Shown: piece after piece, positions 1 through 64,000 of the stretch
Layout of the letters: every line of letters begins with the position of its first letter
Position numbering within the stretch: position 1 is the first letter of the stretch
DNA from: Solirubrobacterales bacterium
Lineage (GTDB): Bacteria > Actinomycetota > Thermoleophilia > Solirubrobacterales > 70-9
NCBI GenBank assembly: GCA_035548675.1
Contig: DASZSJ010000016.1
Location: 796 to 64,795 of the forward strand
Direction: 5' to 3'
Length of the DNA: 64,000 nucleotides
Notes under the pieces: model-generated
Seen by the model: the letters and a program-made list of their open reading frames with translations, nothing else
Database searches by the model: none
What the model was told of the DNA's origin: nothing
Made by a program: the position numbers and the translations under genes

Positions 1-840
1 CCGGGCTTCCTCTTGCGCAAGCAATACGAGTTCGCCGACAAGCAGGTGCTCTCGAAGATCCGCGGCCTCTTCGGCGGCAAGATTCGCCTCGCGGTCTCCG
101 GCGCCGCCCCGATCAACCCCGAGATCCTGCGCTTCTTCGACGCCGCCGGCGTGCTCGTGCTCGAGGGCTGGGGCATGACCGAGACCTCGACCGCGGCGAC
201 GATCTCCTCGCCCGATGACTTCAAGGTCGGCACGATCGGCAAGCCCTTCCCCGGCTGCGAGGTGAAGATCGCCGAGGACGGCGAGATCCTCGTCAAGGGC
301 CCCAACGTCTTCCAGGGCTACTACAAGAACGAGGAGGCGACGCGGGAGACGATCGTCGACGGCTGGCTGCACACCGGCGACATCGGCGAGTTCGACGCGG
401 ACGGCTTCCTCAAGATCACCGGCCGCAAGAAGGACATCATCATCACCGCCGGCGGCAAGAACATCACCCCGGCCAACCTCGAGAACGAAATCAAGCAGCA
501 CCCGCTGGTCTCCCAGTGCGTGGTGGTCGGCGACCGCAAGCCCTACCTGGTCGCCCTGGTCACGCTCGACCCCGAAGACGCCGTCGCCTACGCCAAGGAG
601 CACGGCCTGCCCGAGGATCCCGAGCAGCTGGCCGCCAACCCCAACGTGCTGAAAGCGATCGAAGACCACGTCGAGAAGATCAACCAGAAGTTCGCCCGGG
701 TCGAGCAGGTCAAGAAGGTGGCGATCCTCCCCCGCGACCTCTCGCAGGAAACCGGCGAGCTGACGCCAACGCTGAAGGTGAAGCGGGCGGTCGTCGCCAG
801 CAAGCACGAGCAGGAGATCGAGAAGCTGTACGCCGCATAG
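1..840 (+). CDS. long-chain acyl-CoA synthetase (AMP-forming), C-terminal part; 5' end lies outside the window
   Basis: The frame of ORF 13..840 stays open to base 1. It has AMP-binding-family C-terminal motifs (TGDIGEFDADGFLKITGRKKDIIITAGGKNI, TPTLKVKR). Confidence 0.85.
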   Translation, partial: PGFLLRKQYEFADKQVLSKIRGLFGGKIRLAVSGAAPINPEILRFFDAAGVLVLEGWGMTETSTAATISSPDDFKVGTIGKPFPGCEVKIAEDGEILVKGPNVFQGYYKNEEATRETIVDGWLHTGDIGEFDADGFLKITGRKKDIIITAGGKNITPANLENEIKQHPLVSQCVVVGDRKPYLVALVTLDPEDAVAYAKEHGLPEDPEQLAANPNVLKAIEDHVEKINQKFARVEQVKKVAILPRDLSQETGELTPTLKVKRAVVASKHEQEIEKLYAA

Positions 841-849
841 CGTTGGCGT

Positions 850-1007
850 GGAGGGGTCGGTTGGTCCTCTGGTCGAATTGATGTCGCACGCGCATGCCTT
901 GCATGCGCTTAGCGACAATCTGAGAGCCCGGCTACGCCGGGCCTAGAAACACGAGTGCGGCGGCCGCCTGACGGCGACATTCCCGCAGAGAGCCACCCGA
1001 CCCCTCC
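850..1007. repeat. family E structured repeat, copy 1 (about 158 nt with 22-nt terminal inverted repeats)
   Basis: Bases 850-871 (ggaggggtcggttggtcctctg) pair with 986-1007 (cagagagccacccgacccctcc). The interior, 875-967, is about 80% identical to the reverse complement of 1349-1436. Confidence 0.7.
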
Positions 1008-1088
1008 CACAAGCGCCAACTCCCGATTCGGAGTCTGCGCGAGCCCGGCGCCGTCCGAGGAAACTCGGGTCGTCCCTGTTGCGCTTCA

Positions 1089-1278
1089 GGTAGTGGGTCG
1101 CCCGCACGGTGCCGCGCGATCTATTTGCCACCGCATACGTGGGTCAATCGATCGCACGGCACCGCGTCCTCGTCCAAGGCGCGGCTCAGGCGCCACAGGG
1201 CTCGCAACCTCGGTCGCCCTTTGCTCCGGAGTTCTGTTGAATCGACCCTCCAGGGTCGATTCGAACTGACCCACTACC
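1089..1278 (+). mobile_element. family A structured repeat, copy 1; MITE-like
   Basis: It has 11-bp perfect terminal inverted repeats: ggtagtgggtc at 1089-1099 and gacccactacc at 1268-1278. A 7-bp direct repeat cgcttca flanks it at 1082-1088 and 1279-1285. The core tttgccaccgcatacgtgggtcaatcga lies at 1124-1151. Confidence 0.6.
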
Positions 1279-1310
1279 CGCTTCAGCTCAGCTCCTGCTT
1301 CCGAGCTGGA

Positions 1311-1461
1311 GGGGAGCGCCGTTGGCCCCTTATGGGAATGTCGCGAAGCGGCCGCTGCACTCGTGTTTCGAGGCGCGCCCGCAGGGCGCGCTCTCAAATT
1401 GTCGCTAAGCGCCGCAGGCGCGTGCGATATCAATTCTCATAAGGGGCCAACGGCGCTCCCC
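1311..1461. repeat. family E structured repeat, copy 2 (inverted relative to copy 1)
   Basis: It has perfect 24-nt terminal inverted repeats: 1311-1334 ggggagcgccgttggccccttatg and 1438-1461 cataaggggccaacggcgctcccc. Confidence 0.75.
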
Positions 1462-1473
1462 TGCGCCTTGGGA

Positions 1474-2727
1474 TCAGGACGCTTCGCCCGTTTGCCGCAG
1501 CAGAACCGACGTCGTCTGCTCGAGCACCCGGCGCCAGGCGGAGAGCTGCTCGGGCTCCTCTTCGGCCGCCCGCTCGACCACCCGGCTGACGCGGTGGCCG
1601 GAGATCTCGAGGCCGTGGCGGTCGGCGATCTCCTTGTAGCGGTCGTAGTCCTTGGCCAGGGTCTGGGTGACGCTTTCGAAGCCGTGGCGGGCGATCTGCA
1701 GGCGCCGCGAGTAGTCCATGATCGGCGTGCCGAACATCAGCTCGTCGTTGGGCTCGGGCTCGAGCAGGATGATGTCGACGCCCTGGTAACGCTCCTGCCA
1801 CTGTTCAACCGCCTGGTGCAGGCGGGCGTGGGCGATCAGGCGGAAGGTCTGGTTGGCGATCGCCGGCAGGCCCATGTCGGAGACGCGGCGCACGCGGGTG
1901 CCGAAGACGGTCGGGATCGTCTTCTGGAAGTCGTTGACGTAGGGGACGAGGGGGTTGACGACGACGATGAACTTGGCGCCCTTTTCGACCGCGATGTCGA
2001 CGTTGGTGGTCGAGCGGATGCCGCCGTCGACCATCTGCCGCCCCTTCAGGTCGACCGGCTTGTAGACGATCGGCAACGCGGTCGAGCACTGGATCGCCTT
2101 CGAGATCGGCACGTCGTCCCAGCCCTCCTCGCCGAAGACGATCCGCTCGCAGGTGTCGAGGTCGGTGGCGGTGAGGTAGAGCTCGTGGTCGAGCATGCGG
2201 AAGTCGTCCACCCTGCCCGCTTCCCCCAGAGCCGCCGCGACGTAGTCGGCAATCCCCGAGCCGGAGTAGAAGCCCGTCGGCAGCGCCTCGGCCAGGCCGA
2301 CGCCGACGTCCATCGCCGAGAACCGACCCATGCCGACGAGGCTGCGGACGAGCTCGGCGGTGCGCAGCGGCAGCATCGCCGCCTTCTCCAGGAAGCCGAG
2401 GTAGTTGGGCTTCAGCACCTTGCCGAGGTCGAGGTCGTCGAGCTCAGAGGGGATGCGGCGATTGATCACCTGCATCATCTCGTCGGGGCTGACGCCGTTG
2501 GCGAGCATGCTGGCGACGAAGGAGCCGGCGCTGGTGCCGACGTAGACGTCGAAATTGTTGACCGTGCTGTTGACCGCGAGCAGGTCGAGGGCGCGCAGGG
2601 CGCCGATCTCATAGACCCCGCCGGTGAAGCCACCGCCGCCGAGGACGAGGGCGGTCTTGGATGGGCGTTTGCGGCCGCGGCGCCGTCGCGGTTGCGACTC
2701 GATGTCCACAACTTTGCCCATAAACAT
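1474..2727 (-). CDS. patatin-like phospholipase
   Basis: 417-aa ORF with the oxyanion motif GGGGFTGG, the nucleophile motif GTSAGS (GxSxG) and a catalytic DGG (MVDGGI). Confidence 0.85.
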   Translation of the reverse strand: MFMGKVVDIESQPRRRRGRKRPSKTALVLGGGGFTGGVYEIGALRALDLLAVNSTVNNFDVYVGTSAGSFVASMLANGVSPDEMMQVINRRIPSELDDLDLGKVLKPNYLGFLEKAAMLPLRTAELVRSLVGMGRFSAMDVGVGLAEALPTGFYSGSGIADYVAAALGEAGRVDDFRMLDHELYLTATDLDTCERIVFGEEGWDDVPISKAIQCSTALPIVYKPVDLKGRQMVDGGIRSTTNVDIAVEKGAKFIVVVNPLVPYVNDFQKTIPTVFGTRVRRVSDMGLPAIANQTFRLIAHARLHQAVEQWQERYQGVDIILLEPEPNDELMFGTPIMDYSRRLQIARHGFESVTQTLAKDYDRYKEIADRHGLEISGHRVSRVVERAAEEEPEQLSAWRRVLEQTTSVLLRQTGEAS

Positions 2728-2742
2728 GCATTATCCCACTTA

Positions 2743-3996
2743 GTGAGGCGTTCCCCGGCACTCCTGGCCGCGATTTGTGCGCTGCTAGCGGCCCTATTGC
2801 TCGCTGCCGCGACCGAAGCGGCTGCCCGCAGCGGCGCTTGCGCAACCATGCGTTCTCGCCTCGTGCGCGGCGGTGGCGGGGCCAGCGGGCTGCTCGTCGT
2901 CGACGCCGGGACCGGCCGGACGGTCTGCGCGCGGGCGCCGGGACGGGCGCGGCCGCTCGCCTCGAACATGAAGCTCTTCACCACCTCGACGGCGCTGGCG
3001 CGGCTCGGCCCGGAGTCGCGCATCCCGACCCTGCTCGAGACCGACGGGGGCATCGACCGCCGGGGCGTCCTTCGCGGCAGCCTCTACCTCGTCGGCGCCG
3101 GCGACCCTGCCCTGGGCACTCCCTCCTTCTACCGGCGCTTCCTCGGCGGGCTCGGCACCAACGTGTTCCTGCTCAAGCGCCAGGTCCGCGAAGCCGGAAT
3201 CAAGGCGGTGACCGGACGTCTCTACGCCGACGATGGCGTCTTCGACCGCCTGCGCGGCGTCGCCGATTCCGGCTACGCGACCAGCCCGGAAATCGGGCCG
3301 CTCTCCGGCCTCTCCTTCAACTCCGGCTACAGCAGCCCCAGCGGCTACAGCTTCGCCGCCGACCCGGCGCTGACCGCGGCCTCCACCCTTGCCGGAGCCC
3401 TGCGCCAAGCCGGCGTGCGCATCGCTCCCAAGGTGGGGCTCGCCAGCGCACCCCCCTTCAGCACCGAGCTGGCCCGGGTCGAATCGCCGCCGCTGACCCA
3501 GATCGTCAATACGACCGACGTCTATTCCGACAACTTCTTCGCCGAGATGCTGCTGAAGCTGCTCGGCGCTCGCTTCGGCGGCGCCGGCACCACCGCCGCC
3601 GGCGCCCGGGTGGTCGAGGCTTTCGCCCGCGGTCACGGCTCGGGGGTCCACGCGGTCGACGGCTCCGGCCTGACCCGCTCCAACCGCGCCTCACCGGCGC
3701 AGGTCGTCGGCCTGCTGCGGGCGATGCGCGATACCGCGGTCGGCGACGAGTTCATCCAGGACCTCGCCCTCACCGGCCAGGAGGGCACGGTCGCCGACCG
3801 CATGCACGGCACCGCCGCCTACGGCCGCTGCCGCACGAAGACGGGCACGATCAGGGCCGTCAGCAACCTCTCCGGCTACTGCTTCAACCGCAGCGGCCGC
3901 GTGATGATCTTCTCGATCCTGATGGCAGGCGTGCGCGACCTCAGCCTCGCCCACCTCGAGCAGGACCTGATCGCTTCCGAAGTCGCGTCTTACTGA
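2743..3996 (+). CDS. dacB: D-alanyl-D-alanine carboxypeptidase/endopeptidase (PBP4, peptidase S13)
   Basis: Motifs SNMK (SxxK), YSDN (SxN) and KTGT (KTG) are present. I chose the GTG at 2743 because it gives a signal-peptide-like N-terminus. The upstream part of ORF 1363..3996 is antisense to the patatin gene. Confidence 0.8.
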   Translation: MRRSPALLAAICALLAALLLAAATEAAARSGACATMRSRLVRGGGGASGLLVVDAGTGRTVCARAPGRARPLASNMKLFTTSTALARLGPESRIPTLLETDGGIDRRGVLRGSLYLVGAGDPALGTPSFYRRFLGGLGTNVFLLKRQVREAGIKAVTGRLYADDGVFDRLRGVADSGYATSPEIGPLSGLSFNSGYSSPSGYSFAADPALTAASTLAGALRQAGVRIAPKVGLASAPPFSTELARVESPPLTQIVNTTDVYSDNFFAEMLLKLLGARFGGAGTTAAGARVVEAFARGHGSGVHAVDGSGLTRSNRASPAQVVGLLRAMRDTAVGDEFIQDLALTGQEGTVADRMHGTAAYGRCRTKTGTIRAVSNLSGYCFNRSGRVMIFSILMAGVRDLSLAHLEQDLIASEVASY

Positions 3997-4196
3997 AGGT
4001 CCTTCCCGCCGCGCCTGCCGCTGCGCTTGTCCATTCGCGCCTGCAGGGTGAAGTACACCGCGAACGTAGCGATGAAAGACGCTGCCCCAACCAGCTGCAG
4101 CGCGCCGTCCCCAGCGTTCCGGAAGATGAACGCGCCGACGAACATGATCACGGCGCCTACGGCGATGCCGATGTTTGCCTGTCGAATATCGTCCAT
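3990..4196 (-). CDS. small hypothetical membrane protein (68 aa)
   Basis: The ORF has two hydrophobic segments (IGIAVGAVIMFVGAFIF and LVGAASFIATFAVYF). I recognise no family. Confidence 0.4.
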   Translation of the reverse strand: MDDIRQANIGIAVGAVIMFVGAFIFRNAGDGALQLVGAASFIATFAVYFTLQARMDKRSGRRGGKDLQ

Positions 4197-4218
4197 CTAG
4201 ATTCTCCTTGCAGACAAC

Positions 4219-4446
4219 TCATCTCGGGACACCGTAGCGGATGAGGACGTCCACGAGGATCGACAGAGCGCCTACGGCCCCGCCGGCGTAGCCGCCGGAG
4301 ACAGCGCGACGCTCGACTGCTCGCGACGGCCAACCTGCCCCGAGGCCGCGGATGGCGGCAGCAACGCTCCCCAGGACCATGCCGGCCCCCACGGCGGTGG
4401 CGGCGGTCTCGAGCAATGAGGTAATCGGCCCAATCTGAGCGATCAT
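4219..4446 (-). CDS. small Gly/Ala-rich hypothetical membrane protein (75 aa)
   Basis: Internal ATG (MIAQIGPIT...) of ORF 4219..4848. The sequence looks like a glycine zipper. The upstream part of that ORF is antisense to surE. Confidence 0.35.
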   Translation of the reverse strand: MIAQIGPITSLLETAATAVGAGMVLGSVAAAIRGLGAGWPSRAVERRAVSGGYAGGAVGALSILVDVLIRYGVPR

Positions 4447-4544
4447 CGACGAGAACCCTGGCAGAGCGCGATTCACGCGTGGCGCGCGGAATGTGCCGCC
4501 TTCGACAACTCTTTCGCGCCGGATCCGCGGACCGGGGCGCCTAG

Positions 4545-7388
<2,844 letters not shown>

Positions 7389-7398
7389 CCCCACGGCC

Positions 7399-8133
7399 GT
7401 GACGACCGTTCGCCTCGACATCGAATACGAAGGCAGCGGCTTCCGCGGCTGGGCGAAGCAGCCCTGGCTGCGCACCGTGCAGGGCGAGCTGGAGGCGGCG
7501 CTGACCACCGTGCTGCGCGAGCCCGTGGAGCTGACGGTCGCCGGCCGCACCGACGCCGGCGTCCACGCCTGGGGACAGGTGGCGAGCTTCGACACCGGGG
7601 CCGAGGTGCCCGGCGACCTGGCGCGTCGGCTCAACGGCGTCGGGCCCGACGACGTCGCCGTCCGCGGGGCGGCGGTCGTCGCCGACGGCTTCAACGCCCG
7701 CCACGACGCCACCTCGCGCAGCTACTGCTACCGCGTCCTCGCCCGCCCGGCGCCCAGCCCCTTCGAGCGCGGCCGCGCCCTCTGGTGGCCGCACCGCCTC
7801 GATCGCGCCGCGCTCGAGGCCTGCGCCGAGGCGCTGGTGGGAACGCATGACTTCACCGCCTTCACCCCCACCCAGACCGACCACGTGCGCTTCGAGCGCG
7901 ACGTCCTCACCGCCGTGTGGACCGAGGAAGGCGACGTCCTCGCCTTCCGCATCACCGCCGACGCATTCATGCGCAACATGGTCCGCATCCTGCTCGGCAC
8001 CCAGCTCGAGGTCGCCGGCGGCCGCCGAACGCTGGAGAGCTTTCGCAAGCTGCTGCGGGGAGCGCCTCGAGCCGATGCGGGCGACACCGCCCCTCCTCAC
8101 GGCCTGTACCTGGAGTCCGTCTCCTACTACTGA
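7399..8133 (+). CDS. truA: tRNA pseudouridine(38-40) synthase
   Basis: Motifs RLDIEYEGSGFRGW and GRTDAGVHA (catalytic Asp motif). Confidence 0.9.
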   Translation: MTTVRLDIEYEGSGFRGWAKQPWLRTVQGELEAALTTVLREPVELTVAGRTDAGVHAWGQVASFDTGAEVPGDLARRLNGVGPDDVAVRGAAVVADGFNARHDATSRSYCYRVLARPAPSPFERGRALWWPHRLDRAALEACAEALVGTHDFTAFTPTQTDHVRFERDVLTAVWTEEGDVLAFRITADAFMRNMVRILLGTQLEVAGGRRTLESFRKLLRGAPRADAGDTAPPHGLYLESVSYY

Positions 8134-8243
8134 GCCGCACTCTGGGCGATCCCGCGGTGTCGATTGTTCGATTGACCCACATATACGGTGGCAAAGTGAA
8201 CACTCGACACCGGGCACCGCGCGGGCGGCCACTTGGAGGCGGG
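8134..8243 (-). repeat. family A structured repeat, copy 2 (minus orientation)
   Basis: The reverse complement of the core, tcgattgacccacatatacggtggcaaa, lies at 8168-8195. Flanks align with copies at 1089, 16402 and 37704. Confidence 0.7.
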
Positions 8244-8255
8244 AAGAGGTCGTGA

Positions 8256-8277
8256 TTCCACGGCTGCCGCCGTGGAA
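8256..8277. terminator. hairpin between convergent truA and rplQ
   Basis: Stem ttccacggc / gccgtggaa (9 bp) with a 4-nt loop. There is no clear U-tract. Confidence 0.4.
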
Positions 8278-8304
8278 ATGGATCGTCTGGACCAGCTCGG
8301 TCGT

Positions 8305-8658
8305 CTAAACCAGCTCTAGATAGACCATCTCGGTCGAGTCCGACTTCCTCGGGCCCAACTTGACGATCCGCGTGTAGCCACCCGGCCGCTCCGTGTAGCG
8401 CGGCGCGACCTCCTCGAACAGCTTGTGCACGATGAACTTGTCGTTGTGCAGGGTGGCCAGCGCCTGGCGCCGGGCGTGCAGGTCGCCCCGCTTGGCCAGC
8501 GTGATCAGCTGCTCGACCTCGGGCTTGACCGCCTTGGCCTTCGCCTGGCTGGTCTTGATCCGCTCGTGCTCGAGCAGCTGCTTGGAGAGGTTGGAGAGCA
8601 GGGCCTCGCGATGCGCCGCGTCGCGGCTCAGCTTGTTTCGCTTCTTGCGGTGGCGCAT
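8305..8658 (-). CDS. rplQ: 50S ribosomal protein L17
   Basis: MRHRKKRNKLSRDAAHREALL... matches typical L17. It sits in the conserved position after rpoA. Confidence 0.95.
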   Translation of the reverse strand: MRHRKKRNKLSRDAAHREALLSNLSKQLLEHERIKTSQAKAKAVKPEVEQLITLAKRGDLHARRQALATLHNDKFIVHKLFEEVAPRYTERPGGYTRIVKLGPRKSDSTEMVYLELV

Positions 8659-8677
8659 CGCTCGCTCGACTCCCCGC

Positions 8678-9664
8678 TCAGTCTCCCTGGAGGTCGAGGC
8701 CGCGCGCGTGCAGGGTCTCGATCACTTCCTCGATCGACTTCTGGCCGAAGTTGGGGATCGCGTTCAGCTCCGAGCGCGTCTTGCGCACCAGGTCGCCGAC
8801 CGTCTGCACCCCGGCCCGCTTGAGGCAGTTGTAGGAGCGCACGCCGAGCTCGAGCTCCTCGATCAGGATCTCGTCGAGGCCGTTGCTTGAAGCGGGGGCG
8901 CCGTCGCCGACGGGGGCGCCGGTGAGCACGTCGGAGGTGTGCGTCGGCATCGGTTCGCGAGCGGTCAGCTCCTCGACGCGATCGGCGTCGGTGAAGATCG
9001 CCAAGCTCTTGATCAGGATCTCGGAAGCCTCGCGCAGCGCCGCGCCCGGCTCGATCGAGCCGTCGGTTTCGAGATCGAGGGTGAGTTTGTCGAAGTCGGT
9101 GCGCTGACCGACGCGAGCGGCGGCCACCGCGTAGGAGGCGCGGCGGATCGGCGAGAAGATCGAGTCGATCGGAATCACGCCGATCGGCTGCTCGTCGGAC
9201 TTGTTCTCCTCCGCCGGCGAGTAGCCGCGACCGCGGCCGATCGTCAGGTAGATCTCGAGCTTGGTTTTCTTCTCGAGCGTGGCGATCGGTGCGTCGGGGT
9301 TGAGGATCTCGACGCCGGAGGGAAGGTCGATGTCCTTGGCCTTGACCTCGCCGGGGCCGGTGGCGACCAGCGGGGCCTCGACCTCATCCGCGTCGGTGTG
9401 CATGCGGACGACGAGCTCCTTGAGGTTGAGGACGATGTCGGTGACGTCCTCCTTGACGCCCGGCACGGTCGAGAACTCGTGCGCGACGCCCTCGATGCGG
9501 ACGCTGGTGACCGCGGCGCCGCCCAGGGAGGAGAGCAAGACGCGACGGAGGCTGTTGCCGAAGGTGTAGCCGAAGCCCTTGTCGAGGGGCTCGATCGTGA
9601 AGGTGCCGCGGCGGTCGTCCACCTTCTCGGAGGTGATACGAGGTACCTGGAAGTCAGTGGTCAT
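8678..9664 (-). CDS. rpoA: DNA-directed RNA polymerase alpha subunit
   Basis: 328 aa with recognisable N-terminal and C-terminal (SYNCLKRAGV) domains, in conserved synteny. Confidence 0.95.
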   Translation of the reverse strand: MTTDFQVPRITSEKVDDRRGTFTIEPLDKGFGYTFGNSLRRVLLSSLGGAAVTSVRIEGVAHEFSTVPGVKEDVTDIVLNLKELVVRMHTDADEVEAPLVATGPGEVKAKDIDLPSGVEILNPDAPIATLEKKTKLEIYLTIGRGRGYSPAEENKSDEQPIGVIPIDSIFSPIRRASYAVAAARVGQRTDFDKLTLDLETDGSIEPGAALREASEILIKSLAIFTDADRVEELTAREPMPTHTSDVLTGAPVGDGAPASSNGLDEILIEELELGVRSYNCLKRAGVQTVGDLVRKTRSELNAIPNFGQKSIEEVIETLHARGLDLQGD

Positions 9665-9704
9665 GAGTTCCTTGCGTATGGGGTGTTACAGAAACGGGAT
9701 CCGG

Positions 9705-10325
9705 TTACTTGGAGTACAGCTCGACGATCAGCTGCTCCTGCACCGGCGCCGAGATCTCAGCGCGCTCGGGATAGCGCAGGACCTTGGCGGTGAGGGAGTC
9801 GTGATCGGCCTGCAGCCAGGCCGGCACGGTGGAGACGAGCTCGGTCGCTTTGCGGATGGTGTCGACGGCGGCCGAGTTCGATTTGATCGAAATCACGTCC
9901 TCGGGACGCACTTGGTAAGAGGGAATGTCGACGCGACGGCCGTTGATCAGCCAATGGCCGTGGCGGATCAGCTGCCGGGCCTGGCGTCGTGAGGCGGCGA
10001 AGCCGAGCCGCACCAGCACGTTGTCGAAGCGCGACTCGAGCAGGCGCAGCAGGTTCTCGCCGGTGACGCCGTCCTGGCGCGAGGCCTTGTCGTAGTAGGC
10101 GCGGAACTGCTTCTCCAGCACCTGGTAATAGCGGCGCGTCTTCTGCTTCTCGCGCAGCTGCAGGCGGTACTCGGACTGGCGCATGCGGCCGCGGCCGTGC
10201 TCGCCCGGCGGGTAGGAGCGGCGCTCGACCCCGCACTTGTCGGTGAAGCAGCGCTCGCCCTTGAGGAAGAGCTTCTGCCCCTCGCGGCGGCACTGCTTGC
10301 ACTGCGGCGCGGTATCGCGGGCCAT
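9705..10325 (-). CDS. rpsD: 30S ribosomal protein S4
   Basis: 206 aa. The S4 N-terminus carries a Cys cluster (CKQCRREG...C..KC). Confidence 0.95.
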
Positions 10326-10329
10326 TCGC

Positions 10330-10731
10330 TTAGACCCTCCGCCGCTTCTTCGGGCGGCAGCCGTTGTGGGCCTGGGGGGAGACGTCCTTGACCGTGGTGA
10401 CGTCGAGGCCGGCGGCCTGCAGCGAGCGGATCGCCGTCTCGCGGCCGGAGCCCGCCCCCTTGGCGAAGACCTCGACCTTCTCGAGGCCGTGTTCCATGCC
10501 CTTCTTGGCGGCGGCGTCGGCGGTCACCTGGGCGGCGAACGGAGTCGACTTGCGCGAGCCTTTGAAACCGGCAGAACCCGCCGACTCCCAGGCGATCACG
10601 TTGCCCTCGGTGTCGGTCAGGGTGACGATCGTGTTGTTGAAGGAAGTCTTGATGTGCGCCTGCCCGTAGGTGACGTTCTTCTTGACGCGGCGCCGGGAGC
10701 GCCCTTTGGCGGGTTTTTTCGCTGCGGCCAT
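10330..10731 (-). CDS. rpsK: 30S ribosomal protein S11
   Basis: 133 aa with the typical S11 sequence [18 protein letters not shown]. Confidence 0.95.
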
Positions 10732-10742
10732 CTAGCTCTCTC

Positions 10743-11126
10743 CTACTTGGGCGACGGGGCCTTCTTCTTGCCGGCGACGCTCATCCGGCGCGGGCCCTTG
10801 CGCCCGCGGGCGTTGGTCTTGGTCCGCTGGCCGCGGACGGGCAGGCCGCGGCGGTGGCGCAGGCCGCGGTAGGAGCCGATCTCCATCAACCGTTTGACGT
10901 CCTGCGAGCGCTCGCGGCGCAGGTCGCCCTCGACCTCGCGCTGCTCGACCGCATCGCGCAGGCGGATCACCTCGTCCTCGGTCAGGTCTTTGACCAGGGT
11001 GTTGGGATCGACCTTGGCCTCCTCGAGGATCTTCTGCGAGGTGGAGCGGCCGATCCCGAAGATGTAGGTGAGGCCGATTTCGACGCGCTTGCCGACCGGG
11101 ACGTTGACTCCTGCGATACGTGCCAT
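10743..11126 (-). CDS. rpsM: 30S ribosomal protein S13
   Basis: N-terminus [10 protein letters not shown]... Confidence 0.95.
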
Positions 11127-11129
11127 GCG

Positions 11130-11243
11130 CTAGCCCTGGCGCTGCTTGTGTCGGGGGTTCTGGCAGATCACCAAGACCGCGCCGTTGCGGCGGATGATCT
11201 TGCACTTTTCGCACATCGGCTTTACGGAAGCTCTGACCTTCAT
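11130..11243 (-). CDS. rpmJ: 50S ribosomal protein L36
   Basis: Internal ATG of ORF 11130..11387, giving [37 protein letters not shown] (37 aa). Confidence 0.95.
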
Positions 11244-11418
11244 CGCTCCGGTCTTCGTATCGACTACAGGACTCCTGCCAGTCCCAGGAGTTGGACAGGC
11301 AGGCACAAACTTTCGGCCCTGTGGGCCGACCGGGAAAGATAGCAGGGGGCGGAGCTCGGCGGGTGCGGGCCACCGAGGCACCCCCAAGCCCCAGCTCTCG
11401 ACGGGGGTCGCTGAAGCT

Positions 11419-14400
11419 CTATCGGCAGTGCACCTTCTTCTTGCCGACCTTGCAGTGCTTGAGGCCGCCGGTCTTGGTCTTCCCCGCGCGGCGCACCTTC
11501 GCGCGCCTCACCTCGCTCTGCCGCAGGTTCGCGACGGCGCGGACCGTCACCGAGCCGGCGGCGCTCTTGCGCACCTTCGTGAAGGTCAGCGAGGGCTTCT
11601 TGGTGGTGGCGAATCGCTGTGGGCCGGCCAGCAGCGACAGCTCGTAGCGCGCCGCGCCGGGCACGGGGCGCCACGAGACGAGAACCTTCGTGCCCTTGCG
11701 CCGCACCCGCAAGCCGCGCGGAGTGGACAGCAGCGGCGACGGCGGCGAGAAGCGCGTCACGACGCGCTCCTCCGCGCTGAGGCCGCCAAGCGTGAAGGCG
11801 GCGAGGACCTTGTGGCGGCCGCGGTCCGGAGCGGGCGTGAAAGCCAGGCGCCCGCGCCCGCCCCGCGTCGTGCCGATCAGCTTGCGAGCGCCGCCGGCGG
11901 ACTCGTCGTAGAAGGAGACCGACTGATGGGGCCGCCTGCCCACGGTGTACTCGAGCACGCGCCTCTCGCCGCGCCCCCGCAGCACGCGGCCGCTGACGCG
12001 GGCGTCGGGCGGATCGGTCGCCTGCGCGGAGCGGACGATCGCCGCCGAGCCGGGCAGCAGTTCGATCCTCCAGGTGCCGGGAGCCTGCAGCCCGACCGTC
12101 GTGAAGTGGGCGTCGCCGGCGTCGGCCCGCACGATGCGCACCTGGCCGTTCGGCGTGTAGGCGAAGCGCCGCTCGCCGGGGTCCAGTGTCTGCGGCCCGG
12201 TGACGCGCACCATCGGGGAGTCGCCGGCGCCGTCGAGGCGAACCGCTTTGGCCTGCTTGCCCACGGTGACCTCGAGCGAGGTCAGCGGCCGGGCGGCGCT
12301 CGTCGAGGCGCGGGCGCGGACGTCGAGCTTGAACGGCGACCACTTGCAGCCGTCGATCGGCCAGATTATCGGCACCCCCGGCCTTGCCCAGAGGACGCCG
12401 CCGCCGACGCTCACCGGACCGAGCGTGGCGCAGGCGCCCGCCCCACCCTCGAGGCCCGGTCCGCGCGAAACGTTGACGACCGACCGCGCGCAGAGGTCGT
12501 CGTCGACCGCGGTCAGGCAGGCGGAGACGTCGCCGTGCACGTTGGAGCGCTGGTTGGCGAGGTTGTACTCGCCGCCGAGCGCGCCGTTGACCGAGAAGAT
12601 GCCGAGCACGTTGACGCCGGCGCCGCCGCCGAGGGCGACGTAGCCCGGCGCTTCGTAGAGCATGTAGCCGCCGGCGAGCTTCGTCTCGCCGAGGACCGGG
12701 AGCGCCAGCAGGACGTCGGCGCCGGCGGCGAGGAGCGGGCGCGTGAACTCCGTGTCGTAAAGGCTCGGCGGGAAGGCGTTGCCGACCTCGCCGCGTTGCA
12801 GCCGGTACGGCGCCTGGGCGCTCGGGAAGGCGATCAGCTCGTTGCCGTCGAGCTTGACGATCGAGCCGAGCGAGATCCGCCCGCCGCCGAACACGCGGGA
12901 CGGGTTGAGCCCGAATCCCGCGCCAATACTCTGCAGGAACACGCCCGGGCTGAGCGTCAGCCCAGGCGACCCGAAGTCCTGGCCGGTGCGCGCGTAGACG
13001 AGCTCGTTGCCCTGCAGGCGAATGCCGCCCTGGGGCGCCTGGAAGTTCAAGCAGCCGGGTCCGAACAGGCAGGCGCGCATCCCGCCGACCCACTGGTTCG
13101 ACCCCGGGTCATAGCTGATGCGCAGGCCCTTGAGGTCAATCAGCCCGAAGCTCGCTTCCATCGGGCCGAGCGACGGCACGCTGCTGGTCGAGAGGCCGTC
13201 CGGCGTCGCGTACAGGCGCACCTGCGGCTGCAGGTTGACGCCGTTACGGCGCACGAAGCTGGGCAGCTTGATGGCGGTGTCGATCGTCGCCAGGCTCGTG
13301 CCGAGGGACACCGTGAAGTCCCCCGTGTAGGGGAAGCCGCCGAGCTTCGGGAACCCGGCCGGTCGCTCCACGAGCCCGAGGTCGATGCCTCCCGATCGCG
13401 TGGTGAGCTGCAGCTTGAACCCCGAGAAGTACGACCGCAGCGGCTGGCCCGCAACGCGGACGAAAGCGTTCGAGCTCGTCAGCACCCCGGCCTGGGGATA
13501 GGCGACGAGGCTTGCCCTGCCGACCGGCGTGACCGGCCAGCGGCCGTTGAGCATTGCGGTGCCGGCGATTGCGTACCCATCGGCGAGTTCGGTGGCGCGC
13601 CCGAGCAGGCTAGTGTTGCTCGTAAACAGGCCGTAGGCGAGATTGAGCGCATCGAGCACGCCGCGCTCGCCCGCGGGAATGTCCGCTAGGCCCTCGATCG
13701 GTCGCATGCAGCCCGAGATCGTCAGCGCGCCCGAGTACACGGTGATTCCGCCGCAGCCGGAGGCCTTGCCCGTCAGCACGCCCTCGGTGCCGGTCGCATA
13801 AACCGGATCGTCATTGGGCGGCCGGCCGCTAAGGACTTCCTTGGCGTAACCGTCGGTCGGCGCCTTGGCGCCCGTGAGGGCACGGGTGTAGGTCTGCGAC
13901 CCGCCGGGGCTGAACACCTTGGCGCTCACGTCGGTCGGCCCGTCGAGACGCAGGCGCAGGCTGCGCTGCAGGACCCCGTTGACAGCACTGCCGACCAGCG
14001 CCCGAGTGCTCTTGCCGACGCGCCACTCGACACGGTTGGCCGTGGCCGACGTGCTGACGGTCAGGACCGTGGCTCTGCCCGAGACGATTTTCCCCGCGAC
14101 CTGGATCGCGCTCGGCACCCGTGGCTCGGGCGGCGGCGGAGGCTCAGCTGGCGGGACCGGTGGCGTCGGGGTCCCCGCCGGCTGCGGCAGATCGCCAAAG
14201 CGGACGGTTACACGGGTGTTCTCGCCGTCGTTCACCTCATAGGCGACCGCGGCCGTCCCGTCCGGGCCCACGGCCAGGTCCTCGAAGCCGATGTCGTCAG
14301 GGCCGAGGTCGAGCGGCTGGCTGTAAGCGGGCAGGGGCCCCGGCTCGCGCTGCGCGAAGAACAGGTGGTCGTTCTTGCTGAAGACCAGCGAGCCGCGGCC

Positions 14401-15528
14401 GCTGTCGTCGAACTCGGTGGGGGTCTCCGGAATCCCGGCGGGCAGCGGCCTGGCGCCGTCGAAGGACACCGCGTCGGGCGGCAGGTAGACGTCGCGCCCG
14501 CGGGCTTCGTCGAGGTGGATGACGTCGGCGATCCCGGCGCCCGTCGGGTCGTGTGCCGCCGGGCCCCACTGCGTATCGGCGCCGAACTCGGCTGCTTTGA
14601 GGATCCAGATACCGCCGGCCAGCCCTTCCCGGTAGGCGAACTCGGCCTCGAAGTCACCTACGCCCGAGGTCTCGCGCGTGTAGGAGATGACGCTGCGGTT
14701 GGCGTTGAAGGCGACGACCTGCGGCTGGTTCAGCGACCGTCCGACACCCCTGCTGGCGACGAGCTGCTGCGTGAGGTACGTCCCGTTCGCGTTGCGCTGA
14801 ATGGCGCGGACCTCCGAGGGCAACTGGTCGGAGCCCGAGAACGTCGGGTTGTCGAGCCAGACGATGAGGGCGTTGCCGGCTTTGTCGAAGGCCATGTCCG
14901 TGGAGTAGACGTTGGCGTGCGCGCTCGATCCCGGATCGCTCGGGCCGCCCTGCCACAGCGAGGTGAACCCGCCGAAGCTCCCCCCGGGCGGGCGCGTCCA
15001 GACGACCACGCTCGTGTGTTGCGCGTCGTCGTCGCGGGTGCCGAGCACGAGGGCGTTGCCGTTGCTGTCGATCCCGATGTTGCGCAGGACGTAGTTGATC
15101 GTCGGACTGGTCAGCACCTCAGGAGCGCCGAACGCCTCCCCCGGTTTGCGCACCGCGACGGCAACGGAGTTGACCGAAGACCCCGCGCTCGCGCGCTGGT
15201 TCCAGGCGAGGACGGCCGTGCCGTCGCGCCCGACCGCCAGGCGTGCACCGTCGGCGTCGCGGTCGGCGGGCGACAGCGTCTGCGATGAGCCGAGGAAGCC
15301 GCGCCGCGTGCGCGTGGCGACGTGCACCCGCGTGTGGCCGTCCTCGGTCTCCTGCCAGGCGACCACGGCACCGCCGCTCGCATCGACGCCAGCGACCGGG
15401 AACTCCCCGTTGGTCTCCCCAGTGGAGACCGTCTGCGGCGCCGTCCACACCAACTCGGCCTGTGCGGCGGGCGGGAAGGAGCAAGCCAAGAGCACGAGCA
15501 CGAGCGCACCGACTGGGCCAAGCCGCAT
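11419..15528 (-). CDS. large secreted protein (1369 aa): repeat-rich N-terminal region, Pro-rich linker, C-terminal FN3-like domain, basic tail
   Basis: Signal peptide [24 protein letters not shown]. Recurring motifs of the form ..G.AVVAW.. / ALIVW suggest a beta-propeller-like fold. Also [14 protein letters not shown], and [28 protein letters not shown] (FN3-like). Confidence 0.75.
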
Positions 15529-15626
15529 CGGCGCAGGCTATAAGACCGGTCAGGATCGCGTGACCCCGCGGCGTGCGACATCAATTTCCACAGGACGCGC
15601 CGACGCCCTCCACACCTCGGCCGAGG

Positions 15627-16388
15627 CTAGCTGGCTTCTTCGTGCCAGGGAGTGAGGATCCGCGGACCCTCGGCCGTCACGGCCACGGTGAACTCGAAGT
15701 GCGCCGCGAGGGAACCGTCCTGTGAGTACACCGCCCAACCGTCGTCGCCCATCTTGACCAGGGCGCCGCCCGCGTTGACCATCGGCTCGATCGCCAGCAC
15801 GGTCCCCGCCTCGAGCAGCGGGCCCTTGCCGGGGGTACCGAAGTTGGGGACCTGGGGCTCCTCGTGCATCTCGCGACCGATGCCGTGACCGACCAGGGTG
15901 CGGATGATCGAGAGGCCCTCGATCTCGACCGCCTTCTGGATCGCAGCGGAGACGTCGCCGAGCCTGTTGCCCGGTTGCATCTGCTCGACCCCGGCGAAGA
16001 GCGAGGCCCTGGTCACGTCGAGCAGCTTGCGCGCGCCGGGCTCGATCGGGCCGACCGGCACCGTCATCGCCGCGTCGGCGACCCAGCCGTCCTTGATCAC
16101 GCCGACGTCGATCGAGAGCACGTCGCCGCGCTTGAGCTCGTAGTGACCGGGGATGCCGTGCACGACCATCGAGTTGGGCGAGGCGCAGATCGAGCCGGGG
16201 AAACCCCGGTAGCCCTTGAAGGCGGGCTCCGCTCCCTGCGAGCGGATCAGCTTCTCCGCCGCCAGGTCCAGCTCCTTGGTAGTCACGCCCGGCCTGGCCT
16301 TGCCTTTGAGCATGTGCAGGCAACGGACGAGGATCTCACCGGCAGCCGCCATCTTGTCGACCTGCTCTGGCGTCTTGGTGATGATCAT
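15627..16388 (-). CDS. map: type I methionine aminopeptidase
   Basis: Internal ATG (MIITKTPEQVDKM...) of ORF 15627..16493. The upstream part of that ORF overlaps the family A repeat. Confidence 0.9.
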   Translation of the reverse strand: MIITKTPEQVDKMAAAGEILVRCLHMLKGKARPGVTTKELDLAAEKLIRSQGAEPAFKGYRGFPGSICASPNSMVVHGIPGHYELKRGDVLSIDVGVIKDGWVADAAMTVPVGPIEPGARKLLDVTRASLFAGVEQMQPGNRLGDVSAAIQKAVEIEGLSIIRTLVGHGIGREMHEEPQVPNFGTPGKGPLLEAGTVLAIEPMVNAGGALVKMGDDGWAVYSQDGSLAAHFEFTVAVTAEGPRILTPWHEEAS

Positions 16389-16401
16389 TCCGTACACGCT
16401 A

Positions 16402-16530
16402 GCCCCCCGCCCGCGTGGTGCTCGATGCCGAGTGTTCGATTTGCCACCGTATATGGGGGTCAATCGAACACTCAGCGCCGCGGGCTCGCCCAAAGTGCGG
16501 CTCAGGTCCCTTGCTCACGGGAATTCCGTG
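16402..16530 (+). repeat. family A structured repeat, copy 3 (inside the adk-map intercistronic gap)
   Basis: Core tttgccaccgtatatgggggtcaatcga at 16440-16467, flanked by the complementary stems gagtgttcga and tcgaacactc. Confidence 0.7.
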
Positions 16531-16541
16531 GGATCGATCAT

Positions 16542-17225
16542 CTAGATCGCCTCGTCGGCCTCGAGGCGCATCGTCGCCAGGGTGCGCCGGATCTCGTCGG
16601 CTACCGCGTCGGGCGCGGCCGCGCCGTCGATCTGGCGCAGCAGGCTCTGGCTGTCGTAATGCTCGACCAGCGGCGCCGTCTTCTCGTGGTACTGCTCGAG
16701 CCGGTGGCGGATCACCTCGGGCTTGTCGTCGTCGCGGGTGATCAGTTCGCTGCCGTCGACGTCGCAGACCCCCTCCTGCTGGGGCGGGTTGAACTCGACG
16801 TGGAAGACGTGGCCGTTCTCGACGCAGGTGCGACGGCCGCCGAGCCGGCGCACGACCTCCTCGTCGCTGACGTTGATCAGCAGCACAGCGGTCAGCTCGC
16901 GGCCGAGCTCCTTTAGCTTCGCCGCCAGCGCCTCGGCCTGTGGCGCGGTCCGCGGGAAGCCGTCGAGGATGAAGCCGTCGGCCGCCTCGGGGGAGTCGAT
17001 CCGCTCGCCGATCATGCCGACGATCACCTCGTCGGGGACGAGATCGCCGCGGTCCATGTAGCCCTTTGCGGCGCGGCCCAACTCCGTCCCCTCGCGCACC
17101 GCGGCGCGCAGGATGTCGCCGGTCGCGTAGTAGGGCAGCTCCAGGTCCTCCTGCAGCCGCTCACCCTGGGTGCCCTTGCCGGATCCCGGGGGGCCGAGCA
17201 GTACGAGATTGAGTTCAGATGACAT
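16542..17225 (-). CDS. adk: adenylate kinase
   Basis: P-loop GPPGSGKGTQ, in the conserved position after secY. Confidence 0.95.
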   Translation of the reverse strand: MSSELNLVLLGPPGSGKGTQGERLQEDLELPYYATGDILRAAVREGTELGRAAKGYMDRGDLVPDEVIVGMIGERIDSPEAADGFILDGFPRTAPQAEALAAKLKELGRELTAVLLINVSDEEVVRRLGGRRTCVENGHVFHVEFNPPQQEGVCDVDGSELITRDDDKPEVIRHRLEQYHEKTAPLVEHYDSQSLLRQIDGAAAPDAVADEIRRTLATMRLEADEAI

Positions 17226-17266
17226 GGTCGTGGAATTGGACTATTGAAATCGATTCACAAAGCCGA

Positions 17267-17390
17267 GCTGCGAACGGCCGTGAAAACCAAGCAGATCGTG
17301 GGACGCAGGGAGGCTGGTGAGGGGAGCGCACTGTTCTGTGCGTGACCCGATCCAGCCGACCGAGGACCGCGATATGCGCCGGTTTGCAGC
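17267..17390 (-). repeat. family C intercistronic structured repeat, copy 1 (secY-adk gap; most divergent copy)
   Basis: In mRNA sense it reads ggcgcatatcgcggtcctcgg, then a hairpin, then ccctgcgtcccacgatctgcttgg. The closing stem is gctgcgaac / gtttgcagc. Confidence 0.6.
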
Positions 17391-17404
17391 GGCCGCGACG
17401 AAGG

Positions 17405-18676
17405 TTATTTAAGAAACCCCTCGTAGTTGCGCATCATTAGCTGCGCCTCCAACTGCTTCACCGTTTCCAGCGCGACGCCGATCACGATCAGGATCGAGGT
17501 GCCGCCGAAGGCGAAGTTGGCTGACGTCTGGCTGATCAGGATCGTCGGCAGAGCAGCAACCGCACCCAGGTAGAGGGCACCGGGGAAGGTGAGGCGGGAG
17601 AGGATGCGATCGAGGTACTCGGCCGTGGGCCGGCCGGGACGCACGCCGGGGATGAAGCCGCCGTACTTCTTCAGGTTGTCCGCCTGGTCGACCGGATTGA
17701 AGGTGACCGCGGTGTAGAAGTAGGTGAAGATGATGATGAAGAAGACCTCGCCGACGACGTAGGCCCAGCTGCTGGGGCTGAAGAAGGCGGCGAAGTCGAG
17801 CGCGGCGGGGGTGTTGAGGAGCTGGCCGATGGTCGGCGGGAAGGCCATGATCGAGGCGGCGAAGATGACCGGGATGACGCCGGCCATGTTGACCCGCAGC
17901 GGCAGGTAGGTCGAGCCGCCCGAGGTCATTTTCCGCCCGACGACTCGTTTCGCGTACTGCACCGGGATGCGCCGCTGCCCCTCCTGCACGAAGACGATGC
18001 CGACGATCACGGCGAGCGCGATGAAGGGCATCATCACGACGAAGACCTGGTCGGGGTTGGTCCACCAGGACTGCAGGCCCTGGGGTAGGCCGGAGACGAT
18101 CGAGGCGAAGATCATCAGCGAGATGCCGTTGCCGATGCCGCGCTGGGTGATCAGCTCGCCCAGCCACATCAGCAGCGTGCAGCCTGCCGTCAGCGAGATC
18201 ACGATCAGCAGCACCTTGGGGCCGGTGAGGCTGCCGAGGAAGTTGTTGCCGCCTTCCTGGCCGAAGGACTGGAAGAGGTAGACGTAGCCGAAGGACTGGG
18301 CGAAGGCCAGGCCGACGGTGAGGTAGCGCGTGTACTGGGTGATCTTCTGCTGGCCTACCTCGCCTTCTTTCTGCAGCTTCTCGAGCGAGGGCACAACCAC
18401 GGTCAGCAGCTGCAGGATGATCGAGGCGGTGATGTAGGGCATGATCCCCAGCGCGAAGAGCGAGAGCCGCGAGAGGCTGCCGCCGGAGAAGCTGTTGAGC
18501 AGGTTGAGAATGCCGCCGCCGCCGAAGTTGCTCTCCAGTTCCTTGACCGCTTCGATGTCGACCCCGGGCGCGGGGATGTAGGCGCCGAGCCGGTACAGCA
18601 GCAGCATCGCCGCGGTGAACGCAAGCTTCTTGCGAATGTCGGCGACGCTAAAGGCGTTCGCAATGGTCCGGAGCAT
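17405..18676 (-). CDS. secY: preprotein translocase subunit SecY
   Basis: 423-aa polytopic membrane protein in conserved synteny. Confidence 0.95.
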   Translation of the reverse strand: MLRTIANAFSVADIRKKLAFTAAMLLLYRLGAYIPAPGVDIEAVKELESNFGGGGILNLLNSFSGGSLSRLSLFALGIMPYITASIILQLLTVVVPSLEKLQKEGEVGQQKITQYTRYLTVGLAFAQSFGYVYLFQSFGQEGGNNFLGSLTGPKVLLIVISLTAGCTLLMWLGELITQRGIGNGISLMIFASIVSGLPQGLQSWWTNPDQVFVVMMPFIALAVIVGIVFVQEGQRRIPVQYAKRVVGRKMTSGGSTYLPLRVNMAGVIPVIFAASIMAFPPTIGQLLNTPAALDFAAFFSPSSWAYVVGEVFFIIIFTYFYTAVTFNPVDQADNLKKYGGFIPGVRPGRPTAEYLDRILSRLTFPGALYLGAVAALPTILISQTSANFAFGGTSILIVIGVALETVKQLEAQLMMRNYEGFLK

Positions 18677-19173
18677 TAGCGCTCCAGAGTGTGGCAGGAA
18701 CCGCCAGCCGCTTCTATCTTCTCCTTGGCGGCGGCGCTGAAGGCGTGCGCTTTGACGGTTAGCTGCTTGGAGATCTCACCGCGGGCGAGGATCTTGACCG
18801 GCTCGGAGCGCTTGGCGAGGCCCTTCTCCTTCAGGGTCTCGGGCGTCACTTCGGCGCCGGCGTCGAAGCGCTCCTCCAGGTCAGCGAGGTTGACCGGCTG
18901 CGACTTGGTCCGGAAGTTCTCGAACGGCATCGACTGCTTTTTGTGCGGTCCACGGAGCTTTCGCATCCGCATGTGGATCGGGTTCTGCCCGCCTTCGTAA
19001 TTGGCCTTCCGTTTCGAGCCCGACCGCGCTCCGGCGCCCTTGTGCCCACGCCCTGAGGTCTTCCCCAGGCCGGAGCCCTCGCCGCGCCCGATCCGCTTGC
19101 GCGCCTTCCGCGAACTCGGCTTCGGCCGCAGGTTGTGCAGCCCGATCTCCTCCGAGCGCTCCTTCTCAGCCAT
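18676..19173 (-). CDS. rplO: 50S ribosomal protein L15
   Basis: 165 aa, including the typical L15 sequence GRGHKGAGARSG. Confidence 0.95.
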   Translation of the reverse strand: MAEKERSEEIGLHNLRPKPSSRKARKRIGRGEGSGLGKTSGRGHKGAGARSGSKRKANYEGGQNPIHMRMRKLRGPHKKQSMPFENFRTKSQPVNLADLEERFDAGAEVTPETLKEKGLAKRSEPVKILARGEISKQLTVKAHAFSAAAKEKIEAAGGSCHTLER

Positions 19174-19340
19174 CAGCCATCCACCTCGACGAGATGGGAC
19201 ACGGTACGAATCTGCCCCTGCAACTGCGGGGAATCTTTGCGCTCAACGGCCTTGCCGATACGGCCCAAGCCGAGTGCCTTCAGCGTCGCTTTCTGCGACG
19301 GATTGGACCCAGCGGTCGATCGAACCTGCTTGATCTTCAC
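19173..19340 (-). CDS. rpmD: 50S ribosomal protein L30
   Basis: Not in the ORF track because it is 55 aa with a GTG start. My translation: VKIKQVRSTAGSNPSQKATLKALGLGRIGKAVERKDSPQLQGQIRTVSHLVEVDG. Its stop overlaps the rplO start. Confidence 0.9.
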   Translation of the reverse strand: MKIKQVRSTAGSNPSQKATLKALGLGRIGKAVERKDSPQLQGQIRTVSHLVEVDG

Positions 19341-19345
19341 CCCAC

Positions 19346-20188
19346 TCACGAGCCCTCACCCTCGCCCGAGCCCTCAGAAGCTTTTTCCTCGGCCGGAGCA
19401 TCCGCCTCAACCGCCGGAGCCTCCTCAGCCTTCGGCTCCGCGGCGGTCGCCTCAGTCTCTGCTGGAGCCGCATCTGCCTCGGCGGCCTGTCCCTCGTCAG
19501 CGTTCGCCGACCCGGCCTCTCCGGCGGGTGGCGCTGTAGGGGGGCCCGCCGCCGTGGAAGCTTTAGCTACCGCAGGCGGTGGGGGGTCCCCTGCAGCGAC
19601 AGGACCCGCCGGCGAGGGCTCGTCCGAACCCTGCTCGAGGGTCACCGCCCCGTTGCTCTTCTCCACGCCCAGAACCTGTGCCACCGTCAGCCCCCGCAGC
19701 TCAGCAACCTCCTCGGGCCGACGAAGACGGATCAACCCGTCCATCGTCGCCTTGACCAGATTGATCGGATTCTGCGTCCCGATGCTCTTGGTCAACACGT
19801 CCTTGACGCCGCCGAGCTCGAGCACGGCGCGCACGCCGCCGCCGGCGATCACGCCGGTGCCGGGGCTGGCCGGGCGCAGGACGACGTGGCCGGCGCCGTA
19901 GCGGCCGATGATCTTGTGGGTGATCGTCTGGCCGTATTTGGGGATGCGGATCAAGTTCTTGCGGGCGTTCTCGACGCCCTTCTGGATCGCCAGCGGCACC
20001 TCGCGCGCCTTGCCGTAGCCGATCCCGACCACGCCCTCTTCGTCGCCGACGGCGACGAGCGCGGTGAAGGAGAAGCGGCGGCCGCCCTTGACCACCTTGG
20101 CGACGCGGTTGATCTCGATCACGCGCTCCTGCAGGTCGAGCCCGCGCGGGCTGACCGTCTCGACGTTGGTTGCATCCATTCCCTTCAT
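19346..20188 (-). CDS. rpsE: 30S ribosomal protein S5 with an Ala/Glu/Pro-rich C-terminal extension of about 95 aa
   Basis: S5 core ([14 protein letters not shown]...), followed by the tail [21 protein letters not shown]...[14 protein letters not shown]. Confidence 0.9.
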
Positions 20189-20211
20189 AAGCAGCGGTCC
20201 AAGGTACAGGA

Positions 20212-20565
20212 CTAGAAGACCAGTCCCCCCTCTCGCGCTCCCTCGGCCAGCGCCTTGACCCGGCCGTGGTACTGGTAGCCACCGCGATCGAAGACGCAGC
20301 TCTCGACGCCGGCCGCCCTGGCCCGCTCGGCGAGGAGTTCCCCCGCCCGCTTGGCCTGCTCGGAAGCCGACAGCTTGCGCAGCTCGGGCTCGATCCAGTT
20401 GACGGCGGCGACGGTGTGGCCCTGGCCGTCGTCGATCAGCTGGGCGAAGACCCCCCGGTTGGAGCGGTAGACGGAGAGGCGCGGGCGCTCCGCCGTGCCG
20501 GTCACGCGGGCGCGCACGCGGCGCCGACGGCGCAGGCGGCGCTGCCGATTGGTGAGAACGGTCAT
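20212..20565 (-). CDS. rplR: 50S ribosomal protein L18
   Basis: Internal ATG ([21 protein letters not shown]...) of ORF 20212..21144, giving 117 aa. Confidence 0.93.
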
Positions 20566-20567
20566 GC

Positions 20568-21101
20568 CTACGCCCTCTTCCCGACCTTGCGCATCACGTG
20601 CTCGTCGCGGTAGCGAATGCCCTTGCCCTTGTAGGGCTCCGGCGGACGGCGCTTGCGGATGTCCGCGGCGACCTGGCCGACCAGCTGCTTGTCGATGCCG
20701 CGCACGATGATCTCGGTCTGCTGCGGCACCTCGAACTCGATGCCCTCGGGGGCTTCGATCGAGACTGGATGCGAGTAGCCGAGCGCCAGCTCCAGGTTCT
20801 TGCCCTTGAGCTGGGCGCGGTAGCCGACGCCCTGGATCTCCAGCCGCTTCTCGAAGCCCTCGGTGACGCCCTCGACCATGTTGGCGATCAGGCTGCGGGT
20901 GAGCCCGTGCAGGGCGCGGTGCTCGCCGCGATTGGTGGGTCGTTCCACCGTGAGCACACCATCGGCCTGCGCGACCTTCATCTCCACCGAGAGGCTCTGG
21001 GCGAGCTCGCCCTTCGGGCCCTTGACGGAGACACGGCCGGGCGCAACGTCGATCGTGACGCTCTCGGGCACGCTGATTGGCTTTCTTCCGATCCGGCTCA
21101 T
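20568..21101 (-). CDS. rplF: 50S ribosomal protein L6
   Basis: N-terminus [15 protein letters not shown]... Confidence 0.95.
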
Positions 21102-21109
21102 CTAAATCC

Positions 21110-21505
21110 TCACCAGACGTAGGCGACGACCTCGCCGCCGACACCCTTGGCCTTCGCTTCGTGGCCGGTCATCACCCCGACCGAGGTGCTGAGGATCGCG
21201 GTGCCGGTGCCACCGTCGACGCGGGGCACTTCTTTGTGGTCGACGTAGCGACGGCGACCGGGACGGGAGATCCGCTGGAGACCGGTAATGACCGGGCGGC
21301 GATCCTCCGTGTACTTGAGGCGGATCTTGATCTCCTCGCCGACCCGGGCGGGCTGCTTGGCGAAATCGAGGATGTAGCCCTGCTCCTTGAGCAGGCGCGA
21401 CATCTCCAGCTTCAGCCGCGAGGCGGGGATCTCCACCTCGTCGTGGCCGGAGCCGAGCGCGTTGCGGATCCGGGTCAGGTAGTCGGCTATCGGGTCGGTC
21501 AGCAT
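21110..21505 (-). CDS. rpsH: 30S ribosomal protein S8
   Basis: N-terminus [16 protein letters not shown]... Confidence 0.95.
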
Positions 21506-21527
21506 CTTGGTCTCTTGCTCTGTCGGG

Positions 21528-21713
21528 CTACCAGCTGGACTTGGTCATGCCGGGGATGTGACCCTCGTGCGCGGCCTCCCGCAGGCAGATCCGGCAGAGG
21601 CCGAACTTGCGGTAGTAGGCGCGCGGCCGGCCACAGCGGCGGCAGCGGTTGTATTCACGGGACTTGAACTTGGCCTTGCGGCCCTGCTTCACCTTCAGCG
21701 AAGTCTTAGCCAT
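21528..21713 (-). CDS. rpsN: 30S ribosomal protein S14, type Z (zinc-binding)
   Basis: 61 aa with CRRCGRP...CRIC. Confidence 0.95.
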
Positions 21714-22539
21714 TCTCCTGATTCTCCTCGCCGGCCGCGTCGCCGGCCTCCTGGTCGCTCTCGGCGGCTGCGCCCTCGTCGCCCTCCGCCTCGCCTTCGC
21801 CCTCTGCTTCGGGCTTCTCGTAGGCCTCTGGGTTCTCTTCCTTCAGTTGCTCCAGCGCCGCCTGCTCGGCCTCGGCCCGCTGGCGCGCCTCCTCCTTGCG
21901 CTTCTCCTCCTCGGCGGCCTCCTGCGCCTCGACGTCGGCGTCGGGTTTGCCGGGCCGGCCCTCTTTGGCAAAGGGCATACCCAGGCCGAGCAGCAGCTCG
22001 AAGGCCTCCTCGTCGCTCGCCGCCGTGGTCGTGATCGTCACGTCCAGGCCACGCACCTCGTCGATCGAGTCGTAGTCGATTTCGGGGAAGATCAGCTGCT
22101 CCTTGACGCCCATCGAGTAGTTGCCGCGGCCGTCGAAGGAGCGCGGGTTGAGGCCGCGGAAGTCACGGATGCGCGGCACCGCGATCGAGCAGAGGCGGTC
22201 GAGGAACTCCCACATACGGGCGCGGCGCAGCGTCACCGAGAGGCCGACCGGCATCCCCTCGCGCACCTTGAAGGAAGCGATCGACTTGCGGGCGCGGCGG
22301 ATGCTCGGCTGCTGACCGGCGATCGTCGCCAGCTGCTCCTGCGCGGCTTCCATCATCTTGGCGTTCTGCTTGGCCTCGCCCAGGCCCATGTTGAGCGTGA
22401 TCTTCTGCAGGCGCGGTACCTGCATCGCCGACGAGTAGCCGAACTTCTGCGTCAGCGCCGGGGCGACCTCCTGTTCGTAGCGTTCGCGCAGGCGCGGCGG
22501 CGGCGCGGCCTGTGACTGGGGGGTCATCGTCGCCTCCAT
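21706..22539 (-). CDS. rplE: 50S ribosomal protein L5 with an acidic C-terminal extension of about 85 aa
   Basis: L5 core ([15 protein letters not shown]...), followed by the tail ...[23 protein letters not shown]...[12 protein letters not shown] overlap with the rplX stop. Confidence 0.9.
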
Positions 22540-22874
22540 CAGAACGCGCTCCCGCTCCGCTTCGCGTAGCGCTCGCGCTTGCCGCCTTTGTCGCTGCGCA
22601 CGCCGACGCGGGTCGGTTTGTTGTCTTTGGGGTCGAGCAGCATCACGTTGGAGACGTGGATCGGCCCCTCCTTCTCGACGATGCCACCGGCCTGGGGGTT
22701 TTTCAGGTCGGCCTGCGAGCGCGGCCTTTCGTGGCGCTTGACCATGTTCAGGTGCTCGACGTAGACGCGGTTGCGCTTCGGCTCCGTGCGCACCACGCGC
22801 CCGGTCTTGCCGGCGTCCTTGCCGCCGATCACCATCACCTGGTCGTCTTTGCGGATTCGCATGCGCTTGGCCAC
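22539..22874 (-). CDS. rplX: 50S ribosomal protein L24
   Basis: 111 aa with a KOW motif ([19 protein letters not shown]). Confidence 0.95.
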
Positions 22875-22876
22875 GG

Positions 22877-23248
22877 CTAGAGCACCTCGGGTGCGAGCGA
22901 GATGATTTTCATGAAGTTGCGATCGCGCAGCTCGCGGGCGACGGGGCCGAAGATGCGGGTGCCACGCGGATTGTTGCTGGCCGGGTCGATCAGCACCGCG
23001 GCGTTTTCGTCGAAGGAGATGTAGGTGCCGTCGGGCCGGCCGAGCTGCTTCTTGGTGCGCACGACGACGGCCTGCACGACCTCGCCTTTGCGCACGCCGC
23101 CCTGCGGGCTGGCCTGTTTGACCGTCGCCGTGATCACGTCGCCGACGCCGGCGTAGCGGCGGTGCGATCCGCCCTTGACGCGGATGCAGAGCAGCTCGCG
23201 AGCGCCGGAGTTGTCGGCGACTTTGAGTCTCGACTCCTGCTGGATCAC
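22877..23248 (-). CDS. rplN: 50S ribosomal protein L14
   Basis: N-terminus [16 protein letters not shown]... Confidence 0.95.
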
Positions 23249-23931
23249 TTGGCCTTCTCCAGCACCTCGACCAGGCGCCAGCGCTTGGTCTTCGACAGCG
23301 GCCGGGTCTCGACGATCCGCACGGTGTCGCCCTCGCCGGCCTCGTTGCGCTCGTCGTGGGCGTGCAGGGTCCGCGAGCGGCGCACGACCTTCTCGTAAGT
23401 CGGGTGGCGACGGGCGATGTCGATCCGCACCGTGATCGACTTCTCGCCCTTGTTCGAGACGACGATCCCCTGGCGCGTCTTCGCCGCGACGGACTCGCGC
23501 TCGGCCACAGGGGTGCCTGTCCCGCCGCTCTTGGCGCCCTTCTTGGCGGCCCGCTCTTTGCGGCGCATCCCGGCCTTCGACTTGCGCCGCGCAGCCCGCC
23601 CCGCCGCCCGCTCCTCAGGCGTGCGCTGGGGCCCCGGCTTGTGCGGCCGGCGCGACTTGGCCAGGCGACGGCGCTCCTTCCAGGGCAACTCGTCCTCGGG
23701 ATTGGGCTCGGCCTCGGAAGAAGCTTCCTTAGCCGAGGAGTCGGAAGACCCGGCCTCGGGCGCGTCGTCGTCGGGCGTGGACGCTGCTTCCGCGGGTGGC
23801 GCAGGGGTGGGGTCCTCGCCCGCAGCTTGCGAGGACGAGGACTCCTCCCCTGCGACAGGACCCGCGGACTCGGCGCCCTCGTCCTGCGGCGTCTCGTCAG
23901 TTGCGTCGTTTTTCGTCTCGTCGTCCGTCAT
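23245..23931 (-). CDS. rpsQ: 30S ribosomal protein S17 with an N-terminal extension of about 140 aa (acidic, then basic)
   Basis: The S17 core ([31 protein letters not shown]) forms the C-terminal third. The ORF start overlaps the rpmC stop as ATGA. The extension keeps the high GC3 of coding sequence. Confidence 0.8.
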
Positions 23932-24140
23932 CTCTTCAACTCTTTCTCCACGTCTATCCCCCGCTCACGCGCGACCGTCAGCAACCTGGCAACGTCGCGC
24001 TTGGCCTGCCCCACGCGGGCGGTGTTCTCGAGCTCTCCCGTCGCCTGGCGGAAGCGAAGGTTGAACTTCTCCTCCTTGGCGTCGATCAGCTTCGCGATCA
24101 GCTCGTCGTCTTTGAGGTCGTGTACCTCCGCTGCCTTCAC
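23928..24140 (-). CDS. rpmC: 50S ribosomal protein L29
   Basis: GTG start overlapping the rplP stop. [35 protein letters not shown]... (70 aa). Confidence 0.9.
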
Positions 24141-24559
24141 TGCGCCTCGACCCCCTCGCGCCTGACGAACTTGGTCTTGACCGGAAGCTTGTGGCCGGCG
24201 AGGCGCAGGGCCTCGCGGGCGAGGTCCTCGGGCACCCCGGCCAACTCGAACATCACCTTGCCGGGCTTGACCACGGCGACCCAGCCCTCCGGGTTGCCCT
24301 TGCCCGAGCCCATGCGGGTCTCGGCGGGCTTCTTCGTGTAGGGCTTGTCGGGGAAGACGTTGATCCAGACCTTGCCGCCACGTTTGATCTTGCGGGTCAT
24401 CGCCACGCGGGCGGCCTCGATCTGGCGATTGGTGATCCAGCCGCGGTCCAGGGACTTCAGCCCGTACTCGCCGAAGGCGACCGTGCTGCCGCCCTTGGTG
24501 TTGCCGCGCATGCGGCCGCGCATCTGCTTGCGGTGCTTGACCCGCTTCGGCATCAGCAT
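24137..24559 (-). CDS. rplP: 50S ribosomal protein L16
   Basis: Internal ATG ([15 protein letters not shown]...), giving 140 aa. The start overlaps the rpsC stop. Confidence 0.95.
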
Positions 24560-25329
24560 CAGCGACCGCCTCCACGCGGGCCGCCGCGGCCGCGATCGCC
24601 ACCGCGGCCGCCGCCACGACCGCCGCGATCTCCGGGTGGACGACCGCCGCGCTGGCCGCCCTGCACCGGCGCGCTGTCCTCCTCGGCGAGCTGGTCGCGG
24701 AAGCCCTCGGGCATCACCTCGCCCTTGTTGATCCAGCACTTGACGCCGATCCGGCCGGTCGTAGTGCGCGCCTCGTAGAAGCCGTAGTCGATGTTGGCGC
24801 GCAGGGTGTGGAGCGGCACGCGGCCGTCCGAGTAACCCTCGGTGCGCGCCATCTCGGCGCCGCCGAGGCGGCCGGAGACCTGGACCTTCACGCCTTTGGC
24901 GCCAGAGCGCATCGCCGAGGTGAGCGCGCGTTTCATCGCGCGGCGGAAGGCGACGCGGTTCTGCAGCTGCTCGGCGATCGACTGGGCGACCAGTTTGGCG
25001 TCGAGCTCGGGGCGCTTGACCTCGCGGATGTTCACCTTCACCGGTTTGCCGGTCAGCTTGTGCAGGTCTTTGCGCAGCGCGTCGACTTCGGAGCCCGACT
25101 TGCCGATCACGATGCCGGGGCGGGCCGTGTGGATGTCGACCGCGATCTCGCCGTGACGCTCGATCGTGATGTTCGAGAGACCGGCGTGCGCGAGCTTGTT
25201 CTCGATGTGCTCGCGGATCCTCAGGTCCTCGTTGAGCACGTCGGAGAAGTCTTTCTCCTCGAACCAGTTGGACTTCCAGTCCTGGATGTAGCCGACGCGG
25301 AAGCCGCCGGGGTGGATCTTCTGTCCCAT
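24559..25329 (-). CDS. rpsC: 30S ribosomal protein S3 with an Arg/Gly-rich C-terminal tail
   Basis: N-terminus [14 protein letters not shown]... and tail [33 protein letters not shown]. Confidence 0.95.
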
Positions 25330-25330
25330 T

Positions 25331-25495
25331 AGATGCCCGCCTTCCTGGCCGAGTGCGCCTGGGGGCGCGGCTGGTCGAGCAGATCAAGGACGCAGGGTGC
25401 AGCCTTTGCTGGAGGCAAAGGCAAACCCGAGGACGCAGAGATGCGATGCGCCAGACGCGGCATCCAGGTGTGCTCGGTCGGGGAGGCGGGCATCT
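25331..25495 (-). repeat. family C intercistronic structured repeat, copy 2; fills the whole rplV-rpsC gap
   Basis: 165 nt. The closing stem is agatgcccgcct / aggcgggcatct. In mRNA sense it carries two TGCGTCCT motifs around the hairpin gcctttgc-ctcca-gcaaaggc. Confidence 0.75.
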
Positions 25496-25863
25496 TAGTC
25501 TTCCTCTTCGTCGGGGCTGAGCGCAACGGCGATGTGGCTGGTGCGCTTGTTGATCCGCGAGGCGCGGCCGAGCGCGCGCGGGCGGTAGCGGCGCAGCGTC
25601 GGGCCTTCGTCGACGGTGATCTCGGCAATCTTCATCTCGTCGGCGATCAGGTCGTGGTTGTTCTCGGCGTTGGCCGCAGCCGACTCGATCAGCTTGCTGA
25701 TGTCCTCGGCGGCGCCGCGCGGCGAAAACGCGAGCAGCGCCCTGGCCTGCTCGATGTGCAGGCCGCGGACCTGGTCGGCGACGAGGCGCGCCTTGCGCGG
25801 CGCGACGCGCACGTAGCGGGAGCTGGCGCGGACGACGATCTGCGGCTCGGCCACGTTACTCAC
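25495..25863 (-). CDS. rplV: 50S ribosomal protein L22
   Basis: 122 aa with typical L22 sequence, in conserved synteny. Confidence 0.95.
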
Positions 25864-26128
25864 CCTTGCCCGTGCCGGAGTGGGAGCGGAAGGTGCGGGT
25901 CGGCGCGAACTCGCCCAGCTTGTGGCCGACCATCGACTCGGAGATGAAGACGGGGACGTGCTTGCGCCCGTCGTGGACGGCGATCGTGTGGCCGACCATG
26001 TCGGGGAAGACCGTCGAGCTGCGCGACCAGGTCTTCAGCATCTGCTTCTGGCCGGACTCGTTCATCGCGGCGACGCGCTTCATCAGCGCCTCCTCCACGA
26101 ACGGCCCCTTTTTCGTCGAGCGTCCCAT
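25856..26128 (-). CDS. rpsS: 30S ribosomal protein S19
   Basis: N-terminus [15 protein letters not shown]... Confidence 0.95.
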
Positions 26129-26137
26129 GGCCTTGGC

Positions 26138-26980
26138 CTACCTCTTCTTCTTTCCGCGGCGACGGCCGCGCACGATGTAGCGGTCGGACTGCTTGCCCTT
26201 CTTGCGGGTGCGGTAACCGAGGGTCGGCTTGCCCCAGGGGGTCACGGGGTGGCCGCCGGGCGTGTGGTGCGCCTCGCCGCCGCCGTGCGGGTGGTCAACG
26301 GGGTTCATCGCGACGCCGCGGGTCTGCGGGCGCTTGCCCTTGTGGCGGTTGCGGCCGGCCTTGCCGATCTTGACGTTCTGGTGCTCGGCGTTGGAGAGCA
26401 CGCCAACGGTGGCGCGGCACTCGGCCCGCACCAGGCGCATCTCCGAGGAGGGCAGGCGCAGTGTCACCATCTCCCCCTCCTTCGCCGCCAGCTGGATCGA
26501 GGTCCCCGCCGAGCGGCCGAGCTTGCCGCCCTGGCCGGGGGTGAGCTCGACGTTGTGAACGATCGTGCCGGTCGGCATCTCGCCGAGCGCCAGCGCGTTG
26601 CCCGGTTTGATGTCGGCGCCGGGACCGGACTGGACCGTGTCGCCGACCGCGATCTGCGCCGGCGCGAGGATGTAGCGCTTCTCGCCGTCGGCGTAGTGGA
26701 GCAGGGCGATGTAGCAGCTGCGGTTGGGGTCGTACTCGACCGTCGCCACTTTGGCCGGCACGCCGTCCTTGAGCCGCTTGAAGTCGATTTGGCGGTAGCG
26801 CCGCTTGGCGCCGCCGCCACGGTGGCGCGCGGTGACGCGGCCGTTGGCGTTGCGGCCGCCGGACTTGCGCAGCCCATCGGTCAGCTTGCGCTCGGGGCTG
26901 GAGGCGGTCAGCTGCTCGCGCAACGGGTAGGTCGCGAAGCGGCGTCCCGGGCTGGTCGGTTTTGTTTTGCGGTTCGGCAT
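26138..26980 (-). CDS. rplB: 50S ribosomal protein L2
   Basis: 280 aa, including the typical L2 sequence ..[21 protein letters not shown].. Confidence 0.95.
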
Positions 26981-26989
26981 CCCTTGGTC

Positions 26990-27283
26990 CTATGCGGTCT
27001 CTGCGCCCTGGAACAGCTCGATCTGCTCGCCGGGGGCGAGCTGGACGATGGCCTTCTTCCAGCCGCGCGTCTTGCCCTGGTGCAGGCCGCGCCGCTTGGG
27101 CTTGGGCCGCACCTTGGCGGTGCGCACGGCGGCCACCTTGACGTCGAAGATCTCTTCCACGGCGCTGGCGATCTGGGTCTTGTGAGCCCGATCGTCGACG
27201 CGGAAGGTGTACTTGCCCTCGCCGATCAGCGCGTAGCTCTTCTCGGATACGACCGGGCGGATGATCGTCGTGCGGGCGTCCAT
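26990..27283 (-). CDS. rplW: 50S ribosomal protein L23
   Basis: Internal ATG (MDARTTIIRPVVSEKSY...), giving 97 aa. ATGA overlap with the rplD stop. Confidence 0.93.
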   Translation of the reverse strand: MDARTTIIRPVVSEKSYALIGEGKYTFRVDDRAHKTQIASAVEEIFDVKVAAVRTAKVRPKPKRRGLHQGKTRGWKKAIVQLAPGEQIELFQGAETA

Positions 27284-27900
27284 CAGACCAGTCTCTCCTG
27301 CAGCTTCTCGATCGCCTTCTCGGAAACGACCAGGGAGGCGGCGCCGATCACGTCGGCGACGCCGACGGCGCTCACCTCGGCGACCTCGACCCGCTCGATG
27401 TTGCGGAAGCTCTTGGCGGCGCCGCCCTCCTCGGGGGCGAGCACGATCAGGGTCGAGCGGCGGGCACCCCACTTGTCGAGCGCGGCGGCCGCGGTCTTGG
27501 TCGAGGGCGTCTCGAAGTCGGCGGCGTCGAGCACGGCGACGCTGTCGCGCTCGGCGTGGACGGAGAGGGCCGAGCGCAGCGCCTTGCGCCGCGCCTTGCG
27601 GTTGACCTTGACCGTGTAGTGGCGCGGCTTGGGACCGAAGGCGGTGCCGCCGCCGTAGCGGGTCGGCGAGCTGAGCGCGCCGACGCGAGCGCGGCCGGTG
27701 CCCTTCTGGCGCCAGGCCTTGGCGCCGGTCATCGCGACCTCGCCGCGGGTCAGGGTCGAGGAAGAGCCCTGGCGGCGGGAGGCGAGGTCGGCCCGCGCCG
27801 CCTCGTCGACCAGCGAGTGATGGAAGGGCTCGGCGAAGAGCTCTTTGGGCAGGTCGGCCTTGGTCGTCTTGCCGAGCACGGTCGCTTTGGTGCTAGCCAT
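27283..27900 (-). CDS. rplD: 50S ribosomal protein L4
   Basis: 205 aa in conserved synteny. Confidence 0.95.
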   Translation of the reverse strand: MASTKATVLGKTTKADLPKELFAEPFHHSLVDEAARADLASRRQGSSSTLTRGEVAMTGAKAWRQKGTGRARVGALSSPTRYGGGTAFGPKPRHYTVKVNRKARRKALRSALSVHAERDSVAVLDAADFETPSTKTAAAALDKWGARRSTLIVLAPEEGGAAKSFRNIERVEVAEVSAVGVADVIGAASLVVSEKAIEKLQERLV

Positions 27901-28522
27901 CGGTCCTCACCTCGACCATCGCGTTGCGCGAGCCCGGGACCGAGCCCTTGATCAGCAGCAGGTTCTTCTCGGCGTCGACCTGGGCGACCTCGAGGCCCTT
28001 CTGGGTGACCCGCTTGTTGCCCATCTGCCCCGGCATCCGCATGCCCTTGAAGACGCGGGCGGGGAAGGTGCTGGCGCCGATCGAGCCCGGGGCGCGCACG
28101 TTGTGCGAGCCGTGGGTGACCGGGCCGCGGCTGAAGTTGTGGCGCTTGATGCCGCCCTGGAAGCCCTTGCCGATCGAGATCCCGGAGACCTTGACCTTCT
28201 GACCCGCCTCGAAGGAGCCGACGGTGACGTCGTCGCCGATCTTGGGACCCTCCTCGGCGCCGAGGTCCTCGTCGCGGAACTCGACCAGGTGGCGCATCGG
28301 CGCCGCGCCGGCCTTCTTCAGGTGGCCTTCCTCGGCCTTGCTCAGCTTGCCCTGCTTGGTCTCGCCAAAGGCGAGCTGGACGGCGGCATAGCCGTCGCGC
28401 TCGGGCTCGCGCACCGCCGTCACCTTGCAGGGACCGGCTTCGATCACCGTGACCGGGATCACCACGCCGTCCTCGCCGAAGACCTGCGTCATGCCGAGCT
28501 TCTTGCCGAGGATCGCGGCCAT
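27893..28522 (-). CDS. rplC: 50S ribosomal protein L3
   Basis: N-terminus [15 protein letters not shown]... Confidence 0.95.
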
Positions 28523-28526
28523 CGTC

Positions 28527-28847
28527 CTACAGTCGGATCTCGATGTCGACGCCGGCGGGCAGCGAGTCGAGGCGCTGCAGCGAGTCGACGGTTTTCGGCG
28601 AGGGCTGGAGGATGTCGATCAGGCGCTTGTGGGTGCGCATCTCGAAGTGCTCGCGCGAGTCCTTGTCCTTGAAGGGGGAGCGGATCACGCAGTAGACGTT
28701 CTTCTCGGTCGGCAACGGCACCGGGCCGGAGACGCTGGCGCCGGTCCGCTCCGCGGTCTCGACGATCTCGCGGGCAGCCCGGTCTATGGCGTCGTGGTCG
28801 TACGCCTTCAACCGGATCCGGATTTTCTGTGCTGCTATCGCTGCCAC
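28527..28847 (-). CDS. rpsJ: 30S ribosomal protein S10
   Basis: The GTG at 28847 gives [18 protein letters not shown].... A longer start at 28889 is less consistent with usual S10 length. Confidence 0.9.
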
Positions 28848-28972
28848 TTTTCGAATTCTCTCGTCTTCTCCGCGCGCCTTACCGCGCATAAAGGGCGGGG
28901 CCCCTTTTAGGTGGGGCGCCGCCCCGGTCGTATGTCCTTTTGCAGTTGTCTCGCTGCCCGCGGGCAGCGAAA

Positions 28973-28994
28973 GGGCGGACCCGAAGGCCCGCCC
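28973..28994 (-). terminator. hairpin just downstream of tuf
   Basis: On the minus strand it reads GGGCGGGCC-TTCG-GGTCCGCCC, followed by TTTCG. It begins 13 nt after the tuf stop. Confidence 0.45.
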
Positions 28995-29006
28995 AGGAGT
29001 GAATTG

Positions 29007-30194
<1,188 letters not shown>

Positions 30195-30339
30195 CTCTCT
30201 CCGTTTCTACCTTTCGAAGTTGGGGTTCTGTCTGGCTTGCTTGTTTAAGTCTTGGGGGCGCTGCGCGGCAGCTCGATTTACGCTGCCTGCGGGCGAACCC
30301 GGGAAATATAGCTAGAACGACGCTGCGGTCCGGTCTCGC

Positions 30340-32451
<2,112 letters not shown>

Positions 32452-32607
32452 GGTTCCTAAGGTAAGGGTTTGGTTGTGAAACGGGGACGAAACAAACGCG
32501 AGCGATCTGGCAAGGGCCGGGATCGGCGCATGAAAAAGGCCCTCGCGGGCCCGGCGAAACGAACTCCGAAAAAACGTAAGTCGAAAAAGCTGCCTGAGCG
32601 ACGCGCG

Positions 32608-33480
32608 ATGATAGCAGCGGCGCGGCGTCGCATCGGCGCGGTTCTCGCCGCCGCCGCGAAGCGGACCCGGCAGCTCGATCGGGCGCTGGCGACGCGGATC
32701 GAGAAGGTGCGTCCCGTCCTGGTGCGAGCGATGCGCAGGGGGCGGCTGGGGGCGGTGCGGGCCTGGCGGGCGGCGGCCAAGCGCCTGCGGCCGGCCGCGG
32801 TCCTGCTGCTGCGGATCTTCTCGCGCGGCGAACGCCTGCTGCTGCGGGCTGGGGGCGCCTCGACGCGGGCGGCGACGCGGACCAGCGGCTGGCTGACGCC
32901 GGCGCGGGCGATCGCGGTGACCGTCCTCGGCGCCTCGGCCTGCCTGGCCGTCTCCCAGTTCGTCACCTACAGCAGCGTCGAGATCGGACAGCCGGGCTAC
33001 GCCGGGCTGACGGCGGCGGCGCCGCCGACCGTCGGCGCCGAGGCCGCGGGCCAGGCCCACTCCTATTTGTTGCTGCCGCTGGCCTTGCTGGCGGCGATCG
33101 CGGCCCTGGCGGCGTTGCGCACCGAACGGCGCGCCATCGGCCGTGTCATCGCCCTGATCGGCCTCCTCAGCCTTGCCGTGATCCTGCTCGTCGACCTGCC
33201 GGCGGGGCAGGACGCCGGCGCCCAGGCGGCGCGCTTCTCGGGCGCCGAGGCGGTGCTCAAAGGTGGCTTCTACGCCGAGCTCGCGGCGGCGGCGGGGCTG
33301 CTCTTCGGCGGACTGCTCTACTATGCGCGGCCGTGCCGAATACCAATCAACTTGTCAGGAAGGGCCGCAAGCGCCCGAAGAAGAAGACGGCGACGCCGGG
33401 ACTCAAGTCCTCGCAAGGCCGCAAGAAGGCGGTCGCGGCCCCGCAGCGCCGCGGCGTCTGCACCCGCGTCGCGACCGTAA
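32608..33480 (+). CDS. hypothetical membrane protein with 4 predicted TM segments; its 3' end runs 148 nt into rpsL in another frame
   Basis: ORF 32470..33480 has a high-GC3 coding signature and four hydrophobic segments. The start is uncertain (32470, 32530 or 32608). There is no in-frame stop before 33480. Confidence 0.45.
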
Positions 33481-33728
33481 CGCCGAAGAAGCCGAACTCG
33501 GCCCTGCGCAAGATCGCCCGTGTGCGCCTGACCAACGGGATGGAGGTCACCACCTACATCCCGGGCGAGGGTCACAACCTGCAGGAGCACTCCGTGGTCC
33601 TGGTCAGGGGTGGTCGCGTCAAGGACCTGCCGGGCGTCCGCTACAAGGTCGTGCGCGGGACGCTCGACGCGGCCGGCGTCTCCGACCGCAAGCAAGCCCG
33701 TTCGCGCTACGGCGTCAAGGCTTCCTAG
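33333..33728 (+). CDS. rpsL: 30S ribosomal protein S12
   Basis: [13 protein letters not shown]...[24 protein letters not shown] start. Confidence 0.95.
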
Positions 33729-33729
33729 T

Positions 33730-33894
33730 AGATGTCCTCGCCCGCGACCCCGCACACCTGGATGACGCACCTGGCGCGGCGCAGCTCTGCGTCTTCGGGC
33801 TTGCCTTTGCAACCAGCAAAGGCTGCACCCTGCGTCCTTGATCTGCTTGGCCAGTCGCGCCCCCAGATGCACGCGGCCACGAACGAGGACATCT
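33730..33894 (+). repeat. family C intercistronic structured repeat, copy 3; fills the whole rpsL-rpsG gap
   Basis: 165 nt and collinear with the reverse complement of 25331-25495. The closing stem is agatgtcctcg / cgaggacatct. The central roughly 100 nt are nearly identical between the two copies. Confidence 0.75.
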
Positions 33895-33895
33895 A

Positions 33896-34366
33896 ATGCC
33901 GCGACGTTCCGCCGCACAGATCCGCCCGGTCGAGCCCGACGCGCGCTTCCGCAACCGGCTCGTCCAGCAGCTGATCAACAAGGTGATGAGCGACGGCAAG
34001 AAGCAGCTTGCCGAGCGGATCGTCTACGACGCGCTGGCCCTGGTTGGCGAGCGCTCCGGCGAGGACGCGATCGAGACGCTGGAGGCGGCGATCAAACAGC
34101 TGACCCCGGTGCTCGAGGTCCGCTCCCGCCGGGTTGGCGGCGCCACCTACCAGGTGCCGGTCGAGGTGCCCGCGCGCCGCGCCCGCACCCTGGCCGTTCG
34201 CTGGCTCGTCGACTACGCCCGCGCCCGCCGCGAGTACTCGATGGCGGAGCGCCTCGCCGGTGAGATCCTCGACGCGACCCAGCAGCAGGGCGCTGCCTGG
34301 AAGCGCAAGGACGACATCTACCGGATGGCGCAGGCGAACAAGGCGTTCGCGCACTATCGCTGGTAG
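33896..34366 (+). CDS. rpsG: 30S ribosomal protein S7
   Basis: N-terminus MPRRSAAQIRPVEPDARFRN...; 156 aa. Confidence 0.95.
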   Translation: MPRRSAAQIRPVEPDARFRNRLVQQLINKVMSDGKKQLAERIVYDALALVGERSGEDAIETLEAAIKQLTPVLEVRSRRVGGATYQVPVEVPARRARTLAVRWLVDYARARREYSMAERLAGEILDATQQQGAAWKRKDDIYRMAQANKAFAHYRW

Positions 34367-34379
34367 TCCTCTCCGGCCC

Positions 34380-34883
34380 ATGAGCAGGCCGATCCTCGCC
34401 GTCGACATAGACGGCGTCATTTCTCTTTTCGGGTCCGAGCAGGAGCCGGATCGGACGCACACCCAGTTCCAGCTCGTGGATGGGGTGCCGCATCTGCTCT
34501 CGCTGCCGGCGGGGGATCGGCTGCGGCGCCTGAGCGAGCACTTCGAGCTGACCTGGGCGAGCGGCTGGGAGGACAAAGCCAACTTCTACCTGCCGACGAT
34601 CCTCGGCCTGCCCGAGCTTCCCCACGTCAGCTTCGACGTCGCCGCGCGGGCGGGCGGCGCGCACTGGAAGTTGGGACCGCTGGAGGAGTTCGCCGGCGGA
34701 CGGCCACTGGCCTGGATCGACGACAACTTCGACGAGAGCTGCTTCGAGTGGGCGCAGCGGCGCGAGCAACCGACACTGCTGGTCCCCACCGAGACCCACC
34801 TCGGCCTCGAGGAGGCCCACGTAGCCGCCCTCGAAGCCTGGGTCCAAGAGGTCCACACCCCCGCCGACGGGCCTCAAACGTGA
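34380..34883 (+). CDS. HAD-superfamily-like hydrolase (hypothetical)
   Basis: Internal ATG (MSRPILAVDIDGVISLFG...). It has a DxDG motif-I-like signature. Family assignment is tentative. Confidence 0.5.
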   Translation: MSRPILAVDIDGVISLFGSEQEPDRTHTQFQLVDGVPHLLSLPAGDRLRRLSEHFELTWASGWEDKANFYLPTILGLPELPHVSFDVAARAGGAHWKLGPLEEFAGGRPLAWIDDNFDESCFEWAQRREQPTLLVPTETHLGLEEAHVAALEAWVQEVHTPADGPQT

Positions 34884-34916
34884 CATATCGACACGCTTTA
34901 GGCCCGTCGGCGGTGG
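34861..34916 (+). repeat. family D hairpin repeat, copy 1
   Basis: ccgccgacgggcctcaaacgtgacatatcgacacgctttaggcccgtcggcggtgg matches the reverse complement of 46948-47007 at 51 of 56 positions. Confidence 0.7.
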
Positions 34917-34929
34917 GTACACTGACCGG

Positions 34930-35262
34930 GTGGAGGGGTTCTGGCCCATCTTCTTCCTGCTCGTCGTGCTGAAGATCCCGGTCTTCGGCGCGCTTTGGCT
35001 CGTCTGGTGGGCAAGCCGCGCGCCCGAGTCCGAGGGCGCCGCGGAGGACTCCGATGGCGGCTTCAAACGCCGGCAGCCGCAGCCGCGCCTGCCGCGCGGC
35101 CCGCGGCGCGGCCCCCACGGCGGTGGCGCGGTGCTGCCGTTGCCCAACTGCCCGCCGGGTGGGCGCACCCGCGTGGTCAAACCCGCTGCGCAGCCCGCCT
35201 TCTCTCGCGCCGGATCTCACGCAGATAGGGCTGGAAGTCCACCTGGATCGTGTGACGCTTAG
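34930..35262 (+). CDS. possible small membrane protein
   Basis: GTG start and an N-terminal TM segment (FWPIFFLLVVLKIPVFGALWLVWW). The 3' end overlaps the convergent FMO gene by 86 nt, so the call is weak. Confidence 0.3.
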   Translation: MEGFWPIFFLLVVLKIPVFGALWLVWWASRAPESEGAAEDSDGGFKRRQPQPRLPRGPRRGPHGGGAVLPLPNCPPGGRTRVVKPAAQPAFSRAGSHADRAGSPPGSCDA

Positions 35263-36499
35263 AGGCGACGTAGCGCTTCTTCATCCTCGCCTCCGCGGCT
35301 GAGATCTCGGCCTGCATCTCGGCCGGCGACGGCAGCGTGCCGCTGCCGTCGAGCAGGTCCCCCACCCACTCCGCCTGCGCCTCGGCCAGCGGCATGATCG
35401 CGCCCAGTGGTTGGATCAGGCCGATGAAGTAGAGGCCCGGGTGCTCGACCGATACGACGCGACGGTAGAGCGGCAGCCGGTTGTCCTTCGCCGCGACGAG
35501 CTCCTCGTCGAGGAAGGGGAAGGTGATCTTGTAGCCCGTGCAATAGACGACGAGGTCGATCTCCTCCTCGCTGCCGTCGACGAAACGGACGGTGTGTCCT
35601 CCGGCGAAGCGATCGATGTTGGGCTTCACCGCAATGTCGCCGTGGCCGAGCCGCGAGAGCAGCTCAGCGGAGATCGTCGGGTGCGCCTCGAGCAGCTTGT
35701 GGTCGGGCTCGGGCAGGCCGTAGGCGGACATGTCCCCCGCGGTAAGGCCCAGCATCCTCCCCAGCACGAAGCGCTGCACGGGCAGCGGCATCATCGTCAG
35801 CAGCTTCGAGGCCGCCTCGTCGGTGGGCTTGCCGTTGAGGTACTTGGGCATGACGTAGGCGCCTCGGCGCATCGCCAGGAAGGTGGCGTCGGCGATCCGC
35901 GAGGACTCGACCGCGATGTCGGTGGCCGAGTTGCCGATGCCGAGCACGAGCACCCGCTTGTCGCGCAGTACCTCCGGCTCGCGATAGTGGTGGACGTGCA
36001 TCTGCTCGCCGGGGAAGGCCTCGGAACCGGGGAACGGCGGTTCCGGCCAACGCGGGTCCCAGTGGTGACCGTTGGCGACGAGAACAGCGCGGTAGCGCTC
36101 GGTCTCGCGCTCGCCGTCCCGGTCCTCGACCGTCACCTCCCACTCGCCGTCGACCGGGACGACGCTCTTCACCTCGGCACGAAAGCGGATCTTCTCGCGC
36201 AGGGCGAAGTGGTCGACGTAGTCGTCGAAGTAGCGAGCGATCTGGAAGTGGTTGGGGTAGTCCGGATAGTCGTCCGGCATCGGGTAGGTGCGGTAGGCCA
36301 TCAACCCGCGCGAGGTGTTTATGTGCAGCGAGCGATAGGCCGAGGAAAGCCCGTTGTCGTTCTCGTAGCGCCAGTTGCCACCGACCTGTGAGCCCTTCTC
36401 GAAGCAGTCGAAGGAGATCCCCCGGGCACCGAGGGTCTGGCAAGCGGCGATGCCGGAGGACCCGGCACCAATCACGCAGACCTTCTGAGCGGCAGCCAC
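35177..36499 (-). CDS. flavin-containing monooxygenase (class B, FMO/BVMO-like)
   Basis: GAGSSG (FAD binding), FPGEQMHVHHY (FMO motif FxGxxxHxxxY) and GIGNSATD (NADPH binding). Confidence 0.85.
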   Translation of the reverse strand: MAAAQKVCVIGAGSSGIAACQTLGARGISFDCFEKGSQVGGNWRYENDNGLSSAYRSLHINTSRGLMAYRTYPMPDDYPDYPNHFQIARYFDDYVDHFALREKIRFRAEVKSVVPVDGEWEVTVEDRDGERETERYRAVLVANGHHWDPRWPEPPFPGSEAFPGEQMHVHHYREPEVLRDKRVLVLGIGNSATDIAVESSRIADATFLAMRRGAYVMPKYLNGKPTDEAASKLLTMMPLPVQRFVLGRMLGLTAGDMSAYGLPEPDHKLLEAHPTISAELLSRLGHGDIAVKPNIDRFAGGHTVRFVDGSEEEIDLVVYCTGYKITFPFLDEELVAAKDNRLPLYRRVVSVEHPGLYFIGLIQPLGAIMPLAEAQAEWVGDLLDGSGTLPSPAEMQAEISAAEARMKKRYVASKRHTIQVDFQPYLREIRRERRRAAQRV

Positions 36500-36512
36500 G
36501 ACCGAAATCTAC

Positions 36513-36572
36513 CTTCCGGTGCGCTTTTGCCCCGATATGCGGGGAAAAAGCGCACCGGAGCGGGATGGCAGG
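36513..36572 (+). repeat. family B hairpin repeat, copy 1
   Basis: cttccggtgcgcttttgccccgatatgcggggaaaaagcgcaccggagcgggatggcagg is about 80% identical to 37361-37420. Confidence 0.7.
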
Positions 36573-36669
36573 GGTGAGGAGGACCACCCCTTGGGTCCGT
36601 AGTCGGGGAGGGCGATCGGGCCGAAGCTGGGGCCATCGGGATTGACAACCAAACGAAAGGAGACCCCCG

Positions 36670-37344
36670 ATGACCAGCAAGAGCCACAAGACCCGCTCGT
36701 TCCGTCCCTCCCCCGCCCTCGTGATCGCTTGCGTCGCCCTGTTCGCCGCCCTCACCGGCAGCGCCATCGCCGCCGGTGTCGGCAAGAACACGGTCCGCTC
36801 GCCCCAGATCGTTAACGGCACGATCCGCACCGTGGACCTGCGCGACAACGCGGTCGCCACCGGCAAGATCGCCCCCAACGCGGTCGCTGCGGGAAAGATC
36901 GCTCCGGACGCGGTGGATACGACGGAGATCGTCGAAAACGGCGTCGAGTCATCCGACGTCGCGCCGGACAGCCTCACGGCGGGTGACCTCGCCCCGGCCT
37001 CGGTCGCCTCCTCGGAGGTCGCCGACCAGTCGCTGAGCGCCGACGACCTCGGCCCCAACTCGGTCGGCTCGAGCGAGCTGCAGGCCGGCTCCGTCCGCGC
37101 CAACGACCTCGGCCCGATCGTCGCCGTCTCGAACAGCACCACGATCAACACCGGTGCCAACGCCAGCGTCAGCGTCAACTGCCCGGCGGGCACGGTCGCG
37201 ATCAGCGGTGGCAACACCGCCGGCGACTACCGGGTCGCCCTCACCGGCGCCCAGCGCAGCGGCAACGGCTGGATCGCCCACGCCCACAACTACGCCCCCA
37301 GCAACACCAGCCTCACCGTCTACGCCTACTGCCTCTCCGCCTGA
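36670..37344 (+). CDS. secreted protein with about 11 tandem decapeptide repeats and a Cys-containing C-terminal domain
   Basis: SD aaaggag lies 8 nt upstream. It has a signal/TM segment (ALVIACVALFAALTGSAIA). Repeats such as DNAVATGKIA/PNAVAAGKIA/PDAVDTTEIV... span about 36784-37113. Confidence 0.7.
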   Translation: MTSKSHKTRSFRPSPALVIACVALFAALTGSAIAAGVGKNTVRSPQIVNGTIRTVDLRDNAVATGKIAPNAVAAGKIAPDAVDTTEIVENGVESSDVAPDSLTAGDLAPASVASSEVADQSLSADDLGPNSVGSSELQAGSVRANDLGPIVAVSNSTTINTGANASVSVNCPAGTVAISGGNTAGDYRVALTGAQRSGNGWIAHAHNYAPSNTSLTVYAYCLSA

Positions 37345-37360
37345 GCAACTAACTCACTGG

Positions 37361-37420
37361 CTTCCGGTGCGCTTTATCCCTCAATGGCGGGGCTAAGGCG
37401 CACCGGAACGGGTTGGCAGC
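37361..37420 (+). repeat. family B hairpin repeat, copy 2
   Basis: cttccggtgcgctttatccctcaatggcggggctaaggcgcaccggaacgggttggcagc. A partial third copy (cttccggtgc) lies at 37521-37530. Confidence 0.7.
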
Positions 37421-37424
37421 ACGA

Positions 37425-37451
37425 GCGGCCCGGGCAAAACACCCGGGCCGC
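37425..37451 (+). terminator. GC-rich hairpin downstream of the secreted-protein gene
   Basis: gcggcccggg-caaaaca-cccgggccgc forms a perfect 10-bp stem. There is no strong U-tract. Confidence 0.4.
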
Positions 37452-37462
37452 TTCGCGTCCCC

Positions 37463-37515
37463 GCGAACTGCATCAAATTCTCTACCTTCCAGGGTGAGAA
37501 TTTGATGCAGTTCGC
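37463..37515. repeat. perfect 20-bp-stem hairpin, relatively AT-rich
   Basis: gcgaactgcatcaaattctc, then the loop taccttccagggt, then gagaatttgatgcagttcgc. Confidence 0.8.
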
Positions 37516-37703
37516 TTGGCGCTTCCGGTGCAAGCGTGCCGCACGTCCCGGTAGCGGGCCAGCTTGACACTCCCGCAAGGGAGATCGACCAGCAGCTTCG
37601 CGATCGTGTTCTTGGCTGCGCCGCTCAGAGCAAGATGCTGCTGCGACCCAGGCGATCGATTCCACGGCGCCAGCCGAGGAATCGCTACCCCTTCCCCCCC
37701 TCA

Positions 37704-37911
37704 GTGGGTCGCCCACGCGCTGCCCTGCGATCGATTTGCCACCGTATAGGTGGGTCAATCGATCGCAGGGCAGCGCGGGCTCCTCCAAGGTGCGGCTCAG
37801 GCGCCACAGGGCTCGCAAGCTCGGTGCCCTTTGCTCGTGGGGTTCTGTTGTGCTCGTGGGGTTCTGTCGAATCGACTGGCTTAGGGCGACTCAAGCTGAG
37901 CCAGTGCCCAC
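37704..37911 (+). repeat. family A structured repeat, copy 4 (longest, with an internal 19-nt tandem duplication)
   Basis: Core tttgccaccgtataggtgggtcaatcga at 37735-37762, enclosed by a perfect 18-bp stem (gcgctgccctgcgatcga / tcgatcgcagggcagcgc). Bases 37832-37850 are duplicated at 37851-37869. Confidence 0.7.
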
Positions 37912-38010
37912 GTCCCGAGCTCGACCGAATTCATCGGAAGCTCGACCGAAGCAGGCGTCGCCACAGGGACCGCTCCCGAGGTCATGGGAGGGGCCGGGTG
38001 CCCCTCATCG

Positions 38011-42072
<4,062 letters not shown>

Positions 42073-42074
42073 TG

Positions 42075-45647
<3,573 letters not shown>

Positions 45648-45810
45648 AGTCGGCGACTCCTCAGACGGTCAGAGGGACGTTAAATACAGCGCAGATATCG
45701 GGCAGGGGATACAACCGGCGCGCGACCGCGAAAAATAACACACGGCAGCGCCCGACCGCGGATTTGGCTCCCTGCCTGGGTTCGCCAACCGCGGTCGATG
45801 CAACTTCGTT

Positions 45811-46206
45811 CTACTTTAGCTCGACGCTGGCGCCGGCCTCCTCGAGTTCGGCCTTGAGCTTGTCGGCCTCCTCGCGTTCGACGCCCTCCTTGATCGCCTT
45901 GGGCGCCTCGTCGACGATCGCCTTGGCCTCTTTGAGGCCGAGCCCGGTCGCCGCGCGCACCACCTTGATCACCGGCACCTTCTGGCCGCCGACCTCGGTC
46001 AGGACGACGTCGACCGTCGAGGCCTCGCCGCCGCCGTCGCCGTCGCCACCTGCGGGGGCACCGGCAGCGGCCGGGGCCGCGGCGGCGACCGCCGTGGCCG
46101 AGACGCCGAACTCCTCCTCGAGGGCCTTGATCCGCTCGGAGAGCTCGAGTACCGAGATGCTCTTCAGCTCTTCGATCCAGTCCTCTGTCGAAACCTTGGT
46201 TGCCAT
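45811..46206 (-). CDS. rplL: 50S ribosomal protein L7/L12
   Basis: 131 aa. C-terminal domain [23 protein letters not shown]. Confidence 0.95.
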
Positions 46207-46926
46207 CTACTCCTCTTCCTTGCTCGCGTCGTCGTTTGAAGTCTCGTCCTGCTCTTCCTGCTCAGAAGTCTCATCGGGAGATGCCTCCGCAGCGGGCTCC
46301 TCCTCAGCTTTGTCCGCCTCAGCTTCGGGCTCAGCAGCCGGGGTCTCTGCTTCGGGCGCCTCAGCCGTCTCTCCGGCGGCTGGCGTGGCGGTGGGTTCCT
46401 CGCCCGCGACAAGTCCCTTCTCGGCGATCTGGCCCAGCTGCAGGGCGAGACCCTGGATCATCGAGCCGAGGCCGCGGACCAGGCCGGTCAGCGGGCTGGC
46501 GACGACGCCGGCGAGCTGGCCGTTCAGCACCTCGCGACCGGGCAGCTTCGAGATCGCCTTGAAGGCGTCCTCGTCGAGGCTGGTGGCGTCCATGAAGCCG
46601 CCCTTGTAGGTGAGCACGTCGTGCTCTTTGTTGAAGCTCGTGATCGCCTTGGCGGCCTGGGCGGTGTCGCCGCGGACGAAGGTGAGGGCGGTCGGGCCCT
46701 TCAGCAGCGCCTCGAGGCGCTCCGCCTCGCCCGCTTTCTCGGCGGCGATTTTGGTCAGGCGGTTCTTGACGATGCGAAAGCTGGCGTCGGCTTCGCGCAG
46801 TTTCGAGCGCAGCTCGGCCGCTTGGGGGACGCTGATGCCCCGGTAGTCGACCGCGAAGATCGCCTCAGCCGCCTCGATGTCGGCCGCGATCTCCTCAATG
46901 GCTTGTGCCTTTTCGTCTCGGTTCAT
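46207..46926 (-). CDS. rplJ: 50S ribosomal protein L10 with an acidic C-terminal extension of about 65 aa
   Basis: L10 core, followed by the tail GEEPTATPAAGETAEAPEAE...SEQEEQDETSNDDASKEEE. The stop abuts the rplL start. Confidence 0.9.
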   Translation of the reverse strand: MNRDEKAQAIEEIAADIEAAEAIFAVDYRGISVPQAAELRSKLREADASFRIVKNRLTKIAAEKAGEAERLEALLKGPTALTFVRGDTAQAAKAITSFNKEHDVLTYKGGFMDATSLDEDAFKAISKLPGREVLNGQLAGVVASPLTGLVRGLGSMIQGLALQLGQIAEKGLVAGEEPTATPAAGETAEAPEAETPAAEPEAEADKAEEEPAAEASPDETSEQEEQDETSNDDASKEEE

Positions 46927-46947
46927 CTCGTCACCTGCACCGGGTTT

Positions 46948-47007
46948 CCACTGTCGACGGGCCTAAAACGTGTCGCTATGTCACGTTTGCGGCCCGTCGG
47001 CGGCTGC
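46948..47007 (-). promoter_or_regulatory. family D hairpin, copy 2, in the rplJ 5' leader (candidate L10-leader structure)
   Basis: In mRNA sense it reads cagccgccgacgggccgcaaacgtgacatagcgacacgttttaggcccgtcgacagtgg and ends 21 nt before the rplJ ATG. Confidence 0.5.
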
Positions 47008-47045
47008 CGGTGGTCTCGGGTTGCGCGACGGCGCAGTGTAGAGGA

Positions 47046-47801
47046 CTAGGCCGTTACGGGCTCCTCGGCCGTTTCGGCCGGCGCAGCGGTGGTGGCGACT
47101 TCGTCCTCGGCGCCGATCTTGGCAGCGTCGACGCGGATGCCGGGGCCCATCGTCGTGCTCACCGTGCAGGTGACGATGTAGCGGCCTTTGGCGGCCGAGG
47201 GCTTGGCGCGGACGATCTCCTCCATCACCGCGGTCAGGTTCTCCAGCAGCTTCTCCGGCTCGAGGCTGGCCTTGCCGATCGACATGTGGACGATCGCCTG
47301 GCGGTCGGTGCGGTACTCGACCTTGCCCGCCTTGGACTCGCTGACGGCTTTCTCGATGTCGTCGGTGACGGTGCCGACCTTGGGGTTCGGCATCTTGCCC
47401 TGCGGGCCGAGCACGCGGCCGAGCTTGCCCACCGTGCCCATCATCTGCGGGGTCGAGATCGCCACGTCGAAGTCGGTCCAGCCCTCCTCCTCGACTTTCT
47501 TGGCGAGGTCCTCGGCGCCGACGAAATCGGCCCCGGCGGCTTCCGCGTCGCGGGCCTGCTGGCCCTGGGCGAAGACGGCGACGGTGACGTCTTTGCCGAG
47601 ACCGTGGGGCAGGGCGAGGGTGCCGCGCAACTGCTCCTCGGCGTGGCGGACGTTGACGCCGAGCAAGACGTGCAGCTCGACCGTCTCGTCGAAGTTGGCG
47701 CTGGCGGTCTCCTTAAGAAGTGCGATCGCCTCGGCGGGCGGGTAGGCGCGGTCGCGCTGGACCTTGTCGAACTGTTTGCGGTAGCGCTTGCCGTGGGCCA
47801 C
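47046..47801 (-). CDS. rplA: 50S ribosomal protein L1 with a short acidic C-terminal tail
   Basis: 251 aa. N-terminus MAHGKRYRKQFDKV.... Confidence 0.95.
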   Translation of the reverse strand: MAHGKRYRKQFDKVQRDRAYPPAEAIALLKETASANFDETVELHVLLGVNVRHAEEQLRGTLALPHGLGKDVTVAVFAQGQQARDAEAAGADFVGAEDLAKKVEEEGWTDFDVAISTPQMMGTVGKLGRVLGPQGKMPNPKVGTVTDDIEKAVSESKAGKVEYRTDRQAIVHMSIGKASLEPEKLLENLTAVMEEIVRAKPSAAKGRYIVTCTVSTTMGPGIRVDAAKIGAEDEVATTAAPAETAEEPVTA

Positions 47802-47809
47802 GGGGTCTC

Positions 47810-48232
47810 CTATTTGACGTCGACGCCCATCGAGCGGGCGGTGCCGGCGATGATCTTCGAGGCGGCGTCGAGGTCGTTGGCGTTGAGGTCGGGCATCTTG
47901 CGCTCGGCGATCTGGCGGACCTGGTCCATCGAGATCGTTCCCACCTTGTTGACGTGGGGCTCGCCCGAGCCCTTCTTGATCCCGATCGCCTCCTTGATCA
48001 GCACCGCGGCCGGGGGCGTCTTGGTGATGAAGGTGAAGGAGCGGTCCTCGTAGACCGTGATCTCGACCGGGATGATCGTCCCGCCTTCGGACTGGGTCTG
48101 GGCGTTGAACGCCTTGCAGAACTCCATGATGTTGACGCCATGCTGGCCCAGCGCGGGGCCGACCGGCGGGGCCGGGTTGGCCGAGCCGGCGGAGATCTGC
48201 AGCTTGATCTGGGTGAGGACTTTCTTTGCCAT
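47810..48232 (-). CDS. rplK: 50S ribosomal protein L11
   Basis: Internal ATG ([29 protein letters not shown]) of ORF 47810..48274. Confidence 0.95.
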
Positions 48233-48248
48233 CGGGTCGGGAACCATA

Positions 48249-48347
48249 GCTGGCGCGAGAGCCAAGCGATCCAAGGACGCAGGGAGCGTGGCGTGCTTTG
48301 CACGCGAGCGACCGAGGACGCCGGAGCGCGCCGGCTATCGCGCCAGC
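48249..48347 (-). repeat. family C intercistronic structured repeat, copy 4 (nusG-rplK gap)
   Basis: The closing stem is gctggcgcga / tcgcgccagc. In mRNA sense it reads cggcgtcctcgg, then the hairpin cgcgtgc-aaa-gcacgc, then ccctgcgtccttggatcgcttgg. Confidence 0.7.
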
Positions 48348-48871
48348 TAAATCTTCTTCACCTGGTCGTAGCCGACCTCGACCGGTGTCTCGCGGCCGAA
48401 GATCGAGACCAGGACCTTGAGTTTGGCCGCATCCTCGTTGATCTCGGCGATCTCGCCGGAGAAGTCGGAGAGCGGGCCGGAGACGACCTTGACCGACTCG
48501 CCGATCGAGAACTGGGCCTGGGTGCGGGGCCGCTCGGCGGTCTCGCGGTGCAGCAGGCGGTCGACCTCGGGTTTGGAGAGCGGCACCGGCTTGTTGCGCG
48601 AGCCGACGAAGCCGGTCACGCCGGGGGTGTTCTTGACCAGGCCCCAGGCGTCGTCGGTCATCTCCATGTTGACCAGGACGTAGCCCGGCATGGTGCGCTT
48701 CTCCTTGGGTTCTTTCTGGCCGTCCTTGCCAAGCTCCATCACTTGCTCGGTGGGGACGACGACCTGGCGCACGTTGCGGTTCTGGCTCATCGTCTGAACC
48801 CGGTGCTCGAGATTGTGCTTGACCTTGTTCTCGTGACCCGAGTAGGTGTTGATCACGTACCAGCGGTACAT
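48347..48871 (-). CDS. nusG: transcription termination/antitermination factor NusG
   Basis: Internal ATG (MYRWYVINTYSGHENKV...) of ORF 48347..49030, with a KOW region. Confidence 0.93.
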   Translation of the reverse strand: MYRWYVINTYSGHENKVKHNLEHRVQTMSQNRNVRQVVVPTEQVMELGKDGQKEPKEKRTMPGYVLVNMEMTDDAWGLVKNTPGVTGFVGSRNKPVPLSKPEVDRLLHRETAERPRTQAQFSIGESVKVVSGPLSDFSGEIAEINEDAAKLKVLVSIFGRETPVEVGYDQVKKI

Positions 48872-48906
48872 CGTTAGGAAGCCTTGCCCTTTGGTTCGGA
48901 GATCCG

Positions 48907-49437
48907 CTAGAGGATCTGTTTGACGAGGAAGTTGAAGACCGCGTCGAGCGCGCCGAGGTAGGCGGCGGCGACGGTAACGAAGATGATTGTGACGGCGGTG
49001 GCCTGCACGAGGGTGTCTCGGTCCGGCCACTGGACCTTTTTCAGCTCGGCCCAGCAGGAGATGAGGAAGCCGATAACCCCACCGCGCTGACCGGACTGCG
49101 CCTGCTGCGCCTTCTTCTGGCGCTTCTCCAGCTGCTCGCTCTCGCGGCGCTTCTGCTCGGCGCGCTTGCGCTTCTCCGTCTCTTTCGCCGCCTTCGCCTC
49201 GGCGCGCCGCTCGGCGCGCGAGGGCTTGGGGGCGTCGGGGGTCTCGAGCGCGGTTTCGGGAGCACCGGCGCCCATGCCGCGCTCCACCGCCTCGACCTCG
49301 GCGACCTCGGCGGAGACGGGCACCTGGGTGTCGTGCTGGGCCCGCGACTCCGAGGTGCGCTCGGCGCCGACGCGCTTTCGCTCCTGCTCCTCGCGGGCGC
49401 GGCGCTCGGCCTTGCGCTGTGCGCGCGACTTGGCCAT
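48907..49437 (-). CDS. secE: preprotein translocase subunit SecE with a long charged N-terminal extension
   Basis: Internal ATG (MAKSRAQRKAERR...). The C-terminus has the SecE signature ELKKVQWP plus a TM segment. Confidence 0.85.
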   Translation of the reverse strand: MAKSRAQRKAERRAREEQERKRVGAERTSESRAQHDTQVPVSAEVAEVEAVERGMGAGAPETALETPDAPKPSRAERRAEAKAAKETEKRKRAEQKRRESEQLEKRQKKAQQAQSGQRGGVIGFLISCWAELKKVQWPDRDTLVQATAVTIIFVTVAAAYLGALDAVFNFLVKQIL

Positions 49438-49442
49438 CGCCC

Positions 49443-49607
49443 CTAGCGCGTCTCCTTGTGCGCCGTGTGCTTGCCGCACCAGCGACAGTACTTGCGCAGC
49501 TCGATGCGGTCCGGCGAGTTGCGCCTGGACTTGTTGGTCTGGTAATTGCGCCGCTTGCAGTCTTCGCAAGCCAGCGTCACCGCGATGCGGACATCTCCGC
49601 GAGCCAT
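49443..49607 (-). CDS. rpmG: 50S ribosomal protein L33 (zinc-binding type)
   Basis: Not in the ORF track (54 aa). My translation: [61 protein letters not shown] lies upstream. Confidence 0.9.
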
Positions 49608-49697
49608 TTACTCCCTCGATTGGGTCGACGCCTTACAAGGAAAAACCTCGGGCCGAGGCGCGAGGCTGAGGCGAAGGATAGCGCCTAGAGTGAGCTG

Positions 49698-50459
49698 GTG
49701 AGCGCGCCCCACTACGACCGGCTCGGCCGTGGATACGCGCTGACGCGCCGGCCCGATCCACGCATCGCGGCGCGGATCGAGGCGGCGCTCGGTGAGGCTC
49801 GCACGGTACTCAACGTCGGGGCCGGGACGGGCTCCTACGAGCCGGCCGACCGCGAGGTGATGGCGGTCGAGCCTTCGGGCGAGATGATCGCCCAGCGCCC
49901 GGCCGGTTCGGCGCCGGTCGCGCAGGCGAGCGCCGAAGCGCTGCCCTTCGAGGCGGACAGCTTCGATGCGGCGATGGCGGTGCTGACCGCGCACCACTGG
50001 CCGGACCTGGAGCGGGGCCTGGCCGAGATGAGACGGGTGAGCCGCGAGCGCATCGTCATCGTCACCTTCGACCACGAGGTCCTGGAGGAGCTCTGGATCG
50101 CGCGCGACTACTTTCCGGCGATGCTCTCGCCCAAGCGCCGGGCGGGGGCGACGAGCGGCGAGCTGCTGCGGTGCCTCGCCGGGGCGAGCGCCTCCGCCAT
50201 CCCGGTGCCGCACGATTGCAGCGACCTCTTCTTCGCTGCCCTCTGGGCGCGGCCGGAGCTGCTGCTCGACGAGGAGGTGCTGCGGCCGATGTGGGTCTGG
50301 CAGAGCATCACGGCGGAGGCGCGGCGCGGCGGCCGCGAACGGCTCGTCGCCGACCTCGAGAGCGGCGCCTGGGAGGAGCGCCACGGGCACCTGCGCGAGC
50401 GGGGCGAGCTGGACGTGGGGCTGCGGCTGGTGAGCGCGCCGGTGCGCGGTCGCGGTTGA
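49698..50459 (+). CDS. class I SAM-dependent methyltransferase
   Basis: Motif I VLNVGAGTGSYE. GTG start. Confidence 0.8.
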   Translation: MSAPHYDRLGRGYALTRRPDPRIAARIEAALGEARTVLNVGAGTGSYEPADREVMAVEPSGEMIAQRPAGSAPVAQASAEALPFEADSFDAAMAVLTAHHWPDLERGLAEMRRVSRERIVIVTFDHEVLEELWIARDYFPAMLSPKRRAGATSGELLRCLAGASASAIPVPHDCSDLFFAALWARPELLLDEEVLRPMWVWQSITAEARRGGRERLVADLESGAWEERHGHLRERGELDVGLRLVSAPVRGRG

Positions 50460-50499
50460 TGGTTGAGATCCGCGCCCCCGGTAGTAGTACGTTTTCGGC

Positions 50500-50832
50500 A
50501 TGGACCCCAGTCGCGCCAAAGAGCTGCTCGCCGCGGAGCGCGAGCGGGTCGAGCGGGAGCTCGCCGCACTCGAGGCCGGAGGCCCGGAAGAGGGCGACAA
50601 CCGCCGGGAACCGGGCGACGAAGGCTCCGAGGGTCTCTACCAAGACGAGTTCGACGCCGGGCGGCTCGAGGACCTGAAGAAGCGCCTGGCCGCGGTCGAG
50701 CGGGCCGAAGAGCGCCTCGCCGCCGGCACCTACGGGCTCTCGGTCCGCAGTGGCGAACCGATCCCGGACGAGCGGCTCGAGGCCTTCCCGACCGCCGAGC
50801 TGACGGTCGAGGAGGCCGAGCGCGGCGGTTGA
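50500..50832 (+). CDS. DksA/TraR-like protein lacking the zinc-finger cysteines
   Basis: A coiled-coil N-terminal region is followed by GTYGLSVRSGEPIPDERLEAFP. This resembles the C4 zinc-finger region of the family, but no Cys is present. Confidence 0.45.
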   Translation: MDPSRAKELLAAERERVERELAALEAGGPEEGDNRREPGDEGSEGLYQDEFDAGRLEDLKKRLAAVERAEERLAAGTYGLSVRSGEPIPDERLEAFPTAELTVEEAERGG

Positions 50833-50849
50833 CCCGGGCTGCGCTCGCC

Positions 50850-51212
50850 CTATTCGAGCAACACCAGTGCGACCGTAATCAGCCCCAGGGCGGCCCCACC
50901 AGCCGCAAGCGCTCCCTGCGCGACCCCAAGCGGCTCGGCGAACCGCCCCTGTGCGAGCGCTCGGTCCACCGCCCGGCGGCGAAGGCTGCCGTAGACGATG
51001 ACGACGATCCCGTAGATCGCGAAGAGCACGCCGGCGACGACGTACGGCCAGCGATGCGTCGAATCGGCCAGCTCAGGAATCACGCGGCTGACCGCTAGCG
51101 CCAGAGCCAGGATCGTCATCCCGGTCCGCCACCAGGCAAGCTCGGTCCGCTCGCTGGCCAGACGAGTCCGCCGAGTCGCATCGACCGAGGACCGCGGGGG
51201 CGTGGGAGTCAT
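50850..51212 (-). CDS. DUF202 (YidH-like) membrane protein
   Basis: RTRLASERTELAWWRTGMTILALALAV is a typical DUF202 motif. Three TM segments. Confidence 0.7.
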   Translation of the reverse strand: MTPTPPRSSVDATRRTRLASERTELAWWRTGMTILALALAVSRVIPELADSTHRWPYVVAGVLFAIYGIVVIVYGSLRRRAVDRALAQGRFAEPLGVAQGALAAGGAALGLITVALVLLE

Positions 51213-51371
51213 CGCCGTTCATCTTGGGCGACGGCGCGGATCGAAATAGGCCGCGCGGAGGAATGCGGCCAGGCAAGACCGCTCGGGTTAGGACGAGACT
51301 CCACTTCTGTCCTTCGAGACCGCGCCATAGGTGGACAGCGCGTGCGCTGCGGTCTAACGTCTGCGCAAGCG

Positions 51372-51677
51372 ATGGTCGTAGGGGGAATGGGAACACCCGA
51401 CGATGAACCGACTTTCCGGGCGGTTGTGCCCGAGGGCGCTCACCCAGAGTTGGTCGAAGAAGAATTCGACCTCTTCCGCCGGCTGATGGCGATGATGGAG
51501 AAGCGTCTGCCCGACATCCCCAAGGACCGCTTGGGCGACTTACTCCCACAGGCTCGCAGCGAAGATCCCGAGATAGCCGCCGTCGCCGCGAGGCTGGAGG
51601 AAGTCGTGGAAACCCATCGCGGAAGCGTCATCCGCATGCTCTGGGAAAACGACGAGCGCCGAGAGGGACAGGAGTAA
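51372..51677 (+). CDS. hypothetical protein
   Basis: ORF 51342..51677; the start is uncertain. I recognise no family. Confidence 0.35.
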   Translation: MVVGGMGTPDDEPTFRAVVPEGAHPELVEEEFDLFRRLMAMMEKRLPDIPKDRLGDLLPQARSEDPEIAAVAARLEEVVETHRGSVIRMLWENDERREGQE

Positions 51678-51747
51678 ATAGACCGGGATGTAGTGACTTC
51701 GCGTTCAGCGCCCCGTTCTCCCGGAGAGACGCCTGCAGTTCCTCGAA

Positions 51748-52146
51748 CTACTGGACGGCACGCCAGAAGACCGTCGCCACAACTCCCTCGAATTGGCCTT
51801 TGTCGGTGCCGGCGATGACCTCGTTGACTTCCGGCCTCACGCTGATCGCCAACGCCGGTGCTATCGGTACGACAAAGCGACGAGCCTGACCAACCAAACG
51901 AGCATCGAGTTCGACGTTTCCGATCGTCCCCGAGAATCCCCCGTCCGTGTCCTCGACAAATGCCCACGTCTTGTCGTCGACCGAGTCTGCAAGCCACCAT
52001 CTGAGCGTAGTCCCGGTATCTGGCTCCCACTGCTCGACTCTCAAGGCAACGATGACGGTAACGGCCGATGAGAAGTCACCTGGGATCCGAACGAGTTTTC
52101 GCTCGGCGACAGTCCCGAGGTCGACTATCTCCGTGTGGGTCGTCAT
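51748..52146 (-). CDS. hypothetical protein (132 aa)
   Basis: ORF whose ATG overlaps the stop of the upstream 67-aa ORF by 4 nt. I recognise no family. Confidence 0.45.
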   Translation of the reverse strand: MTTHTEIVDLGTVAERKLVRIPGDFSSAVTVIVALRVEQWEPDTGTTLRWWLADSVDDKTWAFVEDTDGGFSGTIGNVELDARLVGQARRFVVPIAPALAISVRPEVNEVIAGTDKGQFEGVVATVFWRAVQ

Positions 52147-52346
52147 GCCCGGCCCCCTCCCGATTCGACGGCCCTGAGAGCAGATCCATAGAGCACGGAG
52201 GCTGCCTGCATTGCGAGTCGTAGGCGACGACGTCGATCAACCTCGGCAGCACCCTGCTCCTCTTCATGGAGGCGCAGTATGTGGCCCTGCATTTCTTGGT
52301 GCGTCGGCAGATCCCCCTGGATCGGGTAAATGTATGCCCTCCTCAT
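52143..52346 (-). CDS. hypothetical protein (67 aa)
   Basis: First gene of a two-gene overlapping pair. I recognise no family. Confidence 0.35.
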   Translation of the reverse strand: MRRAYIYPIQGDLPTHQEMQGHILRLHEEEQGAAEVDRRRRLRLAMQAASVLYGSALRAVESGGGRA

Positions 52347-52611
52347 CCAGGCCGCTTGCCTTCAATCTGAGCTTCGTCGAGACCTCTCCGCGCGTCCTCG
52401 TGCTCCTGTGAGGCATCCGCTCAGCATCAAAGGCAGCCATCGAGGTGTCGATAAGCCCGTCAATGCTTCCCGTTCGCCTGGTCTGTTGCTTTGCCGTGCT
52501 TGTCTTCCATGGATCGCTTGGGGCGCGGACATCGGGATCGTCTCCGGCAAATGACCTGACCGGCGGGGCCGATTGGACTCGGTCCGGGCGATCGGGACCA
52601 TGTAGTCAGCG

Positions 52612-53074
52612 GTCGTCATCAACGAGAAATCGAGAGTTCCGGCGATTGACGAGTCCGCTTTGGAGCGGCTGAGCGTTGCGCTCGACCAGGAGGGGGTAGT
52701 CGCCACCACGCTGATTGGCTCGCAGGCGCGCGGGACACCCGGTCCGCTTTCGGATGTCGACATCGCTGTTTGGCACGACGAGGGACTCGATCCTGCCGAT
52801 CGTTTGCGTCTTCAGCTCAACCTGGCATTGGCCGCCTGGCGGGCTCTTGGCACGGACGAGATCGACATCGTCATGCTCAATAAGGCTTCGCCGCTACTGC
52901 GCTAGTAGAGGGGCGACTAGAGACGCACGGCTGCTGGTGGAGCGTGATCCGGTTGCTCGGGTTCGGCTCGACGCGCGGGCGCTTCTCAACCACCTCGACA
53001 CCAAGCCGCTGAGAGCGGAGATGTCACGGGGCCTTCCCAAGCGGATACAGGAGGGTCGCTTTGGTCGACCCTGA
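52612..53074 (+). pseudogene. MntA-like nucleotidyltransferase antitoxin, decayed copy
   Basis: It aligns with the intact paralog 53781..54251 (VVINEKSRVP.ID..AL.RLS.ALDQ...GSQARGT.GPLSDVDIAVWHD). The start codon is GCG instead of ATG, with an in-frame stop just upstream. There is a stop at 52903 and a frameshift around 52885-52900. Confidence 0.8.
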
Positions 53075-53240
53075 GAGCGTTGACGCCTGGCTCGAGCACC
53101 TTTCGAGTTGCTCGCCGAGTCGGAGCGCCTACCTGGAGGTGGATGACGACAAGGTTTGGGACGCCGTCGGCACCTCGACGACCTGCGCGCATTCGCCGCG
53201 ATCGTCCAGCGATTCGAGGGCCGACCACCGCGCCGGGCCG
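53061..53240 (+). pseudogene. HepT-like (DUF86/HEPN) toxin remnant
   Basis: LVDPESVDAWLEHL... and, in another frame, HLDDLRAFAAIVQRFEG match the N- and C-termini of HepT 53366..53836. The middle of the gene, including the RX4H motif, is missing. Confidence 0.6.
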
Positions 53241-53263
53241 TAGGTCGCATCCGCGACCTACGG

Positions 53264-53362
53264 CTGAAAGGCTGACGAGCCGCCGCTTCAGGAGTGGGAT
53301 TGCGGCGGTTATGCGACCGGGATGCGACTCGTCCGGCGCGGTCGTTTCGACCGAAGGTCAAG
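53264..53362 (+). repeat. family R repeat, copy 1 (long form)
   Basis: ctgaaaggctgacgag...ggagtgggattgcggcggttATGCGACcgggATGCGACtcgtccggcgcggtcgtttcGACCGAAGGTCAAG. It ends 3 nt before the HepT stop codon. Confidence 0.75.
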
Positions 53363-53365
53363 GGC

Positions 53366-53836
53366 TTAGTCGCCGGTTGAATCGCCTTCGGAATGGGCCA
53401 GTTGTTCGACGGTGGACCCGAACTCGCGTAGATCGTCGAGGTGCGCCAGTGAGGCAAACACCGCGCGATCGTCGATCTCTAGATACAGGTGCACTATGAG
53501 ATTGCGCTGTTTGGCCGCCTCCGCTAGTCGCTGTGCAAGTTGAGCTGGAATGACGCCGCCCTGCCCGAGGGTCGTGAAAACGTCGGCATAGTCGGATGGA
53601 GGCTGCGCCGATTGCTCGCTGACGAGCTGGGTGCCGAGGTCGATGCAGATCTGGACCGCCACCTGTAGCCAGCGCTCGGCTGCGGCACGCTGCTGCTCGT
53701 CGGCGAGATAGGCGTCCTCCCCGGCCCGACGCACCTCGTCGAGACGCTCGATCAGCCCCTCGAGCCGCTGTATCCGGGCTTCAACCCGGTTCGCGTCGAC
53801 CAAAGCGCCCTTCCCGTATCCGGCGACGCACACCAC
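53366..53836 (-). CDS. hepT: HepT-like HEPN (DUF86) RNase toxin
   Basis: RX4H motif RNLIVH and DUF86-like helices (RWLQVAVQICIDLGTQL). The start is uncertain: GTG at 53836 or TTG at 53806. It overlaps mntA. Confidence 0.75.
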   Translation of the reverse strand: MVCVAGYGKGALVDANRVEARIQRLEGLIERLDEVRRAGEDAYLADEQQRAAAERWLQVAVQICIDLGTQLVSEQSAQPPSDYADVFTTLGQGGVIPAQLAQRLAEAAKQRNLIVHLYLEIDDRAVFASLAHLDDLREFGSTVEQLAHSEGDSTGD

Positions 53837-54251
53837 GACCCAACTCTTCGCGCAGCGGCACCGTGTCGAGGTAATCCAAGATCGCTCGCGTCTCCAACCG
53901 GACCCGTTCGTCGTGATCCCGCTCGACCAGGCGCTTGGCGTCGCGGATGGCGCGATGGCACATCAGCGGTGGCGCGTGATTGAGCAAGACAATGTCGATC
54001 TCGTCGGTGCCCAGTGCCCGCCCGGCCTCACACGCGATCTTCAATTGAAGATCGAGGCGACCACGGGGATCGAGGGCGGGGTCATGCCAGACGGCGATGT
54101 CAACGTCCGACAGTGGGCCGACGGTCCCACGGGCCTGCGATCCGATCAGCATCGCGGCAACGACGTTGTCTTGGTCCAGAGCGTGACTGAGCCGCTTCAA
54201 AGCAGCATCGTCGATCGGCGGAACTCGCGATTTCTCGTTGATGACGACCAT
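53781..54251 (-). CDS. mntA: MntA-like nucleotidyltransferase antitoxin
   Basis: Minimal nucleotidyltransferase motif GSQARG...SDVDIAV. It lies upstream of hepT and overlaps it. Confidence 0.8.
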   Translation of the reverse strand: MVVINEKSRVPPIDDAALKRLSHALDQDNVVAAMLIGSQARGTVGPLSDVDIAVWHDPALDPRGRLDLQLKIACEAGRALGTDEIDIVLLNHAPPLMCHRAIRDAKRLVERDHDERVRLETRAILDYLDTVPLREELGRGVRRRIREGRFGRREPG

Positions 54252-54312
54252 TGCCTACATCGTCCCCGATCACCCGGACCGAGTCCAATCTGATCGGACG
54301 TACGATCCGCCG

Positions 54313-54456
54313 ATGAACGTGCGGAGCATGCGCCCCGATGAAGTCGACGCCGCGGTCAGCGTGTGGCGCGAAGCCAACAACGCCCGTGGTGCGCCGCACG
54401 GGCCTGAGCGCACAGCTCGCATCCGCGTGAAACTCTCAGCCCCGGACGCACTGCCC
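54313..54456 (+). pseudogene. GNAT acetyltransferase N-terminal fragment (48 codons)
   Basis: MNVRSMRPDEVDAAVSVWREANNARGAPHGPERTARIRVKLSAPDALP matches the first 48 aa of the GNAT gene at 56706. About 15 nt of upstream sequence are shared too. Homology stops abruptly. Confidence 0.8.
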
Positions 54457-54522
54457 GGAACGCCTCGGCGCGCCTCGGCACCACGTTTCAAGAGGAACCG
54501 CCGCAAACGGCTCTGCACCGGG

Positions 54523-54590
54523 CTGAAGGTGGGCCGCTTGGGGAGTGGGGTTGCGAGGGTGATGCGACCGAAATGCGACCACCAGCAACT
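54523..54590 (+). repeat. family R repeat, copy 2 (short form)
   Basis: ctgaaggtgggccgcttggggagtggggttgcgagggtgATGCGACCgaaATGCGACCaccagcaact. The Fic stop codon follows at 54599. Confidence 0.75.
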
Positions 54591-54598
54591 GATTGGCG

Positions 54599-55777
54599 CT
54601 ACGACGAAATGATCTGCACCACCTCAGGCGCTACATAGAGGCGAGCATTTCGAGAAAGCCGCGCGTGCGCTGGTTCCAAAATATTCAGTGACACGAGGGT
54701 GTTGATCGCATTCTGGGCGCCCTGACCCGACAAGCCAAGGCGCTTGGCAACCCAGGGCCGATCGACGTAAGGACGACCAACTAGATCGGCGGCCAGTCGC
54801 TCGGCAGAGCCTCGCTTGTTCGCATCTTGCACTCGACGGCGCAACTGCTCCTGCAGGGCGACCAGGCCCTCGACTTTCTGCTGAGAGTCAAGGGCTGATG
54901 CAGCAACACCCTCAGCAAAGAAGCTGACCCACCGATCCCAGTCCCCATTGCAGCTGAGGCGCATGAGTTCCTCTTGATAGAGGTCGCGGCGTTTCTCAAA
55001 CCACGGAGAGACCACGAGGAGCGGCTCTCGGATGACCGCACCGCGCAGCAGCTGAACGATCACCAGTAGGCGGCCGAGCCTCCCGTTCCCGTCGGAGTAG
55101 GGATGGAGCGACTCAAACTGATAGTGACCAAGCGCCGCAAGGACGACTGTCGGCAGTTCAGGAGGCGAAGCGATCCATGCGAGCAACTCCTCGACGCCAC
55201 CGCGCAACTGGTCGCCCGGGGGCGGGGGCACGAATCGCGCCTCATCAAACCCGGCGCCACGAGCGCCGATGACAACGATTCGGTCGCGGAGCCCTCCGGC
55301 ATCGGATAGCTCGCCGGCGGTGTCGCGAACGAGTGTCTTCTGCAAATCACCCAACATGCCGATTGTGAGTGCGCGATCTTCAGGCCAAGAGAAGGCAAGC
55401 TCAGCCATCCGCTCAAAGTTGAGGACCTCAACCAGCTCAGCGGAGAGCTGCTGCCGATCGTCGCCCTCCGCCGCGAGAACGTCGGCGAATGGAGCGTATG
55501 TCCCCTCCAGCGCGCTCGTACTCTGCGCCTCACGGCGCAGGGTGGGTCGACGAAGGAGCGAGGGCTCGGGAATACGCCGTGCCGCGCCGTCGAGTCGAGC
55601 CAGCGCTGCGGTCGCCGAGTTAACGACGTTCCAGGTCTTCGTTGAGAGCACGATCTCTCGGGGCAACGGATCGGGCAGGAAAGCTTCGCCCTCGACCATC
55701 TCGTGAGTAACTGGATCCGGTCCAAGAATGGGAATTAGGCTGCCGATGGGGCTCTGCTCAAGAGTGGCCGTATCCAC
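54599..55777 (-). CDS. Fic/DOC family protein with an N-terminal inhibitory motif and a C-terminal wHTH-like region
   Basis: Fic motif HPYSDGNGRLGR and inhibitory-helix-like STSALEG. GTG start. Confidence 0.85.
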   Translation of the reverse strand: MDTATLEQSPIGSLIPILGPDPVTHEMVEGEAFLPDPLPREIVLSTKTWNVVNSATAALARLDGAARRIPEPSLLRRPTLRREAQSTSALEGTYAPFADVLAAEGDDRQQLSAELVEVLNFERMAELAFSWPEDRALTIGMLGDLQKTLVRDTAGELSDAGGLRDRIVVIGARGAGFDEARFVPPPPGDQLRGGVEELLAWIASPPELPTVVLAALGHYQFESLHPYSDGNGRLGRLLVIVQLLRGAVIREPLLVVSPWFEKRRDLYQEELMRLSCNGDWDRWVSFFAEGVAASALDSQQKVEGLVALQEQLRRRVQDANKRGSAERLAADLVGRPYVDRPWVAKRLGLSGQGAQNAINTLVSLNILEPAHARLSRNARLYVAPEVVQIISS

Positions 55778-55809
55778 AGACGCAAATATATCGCCTAAAA
55801 TTTGCGTCT
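55778..55809. promoter_or_regulatory. perfect 10-bp inverted repeat abutting the Fic start codon
   Basis: agacgcaaat, then a 12-nt AT-rich loop, then atttgcgtct. It begins 1 nt upstream of the GTG. It could be an operator, or the terminator of the upstream nucleotidyltransferase gene. Confidence 0.45.
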
Positions 55810-55917
55810 AGCTATGGACAACGCAAGTTGTCTTGTGCCCACAGAAGAATTCCCTGGAAATGAGCCGGTAACGAGCGAGCGAGGGCCAGTAGATCGCCGG
55901 GTAGATCCGGCTTTCGC

Positions 55918-56259
55918 TCATCCGGCAAGGACGCGGCCCTGCGATAGGGCTGCGTGGACGAGGCCGCCGCGGACTTCCCGCCAACGATCGGCATAGTCGC
56001 GACTTACCACGACCACATCTGCCGGCATACGCAAATCGCGCAGGGTCCGGTGCAGTCGCACCGACTCCTCGGCCTCATTGGCGACCTCGGGCTCAACGAC
56101 AAGGAAATCGACATCGCTATGTGGGTGGGCCTCTCCGCGGGCATGGGAGCCAAAAAGAACCACCTGCGCATTGGGGGCAGCAGCAGCCAAGCGGCGTCCC
56201 GCCTCGGCAATCAGCGCATCGTCAATGGCTCTCATCGTCGGAATGGTAGTCGTCGCCAT
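55918..56259 (-). CDS. minimal nucleotidyltransferase (MNT-type), no cognate HEPN ORF evident
   Basis: GSHARGEAHPHSDVDFLVV. It is clearly paralogous (about 70% aa identity by eye) to 59654..60001. Confidence 0.75.
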   Translation of the reverse strand: MATTTIPTMRAIDDALIAEAGRRLAAAAPNAQVVLFGSHARGEAHPHSDVDFLVVEPEVANEAEESVRLHRTLRDLRMPADVVVVSRDYADRWREVRGGLVHAALSQGRVLAG

Positions 56260-56355
56260 GGATCGAGCCCGGCACCACTCTGGTTGTCATCCCGGAGCTC
56301 CGATGCCACTCGACCTCATTCCACAATGAGAGTTCTTGTCTGCGACGATTGACCC

Positions 56356-56706
56356 GTGCTGAAGCTCGTATCGCTCAAGAACACATGCACCGCGTGTCCA
56401 TCCCAGTGGGAGGGAACCCTTGAGGACGGCCGGGCAATCTATGCGCGCTATCGCCACGGCGAACTGAGCGTGGGCGTCGGCAATGACATCAACGAGGCGG
56501 TCCGAAACGGAATGTCCGATCGAGCTCTTTATGCGAACGACACAGGCAACGGACTCGATGGATTCATGGACTTCCAGGAACTGAAGGCCCAGATGCATGG
56601 GCTACTGGAGTTCCCTGCAGATCTAGACGAGCACGATCGTCGACCGAAACTGCGATCCCGAAATGCCGAGAAAGCTGCTCGCGCTGCCCGACGTACGATT
56701 CGTTGA
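56356..56706 (+). CDS. hypothetical protein (116 aa)
   Basis: GTG start. The stop overlaps the GNAT start as TGATG. It contains CTACPSQWEG. I recognise no family. Confidence 0.5.
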   Translation: MLKLVSLKNTCTACPSQWEGTLEDGRAIYARYRHGELSVGVGNDINEAVRNGMSDRALYANDTGNGLDGFMDFQELKAQMHGLLEFPADLDEHDRRPKLRSRNAEKAARAARRTIR

Positions 56707-57326
56707 TGAACGTGCGCGCCATGCACCCCGGTGAGATCGACGCTGCGGTCAGCGTGTGGCGCGAGGCCAACGTCGCCCGTGGCGCTCCGCATGGGCCTGC
56801 GCGTACCGAGCGAATCCGCGCGAAACTCTCAGCCCCAGACGCACTGCCGTGCGTCGCGTTGCGCCCAGACATCGTAGGCATGGCGCTCGCCGAGCCCGGG
56901 AGGCTCGATGACGGCGCAGGAGACCTCGATCCAACACTCCTGCACATCTCGATGGTTTTCGTTCGTCCCGCTGCACAGCGCACAGGAGTCGGGCTCCCTC
57001 TTGTCATGTACGTCCTCGACGTCGCACGGTCGAGCGGTTACAGACGAGTGCGAGTTTGGACGACGCAGGAGAACCGCGCGGCTCGCAAGCTCTACGAGAG
57101 AGCTGGGATGACCCCCACTGGCAAAACCACTCCCCTCCGGTCGAGCGTGGCTCTCCAGTACGAATGCCCGGTAGAAGAATCACGGCGCCAAGACCTCGGT
57201 GTCGATGACGTTGCTGACCTTTGGGCCGAGATCACGCCGGCATCTGAAGACGAGAGTCTCGAGCTCGCCGGGGACGAGCTCCGTGCGATGCGCAAGGAGA
57301 AACACACCAAGGAGGGTCAAAGCTAA
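56706..57326 (+). CDS. GNAT family N-acetyltransferase with an acidic C-terminal extension
   Basis: Acetyl-CoA-binding motif A-like VFVRPAAQRTGVGLPL and ENRAARKLYERAGM. Confidence 0.8.
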   Translation: MNVRAMHPGEIDAAVSVWREANVARGAPHGPARTERIRAKLSAPDALPCVALRPDIVGMALAEPGRLDDGAGDLDPTLLHISMVFVRPAAQRTGVGLPLVMYVLDVARSSGYRRVRVWTTQENRAARKLYERAGMTPTGKTTPLRSSVALQYECPVEESRRQDLGVDDVADLWAEITPASEDESLELAGDELRAMRKEKHTKEGQS

Positions 57327-57328
57327 TC

Positions 57329-57547
57329 GTGCGAAGGCCTCTGCGACGCGTCTTCCTTCTACTTGGCACCTATGTGGCTCTCTTGGCGGCCGTCGTCTTC
57401 GCGGGCTTCCTGGGAAGCGCAATTGGTATTTGGGCCGCGATCCTCTGGGGCGTCGGAGTCATCAGCGGGCTCGTCATCTATGGACGCCGACGCCTGAATC
57501 GATCCCGGAGTCAAATCGCTCTAGAAGGCCAGCCTCCATCGGATTGA
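57329..57547 (+). CDS. small membrane protein (72 aa, 2 TM segments)
   Basis: GTG start 2 nt after the GNAT stop. It has hydrophobic segments. Its stop lies inside family R copy 3. Confidence 0.5.
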   Translation: MRRPLRRVFLLLGTYVALLAAVVFAGFLGSAIGIWAAILWGVGVISGLVIYGRRRLNRSRSQIALEGQPPSD

Positions 57548-57617
57548 AAGGACGGAGGTCTTCCGTACGGAGAGTGGCTTTGCCGAGGTGATGCGACCGA
57601 AATGCGACCGGCAACTC
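57543..57617 (+). repeat. family R repeat, copy 3 (short form)
   Basis: attgaaaggacggaggtcttccgtacggagagtggctttgccgaggtgATGCGACCgaaATGCGACCggcaact. The VapC stop codon is at 57616. Confidence 0.75.
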
Positions 57618-57993
57618 AGGGCACGCGGATGTCGACGAGATCTTCAATCAACTTGAAGTCGTCGGCGTTCAGGGTCAGCAGGGGCACGCCGTGAACATTC
57701 GCGGTCGCGGCAATCGCCAGGTCGAAGGCGCGGCGCCGGGGCTGGCCGCCACGCTGCGCCACGGCTGCATAAAGGCGACCGCATTCGCGCGCCGCCGCCG
57801 CCTCGAAGGGCAGAGGGTCGAAGCTCTCCTCGATTGTGCCGAGCCGGCGCAGGCGTACAGCCCGGACCTCCTCATCCGCCGCGACCAAGACACCGAAGTG
57901 AAGCTCGGTGAGCGAGACGACGCTGATCGCGACATCCTCATCGGGATCCTCGCTGCCGCGTATGAGGACCGACGTGTCAAGCAGGGCCGGCAC
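57616..57993 (-). CDS. vapC: PIN-domain toxin VapC
   Basis: MPALLDTSVLI..., with conserved acidic residues and downstream-of-antitoxin gene order. Confidence 0.85.
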   Translation of the reverse strand: MPALLDTSVLIRGSEDPDEDVAISVVSLTELHFGVLVAADEEVRAVRLRRLGTIEESFDPLPFEAAAARECGRLYAAVAQRGGQPRRRAFDLAIAATANVHGVPLLTLNADDFKLIEDLVDIRVP

Positions 57994-58000
57994 CGAGCCG

Positions 58001-58246
58001 TTACAGCGCCCAGGGGTCGCGAAGTTCGCCGCCTACCTTCTCGAGGTCGGCCTCGAGGGTCGGGTCGACGGGCGCCCTCCAGAGCTCAGCGAGCTGTGAG
58101 CTCGGCACCCAGCGCCGGCCCTTGGCAGGCCCCAGGGAAGCGACTGGCCGTCCAGAAACAGTGATCGTCAGCTCCTCGCCCGCTTCGGCGCGACGCAGCA
58201 CCTCGCCAACGTTGTTGCGCAGTTCCTTCTGGGGAATCGTCGCCAC
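58001..58246 (-). CDS. Phd/YefM-type antitoxin
   Basis: MATIPQKELRNNVGEVLRRAEAGEELTITVSGRPVA. It lies immediately upstream of vapC. Confidence 0.8.
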   Translation of the reverse strand: MATIPQKELRNNVGEVLRRAEAGEELTITVSGRPVASLGPAKGRRWVPSSQLAELWRAPVDPTLEADLEKVGGELRDPWAL

Positions 58247-58306
58247 AGTCCCACGGTAGCAGTTCTGCTACCTGCGAGGGTCTTCGGTTCTGCTGGAAGC
58301 CGTTGA

Positions 58307-58825
58307 CTACTTTTCGACCCCGCAGAGCTCGAGGTCATCGCGCTTCGCCATCCACTGAGCGGTCCGATCGGACATGGCCGCTTTGAGGGAAAGGAGTTTT
58401 GCCGTTGCGACATTACCTTTTTCCATTTCCTTGGCCGTCTCTTTGATCAGCCCCAGCGTTTCCTCGTCTTTTTCCAGCACGGCTTCAATTGCATGGGAAT
58501 CTCCGCTAGGAGGCTCGAGTTCCCGCAGTTCCCGAATCCCCTGTTCGGACTTAGGAAGAACCTTGCGAAGGATGGCAGCGAATTCCGCGACTTCCTCAGG
58601 ATCGTCAAGCCCCGATTCATTTAGTCGATCCAGCTTTTTATTCCAGGCGGCGACATCTTCGTCTTCATCCGCTGCCTGACAGATTTCATCAGCCCGAGCG
58701 ATCCATTCGGACTTGCTCAGATCCCCACTCGCTGACGTAGATCCGGTCGAATTAGAGGAACCCTCTCCGCAGCCTGCCAGAAGAGCAAGCCCCGCCAACA
58801 ACGCCATCAGACACGCTCTCCGCAT
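58307..58825 (-). CDS. lipoprotein of unknown function
   Basis: Internal ATG giving MRRACLMALLAGLALLAGCGEG (lipobox LAGC). Lower GC than the core genome. Confidence 0.6.
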   Translation of the reverse strand: MRRACLMALLAGLALLAGCGEGSSNSTGSTSASGDLSKSEWIARADEICQAADEDEDVAAWNKKLDRLNESGLDDPEEVAEFAAILRKVLPKSEQGIRELRELEPPSGDSHAIEAVLEKDEETLGLIKETAKEMEKGNVATAKLLSLKAAMSDRTAQWMAKRDDLELCGVEK

Positions 58826-58938
58826 CGTCTCCCCTACTCGTTCAGGGCCGAAGCCTACAGATGCACCCTTCCCATCCCGAGGCCACTTGACGTTCCATGC
58901 CTGAAACACCGCCGCTCTACCAAGCCACTATTGATCGT

Positions 58939-59040
58939 ATTGAAAGGCCGAGGGGCGTCTGCATGGCGAGCGGACTAGCTTCGATTGTGTGACCGAGATG
59001 CGACTTGCCGGTGCGGTCGTTTCTACCGAAGGACAAGCGC
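58939..59040 (+). repeat. family R repeat, copy 4 (long form, first half-site degenerate)
   Basis: attgaaaggccgagggg...gtgtgaccgagATGCGACttgccggtgcggtcgtttctACCGAAGGACAAG. The stop of the 59048..59335 ORF follows at 59048. Confidence 0.7.
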
Positions 59041-59047
59041 TCCAACG

Positions 59048-59335
59048 TTAGACAGCCGCGAGGGCCGGCGCGAGGTCGTCGGCGCTCGCTTTGACCGACT
59101 CCGGAATCGTGATGCGAAGTTCGCCATCGCGATCGAGGATCGCTTGAGCACCCAAAACAGTGAGACCGACGATTCGTTGAGTGCCAGGCTCGAAGCGCAG
59201 GACATGACCCTCGGGCGTCTCCTCGCCCTCCGCCTCTTTGGGCTCGCCGACATGCAAATAGAGCACGTCGTTCTCAGCGTCATAGTCTGCGTGGTCGAAG
59301 GCGACCGGGCCAATTCTGATGTTCACTTGCTCCAT
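59048..59335 (-). CDS. DUF2283-like small protein (putative antitoxin)
   Basis: YDAENDVLYLHVGEP...G.V.GLTVL is a DUF2283-like pattern. Family assignment is from memory and has not been searched. Confidence 0.5.
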   Translation of the reverse strand: MEQVNIRIGPVAFDHADYDAENDVLYLHVGEPKEAEGEETPEGHVLRFEPGTQRIVGLTVLGAQAILDRDGELRITIPESVKASADDLAPALAAV

Positions 59336-59634
59336 GAGCGTGGATCCTTCCGATTACCGAACGCAGAGATGACCCGCGCTGGCTCCTGTTCATAGCTTAC
59401 GACCACCAACAGCCAGCGACTAGGGCCCGCGCCGCGCAGGTAGTGGCGCCTGCGCTGCTCGTAAGCGGGATCCGGCAAGACGCGGTCCGGTTCAGCAACG
59501 GCCCTCAATACGTCAGCGAGATAAGGCGCCAACTCGGGATGACCTCGCAGAATCTTGTCACGCCAGAGATCAGCGGGCACGATCACCCGAACGCCTGCCG
59601 GATCTTTTCCCTCCCCAGCCTCGCCATTCATCAT
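59323..59634 (-). CDS. hypothetical protein, possible DUF4258-like toxin
   Basis: 103 aa. It overlaps the downstream DUF2283-like gene by 13 nt. The start is uncertain and the family assignment tentative. Confidence 0.4.
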   Translation of the reverse strand: MMNGEAGEGKDPAGVRVIVPADLWRDKILRGHPELAPYLADVLRAVAEPDRVLPDPAYEQRRRHYLRGAGPSRWLLVVVSYEQEPARVISAFGNRKDPRSWSK

Positions 59635-59653
59635 CGGAAGTCGCCGCCCGTGT

Positions 59654-60001
59654 TCATCCGGCGAGGACCCGTCCCTGCGAGAGAGCGGCGCGGACGAACC
59701 CCCCAGGCACGTCGCGCCAGCGGTCCACGTAGTCGCAGCTCAGGACTAGAACGCTGGCCGGAACTCGCAGATCGCGCAAGGTGCGATGAAGACGCACCGA
59801 CTCCTCAGCCTCGTTTGCGACTTCGGGCTCTACGACAAGGAAGTCAATATCGCTATAGGGACTTGCCGAGCCGCAGGCGTACGAACCAAACAAAATGATC
59901 TGCGCCTCGGGTGCAGCAATAGCTAGGCGGTGCCCTGCCTCCGTGATCAGGGCCTCATCGACTGTCCGCATGATCGAAATCATAGATACAACCGCAGACA
60001 A
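59654..60001 (-). CDS. minimal nucleotidyltransferase (MNT-type), paralog of 55918..56259
   Basis: GSYACGSASPYSDIDFLVVEPEVANEAEESVRLHRTLRDL. The start is uncertain: TTG at 60001, or an internal ATG. Confidence 0.7.
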   Translation of the reverse strand: MSAVVSMISIMRTVDEALITEAGHRLAIAAPEAQIILFGSYACGSASPYSDIDFLVVEPEVANEAEESVRLHRTLRDLRVPASVLVLSCDYVDRWRDVPGGFVRAALSQGRVLAG

Positions 60002-60560
60002 CTCGTATCATTCCTCCATGGCTCACGAGCAGCTCATAACAACGCCGCGAGGGCATCCAGCCGCGCGTAGTGCTGCCGTCACGACGCCGCACCTCGCCGC
60101 CCTCATTGTCGACGGCACAGTACGGCCGAGCGAAGGACCTCGGTACCTACCCCAGCCGACGAGCCTCGGGGGCGCCGGCAAAAGCGCGGCGGACTACATA
60201 AGCGATGGGCGTCGCTGAGGCCCTACATCCCTTGCGCCGAGAGCACGCGCCTCGGGCTCGTCATATCACCCGACAAACCCCGTAAATGGCGATGGAGCAT
60301 GGCGGGGTAAGCGGTGCATCCCGCGCTAACAAATCGAGCCTCCGGTCGACCAGTTGAACGCGGCCCTATCTATTCAAGGCCTGGGACGCAACCTGCCTGG
60401 CCGAAGCTTTTCTCGCAAAATGGGGGACTTCAGGCGTATCTTGATAGGTCTTGGCACTCTTCCAAAAGAGTGCCAGCTATGGTGCAAATGCTTCTGGCAG
60501 GGGAAAGCAAGGCCGCCATTGGGTTGAGCGGCCGGACAAATTCCGACAAGGAGGCATCGA

Positions 60561-60719
60561 ATGGCAAAGGTGGGTCCGTATCACTCCAAGGCCCCCAACG
60601 ACCGCAAGGTCTACCACGATCACAACAATTGCACCGAGGGCAACAACATCGAGACGTACAACAAAGTCTCGGGCACAGGCGGATACCCTCGCTGCGATCA
60701 CTGCCAGCGCCTCGGCTAG
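60561..60719 (+). CDS. small Cys/His-containing protein (52 aa)
   Basis: Not in the ORF track. A strong SD (aaggagg) lies 7 nt upstream of the ATG. My translation: MAKVGPYHSKAPNDRKVYHDHNNCTEGNNIETYNKVSGTGGYPRCDHCQRLG. Confidence 0.55.
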   Translation: MAKVGPYHSKAPNDRKVYHDHNNCTEGNNIETYNKVSGTGGYPRCDHCQRLG

Positions 60720-60796
60720 CGCGACGCTAGCGGCCTCGGCCTGAGCAAGCTATTGCTAGGCCCGCCCTGTTCGCCAAGGCGAGCCTTTGCGAAGCA

Positions 60797-60832
60797 GTCG
60801 ACTACGCAGGGGCTTTCCCCTGCGTAGTCGAC
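60797..60832. terminator. perfect 16-bp-stem hairpin between the small Cys gene and the 537-aa gene
   Basis: gtcgactacgcagggg, then cttt, then cccctgcgtagtcgac. No U-tract follows. Confidence 0.5.
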
Positions 60833-60928
60833 ACAGATTCCACTGGCGCTTTCTGCAAGTTCACCACACTCAGAGAAGTTCATCGCCGACGACAAATCTT
60901 CACTAACCGACGCGACTAAGGAACTTAC

Positions 60929-62542
60929 TTGCCACAAAAACCGCGACAGCAACGAATTACTCTTTTCCTGCTGAAGGAGGGTATCGACGACGAGGAAATC
61001 TGGATTCAAACCAGTATTGCCGAACAAACCCAGGTGGCGGCAGGGGGACTGAAGGGCACACTTTCCGTCGGCCACAATAAAAGCTCAACCCCAAAATGGT
61101 CGAAGTACTTGCGAGACCATGTGACAGGCACTCGGCTTGCGGACCTTCGGAACCGCTCAACAGCGGCTGCGCTCCTCTTTGAAACATCTGAACGCCAGTT
61201 TGTCGCCTGCTTTGGCTACGGACGCTCAATGATCAATCTAGAGCTTTGCGAGCCAGACTTTGGACTCAAGGTCGTCGTGAATTCAATCAAACCGAACCGC
61301 CTGAAGAGCATTGACGCGCGGGGCTTTGAGGAGATCACCCGTAATACAAAGCGTGATGTCAGTCGCGAGTCGGCGCTAAGCGCTTTCGAGATCGACGTTG
61401 AGCGAGATGTTGTTCGGTCGCTAACCGGAGCACCCGAGGATGAGGAACTCGCAAAGCGACTTAGCGGCGCTGACGCTCTGGGTCTCAACACTAAACGCCA
61501 GTTGCCAGAACTATCGAAACTGTGTGATGAGCTACTCAATGCCTACAAGTCGACCCGCTATCGAGAGCGGGGGTTTGGGTTTATCGATCACCTGCGACGT
61601 GTAACCAATAAGGGCGAGAAGGCCGAACTCGACGATGCTCTGGTTCAAGCCCTAAATGAGGGCGGCGACGCGCTAGACGATCTGCACTTGGCGATTCCAG
61701 AGGCTATCGACTGGCTGGCCGTGGATGGAATTCGCCTAAGTGGAGAACGCAAAGGAAACAAATTGCATGCTGACCCCTCTGTAAGCGCTTATCTGCGCCT
61801 ACGCGCAGATAAAGAGATTGATCTACCTAGGCTCAAGCGCGATCAAGTCTTGGCTATGGGCGCTGAGACCGAGGCGCCGATTGGGCACTGGTCAATCTAC
61901 CGATGCATCGTCTACCAGACCCGACGTAACGGCCGCCTCTACGTTCTTAGCGCAGGTGATTGGTTTTGGGTGGCCGAGAGCTACGTACAAAAAGTGACCG
62001 ATTACGTTGCGCAGCTACCCGAACTTGAGATCGATCTGCCGGACTGTGCTCCCAACTCACGCGAGGATGCCTATAACCTCGCAGCTGCTGAGGCAACTGG
62101 GTGCCTCTGCCTTGATGGGAAATTTGTAACTGAATCGGTCCCCGATAACGTCGAGGTATGTGACTTGCTCAGCCCGGATCGAAAGCTGATCCATGTTAAG
62201 AAGCGTGGATCTTCCTCAACCCTTAGTCACCTCTTCAACCAAGGGGTTAATTCGGCCGAATGGCTACGTGAGGATCCTGCGTTCAGAACCGAGGCTCGGG
62301 AGATGGCGAGTGAGATCAATCCACAGATTGCCGAAGCACTGCCTTCCGGTGAATTCGAGCCGAGTGACTACGAGGTTGCATTCGTCGTTATCACTAGAAG
62401 TGAACGTGACTCTCCATTGACATTGCCTTTCTTTAGCTTGGTCAGCTTGCGTAATGCAGCTCGTACACTTCGACATCAAGGCTATCGGGTGACTGTAAAG
62501 GCCGTGAAAGAGCCGCGAGAGACTGGCAAAGAAACGGAATAA
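60929..62542 (+). CDS. 537-aa protein resembling the TIGR04141/DUF6119 sporadically distributed family; possible PD-(D/E)xK-like nuclease
   Basis: TTG start with aagga 8 nt upstream. GC is markedly lower than its surroundings. The C-terminal motif is DLLSPDRKLIHVKKRGSSSTLSHLFNQG. Family assignment is from memory and has not been searched. Confidence 0.6.
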   Translation: MPQKPRQQRITLFLLKEGIDDEEIWIQTSIAEQTQVAAGGLKGTLSVGHNKSSTPKWSKYLRDHVTGTRLADLRNRSTAAALLFETSERQFVACFGYGRSMINLELCEPDFGLKVVVNSIKPNRLKSIDARGFEEITRNTKRDVSRESALSAFEIDVERDVVRSLTGAPEDEELAKRLSGADALGLNTKRQLPELSKLCDELLNAYKSTRYRERGFGFIDHLRRVTNKGEKAELDDALVQALNEGGDALDDLHLAIPEAIDWLAVDGIRLSGERKGNKLHADPSVSAYLRLRADKEIDLPRLKRDQVLAMGAETEAPIGHWSIYRCIVYQTRRNGRLYVLSAGDWFWVAESYVQKVTDYVAQLPELEIDLPDCAPNSREDAYNLAAAEATGCLCLDGKFVTESVPDNVEVCDLLSPDRKLIHVKKRGSSSTLSHLFNQGVNSAEWLREDPAFRTEAREMASEINPQIAEALPSGEFEPSDYEVAFVVITRSERDSPLTLPFFSLVSLRNAARTLRHQGYRVTVKAVKEPRETGKETE

Positions 62543-62583
62543 GCCATCGATTTGGAGTTAGCGGGTTTGCGTGTTGAATCTAT

Positions 62584-63675
62584 TTACCCAATTGCACCTT
62601 TTACCTTCCCGAAGCTCTCCCTCGTTGGATGCGTATAGCGAGCCAGCATTGTCTCGACGCGGTGGCCGGCGATCTCGGCCAGGTCGGCGTCGTTGATGCC
62701 GGCGGCGCGGAGGTGGGTGACGTAGGAGTGGCGGCACTCGTGGGGGCGGATGTCTAGGCCGGAGGCCTTCTGGGTGGGGTGCCAGAGGTCCCGGTAGAAG
62801 TTGCGCTCGCGCCACATGCGGCCGGTGGGGGTCGTGAAGAGGAGATCGCAGTCCTCGGCATTGAGCTGGATCTGGGCTTCGATCATCCAGGCGAGGGTCG
62901 CCGGGACAGGAACGGTCCTCCCCGCGTCGTGCTCGCCGTGGTCGGTCTTGGTGCCGTCGAGGATCACGCCCTCGTGGGCGGTCCTTCTGACCTTCAACGT
63001 CTCTCCGTCGAAGTCCTCACGCTTCAGCGGGAGCACCTCCCCCAGCCTCATGCCGGTATCGGTGAAGACGCGGACCATTGCCTCGTAGCGACCGGCCGCC
63101 TTGGCGAAGGTGTGCATCTGCTCGAAGCTGAAGACGCGGATCGGTCGGCGCTTCTTCTTTGCCCTCGGGTCGTTGGATCTGACTCGAACGCCCTTGAAGG
63201 GGTTGAGGTCGGCCACTTCGTCGGTGATCGCGTCCTCGGCCATTGCCGATAGAGCGCGGAGGATGCCGACGACGCCGGTTGTGGCTCTGCCCTGGACTCG
63301 CAGCATGTGGTCAACCAGGGCGAGGGCGTGGCGTCGGCGCAGCTCGCGCATGGGCCACTGCTTGAGTGGGACGCCCTCTACCTCGACCTCGAGTACGCGG
63401 CTGATCCGATGCTCGTTGGTCTCGTTGGTGCGATCCGAGCGCGGGTGATGGGTCGGCCAGGTGGCGAAGTACTCACCCAGGGTGTCGGGGCGGTCTGAGA
63501 GCCCGTAGGCCTCGTCTATCGCTTGCTGGGCTTCGCGCTTGAGCTTGAAGGTCCCCTTCCCACGATTCCAGCGGGGCTTGGCGATTCGGTGTTTGCCGTC
63601 GCTGCCGGTGTATCTGGCGACCCAGACGATCTCGCCGGAGGGGTTGCGACGTTTGACCGGCGACTCTCGCCTCAC
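62584..63675 (-). CDS. int: tyrosine-type site-specific integrase
   Basis: Catalytic residues in context: TGMRLGEV (R), HECRHSY (HxxR) and LARYTH (Y). The GTG start overlaps the xis stop as GTGA. Confidence 0.85.
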   Translation of the reverse strand: MRRESPVKRRNPSGEIVWVARYTGSDGKHRIAKPRWNRGKGTFKLKREAQQAIDEAYGLSDRPDTLGEYFATWPTHHPRSDRTNETNEHRISRVLEVEVEGVPLKQWPMRELRRRHALALVDHMLRVQGRATTGVVGILRALSAMAEDAITDEVADLNPFKGVRVRSNDPRAKKKRRPIRVFSFEQMHTFAKAAGRYEAMVRVFTDTGMRLGEVLPLKREDFDGETLKVRRTAHEGVILDGTKTDHGEHDAGRTVPVPATLAWMIEAQIQLNAEDCDLLFTTPTGRMWRERNFYRDLWHPTQKASGLDIRPHECRHSYVTHLRAAGINDADLAEIAGHRVETMLARYTHPTRESFGKVKGAIG

Positions 63676-63863
63676 GAAGCCTCCCTTCGCTGGGCAAGGA
63701 AGGCGTCTACGTCGGCTGGGTCTATCCGTCGGGAAGCTCCGAGCTTGTAGGAGGGCAGGTCTCCCCTCCTGATCCAGTTGCGGATCGTGCGGTCCGAGAC
63801 GGCGAGATAGGCGGCAAGGGTGCGCTCGGTAAAGAAGGTGATCGACCGGGCATTTCTCTCCAT
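63672..63863 (-). CDS. xis: excisionase-family helix-turn-helix DNA-binding protein
   Basis: ATG at 63863 preceded by AGGAGGG. TERTLAAYLAVSDRTIRNWIRRGDLPSYKLG is typical of an excisionase HTH. Confidence 0.75.
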   Translation of the reverse strand: MERNARSITFFTERTLAAYLAVSDRTIRNWIRRGDLPSYKLGASRRIDPADVDAFLAQRREAS

Positions 63864-63913
63864 GCCCTCCTGGTGCCAAAAGGGTCTTCGCTTGATCCAC
63901 TTGTTAGGCAAAA

Positions 63914-63927
63914 GACCGAAGGTCAAG
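63914..63927. repeat. 14-nt motif GACCGAAGGTCAAG, candidate att core
   Basis: Identical to 53349-53362 (end of R copy 1) and 12 of 14 identical to 59024-59037 (end of R copy 4). It lies 51 nt outside the xis start. Confidence 0.4.
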
Positions 63928-64000
63928 CCCCTCGCCGGGCCTCCATACAGGCGGCCTCCGCACGGCGAAGCCGTGCCACAATCGGCCGCCGGAGGCCCGG

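Follow-up and report, generated by a model that had tools for sequence, protein, structure and literature searches.

Family C, a probable family of hairpin-forming mobile elements at gene junctions of Solirubrobacterales

In the window, a 64,000-nt stretch of DNA from a Solirubrobacterales bacterium, the gap between the rplV stop codon and the rpsC start codon is filled by a 165-nt hairpin, and related hairpins sit at three other gene junctions. What kind of element is this, and how do tightly packed ribosomal protein (r-protein) operons accommodate it? We refer to the hairpin repeat, first seen as four copies in the window, as “Family C”. The sequence-only reading had proposed a structured RNA with a role in translation-machinery operons. 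Here, we describe the homology of the copies, the spread and mobility of the family, its position at stop codons, its orientation bias, the asymmetry of its two strands and the open frame that runs through it. We put a probability of about 70% on Family C being a set of mobile DNA elements that are small, non-autonomous and hairpin-forming, resemble MITEs or REPINs, and have spread through Solirubrobacterales (Actinomycetota).

Four homologous hairpins in the window

All four copies were recovered at the positions and on the strands first given for them. NCBIfam models identify the flanking gene pairs as rplV-rpsC, rpsL-rpsG, nusG-rplK and secY-adk. The window holds no further copies: the exact 10-mer CCCTGCGTCC is found there at the four copies only, an nhmmer search with the family HMM returned precisely these four (E-values of 8e-10 to 1.5e-16), and a covariance model run with filters off scored them at 35–111 bits, with all else at ≤19 bits. 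Each copy folds into a long imperfect hairpin (fold z-scores of −5.4, −4.1, −4.8 and −2.5 for copies 1 to 4, respectively). The homology claimed for the copies is supported, and alignment shows that their common order of parts is real: an outer stem, GGCGCAT..TC.GCGTCCTCGG, an apical hairpin, CCCTGCGTCC..GATC.GCT.GG, and the outer stem again. The closing stems and apical hairpins quoted earlier are correct.

Copy 1 (25331..25495, minus strand) is a long form of 165 nt that spans the entire gap from the rplV stop to the rpsC start. Its 5′ arm (25450..25494), which consists of GATG, a variable 7-mer and CCCCGACCGAGCACACCTGGATG…, contains an ATG at 25493-25491 and pairs with the 3′ arm (25332..25374). 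Between the arms lie core motif 1 (25427..25449; GCAT.GCATCTCTGCGTCCTCGG, with the first GCGTCCT direct repeat), a type B apical hairpin (25398..25426; GCCTTTGC…GCAAAGGC) and core motif 2 (25375..25397; CCCTGCGTCCTTGATCTGCTCGA, with the second GCGTCCT direct repeat), all on the minus strand. The 3′ arm ends in …GGAAGGCGGGCATC, which is purine-rich, SD-like, and directly 5′ of the rpsC ATG. A bridging ORF of 54 codons (25329..25493, minus strand), ending in …KAGI and a stop, runs through the copy; it starts with an ATG 1 nt past the rplV stop and closes with a TAA that overlaps the ATG of rpsC (TAATG).

Copy 2 (33730..33894, plus strand), a 165-nt long form with 84% identity to copy 1, spans the rpsL stop-rpsG start gap exactly. 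It too carries a bridging ORF of 54 codons (33732..33896, plus strand; MSSPATPHTW…NEDI and a stop), the TAA of which overlaps the rpsG ATG. Two 165-nt copies had been said to fill their gaps exactly from stop to start, which they do; they had been labeled copies 2 and 3, but they are actually the rplV-rpsC and rpsL-rpsG copies. Copy 3, in the nusG-rplK gap (48247..48349, minus strand; 111 bits), is a short form of ~103 nt including TAG…CTA arms, and the first triplet of its 5′ arm is the nusG stop codon, TAG. This copy is also present in a relative locus (L066) from the same or a near-identical genome. Copy 4, in the secY-adk gap (17274..17396, minus strand), is an intermediate form of ~123 nt, the apical hairpin of which is of type C and 49 nt long.

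Across the family, elements measure 99–170 nt and are all single hairpins; no tandem arrays were seen. The core is polar and highly conserved, with two direct, GCGTCCT-containing motifs on either side of the apical hairpin. It is almost identical in many species, and the region of core motif 1 is nearly invariant over 68 short-form copies. Near-identity across so many species could also mean a function that benefits the host. The apical hairpin is a module of variable length that differs between sub-families. The arms are inverted repeats, the sequence of which changes from copy to copy while complementarity is kept: the ends of the element, GATG…CATC or CTNAG…CTNAG, are always inverted repeats, with 82.5% of cells paired, yet their sequence is widely variable and follows only loose consensuses (CTNAGGCCGNCTGACC or GATG-N7-CCACGACC). 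Variable arms around a conserved centre are unlike classical MITEs, and we count this against a MITE-like reading. Element limits were set by anchored arm extension; limits drawn from the MFE of the ±130-nt region were discarded, as they ran too far into flanking sequence and made the energies misleading. We also rejected the idea that the arms are inverted copies of the target. At rplR-rpsE in locus L172, the empty site is without the arm sequences, and the loose consensus common to the arms contradicts the idea as well.

Spread, mobility and insertion at stop codons

Family C is common in Solirubrobacterales soil bacteria. A scan for the core motif gave at least 120 genome loci that have it, nearly all of them from Solirubrobacterales MAGs, and ~150 Family C matches occur in 1.6 Mb of related DNA, alongside the 4 in the 64-kb window. 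The loci fetched from relatives are genome pieces of 8–20 kb, and their genes were called with our own codon-usage caller. The claimed tie to translation-machinery operons fails, since the matches listed fall in ~87 distinct gene neighborhoods, many of them between convergent genes. Among these listed matches, convergent contexts outnumber divergent ones by 23 to 5, and the element is directly 3′ of a co-oriented gene in ~84% of contexts.

Family C is mobile and inserts at or near stop codons between genes. Both empty and filled states were found at rplV-rpsC, rpsL-rpsG, secY-adk and at least nine other junctions. The rplV-rpsC junction is empty in ~73 of 76 relatives and filled in three (L125, L126 and L195) as well as in the window. 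The empty site reads …gacTGATGgga and the filled site gacTGA-GATG…CATC-TGATGgga; copies at this junction are flanked by TGA/TGA or TAA/TAA around GATG…CATC, where the empty site has a single TGATG. At rpsL-rpsG, all 16 of 16 relatives are empty (TAATG or TGATG). At secY-adk, the element is present in L126, L138, L171 and L172, decayed in L167 and reduced to a remnant in L152, and the junction is empty in at least 15 relatives, including the closest one, L121. A further 22–25 insertions in relatives lie at 11 or more r-protein junctions, each of which is empty in most relatives, usually as TGATG or TAATG. The target-site duplication is clean at rplV-rpsC only, with other sites fitting TA, TG or none, probably because selection to restore stop and start codons has blurred it.

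A family of the REP/MITE kind is the outcome that the sequence-only reading had set beforehand as its own refutation, and this is what emerged, with mobile insertion and presence/absence polymorphism, except that orientation is biased. Within the 1.67 Mb of sequence analyzed, we found no autonomous partner, in the form of split core halves or arms enclosing an ORF, and no candidate enzyme gene adjoining any copy; this weighs against the mobile-element reading, as does the patchy target-site duplication. Elements insert at or beside stop codons, T(N)A, very often exactly at overlapping stop/start codons (TGATG, TAATG) inside operons, and also between convergent genes. The conserved core may be the recognition site of the mobilizing enzyme.

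These data bear on the alternative that Family C is a sense-strand, cis-acting RNA, such as a processing site, a stabilizer or a regulator-binding site, that is kept for the host. A position at the 3′ ends of genes is what REP stabilizers have, and would suit such a role. Against it, the same junctions in most close relatives are without the element and have a plain TGATG overlap, and the contexts of the family as a whole are arbitrary.

Orientation, open frame and strand asymmetry

The sense orientation claimed for the window copies reaches far past the window. In de-duplicated tandem gene pairs among the matches listed, 33 copies are sense and 6 antisense (p=1.4e-5). In the S10/spc/str r-protein loci of relatives, the numbers are 23 and 1, a set that takes in a pair of opposite-strand copies 3′ of rpsG as well as the rpsL-rpsG copy of the window. 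By hand count, long forms show the larger bias (~30:2); in short forms, which are close to symmetric, it is ~22:6. Orientation follows local transcription in two divergent neighboring operons: rpsL-rpsG and the adjacent fusA-tuf-S10 both hold sense copies in the window, L175 and L185, which disfavors replication direction as the factor that sets orientation. GC skew within the window was uninformative on the direction of replication.

The ends of long forms hold a start codon, a stop codon, an SD-like sequence and an open frame of 53-54 codons that joins both genes. The ATG frame is open in 27/31 long forms, compared with 8/31 and 7/31 for the other sense frames. At tight operon junctions, long forms have a bridging ORF in 16/17 cases, with a stop that overlaps or abuts the downstream ATG, and an in-frame stop lies −3 to +6 nt from the end of the element in 15/17. 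A start just past the upstream stop, an open frame, an abutting stop and SD-like purines would together make read-through and coupling possible. We consider it plausible that the bridging ORF is translated, and that long-form ends let ribosomes cross the hairpin, keeping both genes translationally coupled. The bridging ORF was rejected as the cause of the orientation bias, because the frame is also open when the element is flipped: 24 flipped versus 26 as found, out of 53, and 26/31 versus 27/31 for the long forms.

The arms covary strongly, as had been claimed for the closing stems. In the outer closing stem, 12 of 13 pairs are changed on both sides, and arm pairs contain 267 compensated cells, compared with 89±7 in shuffles. 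The part of the claim that did not stand is the sense-strand RNA helix. Short-form outer arms have more A·C mismatches (46) than G·U pairs (24), and long-form arm pairs, read on the sense strand, comprise 872 Watson-Crick, 137 A·C and 20 G·U pairs. Covariation in which G·U is tolerated and A·C avoided on the transcribed strand was found in neither short nor long arms, and compensated changes are almost purely from Watson-Crick to Watson-Crick. Core pairs barely vary and, therefore, give no covariation evidence. The arm covariation looks like that of a DNA palindrome, not of a sense-RNA helix. As the sequence-only reading had supposed, the element matches no known RNA family: Rfam 15, r-protein leaders included, gave 0 matches at gathering thresholds across the whole window, and E-value mode around two of the copies returned noise (11-15 bits, with thresholds of 50-168).

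The two strands of the long forms differ in how they fold. Wobble pairs number 137 on the antisense strand and 20 on the sense strand; in copy 1, sense-strand A·C mismatches become G·U on the antisense strand. Predicted folding energies for long forms are −86.8 kcal/mol (sense) and −107.4 kcal/mol (antisense), with the sense strand better in 0/21 cases. The corresponding values are −83.3 and −116.5 kcal/mol for copy 1, and −74.6 and −107.1 kcal/mol for copy 2, such that the mRNA version of long forms folds ~20-30 kcal/mol more weakly. The strongly folding strand forms a 34-bp helix with ~10 G·U pairs. Sites with this polarity, such as GCAC facing GTGC, stay conserved between the two long-form sub-families and in many species.

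This asymmetry also bears on a sense-strand RNA kept for the host. The strong sense bias, the very high conservation of the core between species, and the presence of four G·U pairs that are conserved in the predicted core of the sense strand, where G→A changes preserve pairing, all speak for such an RNA. However, non-Watson-Crick cells in the outer arms favor A·C above G·U, long-form wobbles are on the opposite strand with a sense fold 20-30 kcal/mol weaker, and the nearly unvarying core pairs lend no covariation support. We regard this alternative as unlikely. If the strongly folding strand were instead an antisense RNA gene, a cis-antisense regulator at operon junctions, a 34-bp helix with ~10 G·U pairs is what one would sooner expect of RNA than of DNA; but the element is missing at each site in most relatives, antisense transcription within r-protein operons is implausible, and convergent and other contexts do not fit. 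We consider this reading very improbable.

In the mobile-element reading that we favor, the element is strand-asymmetric: one strand folds into a helix that is nearly perfect and rich in G·U/G·T wobbles, and the other has A·C mismatches at the same positions. Surviving copies in transcription units are almost always oriented with the weakly folding strand as mRNA. We infer that the bias exists because the strongly folding orientation is either harmful, in mRNA or on the non-template strand (through polarity, cleavage or blocked re-initiation), or excised.

A different account of the orientation starts from single-stranded DNA. A structure-specific recombinase or transposase might act on the perfectly folding (template) strand; it would be either HUH/Y1, as for IS200/IS605-RAYT, or a tyrosine recombinase, as for integron attC and CTX attP, and orientation would arise from transcription-linked, strand-specific insertion or excision. 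What such an enzyme reads would be the unpaired, conserved core, with the arms needed only for pairing. Variable but complementary arms around a conserved polar centre are the opposite of what TIR-recognizing transposases use, the 137:20 wobble polarity on one strand falls at conserved positions, the apical hairpin varies in length as does the variable terminal structure of attC, and orientation tracks transcription in the two divergent operons. On the other hand, no candidate enzyme gene is beside any copy in the 1.67 Mb of sequence analyzed, the duplicated TGA/TAA at rplV-rpsC points to a staggered cut and away from HUH chemistry, G·T wobbles stabilize DNA only weakly, and attC boxes and REP GTAG/CGTC tags are missing from the expected place. 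We hold both the substrate and its mode of recognition as tentative possibilities.

The arm covariation and the strand asymmetry could also be mutational by-products, with template switching in quasi-palindromes keeping the arms paired and strand-biased transitions making the A·C/G·U polarity, without selection on a folded strand. Quasi-palindromes are known to be corrected by template switching, and nearly all the compensated changes replace one Watson-Crick pair by another, as if one arm had been copied from the other. Three points make this account improbable: polarity sites are conserved in both long-form sub-families and many species, and therefore suggest inherited design, not local decay; deamination of an exposed non-template strand would be expected to yield sense G·U, the reverse of the data; and quasi-palindrome correction would remove such mismatches rather than keep them.

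A synthesis that we offer as a speculative possibility is that Family C is a new kind of hairpin mobile DNA, with an enzyme that reads the polar, partly unpaired core on the folded template strand. Arms would need only complementarity, whether a copy inserts or survives would depend on which way transcription runs, and “translation-transparent” ends and a mismatched mRNA strand would have evolved for life in essential, coupled operons.

Family C among known repeats

What looked like an RNA motif of ribosomal operons is now recorded as a mobile-element family, from a soil clade that is abundant but poorly studied (Solirubrobacterales/Thermoleophilia). Family C is unusual in that it repeatedly lands, and is tolerated, in the tightest junctions of essential r-protein operons, with an orientation bias of 85–95% that follows transcription, the weakly folding strand in the mRNA, and a bridging open frame. 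It offers a natural system for asking what amount of RNA structure and spacing translational coupling can bear, and in what ways selfish DNA becomes adapted to operons. It would also give false positives in covariation searches for structured RNAs, because palindromic DNA repeats yield spectacular “compensatory” signals, and would lead MAG annotation to call spurious 54-aa genes.

ERIC/IRU of enterobacteria and Correia/NEMIS of Neisseria are bacterial MITEs with RNA-level side effects (PMC2229807, PMC3184786, PMC10969869). Like them, Family C consists of long imperfect palindromes of ~100-170 bp, present many times over in transcribed intergenic DNA, with orthologous sites that are either filled or empty and with TA-containing targets, and it is predicted to fold into an mRNA hairpin. 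De Gregorio and colleagues reportedly noted in 2005 that the effect of such mRNA hairpins can depend on orientation. Unlike ERIC and Correia elements, Family C has variable terminal arms, a conserved centre with two direct repeats, a strong orientation bias, ends that give a start, a stop and an SD-like sequence, strand-asymmetric wobbles, no known related IS, and hosts in Thermoleophilia. As expected of MITEs, it is under ~300 bp, multi-copy, dispersed, and polymorphic for presence/absence; a full-length IS with the same ends and a transposase was not found within 1.67 Mb.

MIRU, as summarized in PMC3184786 from Supply et al. 1997, are intercistronic and co-transcribed, with ORF ends that overlap the flanking stop and start codons, and have filled and empty sites with short direct repeats. 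On that summary, Family C resembles them in being actinobacterial and intercistronic in operons, with filled and empty sites; its long forms are intercistronic and co-oriented, with an ORF that overlaps the flanking stop and start. The same summary gives MIRU as units of 40-100 bp, often in tandem arrays, and not as long single hairpins. Family C has neither the 40-100 bp units nor the arrays; it is single, palindromic, and common also between convergent genes. No sequence resemblance between the two is expected.

REPs are stem-loops of 20-40 bp, one end of which bears an unpaired tag, GTAG or CGTC; two inverted REPs make a REPIN (PMC3733652). They are extragenic, mainly downstream of genes and between unidirectional and convergent ORFs, with hundreds of copies per genome, and inverted dimers fold into larger hairpins (PMC3733652; PMC3116915). 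Family C, likewise a hairpin-forming extragenic repeat found mainly 3′ of genes, differs in that a single long hairpin encloses a core that is polar and not palindromic. The CGTC tetramers of Family C are inside the central direct repeats, and are not end tags before an 8-9 bp stem; we rejected membership among CGTC-tagged REPs on this architecture. No RAYT was seen near Family C in the 8-20 kb pieces from relatives.

Integron attC sites are imperfect palindromes of 57-141 nt found 3′ of ORFs in one orientation, with structure conserved above sequence, a variable apical part, and one strand that is folded and active. They are defined by R″/L″…L′/R′ boxes (RYYYAAC…GTTRRRY) at their ends and by a cassette array beside intI. 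Family C shares the imperfect palindrome, kept in structure more than in sequence, the position 3′ of ORFs, mostly in one orientation, and the variable apical part. In place of R″/R′ end boxes, it ends in GATG…CATC or CTNAG…CTNAG; it is without cassette arrays or integrase context and, unlike attC, is inserted inside core housekeeping operons. Rickettsia palindromic elements (RPE, e.g., RPE-4 and RPE-6) are palindromic, mobile and translatable, and are tolerated in translated regions. RPE are in-frame within protein-coding genes, whereas Family C has its own mini-ORF between genes. Our search of the literature found no described Solirubrobacterales repeat or MITE, and no similar actinobacterial intercistronic palindrome. 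Judged against the descriptions of its known relatives, Family C is probably a previously undescribed MITE/REPIN-like family with an unusual architecture.

Four copies of a widespread repeat

Family C, a dispersed hairpin repeat, occurs four times in the window, each time in a gap between genes identified by NCBIfam: rplV–rpsC (copy 1, 25331–25495, minus strand), rpsL–rpsG (copy 2, 33730–33894, plus strand), nusG–rplK (copy 3, 48249–48347, minus strand) and secY–adk (copy 4, 17267–17390, minus strand). The sequence-only reading had placed the copies there with one order of parts, and alignment bears this out: outer stem, GGCGCAT..TC.GCGTCCTCGG, apical hairpin, CCCTGCGTCC..GATC.GCT.GG, outer stem. 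Across the whole window, the exact 10-mer CCCTGCGTCC is confined to these copies, and an nhmmer profile built from 119 members matches precisely the same four. The covariance-model search called for by that reading, run with filters off, scored the copies, from highest to lowest, at 111 (copy 3), 50.7, 45.1 and 35.2 bits, with everything else in the window at ≤19 bits. Each copy forms a long imperfect hairpin that beats shuffled controls (z = −5.4, −4.1, −4.8 and −2.5 for copies 1 to 4). The Rfam search, likewise called for, gave no match in the window at gathering thresholds, and its E-value-mode matches around two copies were noise.

The proposed tie to translation-machinery operons does not hold. 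A scan with the 3′ core motif against one genome per species (GTDB representatives) matched at least 120 loci, and those listed fall into about 87 distinct neighbourhoods by clustered flanking proteins; Family C is a widespread dispersed repeat rather than an operon-specific motif. Genes in fetched loci (handles L001–L199) were called with our own simple codon-usage caller, which recovers known window genes. Among the matches listed, nearly all are Solirubrobacterales/Thermoleophilia MAGs, with a few labelled Methylomirabilia and three chance matches within genes; the rest of the core, unconstrained by the search pattern, is near-identical across them, and the window's own nusG–rplK site recurs in one locus only (L066, JBKPOV010000220.1). 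The family is modular, with several arm sub-families, at least five apical hairpin types and three size classes: short (about 100–112 nt, 16-nt arms), intermediate (about 123 nt, 48-nt apical hairpin, like copy 4) and long (about 158–167 nt, 45-nt arms, like copies 1 and 2). Secondary matches in fetched loci give a density of ~one copy per 30–65 kb, provisionally extrapolated to ~10^2 copies per genome. In 1.67 Mb of related locus fragments, nothing autonomous sharing the Family C core or ends was found; because the loci are fragments, copy numbers are provisional, as is the lack of a transposase. Copies in MAGs assigned outside Actinomycetota (L001, L004, L029 and L046, labelled Methylomirabilia; L064, labelled Chloroflexota) could reflect true horizontal spread or mis-binned contigs. 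The Methylomirabilia-labelled copies have an apical hairpin type of their own in common.

The window holds other repeats. A second dispersed family of about 87–148 nt, with core …GATTTGCCACCGTATAGGTGGGTCAATCGATCG… and 76–87% identity between copies, lies at 1092–1239, 16420–16506 and 37703–37850, and inverted at 8130–8228; one copy, in the adk–map gap, lies next to copy 4 of Family C. Hairpin repeats of 46 nt (TTCCGGTGCGCTTTTGCCCCGATATGCGGGGAAAAAGCGCACCGGA) form an inverted pair (36514–36559/37363–37408) around an ORF at 36670–37344, and a similar small hairpin sits inside a long Family C copy in L024. An inverted 72-nt pair, 83% complementary and 12 kb apart (34861–34932/46932–47003), is possibly a third intergenic family. 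The stretch at about 52000–64000 may be a foreign island: its GC content is 0.59–0.63 (0.66–0.71 elsewhere), a codon model with the window as its training set gives very few confident gene calls there, and it has its own 300-nt repeat pairs (52594–52902/53958–54266 and 55918–56217/59654–59953) and four 54-nt copies ending GATGCGACCGAAATGCGACC. A search of the window for tRNA genes found none. Relatives L121–L199 have conserved non-coding blocks in the fusA–tuf and tuf–rpsJ gaps (window about 30195–30339 and 28812–29006), one 3′ of fusA (ggctatatttcccaggttcgcccgcagg) and one a GC hairpin ahead of rpsJ (gacatacgaccggggcggcgcccc…ggggccccgccc). These are possibly a promoter, leader or S10-leader-like element, and have no Rfam match in the window.

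Filled and empty junctions

Family C is a multi-copy, mobile, hairpin-forming DNA element that inserts at stop codons and stop/start overlaps. Relatives were sampled as 80 metagenomic loci with 82–98% RpsC identity and up to 10 kb of flank. In about 73 of 76 loci, the rplV–rpsC junction is empty, the stop simply overlapping the start (…gacTGATGgga); it is filled in L125, L126, L195 and the window. The filled form reads gacTGA/GATGCCC…GGGCATC/TGATGgga (TAA…TAA in the window), meaning that the element here is an insertion between duplicated stop triplets. All 16 relatives covering rpsL–rpsG are empty there (TAATG, TGATG and variants); therefore, copy 2 is lineage-specific. Four relatives (L126, L138, L171 and L172) carry the element at secY–adk; L167 has a decayed copy there and L152 only an apical-hairpin remnant, while at least 15 others are empty, among them the closest by SecY (L121). 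Further insertions in relatives lie at rpsJ–rplC, rplD–rplW, rplW–rplB, rplB–rpsS, rpsC–rplP, rpsQ–rplN, rplN–rplX, rpsH–rplF, rplR–rpsE and adk–map, and 3′ of rpsG, each junction being empty in the majority of other genomes sampled. A TGA/TAA target duplication fits rplV–rpsC, and TA, TG or none fits other sites; that no one length fits all sites is likely due to selection on junction bases restoring stop and start codons.

Two loci have composite arrangements. In L158 (about 890–1190, rplV–rpsC), an element whose arms are of the same type but whose core differs lies beside what is left of the 3′ part (aggcgggcatctgatggga) of an older copy of Family C, and in L100 (about 6190–6420), a full copy has two partial 5′ halves upstream.

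Orientation and strand-asymmetric pairing

For orientation counts, each locus was oriented by the element and orthologous contexts were collapsed; relatedness persists among the rest, so counts are not independent events. Between tandem genes, Family C is in the sense (mRNA) orientation in 33 contexts and antisense in 6 (binomial p = 1.4e-5); 23 contexts are convergent and 5 divergent. Therefore, about 84% of contexts have the element directly downstream of a gene in its own orientation. In r-protein loci of relatives, the covariance model found 25 copies: 23 tandem-sense, one antisense (L171, adk–map) and one in the divergent rpsL/fusA gap. Thus, the sense bias reported for all four window copies extends well beyond the window, but it is not absolute. 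The asymmetric long forms show more of it (about 30:2) than the short forms (about 22:6), whose strands are nearly symmetric (hand counts). Orientation is linked to transcription. Indeed, rpsL-rpsG is divergent from fusA-tuf-S10 rather than part of one str operon (window 30340–34366, ~880 bp between the fusA and rpsL starts; the same in all 16 covering relatives, within L121–L185), and Family C copies within or 3′ of rpsL-rpsG (window, L175, L185) are nonetheless sense relative to local genes, which argues that orientation tracks transcription, not the replication fork.

The covariation noted in the sequence-only reading is real in the outer stems, but of a DNA-palindrome type. In an alignment of 68 short-form copies (A2), 12 of 13 outer-helix pairs vary on both sides. 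Compensated cells number 267; column shuffles give 89±7 (none of 500 reached 267) and slid controls 69–107. Helices of the core are near-invariant and hence silent on pairing, neither for nor against. The non-Watson-Crick outer-helix cells include more A·C/C·A (46) than G·U/U·G (24). Long-form arms (25 copies) have 872 Watson-Crick pairs, 137 sense A·C, 20 sense G·U and 100 other mismatches; a sense A·C is a G·U on the complementary strand. Because the arm wobbles lie on the antisense strand, folding differs between strands (sense vs antisense, kcal/mol): −83.3 vs −116.5 for copy 1, −74.6 vs −107.1 for copy 2, −49.2 vs −72.0 for copy 4, and −86.8 vs −107.4 for the long-form mean; the short copy 3 gives −57.9 vs −57.5. 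In a stricter subset, the sense fold was more stable in 0 of 21 long forms. The antisense strand of copy 1 forms an unbroken 34-bp helix with about 10 wobbles, and the two long sub-families have some conserved polarity sites in common (GCAC opposite GTGC). Pairing of Family C is strand-asymmetric, and the mRNA bears the mismatched version, "deliberately" or by history.

The A·C excess and weaker sense fold indicate that the hairpin is not a sense-RNA structure. The RNA-level role first proposed, in which the sense strand would benefit the host, fits the orientation bias but is unlikely, because at each junction studied most relatives lack the element. A variant reading, in which a structure-specific recombinase acts on the strand that folds perfectly, as single-stranded DNA, and insertion is strand-specific, has a low probability, though a higher one than the RNA role. 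We favor selection. A flipped element would put a near-perfect 34-bp helix in the operon mRNA or exposed non-template strand; such a helix may be polar, by preventing re-initiation, inviting double-strand-specific cleavage or causing termination, or may be excised, leaving mostly sense copies.

Candidate translation-transparent ends and known families

Long-form 5′ ends (GATG…, GCGATGA…, GCGGTGA…) place an ATG or GTG 1–5 nt past the upstream stop, and 3′ ends (…GGAAGGAGGCATCGC, …CGAGGACATC) place SD-like purines 6–12 nt ahead of the downstream ATG. The terminal-ATG frame is stop-free in 27 of 31 long forms (8 and 7 of 31 for the other sense frames), a conserved open frame as judged from sequence. 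In 15 of 17 tight operon junctions, its first in-frame stop lies within −3 to +6 nt of where the element ends, and either overlaps the next start or directly adjoins it (TAATG, TGATG, TAGATG). Predicted bridging ORFs of 54 codons span 25329–25493 (minus strand, copy 1) and 33732–33896 (plus strand, copy 2). The frame is also open in 26 of 31 flipped long forms; therefore, it does not explain orientation. In the most likely mechanism, ribosomes ending the upstream gene would start again at the ATG of the element, open its weakened hairpin and stop where the next gene begins, keeping coupling. The core has two direct GCGTCCT motifs spaced 41–44 or 62 nt apart; this invariant, polar core may be the recognition site of a putative mobilising enzyme, while the arms would need only to pair.

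No description of Family C was found in the searchable literature, and no Rfam family fits. The defining features of attC sites are missing. Family C resembles REPINs in its long hairpin and location 3′ of genes, but lacks the end-tagged 20–40 bp unit that defines REP/REPIN sequences (PMC3733652). It shares a bridging ORF with MIRUs, but not their defining tandem units; by analogy with mycobacterial MIRUs, for which an ORF-type adaptation to intercistronic location has been described (PMC3184786), the open frame appears to be an adaptation of the family as a whole to life between cistrons. Family C behaves like bacterial MITEs such as ERIC and Correia, differing from classical MITEs in its variable ends and conserved center. 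We file it as a new family among small non-autonomous palindromic mobile repeats.

Follow-up and report, generated by a model that had tools for sequence, protein, structure and literature searches.

Candidate att arms of a lambda-type integrase bound toxin-antitoxin cassettes in a tRNA-anchored island of a Solirubrobacterales bacterium

Introduction

What is the short repeat that follows one toxin-antitoxin operon after another in a genome of an uncultured Solirubrobacterales bacterium? The window, i.e. the whole stretch of 64,000 nt that was analysed (assembly GCA_035548675.1, contig DASZSJ010000016.1), holds four copies of this repeat, here called R. An initial annotation had likened them to attC-like cassette boundaries, or to serial att scars with arm-type recombinase sites. 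Here, R is examined together with the neighbouring integrase, the cargo genes, and related loci in other genomes.

Results

Distribution and anatomy of R

A repeat search (family D13) placed R at 53276-53329, 54527-54580, 57556-57609 and 58952-59005, in one orientation and with identities of 63-78%. A test profile built solely from 114 copies of other genomes matched the window exactly four times; no fifth copy was found in the 64 kb, the next-best match having E=0.55. The number, places and common orientation first reported are therefore sound. The motif ATGCGACCGAAATGCGACC, with at most three mismatches, occurred 3 times against 0.05 expected, and its version in R4 reads GTGTGACCGAGATGCGACT. 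All four copies carry the two direct ATGCGAC half-sites described earlier, as ATGCGAC(C/T) units 11 bp apart from start to start (53311/53322, 54562/54573, 57591/57602 and 58986/58997). The extension that R1 and R4 had been said to share is present as well (GGTCGTTTC(G/T)ACCGAAGG(T/A)CAAG), and 23 of 145 copies elsewhere have this long form at a constant spacing.

Read on the minus strand, R consists of two GGTCGCAT repeats 11 bp apart, a spacer of ~45 bp, a left core half-site and the 7-bp core CTTTCAA. In the target tRNA gene, this core forms the anticodon loop, and it is the sole identity between tRNA and R. For the tRNA-Arg class, the 7-bp core is CTACGAA. Imperfect inverted repeats surround the core, in the order CCTCCGTC, CTTTCAA, (G/T)CCGA(A/T)GG, which places a 7-bp overlap between inverted core-type sites, as in a lambda-type att site. 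In internal copies, core and arm motifs are conserved and the intervening sequence has drifted. The copies were gathered by a pattern demanding the arm motif, so its conservation looks inflated in the seed copies; it is still present in 31 of 34 R copies outside the search pattern. Judged by sequence, R is very probably the integrase-distal (P) arm, left core half-site and 7-bp overlap of an att site used by a lambda-type tyrosine integrase.

All four putative arms lie on the minus strand. R1, the terminal attR arm in long form (53264-53363; external profile E 3e-16), has the core CTTTCAG at 53264-53270, arm-type repeats at 53311-53318 and 53322-53329, and a long-form box at 53330-53363 with GACCGAAGGTCAA inside (53349-53361). 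The internal arm R2 (54523-54590; E 7e-13) has the core variant CCTTCAG (54523-54529) and repeats at 54562-54569 and 54573-54580. R3, also internal (57544-57617; E 4e-16), combines the core CTTTCAA (57544-57550) with repeats at 57591-57598 and 57602-57609. R4 is the long-form arm that ends the integrase-bearing element (58939-59040; E 5e-14), with its core at 58939-58945, repeats at 58986-58993 (GTGTGACC) and 58997-59004, and the long-form box at 59005-59040.

The island is anchored at a tRNA gene

The window carries ~10.8 kb of a ~12.2-kb island, whose tRNA (attL) lies ~1.4 kb past the window end. Along the minus strand, the island reads attL (tRNA), xis, int, cargo, R4, cassette, R3, cassette, R2, cassette, R1 and a truncated tRNA 3' half. 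In locus L015, which is the window's own contig, the tRNA is found at 5182-5277, and its anticodon loop CTTTCAA is the only stretch that it has in common with all R copies.

The displaced tRNA 3'-half remnant (53241-53263, minus strand) forms the B' side of the presumed terminal attR. Its part at 53251-53263 reads CCGTAGGTCGCGG and matches the GCCGAAGGTCGCGAG... that follows the terminal R in L009, L022, L027 and others. The latter comprises the anticodon-stem 3' strand, the variable loop and the start of the T-stem; the window's version is truncated after ~13 nt. The remnant sits within the palindrome at 53241-53262. This palindrome exists as first reported, but instead of a hairpin with an inverted half-site it is better read as a combination of an inverted duplication with the truncated tRNA 3' half. 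Because the terminal half is truncated, the tRNA would stay incomplete even after the whole island had been excised precisely.

Related loci show the same layout. L002 is a clean single island, with tRNA-Arg(ACG) at 3-78, xis, int (78% identity to that of the window) and R at 4751-4807, directly followed by a 42-nt direct tRNA repeat from the anticodon loop to the 3' end. Among the 145 R copies in 97 loci, no locus had mixed orientation. The order tRNA, Xis, Int, R copies was found in all 27 Solirubrobacterales loci with an Int homologue. A displaced tRNA 3' half closes the array in related loci (tRNA, xis, int, cargo, R copies, tRNA 3' half). It follows the core intact in 32 R copies and truncated in 27, the truncated fragments ending at differing points, and these tRNA-flanked copies are the last of the array in nearly all multi-copy loci. 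In L009, the R1-type copy goes with HepT and precedes an intact tRNA 3' half.

Integrase, excisionase and the integrase-proximal arm

The island encodes a tyrosine integrase of 363 aa (62584-63675, minus strand, PF00589; GTG start at 63675). An excisionase-like HTH_17 protein (xis; 63672-63863, minus strand, PF12728, E 2.5e-14) overlaps the int start by 4 nt, and its position upstream of int is conserved across related loci. The catalytic residues of Int are intact: R210, R315 and H338 were invariant and H312 and Y347 near-invariant in 63 homologues. Foldseek searches with the AF2 model (pLDDT 84) matched Tn1549 Int and full-length lambda Int, the model aligning with the latter along its entire length (PDB matches 1Z1B and 5J0N); the integron integrase IntI (2a3v) was a weaker structural match than either. 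In the model, a confidently predicted N-terminal beta-sheet and helix (residues 7-56, pLDDT ~80-90) precede the core-binding and catalytic domains. Pfam gave no named arm-binding domain for the Int N-terminus.

The arm beside int was compared in nine attL loci. In 7 of 9 arms, a GTC[GTA]CAT motif oriented as in R lies between +118 and +142, counted from the tRNA end; six of these arms have two copies 11 bp apart and one has a single copy, at a background of 0.3 per kb per strand. Paired GTCKCAT in the integrase-side arm as well is what arm-type integrase sites predict. Two to four TTCCR repeats with a ~10-bp period precede the motif, and they are putative sites for Xis or another accessory protein. 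The GGTCGCAT pairs are predicted to bind the N-terminal domain of Int; we assign them to Int and not to Xis or a host factor because they are found in both arms, and by analogy with lambda. As read in the sequence, a TTGACCTTCGGTC box lies upstream of xis (63914-63926, minus strand); it also occurs in long-form R and is kept in L002 at 338-350.

Just past the R2 core, 54440-54513 (minus strand, including GCCGAGGCGTTCCGGGC) appears to be a P' arm remnant of an older, integrase-less element. Its local alignment with the resident P' arm (L015 5330-5400) scored 53, whereas the maximum of 500 shuffles was 28. A GNAT gene fragment is fused to this truncated remnant. Complete attP-like internal junctions (R, core, tRNA 3' half, P' arm) were found in L028 and L067.

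Cargo of the cassettes

Three integrase-less cassettes of 1.3-3 kb lie distal to the integrase-bearing element in the window. Pfam agreed with the gene calls made initially; with its matches, the modules read MntA-HepT, MNT-Fic, lipoprotein-Phd-VapC(PIN) and MNT-PBECR2-DUF2283, PBECR2 being a weak match. Cassette 1 (53366-54251, minus strand) carries MntA (53781-54251, Polbeta/NTP_transf_2) and HepT (53366-53836, HepT-like). Cassette 2 (54599-57543 overall) has Fic (54599-55777) and MNT (55918-56259) on the minus strand, and an unknown ORF (56356-56706), GNAT (56703-57326) and a small membrane ORF (57329-57547) on the plus strand. The cargo of cassette 3 (57616-58938, minus strand) is VapC/PIN (57616-57993), Phd (58001-58246) and a lipoprotein (58307-58909). 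The integrase-bearing element (cargo 59048-62542 overall) encodes DUF2283 (59048-59335), the PBECR2-like protein (59323-59634) and MNT (59654-60001) on the minus strand, with a small Cys/His-rich ORF (60561-60719) and DUF6119 (60929-62542) on the plus strand. No conjugation or replication genes were visible among the island genes. Duplications within the island link the GNAT fragment at 54297-54455 to 56690-56848, and MNT 55918-56217 to 59654-59953.

R starts 3-8 nt past the minus-strand stop codon in all four window copies, and the median gap between gene and R in other loci is 16 nt. The claim that each copy follows the last gene of a minus-strand module thus stands for these stops, but plus-strand genes also point at R2 (the GNAT fragment) and R3 (the GNAT gene and the small membrane ORF). 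A conserved non-coding box, S, was found in cassette 2 (57515-57543), with an S-like box in cassette 3 (58908-58938). S (TCYGATGGAG.TTGGCT...AGAGCG) comes after the core at 19-28 junctions, and stops break the frame in most of them.

Modules recur in other arrays

Counting complete cassettes only, 35 loci yielded 48, with a median module size of ~1.5 kb, up to four modules per array, and mostly toxin-antitoxin cargo. It had been proposed to test whether related strains differ by whole modules, and the outcome was positive: in the genomes of related soil bacteria, the same R-bounded modules occur in different orders and at other array positions, with breakpoints exactly at the 7-bp core and not varied within R. 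Copies of the lipoprotein-Phd-VapC-R3 cassette in the window, L005 and L016 share 97-99% identity but differ in position and neighbours. Cassette 3 has ~97% nucleotide identity to L005 6162-7556, where the neighbours differ on both sides, and it is terminal in L016. The VapC-R3 unit is conserved in L005, L006, L012, L016, L071, L075, L083 and L103, followed by at least seven different post-core sequences. The order of the Fic and VapC cassettes is reversed between loci, Fic coming first in L005 and VapC first in the window. In L010, L011, L013 and L024, the Fic-R2 unit ends the array and a tRNA 3' half comes next; the whole of cassette 2 recurs in L024. DUF2283-R units are present in many other loci. 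Most internal junctions have no tRNA 3' half. Simple accretion predicts one at each, so extra deletions or a cassette-type insertion route are needed.

Discussion

Origin of the array

We consider it highly likely, from the sequence comparisons, that the R copies are att sites left by elements that inserted serially into one tRNA gene, and that the array grew by accretion. The lambda-type integrase would target the anticodon loop of the tRNA gene, and repeated site-specific integrations at the same tRNA would have built the array. Loss of int and xis from the older members would then have left co-oriented att sites around integrase-less toxin-antitoxin cassettes. Of the two readings first offered, that of serial att scars with arm-type sites is borne out: R abuts a core identical to the tRNA anticodon loop, a displaced tRNA 3' half comes after the terminal R in other genomes, a homologous integrase is always upstream in the same orientation, and the paired motif recurs in the integrase-proximal arm.

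The other reading, an attC-like integron site that an IntI-like integrase would recognise in folded, single-stranded form, would agree with the gene-then-repeat layout, the co-orientation, the toxin-antitoxin-rich cargo and the neighbouring tyrosine recombinase. However, folding of both strands, as the initial annotation had suggested, gave no consensus pairs in 55 diverse copies (RNAalifold, RNA and DNA parameters), and single copies folded no better than shuffles (z -2.3 to +0.8). The absence of a conserved hairpin argues against both an attC-like site and an RNA element. In addition, the repeats in R are direct and not inverted, Int aligns best with Tn1549 and lambda Int, and the site is tRNA-anchored with a duplicated tRNA fragment, which makes an attC-like site in the mechanistic sense highly improbable. 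The short distance between operon stops and R would suit a terminator, processing site, small RNA or other 3'-UTR element of the toxin operons. There is little chance of this either: Rfam 15 covariance models gave zero matches in the whole window at gathering score, and R has no conserved structure or covariation and no T-run. Moreover, the motif pair is also present in the non-transcribed arm beside int, and R ends exactly at the anticodon-loop core. The local GNAT and MNT duplications could hint at a dispersed REP- or MITE-like repeat, or at the conserved tail of a duplicated gene, an alternative the initial annotation had itself named. Yet the remaining 52 kb of the window hold zero copies, two complete 2.6-Mb MAG chromosomes have one exact-pattern match each, and copies are always co-oriented within a locus, in line with the initial view that R is not random REP scatter. 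R also comes after unrelated genes (HepT, Fic, PIN, DUF2283), with reading frames across it not conserved. We regard such an origin as barely credible.

If R copies are att arms, they could nevertheless be dead scars, with immobile integrase-less cassettes in a decaying integration record. Differences between genomes would then reflect independent histories plus ordinary deletion or homologous recombination between R copies. The truncated tRNA half after R1, the truncated P' arm after R2 and the 27 variously truncated tRNA fragments elsewhere speak for decay, and copies 63-78% alike would suffice for occasional homologous exchange. On the other hand, internal core and arm motifs are conserved despite the drift between them, the breakpoints of homology coincide exactly with the 7-bp core, genomes with VapC cassettes of 97-99% identity share only ~91% in their integrases, and the opposite cassette order in L005 and the window goes beyond deletion alone. 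Dead scars are a real possibility, if one that we would not favour outright. It is possible but rather doubtful that the arrays are a working, integron-analogous cassette system made of lambda-type parts, in which the resident integrase excises, captures and reorders cassettes in trans.

Comparison with known systems

The island is a variant of a known phenomenon, site-specific accretion at a tRNA gene. Cis-mobilisable elements (CIMEs), as defined in PMC5704250 (e.g. ICESt1/ICESt3 of Streptococcus thermophilus), are likewise tandem, direct-orientation, integrase-less, att-bounded segments beside an integrase element of the same specificity, in the 3' part of a target gene, with a proposed origin by integration, decay and new integration. 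In contrast to CIMEs, the modules here are tiny (median ~1.5 kb), number up to four per array, consist mostly of toxin-antitoxin operons and show no conjugation or replication genes; the repeated unit is an arm plus 7-bp core and not a target-gene fragment, and the host is an uncultured member of the Solirubrobacterales. Islander (PMC4383910) lists 2083 islands with attP centred on the anticodon loop, but only 4 arrays of three or more. In its tandem islands at tRNA/tmRNA genes, and in the tycheposon islands of Prochlorococcus (bioRxiv 10.1101/2020.12.28.424599), attP has its centre in the anticodon loop, as here, and new arrivals push older elements inward, dispersing remnants through the island. 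Repeated tRNA fragments are the mark by which such arrays are recognised, and each member usually brings its own integrase. In the arrays described here, the tRNA fragment is gone from most internal junctions, the paired-repeat arm is conserved, and members lack integrases.

The present island also has several features of the lambda system: a 7-bp overlap between inverted core sites, repeated arm motifs in both arms ~50-180 bp from the core, a three-domain integrase, an adjacent Xis gene, and int at the attL (BOP') side. Lambda Int is a heterobivalent integrase that binds arm-type and core-type sites. The sequences are unrelated to those of lambda, the target here is a tRNA anticodon loop, and the candidate accessory-protein repeats (TTCCR) are on the integrase-proximal arm. 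As in integrons, co-oriented, promoter-poor cassettes rich in toxin-antitoxin and acetyltransferase genes each end in their own recombination site, in an array beside a tyrosine recombinase gene. Unlike integrons, the island lacks a folded attC hairpin, an attI/Pc arrangement and an IntI-type integrase, and the site is a double-stranded, tRNA-anchored lambda-type arm plus core. The pdif (XerC/D) sites of Acinetobacter plasmids are 28-bp, core-only sites of alternating orientation used by the host XerCD. Modules bounded by them are also small, often toxin-antitoxin, and found in varying contexts, but the sites described here are ~75-115 bp long, co-oriented, and have arm repeats and a dedicated integrase.

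Implications

The resident Int may still recombine attL with any R, or one R with another. If so, cassettes would be co-excised, deleted or reshuffled, a form of cis-mobilisation. Identical cassettes at different array positions hint at this indirectly. Should the arrays be a working cassette system, each integrase-less cassette of toxin-antitoxin or defence genes would bring its own double-stranded att arm, with two arm-type sites, a core half-site and the 7-bp core, often with the conserved 28-nt S box at the cassette start. Recombination would then take place at R-core junctions downstream of the tRNA, so the tRNA would not need to be disrupted.

A repeat at the ends of gene modules

A repeat of 60-100 nt was found in four copies, R1 to R4, all co-oriented, in the region 53241-59040. 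As the initial annotation had described, they form a single family, returned by a repeat listing of the window at 53276-53329, 54527-54580, 57556-57609 and 58952-59005 (63-78% identity). The 19-mer ATGCGACCGAAATGCGACC, searched with up to three mismatches, occurred three times, against 0.05 expected. A profile of 114 R copies, all from other genomes, detected exactly four sites when applied to the 64-kb window (E 3e-16 to 7e-13), and the next best match had E=0.55. Each copy starts 3-8 nt past a minus-strand stop codon. The neighbouring modules were identified by Pfam as MntA-HepT, MNT-Fic, lipoprotein-Phd-VapC and MNT-PBECR2-DUF2283, in agreement with the earlier gene assignments; the PBECR2 match was weak. 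Near 52 kb of the window, the G+C content changes from about 68% to about 62%.

A second repeat family, unrelated to R, has three copies of 87-148 nt (1092-1239, 16420-16506 and 37703-37850; 78-84% identity). It has a long palindrome (GCGATCGATTTGCCACC...GGTGGGTCAATCGATCGC), and no Rfam match was found for it.

A tRNA anticodon loop as the probable integration target

The pattern GGTNATGCGACCGNNATGCGAC was scanned against one genome per species, which gave eight informative loci, annotated as seven Solirubrobacterales MAGs and one Actinomycetes. One of these related loci, L002, is a clean, single island: a tRNA-Arg(ACG) at 3-78 is followed by xis, an integrase with 78% identity to that of the window, 3 kb of cargo and one R at 4751-4807 (integrase strand). 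Directly after R, 42 nt of the tRNA are repeated in direct orientation, beginning at the anticodon loop and reaching the 3' end. This is a textbook attL ... attR layout, in which R is the arm within attR.

At its right end the window encodes, both on the minus strand, a tyrosine integrase (62584-63675) and an HTH_17 excisionase-like protein (63672-63863). ARAGORN found no tRNA in the window, since the target tRNA is situated further along the contig. It was located on the continuation of the same contig (L015, retrieved via the exact integrase sequence) at 5182-5277, that is, at ~65.4 kb (about 65436-65531) in window coordinates. Rfam, run on the whole window at the gathering score and on the tRNA surroundings at an E-value threshold, had this tRNA as its sole match. 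The anticodon loop, 7 nt long (CTTTCAA), is the one stretch that the L015 tRNA has in common with every R copy; read on the plus strand of the window, it is TTGAAAG, the tgaa(a)gg that opens each R. Among the loci, two target classes were distinguished: the majority has the core CTTTCAA, and the sister class uses a normal tRNA-Arg(ACG) with the core CTACGAA.

The target tRNA of the majority class is itself unusual. It is 96 nt long, with an acceptor stem, D stem and T arm similar to those of the tRNA-Arg(ACG) in the sister loci, an anticodon loop CTTTCAA (UUC) and a 25-nt insertion in the D-loop that forms a 6-bp hairpin. It was also found at L025 3623-3718, L050 1576-1671, L053 6193-6288, L055 2686-2781 and L067 2710-2805 (these and the L015 coordinates are in integrase-sense orientation). 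The hairpin pairing is kept between loci by compensatory changes (GGGGTT/AGCCCC, GGTCCC/GGGACC, GGGCCC/GGGTCC and GGGTCC/GGGCCC). Rfam matched it as a tRNA with 66 bits, and ARAGORN miscalled it as an intron-bearing tRNA-Ala or tRNA-Pro. A literature search found no description of a tRNA with such a D-loop hairpin insertion, which merits separate study.

Anatomy of the predicted att site

On the integrase strand, the R consensus is GGTCGCAT-tTC-GGTCgCAT-CgCCGCCGCAATCCCGCTCCCCA.GCGGaCG.CCCTCgTC | CTTTCAA | GCCGAAGGTC. The 7-bp core is placed between imperfect inverted repeats, CCTCCGTC on one side and GA(A/T)GGAGG or GCCGAAGG on the other, the usual layout of core-type sites. In 7 of 9 attL sites, the other, integrase-proximal arm (P', on the attL side) carries GTC[GTA]CAT, oriented as in R, at +118 to +142 relative to the end of the tRNA. 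Six attL arms have two copies of it, 11 bp apart, and L050 has a single one; the background of GTCKCAT is 0.3 per kb per strand. In attL the motif is preceded by 2-4 TTCCR repeats with a period of ~10 bp. A motif pair in each arm marks the arm-type sites of heterobivalent integrases, and the paired motifs are candidates for such sites; the TTCCR array, present in one arm, may be bound by Xis or an accessory protein. Of the 34 R copies not covered by the search pattern, 31 had the arm motif, and its conservation is therefore more than ascertainment. The data yield a complete predicted attP layout, made up of a GGTCGCAT pair in each arm, the TTCCR repeats, and a 7-bp overlap between inverted core sites.

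The box TTGACCTTCGGTCGAAACGACCGCACCGGACAA was found 19 nt upstream in 23 of the 145 R copies counted, R1 and R4 included, and a similar box lies upstream of xis (63914-63926). A box TTGACCTTCGGTC lies at the outer end of the long-form R copies (53349-53361 and 59023-59035, on the plus strand as reverse complement) and also occurs upstream of xis (63914-63926, minus strand). It includes the right core half-site CCGAAGGTC in reverse complement and may be an additional site for the integrase or an operator. Islands with different tRNA targets share a conserved GC-rich hairpin (GGCGGCCGATTGTGGCACGGCTTCGCCGTGCGGAGGCCGCC), likewise upstream of xis (63950-63990 on the minus strand of the window and 268-310 in L002).

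The integrase matched only the catalytic-domain family in Pfam, and a search of its N-terminus at E-values up to 10 gave nothing. Of the catalytic residues, R210, R315 and H338 are the same in all 63 homologues, and H312 and Y347 in nearly all. The AlphaFold model had a pLDDT of 36 from the single sequence and of 84 with the 63-sequence alignment. It shows a confident beta-sheet and helix at the N-terminus (residues 7-56), before the core-binding and catalytic domains, an arrangement that fits a putative arm-binding domain. Foldseek placed Tn1549 Int and full-length lambda Int first, with 370-405 aligned columns for lambda Int. The family comprises 1420 proteins at E<=1e-10, and those with a taxon label are mostly from Solirubrobacterales.

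R arrays across loci

With a looser R pattern, 92 further loci, mostly from soil, were collected in a metagenome scan. Counted with an nhmmer profile, 145 R copies were present in 97 loci, 35 of which have 2-4 copies, and mixed orientation within one locus was never seen. All 27 loci with an integrase homologue have the same order when read on the integrase strand: tRNA, Xis, Int, cargo, R copies. The core is followed by an intact tRNA 3' half in 32 R copies, by a tRNA fragment truncated at various points in 27, by a conserved non-coding box S (TCYGATGGAGATTGGCTCTGCAGAGCGG) in 28, and by other sequences in 47, most of which share with the tRNA half-site the opening (G/T)C(C/T)G. The tRNA-flanked copies stand at the array end in nearly all multi-copy loci; the exceptions, L028, L039/L107 and L067, are full elements in tandem. 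No match was found when viral contigs were scanned with the R pattern.

In the window, box S is located at 57515-57543 and 58908-58938, and elsewhere it stands directly after the core at 19-28 junctions. Its reading as the C-terminal end of a gene on the opposite strand, with the TGA within the core as stop codon, was rejected because stops interrupt the frame in most loci. Since GCAGAGC(C/G)G is common to box S and to a conserved box ~45 nt past the tRNA in attL, box S may be a shortened P' arm; it may also be a cassette-specific site.

That R is an att arm is well supported, by its place next to a tRNA core and by the tRNA, Xis, Int, R order, and of the two possibilities raised initially, serial att sites with arm-type repeats are the one that these data favour. 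The other, an attC-like boundary recognized as a folded strand, shares with R the place at module ends. Single-strand folds of each copy on both strands were no better than shuffles (z -2.3 to +0.8), and RNAalifold found no consensus pairs in 55 diverse copies on either strand, with RNA or DNA parameters. The attC-like reading was therefore dropped, and with it that of R as a structured RNA, for which there was also no Rfam match. R as the conserved 3' end of a duplicated coding sequence was rejected, since frames running through R are not conserved. A dispersed repeat would be found throughout the genome; the external profile had its four window sites only, and the exact pattern matched once in each of two complete 2.6-Mb MAG chromosomes. 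Homology of R to the tRNA 5' half was rejected as well, inspection of the alignment by eye having shown nothing beyond the 7-bp loop.

Cassettes and their possible exchange

Cassettes were defined as core-to-core intervals. ORF choice based on GC3 gave wrong strands in the lower-GC island, and all ORFs were scanned against Pfam instead. The 48 complete cassettes measure 0.54-6.6 kb (median about 1.5 kb). Toxin-antitoxin families dominate their ORFs, with 15 MNT/Polbeta, 11 Phd, 9 PIN (plus 3 PIN_3), 8 HepT, 4 GNAT and 3 Fic members. Single cassettes (in L087, L026, L028, L067 and others) encode an EF-Tu-like protein, a Ser/Thr protein kinase or an Eco57I-type restriction-modification methylase; further cargo of this kind includes AbiEii, HEPN, NERD, AAA_14/DUF4143 and a DDE transposase.

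In the test proposed initially, related genomes did differ by whole R-bounded modules. The lipoprotein-Phd-VapC-R3 cassette (window 57544-58938) has about 97% identity to L005 6162-7556. Its upstream neighbour is R4 of the DUF2283 module in the window and an R2-like copy of the Fic module in L005, and in L016 the cassette is terminal, adjoining the tRNA 3' half. The Fic cassette precedes the VapC cassette in L005 and follows it in the window, and is terminal in L010, L011, L013 and L024. After the core of VapC-R3, at least seven different sequences were found. The homology breakpoint was TTGAAAG in every case compared, including a BLAST block that seemed to end within R4 (59007): it had been extended by R similarity, and on inspection the breakpoint lies at the core. 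Circular or tandem-duplicate junctions of the VapC cassette, with R3 joined to its own start, were not found in the fetched loci. Judged from sequence, present-day mobility of the cassettes, in cis with an integrase element or in trans, is plausible rather than probable.

History of the window array

The core of R1 is followed by CCGTAGGTCGCGG, with which the tRNA 3' half begins (in L009, GCCGAAGGTCGCGAG), and R1 is therefore the terminal attR. The hairpin noted earlier at this copy is real as a palindrome (53241-53262), but this hairpin with its inverted half-site is better explained by the truncated tRNA 3' half embedded in it, together with an inverted duplication. After the core of R2, 54440-54513 aligns to the resident P' arm (local alignment score 53, shuffle maximum 28) and is then fused to a GNAT gene fragment duplicating 56690-56848, which argues that the MntA-HepT-R1 unit was once a full element. 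Internal junctions of attP type (R, core, tRNA half, P' arm with TTCCR and GTCKCAT) survive in L028, where GTCKCAT is paired, and in L067, where it is single. Together, the tRNA half at R1, the P' remnant at R2 and these junctions support a history in which elements would have integrated serially into the regenerated tRNA, older ones being pushed distally and then losing their integrase-proximal parts.

Two duplications within the island, a 159-nt GNAT 5' fragment (54297-54455 and 56690-56848, 84% identity) and a pair of MNT genes (55918-56217 and 59654-59953, 73% identity), are consistent with recombination and decay between related elements. Left of R1, at 52660-53240 (plus strand), a frameshifted MntA gene and a HepT-like remnant are convergent with the intact MntA-HepT, and the lower G+C content begins as early as about 52000; the island may therefore have left older debris past the present attR. 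The integrase-bearing element also has a full-length DUF6119 gene (60929-62542, plus strand, E 1.5e-144) and a 52-aa Cys/His-rich ORF (60561-60719, plus strand). No replication, conjugation or phage structural genes were evident on it.

Relation to known systems and significance

There is ample precedent for anticodon-centred attP sites and for tandem islands at tRNA genes: 2083 anticodon-centred islands are catalogued in Islander, with only 4 arrays of three or more (PMC4383910). In the CIME/accretion model, integration is followed by decay to an integrase-less, att-flanked element and by renewed integration (PMC5704250), and tycheposon islands give the same picture (bioRxiv 10.1101/2020.12.28.424599). 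Unlike in these systems, the modules here are small, numerous and rich in toxin-antitoxin genes, most internal junctions keep the conserved arm and core without a tRNA fragment, many have box S, and the same cassettes occupy different positions in different genomes. The outcome is like that of an integron, whereas the machinery is lambda-type.

The predicted attP layout is directly testable and could serve as a new integrase/att pair. In Solirubrobacterales, an uncultured and abundant soil lineage, small toxin–antitoxin and defence operons can be packaged, accumulated and exchanged without integrons, transposases or visible conjugation genes, by a dedicated tRNA-targeting integrase and att arms attached to the cargo. 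Should integrase-less cassettes prove to move in trans, integron-like cassette arrays would have a second route of origin, different in mechanism.

Follow-up and report, generated by a model that had tools for sequence, protein, structure and literature searches.

The gene at 60929..62542 on the + strand of the window, as we call the whole 64,000-nt stretch of DNA that was analysed, encodes an intact 537-aa protein of the DUF6119/TIGR04141 family, and with modest confidence we favour the view that this is an autonomous conflict protein, a single polypeptide directed against phages or plasmids, which a genomic island with an integrase carries as cargo. As a novel anti-phage gene it appears from our analysis to be a good candidate, though unproven, and its status as a 'defence gene' remains guilt by association because no model of PADLOC-DB v2.0.0 detects the protein. 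The window gene is itself an ordinary, already deposited member of a catalogued family, and the locus is no discovery, the exact protein sequence being public as NCBI HVY77204.1 from a Solirubrobacterales MAG. The evidence comes from the island in which the gene resides, from the genomic surroundings of its homologs and from a conserved C-terminal core.

The window gene and its genomic island

The protein matches Pfam DUF6119 (PF19614) with an E-value of 1.5e-144 and 483 bits (cut-off 27), residues 10-526 covering model positions 1-523 of 524, and NCBIfam TIGR04141 'sporadically distributed protein' with an E-value of 2.9e-139 and 464.8 bits (cut-off 35). The family assignment proposed in the initial annotation, whose quoted peptide motifs are found in the 537-aa protein, therefore holds with both models at full length and far above their curated cut-offs. 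The reading frame starts with a TTG codon that has a Shine-Dalgarno-like AAGGA motif 6 nt 5′ of it, and homologs align to the protein from residue 1 with 99% coverage. It equals other family members in length, shares their single-domain layout and carries the family-invariant residues W57, G112, G180, E379, E409, D412, H422, K424, S433, H434 and Q438. The window protein is a bona fide, full-length and intact member of the family.

The GC content of the gene is 0.536 (GC3 0.552), compared with 0.668 across the whole window and 0.681 across bases 1-50000, and the lowest-GC stretch of 1614 nt anywhere in the 64 kb, 60991-62604, coincides with it. The earlier hand-counted claim that the gene has the lowest GC in the window, about 50-55% compared with about 70% in core genes, is borne out by these measurements. 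The gene is compositionally foreign and horizontally acquired.

A tyrosine integrase gene (62584..63900, − strand; Phage_integrase E 2.6e-17) lies convergent to the DUF6119 gene, with an excisionase-like HTH_17 gene on the same strand upstream of it (63672..63926; HTH_17 E 4.2e-14). Between the two stop codons is an intergenic gap of 41 nt (62543..62583 by the ORF coordinates), just as first described, and scoring of this gap for terminator-like sites returned none. The integrase is 75-80% identical to the integrases that adjoin DUF6119 genes at the related loci L081, L101 and L103, where the excisionase-like gene is also conserved. A toxin-antitoxin-rich cargo region delimited by Pfam scans and GC occupies 53366..60001, with GC of 0.59-0.65 against about 0.68-0.72 in the core; it contains HepT/MNT, Fic, two solo MNT genes, GNAT, PIN/Phd, PBECR2/DUF2283 and a lipoprotein-like ORF. 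A search of the window for tRNAs that would mark the island borders found none, and a search for att sites found no flanking direct repeat in the window, which ends 74 nt past the excisionase-like gene with the right border beyond view.

Such an arrangement could also be expected if DUF6119 served the mobile element itself, as an integration, excision or replication factor or through addiction or exclusion that keeps the island stable, and not as host anti-phage defence. In the window, L081, L101 and L103 the DUF6119-integrase-excisionase block has been inherited as a unit, at 75-85% identity, amid cargo that otherwise differs, and the island is rich in toxin-antitoxin addiction modules. A convergent integrase directly downstream of the DUF6119 gene recurs in distant relatives and a Pseudomonas prophage, the full set of cases being the window, L081, L054, L017, L075, L031, L094, L101, L103 and that prophage. 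Most family members nevertheless have no integrase nearby (6/146 immediate neighbours), the L092 copy, which is 78% identical, has no adjacent one, phage genome collections contain almost no members of the family, and the placement of homologs inside restriction-modification (R-M) operons on plasmids, described below, is hard to square with a role in recombination. We consider a purely element-serving function distinctly improbable.

Upstream of the DUF6119 gene is a small Cys/His-rich ORF of 52 aa (60561..60719, + strand) that ends 209 nt before it and has a strong Shine-Dalgarno sequence, AAGGAGG. In the closest relative, L101, this ORF is 51/52 aa identical, equally spaced and preceded by the conserved Shine-Dalgarno sequence, with about 16 nt changes that are almost all synonymous; judged from this comparison it is under strong constraint. 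Remote homologs of the ORF occur within 1 kb of DUF6119 in the Sorangium loci L053, L056 and L059, and a Pfam scan gave no family beyond a weak Zn_ribbon_9 match (E 0.03). It may have an accessory or regulatory role. The stretch that separates it from the DUF6119 gene contains a perfect 16-bp inverted repeat (60797..60832, + strand), a hairpin or palindrome with a predicted RNA folding energy of -34.5 kcal/mol (z -7.3) and no U-tract after it. L101 retains this repeat, with one C:G pair replaced by G:C in compensation. Both elements may have a part in controlling expression in the sub-clade to which the window gene belongs. The suggestion that no adjacent gene resembles a partner stands insofar as there is no Pfam-recognisable or family-wide partner, and needs amending for this 52-aa ORF, so nearly identical in the closest relative.

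Distribution of the family and surroundings of its members

The DUF6119 family comprises 4,645 clusters at 50% identity. Its architecture is constant and always single-domain, the best 150 representatives all being about 520-550 aa long with one matched stretch. Hosts include Actinomycetota, Myxococcota, Bacillota, Acidobacteriota, Planctomycetota and Pseudomonadota, across which the distribution is sporadic, and the GC of the DUF6119 gene is below that of its flanks in 75/78 loci (median -6.2 points). The patchy distribution named in the initial annotation is what we observe. A scan of IMG/VR, limited to pattern matching such that divergent homologs would escape it, returned no relatives. The searchable literature under the family names holds incidental mentions only, without any study of DUF6119/TIGR04141, and curated libraries of 2025-2026 give it no functional name, in agreement with the view that the family is functionally uncharacterised. 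One PADLOC match, to PDC-M55A, was dismissed as chance (E 0.024 for the full length and 0.003 for the domain, in 1/36 family members).

DUF6119 genes are recurrently placed inside or adjoining known defence systems and mobile genetic elements. At 7/11 annotated plasmid loci and 4/80 genome loci, a homolog lies within a type I R-M operon or next to one. On plasmids of Mesorhizobium, Mameliella, Paracoccus albus and Actibacterium the gene order is hsdM-hsdS-X-hsdR-SprT, where X is DUF6119, with overlapping stop and start codons, and the gene is likewise embedded in a type I R-M operon of an Aminicenantes MAG. In S. meliloti pSymB it directly follows SprT, at one locus it is divergent from an EcoAI-type hsdR, in Streptomyces pM92 it stands beside S and M genes, and in three Bacillota it is upstream of hsdM or hsdR. 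Not all of the embedded plasmid cases are independent, since several have one island in common, and the R-M linkage comes from relatives that are 24-35% identical to the window copy. DUF6119 homologs also adjoin many non-R-M defence genes and occur in defence islands. Genes distal to DUF6119 served as a control and were dominated by metabolic families, in contrast to the proximal genes; this control is crude and the census has no formal statistics. The expectation that the gene keeps company typical of defence genes was upheld by these neighbourhoods, through R-M embedding, defence islands and integrase adjacency.

All-vs-all clustering of neighbours at 83 loci found no conserved partner gene, and in a Pfam census of 146 immediate neighbours the top family accounts for only 6. 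The small genes found upstream of DUF6119 fall into three or more unrelated families (DUF2188, DUF3892 and the 52-aa ORF), and the idea of an obligate partner was rejected since no neighbour is conserved and these small genes are unrelated. The architecture is stand-alone, in keeping with the original reading of the gene as single-gene cargo.

Embedding within type I R-M operons has precedents among defence genes, namely PrrC (PMC12707154) and TgvAB (PMC11411939), and the approach of guilt by embedding has been applied by Payne et al. (bioRxiv 10.1101/2024.01.29.577857). PrrC, a documented case (PMC12707154), and RloC resemble some DUF6119 homologs in being single accessory proteins inside type I R-M operons, which raises the alternative that DUF6119 is a 'guardian' of this kind, silenced by or cooperating with the Hsd complex and firing on inhibition of restriction, the window copy being an orphan or served by an R-M system encoded elsewhere. 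In favour of this alternative, two or more independent lineages, alphaproteobacterial plasmids and Aminicenantes, have the gene between hsdS and hsdR, its coding region overlapping theirs or nearly adjoining them, and tight adjacencies are also seen at the EcoAI-type hsdR, pSymB and pM92. However, no type I R-M system lies within 6-10 kb of the DUF6119 gene at about 76/80 genome loci, at 4/11 plasmid loci or in the window. The window has no Hsd homolog and its DUF6119 copy adjoins no R-M system; its Thermoleophilia sub-clade is integrase-linked and not R-M-embedded, so that embedding is a feature of some distant homologs only and most members, including this one, are not R-M-linked. DUF6119 further differs from PrrC and RloC in having no sequence or domain similarity to them, no ABC-ATPase head or anticodon-nuclease domain and no PADLOC match to Prr or RloC, and the autonomous systems TgvAB and BrxU also occur embedded. 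An accessory role of the PrrC type is in our judgement unlikely.

Physical linkage to hsd genes, and carriage by mobile elements that must survive host restriction, would also be compatible with a protein that modulates restriction (by anti-restriction, alleviation or control) and is no effector. Among the alternatives weighed here we give this one the least credence: it is improbable that an operon would carry the gene for its own inhibitor between hsdS and hsdR, the large size of the protein (about 530 aa) and its invariant polar cluster, which looks enzyme-like, set it apart from the DNA-mimic anti-restriction proteins, and many of the defence genes adjoining DUF6119 are not R-M genes. It is likewise very improbable that DUF6119 is an enzyme of non-conflict function whose associations are incidental to residence in variable genome regions. 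Such a reading can draw on the outcome of our searches, which linked the protein significantly to no defence protein, nuclease or solved structure, and on the want of formal statistics in the neighbourhood census; against it, R-M operon embedding recurs across phyla, the defence neighbours are consistent, proximal and distal genes contrast, and the sporadic distribution comes with a GC deficit.

The conserved core and the question of a nuclease fold

The family-invariant residues were taken from alignments of 56 and 254 members and from a comparison of context classes; two conserved parts of the protein are described here. Residues 128-162 (61310..61414, + strand) form a densely conserved segment recognised by its invariant columns, around which S127, D129, S145, F153, D156, D160 and R163 are conserved; it is modelled with pLDDT below 50 and possibly folds only upon binding. 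The second part is the C-terminal core domain, residues 362-533 (62012..62527, + strand), for which the AF2 domain model has a pLDDT of 95.2 and a pTM of 0.91 and predicts the element order helix, short strands, strand, helix, helix, strand, helix, strand. Within it, conservation defines a putative active-site signature, E379, D396, E409-x-C411-D412, H422-x-K424, S429, S433-H434 and Q438 (62063..62242, + strand), whose residues are 95-100% conserved among 254 aligned family members and persist in homologs from R-M operons, plasmids and phages that have 21-35% identity overall.

The initial annotation had likened a D...(x)VK arrangement in this region to PD-(D/E)xK nuclease cores. The residues concerned are conserved and the predicted order of elements is compatible: D412...H422-V-K424 is invariant or nearly so across the 254 sequences, and the secondary structure of the AF2 model is compatible with the alpha-beta-beta-beta-alpha-beta order of that superfamily, represented by CdiA-CT toxins of the EC869 type, SfsA, XPF/Mus81 and NERD, in which a helix, three short strands, a helix and a strand follow one another. 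In the predicted structure of DUF6119, much as in these proteins, the first helix would begin with a glutamate, the second strand would carry an aspartate and the third the x-K, and a glutamine would lie on the helix after them. DUF6119 differs from them in that a histidine, H422, occupies the position where the canonical (D/E)xK motif has an acid, and in that all fold and profile tests were non-significant, with no HMM or hhalign signal and TM-scores of at most 0.36. To go by the sequence, E379, D396 and E409 could be stand-ins for the missing acid.

Structure comparison, which had been suggested as a check, returned no nuclease fold: Foldseek searches of the PDB with the full-length and domain models gave 0 matches at E≤1e-3 (best E 9e-3 and 3.9e-3, respectively), and a search of BFVD with the full-length model found no significant structural relative. 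The weak matches, with TM-scores ≤0.36, include the PD-(D/E)xK nucleases CdiA-CT, XPF, Mus81, SfsA (the best nuclease, at 0.36) and an arenavirus endonuclease. We do not claim a nuclease fold, because these are mixed with P-loop NTPases, glutaminase, CD38 and USP folds, P-loop or Rossmann-like folds being at least as frequent as nucleases; a nuclease fold of the core is not demonstrated. Sequence searches of the PDB with the protein, a full-length profile and a C-terminal profile gave nothing meaningful, and when 36 diverse C-terminal domains were scanned against Pfam at E≤10, DUF6119 alone recurred, with no recurrent weak family. Alignment of the core by hhalign to the N-terminal PD-(D/E)xK domains of HsdR, a thin profile of 7 sequences, gave a probability of 0.1%, equal to that of the HsdM negative control.

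Two other readings of the conserved segment were rejected. The sequence H422-V-K-K-R-G-S429-S-S-T-L-S-H-L-F-N-Q-G439-V-N-S does not fit the phospholipase D (HKD) pattern HxK(x)4D(x)6G(S/T)xN, since a serine stands in place of the D and the G-x-N is wrongly spaced, and no phospholipase D protein is among the top 50 Foldseek matches. A Walker-A or P-loop reading of 'KxRGSSST' fails for want of GxxxxGK[ST].

Proposed function and significance

Returning to the autonomous conflict protein that we favour, we propose that the N-terminal part of about 360 residues, including the conserved unmodelled loop, would sense infection or an invader cue, and that the C-terminal alpha/beta core would act as a phosphodiesterase on nucleic acid. 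The predicted site would be formed by the invariant E379/D396/E409/D412/H422/K424/Q438 cluster together with the Gly/Ser-rich strand-loop-helix K424-x-R-G-S-S-S-T, and its action would restrict the invader or abort the infection. A two-part layout of this kind, N-terminal sensor plus C-terminal catalytic domain, as modelled here, would be shared with type IV enzymes (GmrSD/BrxU/TgvAB and Mrr-like), which also resemble DUF6119 as autonomous genes nested in type I R-M operons; DUF6119 differs from them in having no match to DUF262, DUF1524, His-Me finger or Mrr_cat. The PADLOC 'phage defence candidates' of Payne et al. (bioRxiv 10.1101/2024.01.29.577857) share with DUF6119 both type I R-M embedding and defence-island association; the family differs in being missed by the HMMs of PADLOC-DB v2.0.0 and is not mentioned in the parts of the supplementary text available to us.

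More speculatively, DUF6119/TIGR04141 may be an unrecognised, widespread single-protein immune system with an overall fold for which no relative can be detected in the PDB or BFVD, and with an atypical E/D/E-x-C-D/H-x-K phosphodiesterase core. Its function would be tied to type I R-M: as an effector it would either back up restriction that has been blocked or complement it with a further restriction activity. On this view the window holds a mobile copy that is linked to an integrase and equipped with a small regulatory ORF and a hairpin. We put this broader proposal forward tentatively, as a conjecture that may well prove wrong.

The interest lies in the family and not in the window gene, for the family is large, spans many phyla and bears the signatures of immune genes: type I R-M embedding, defence-island neighbours, integrase adjacency, GC deficit and sporadic distribution. 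The invariant residues E379, D412, H422, K424 and Q438 provide a ready-made mutant set. If validated, DUF6119 would add to the known defence families one that consists of a single gene and has a new fold, and would offer, after PrrC and TgvAB, a tractable second example of what genes nested in type I R-M operons do.

An integrase-linked DUF6119 gene in a low-GC island

The 537-aa ORF that the initial annotation had placed at 60929–62542 (+) was recovered by an ORF scan at exactly these coordinates, with a TTG start, an AAGGA motif 6 nt 5′ of that start, and a residue 1 that coincides with the point where homolog alignments begin. Its family had been assigned correctly, as both Pfam DUF6119 (E 1.5e-144, 483 bits against a cut-off of 27) and NCBIfam TIGR04141 (E 2.9e-139) match the protein end to end, and an identical protein is already public as HVY77204.1, a ‘DUF6119 family protein’ from a Solirubrobacterales MAG. 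The locus is a new member of a known, uncharacterised family: in agreement with the initial annotation, the searchable literature holds only incidental mentions of the family names, and the 2025–2026 Pfam and NCBIfam names give no function. The gene has a GC content of 0.536 (GC3 0.552), against 0.668 for the window and 0.681 for its first 50 kb, and coincides with the lowest-GC gene-sized window in the 64 kb (60991–62604, GC 0.534), as had been estimated from hand-counted lines. The reported 41-nt gap to a convergent tyrosine integrase (62584–63900, −; Phage_integrase E 2.6e-17) also held, and upstream of the integrase we found an HTH_17 excisionase-like ORF (63672–63926, −). From about 51 kb onward the GC of the window falls to 0.59–0.65, and Pfam scans of this part identified toxin-antitoxin (TA)-type cargo comprising HepT/MNT, Fic, two solo MNT nucleotidyltransferases, GNAT, PIN/Phd and PBECR2/DUF2283.

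The island is also internally repetitive. A 54-nt direct repeat with the core TGATGCGACCGAAATGCGAC, for which 0 chance matches are expected, occurs in four copies (53276–53329, 54527–54580, 57556–57609 and 58952–59005), none adjoining the DUF6119 gene; because the copies sit in the gaps between TA-type gene cassettes, the repeat may be a cassette-boundary or operator element. Two segmental duplications comprise paralogous MNT-type nucleotidyltransferase genes (55918–56217 and 59654–59953, 73% nucleotide identity) and a truncated copy of a GNAT 5′ end that is 84% identical to the original (54297–54455 and 56690–56848). Within ORF 59895–60218, which has no Pfam match, a 54-aa stretch (60072–60233, +) shares 65% identity by tblastx with a segment beside a Phd/YefM antitoxin gene in a related locus (L081:3170–3331), and the ORF may be left over from shared cargo.

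The convergent-integrase layout is repeated in L081, L103 and L101, the last being the closest relative, where the DUF6119, integrase and excisionase-like genes are each 75–85% identical and the remaining cargo differs. It is also found in the farther relatives L094, L054, L017, L075 and L031 and in a Pseudomonas prophage. A function in maintaining the element would place the gene with its integrase in this way, and we consider it quite unlikely, as other relatives lie inside restriction-modification (R-M) operons.

The DUF6119 gene is preceded, at a distance of 209 nt, by a 52-aa Cys/His-rich ORF (60561–60719, +) that has a strong AAGGAGG Shine-Dalgarno sequence, is shorter than the customary size cut-off and matches no Pfam family. 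In L101, whose DUF6119 protein is 85% identical, the small ORF is identical at 51/52 residues with equal spacing, and the nucleotide differences between the two copies are nearly all synonymous. Remote homologs occur less than 1 kb from DUF6119 in three syntenic Sorangium loci (L053, L056, L059). The stretch separating the small ORF from the DUF6119 gene contains a perfect 16-bp inverted repeat (60797–60832; −34.5 kcal/mol, z −7.3) that lacks a U-tract and is kept in L101 (471–507) with a compensatory C:G to G:C change; its role may be that of a terminator or attenuator, or of a palindromic operator. In other Thermoleophilia loci, a small gene of the DUF2188 or DUF3892 family is found 4–33 nt upstream of DUF6119 instead; small upstream genes are therefore common without belonging to one family.

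Genomic context across the family

An exhaustive HMMER search for DUF6119 relatives yielded 4,645 clusters (50% identity) at E ≤ 1e-3, of which 2,305 reach E ≤ 1e-30. Of the 4,645, the 150 highest-ranking are nearly all ~520–550 aa with one matched stretch each, and longer proteins of 610–712 aa occur in Streptomyces, Rhizobium AB2/73 and R. ruizarguesonis. The closest hosts are Thermoleophilia (40–50% identity), and others include Myxococcota, Bacillota, mycobacteria, Acidobacteriota, Planctomycetota and many alphaproteobacterial plasmids. DUF6119 was present in 1 of 50,697 INPHARED phage records, and a pattern-limited scan of IMG/VR gave no relatives. At 75 of 78 loci, the GC content of the gene is below that of the flanking sequence (median −6.2 points). 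In about 8 of 83 loci (L013, L029, L030, L035, L042, L049, L064, L068) the DUF6119 frame is broken into two ORFs, which could reflect true pseudogenes or frameshift errors of MAG assembly.

The initial annotation had seen no partner gene, and all-vs-all clustering of ORFs within 6 kb at 83 loci likewise found none that is conserved, the sole recurrent neighbor being a tyrosine integrase (20 loci). Among 146 immediate neighbors in 80 species-level genomes, Pfam families included Phage_integrase (6), SF1/UvrD-type helicases (3–5), HTH_3/HTH_31 (4), DUF3892 (4), N6_Mtase (3), ResIII (3), C5 DNA methylase (2) and NERD (2), and PADLOC models matched neighbors to type I, II and IIG R-M components, NERD+UvrD and Mokosh-like helicases. 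By contrast, among 116 control genes taken from the same loci at a distance of 7 kb or more, the metabolic families FAA_hydrolase, adh_short and sigma-70 came first, and the integrase, R-M and SF1-helicase families had at most one member each. This context is the strongest line of evidence that we have. In some plasmids the gene is overlapped or abutted by lineage-specific hypothetical genes that could be local partners: upstream genes of 446 aa (L086:5565–6905) and 236 aa (L099:4712–5419), and a downstream gene of 248 aa (L097:7667–8413).

Type I R-M linkage was observed in 7 of 11 annotated plasmid contexts. On Mesorhizobium, Mameliella, Paracoccus albus and Actibacterium plasmids, two of these four cases being one common island, the DUF6119 gene (X) lies in an hsdM-hsdS-X-hsdR-SprT operon with overlapping stops and starts. 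It immediately follows SprT on S. meliloti pSymB, is divergent from an EcoAI-type hsdR on a Rhizobium plasmid, and adjoins S and M genes on Streptomyces pM92. An Aminicenantes MAG shows the same S-X-R embedding as the plasmids, and in three Bacillota the gene lies just upstream of hsdM or hsdR. On other plasmids it adjoins Shedu with an AAA/UvrD pair and DUF3800, adjoins a NACHT protein, or lies near TIR/deaminase genes. In 5/5 alphaproteobacterial type I R-M operons that bear DUF6119 (L084, L085, L097, L098, L100), the gene immediately after hsdR encodes a SprT-family zinc metalloprotease; the resulting order, M-S-(X)-R-SprT, suggests a fixed five-gene unit.

According to published work, genes inside type I R-M operons typically serve in defence, as do PrrC (PMC12707154) and TgvAB (PMC11411939). 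Payne et al. (bioRxiv 10.1101/2024.01.29.577857) describe guilt-by-embedding defence candidates nested in type I R-M, and the supplementary text examined for that paper makes no mention of DUF6119. DUF6119 shares no domains with PrrC/RloC or with GmrSD-type enzymes. The embedding is what would be expected of a guardian that depends on R-M, which we regard as unlikely, or of a modulator of restriction, which is the least probable reading that we considered; the window gene itself is integrase-linked island cargo. No PADLOC-DB v2.0.0 model detects DUF6119; the sole match, PDC-M55A (E 0.003–0.024), was confined to 1 of 36 members and was rejected.

A conserved core and its putative chemistry

A full-length AlphaFold2 model built on a 56-sequence alignment reached pLDDT 84 and pTM 0.79, with the exception of residues 128–162 (window 61310–61414), the sole internal stretch that is not modelled (pLDDT below 50). 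These residues are among the most conserved in the family outside the C-terminal core, and may fold only with a ligand or partner bound, or on oligomerisation. The core itself (residues 362–533) gave a separate model of pLDDT 95 and pTM 0.91, with the order helix, short strands, strand, two helices, strand, helix, strand.

In an alignment of 254 diverse members, positions conserved at 95–100% cluster in this core. They comprise E379, which opens the first helix; D396; E409-x-C411-D412, on a short strand; H422-x-K424, on the strand after it; a Gly/Ser-rich loop; and, in the following helix, S433-H434 and Q438. They are kept in R-M-embedded, plasmid and phage homologs at just 21–35% overall identity, and judged from the sequences the cluster looks like an active site. 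The modelled element order fits PD-(D/E)xK with a histidine at the (D/E) position. Of the nuclease-like motif proposed in the initial annotation, D412 and H422-x-K424 are conserved and the element order is compatible, but the fold is undemonstrated and every formal test was non-significant. Foldseek with the full-length or core model gave no matches at E ≤ 1e-3 in PDB or BFVD; the weak matches included the PD-(D/E)xK proteins CdiA-CT, XPF, Mus81, SfsA and an arenavirus endonuclease, and likewise P-loop NTPases and other alpha/beta folds, all with TM-scores of at most 0.36. Searching PDB sequences with HMMs gave no match, DUF6119 alone came up when 36 C-terminal domains were scanned against Pfam at E ≤ 10, and hhalign of the core against the PD-(D/E)xK domain from seven HsdR proteins gave a score equal to that of a negative control. 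Neither a PLD/HKD nor a P-loop interpretation of the motif held, given wrong spacing and a lack of corresponding matches. Because all formal tests were non-significant, we hold a putative nuclease or phosphodiesterase tentatively, as the most likely chemistry and not as a finding. That the protein is an unrelated enzyme would accord with these searches, and is very improbable given its neighbors.

We slightly favor, as the most likely explanation, a conflict effector that would act autonomously as a single protein and travel as island cargo, in which the N-terminal part would act in sensing and the C-terminal core would be phosphodiesterase-like. The initial annotation stands in its family assignment and in the gene's status as a defence candidate, and its nuclease fold is undemonstrated. 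The DUF6119 family as a whole, for whose fold no structural relative was detected, can credibly be proposed as a new defence system.
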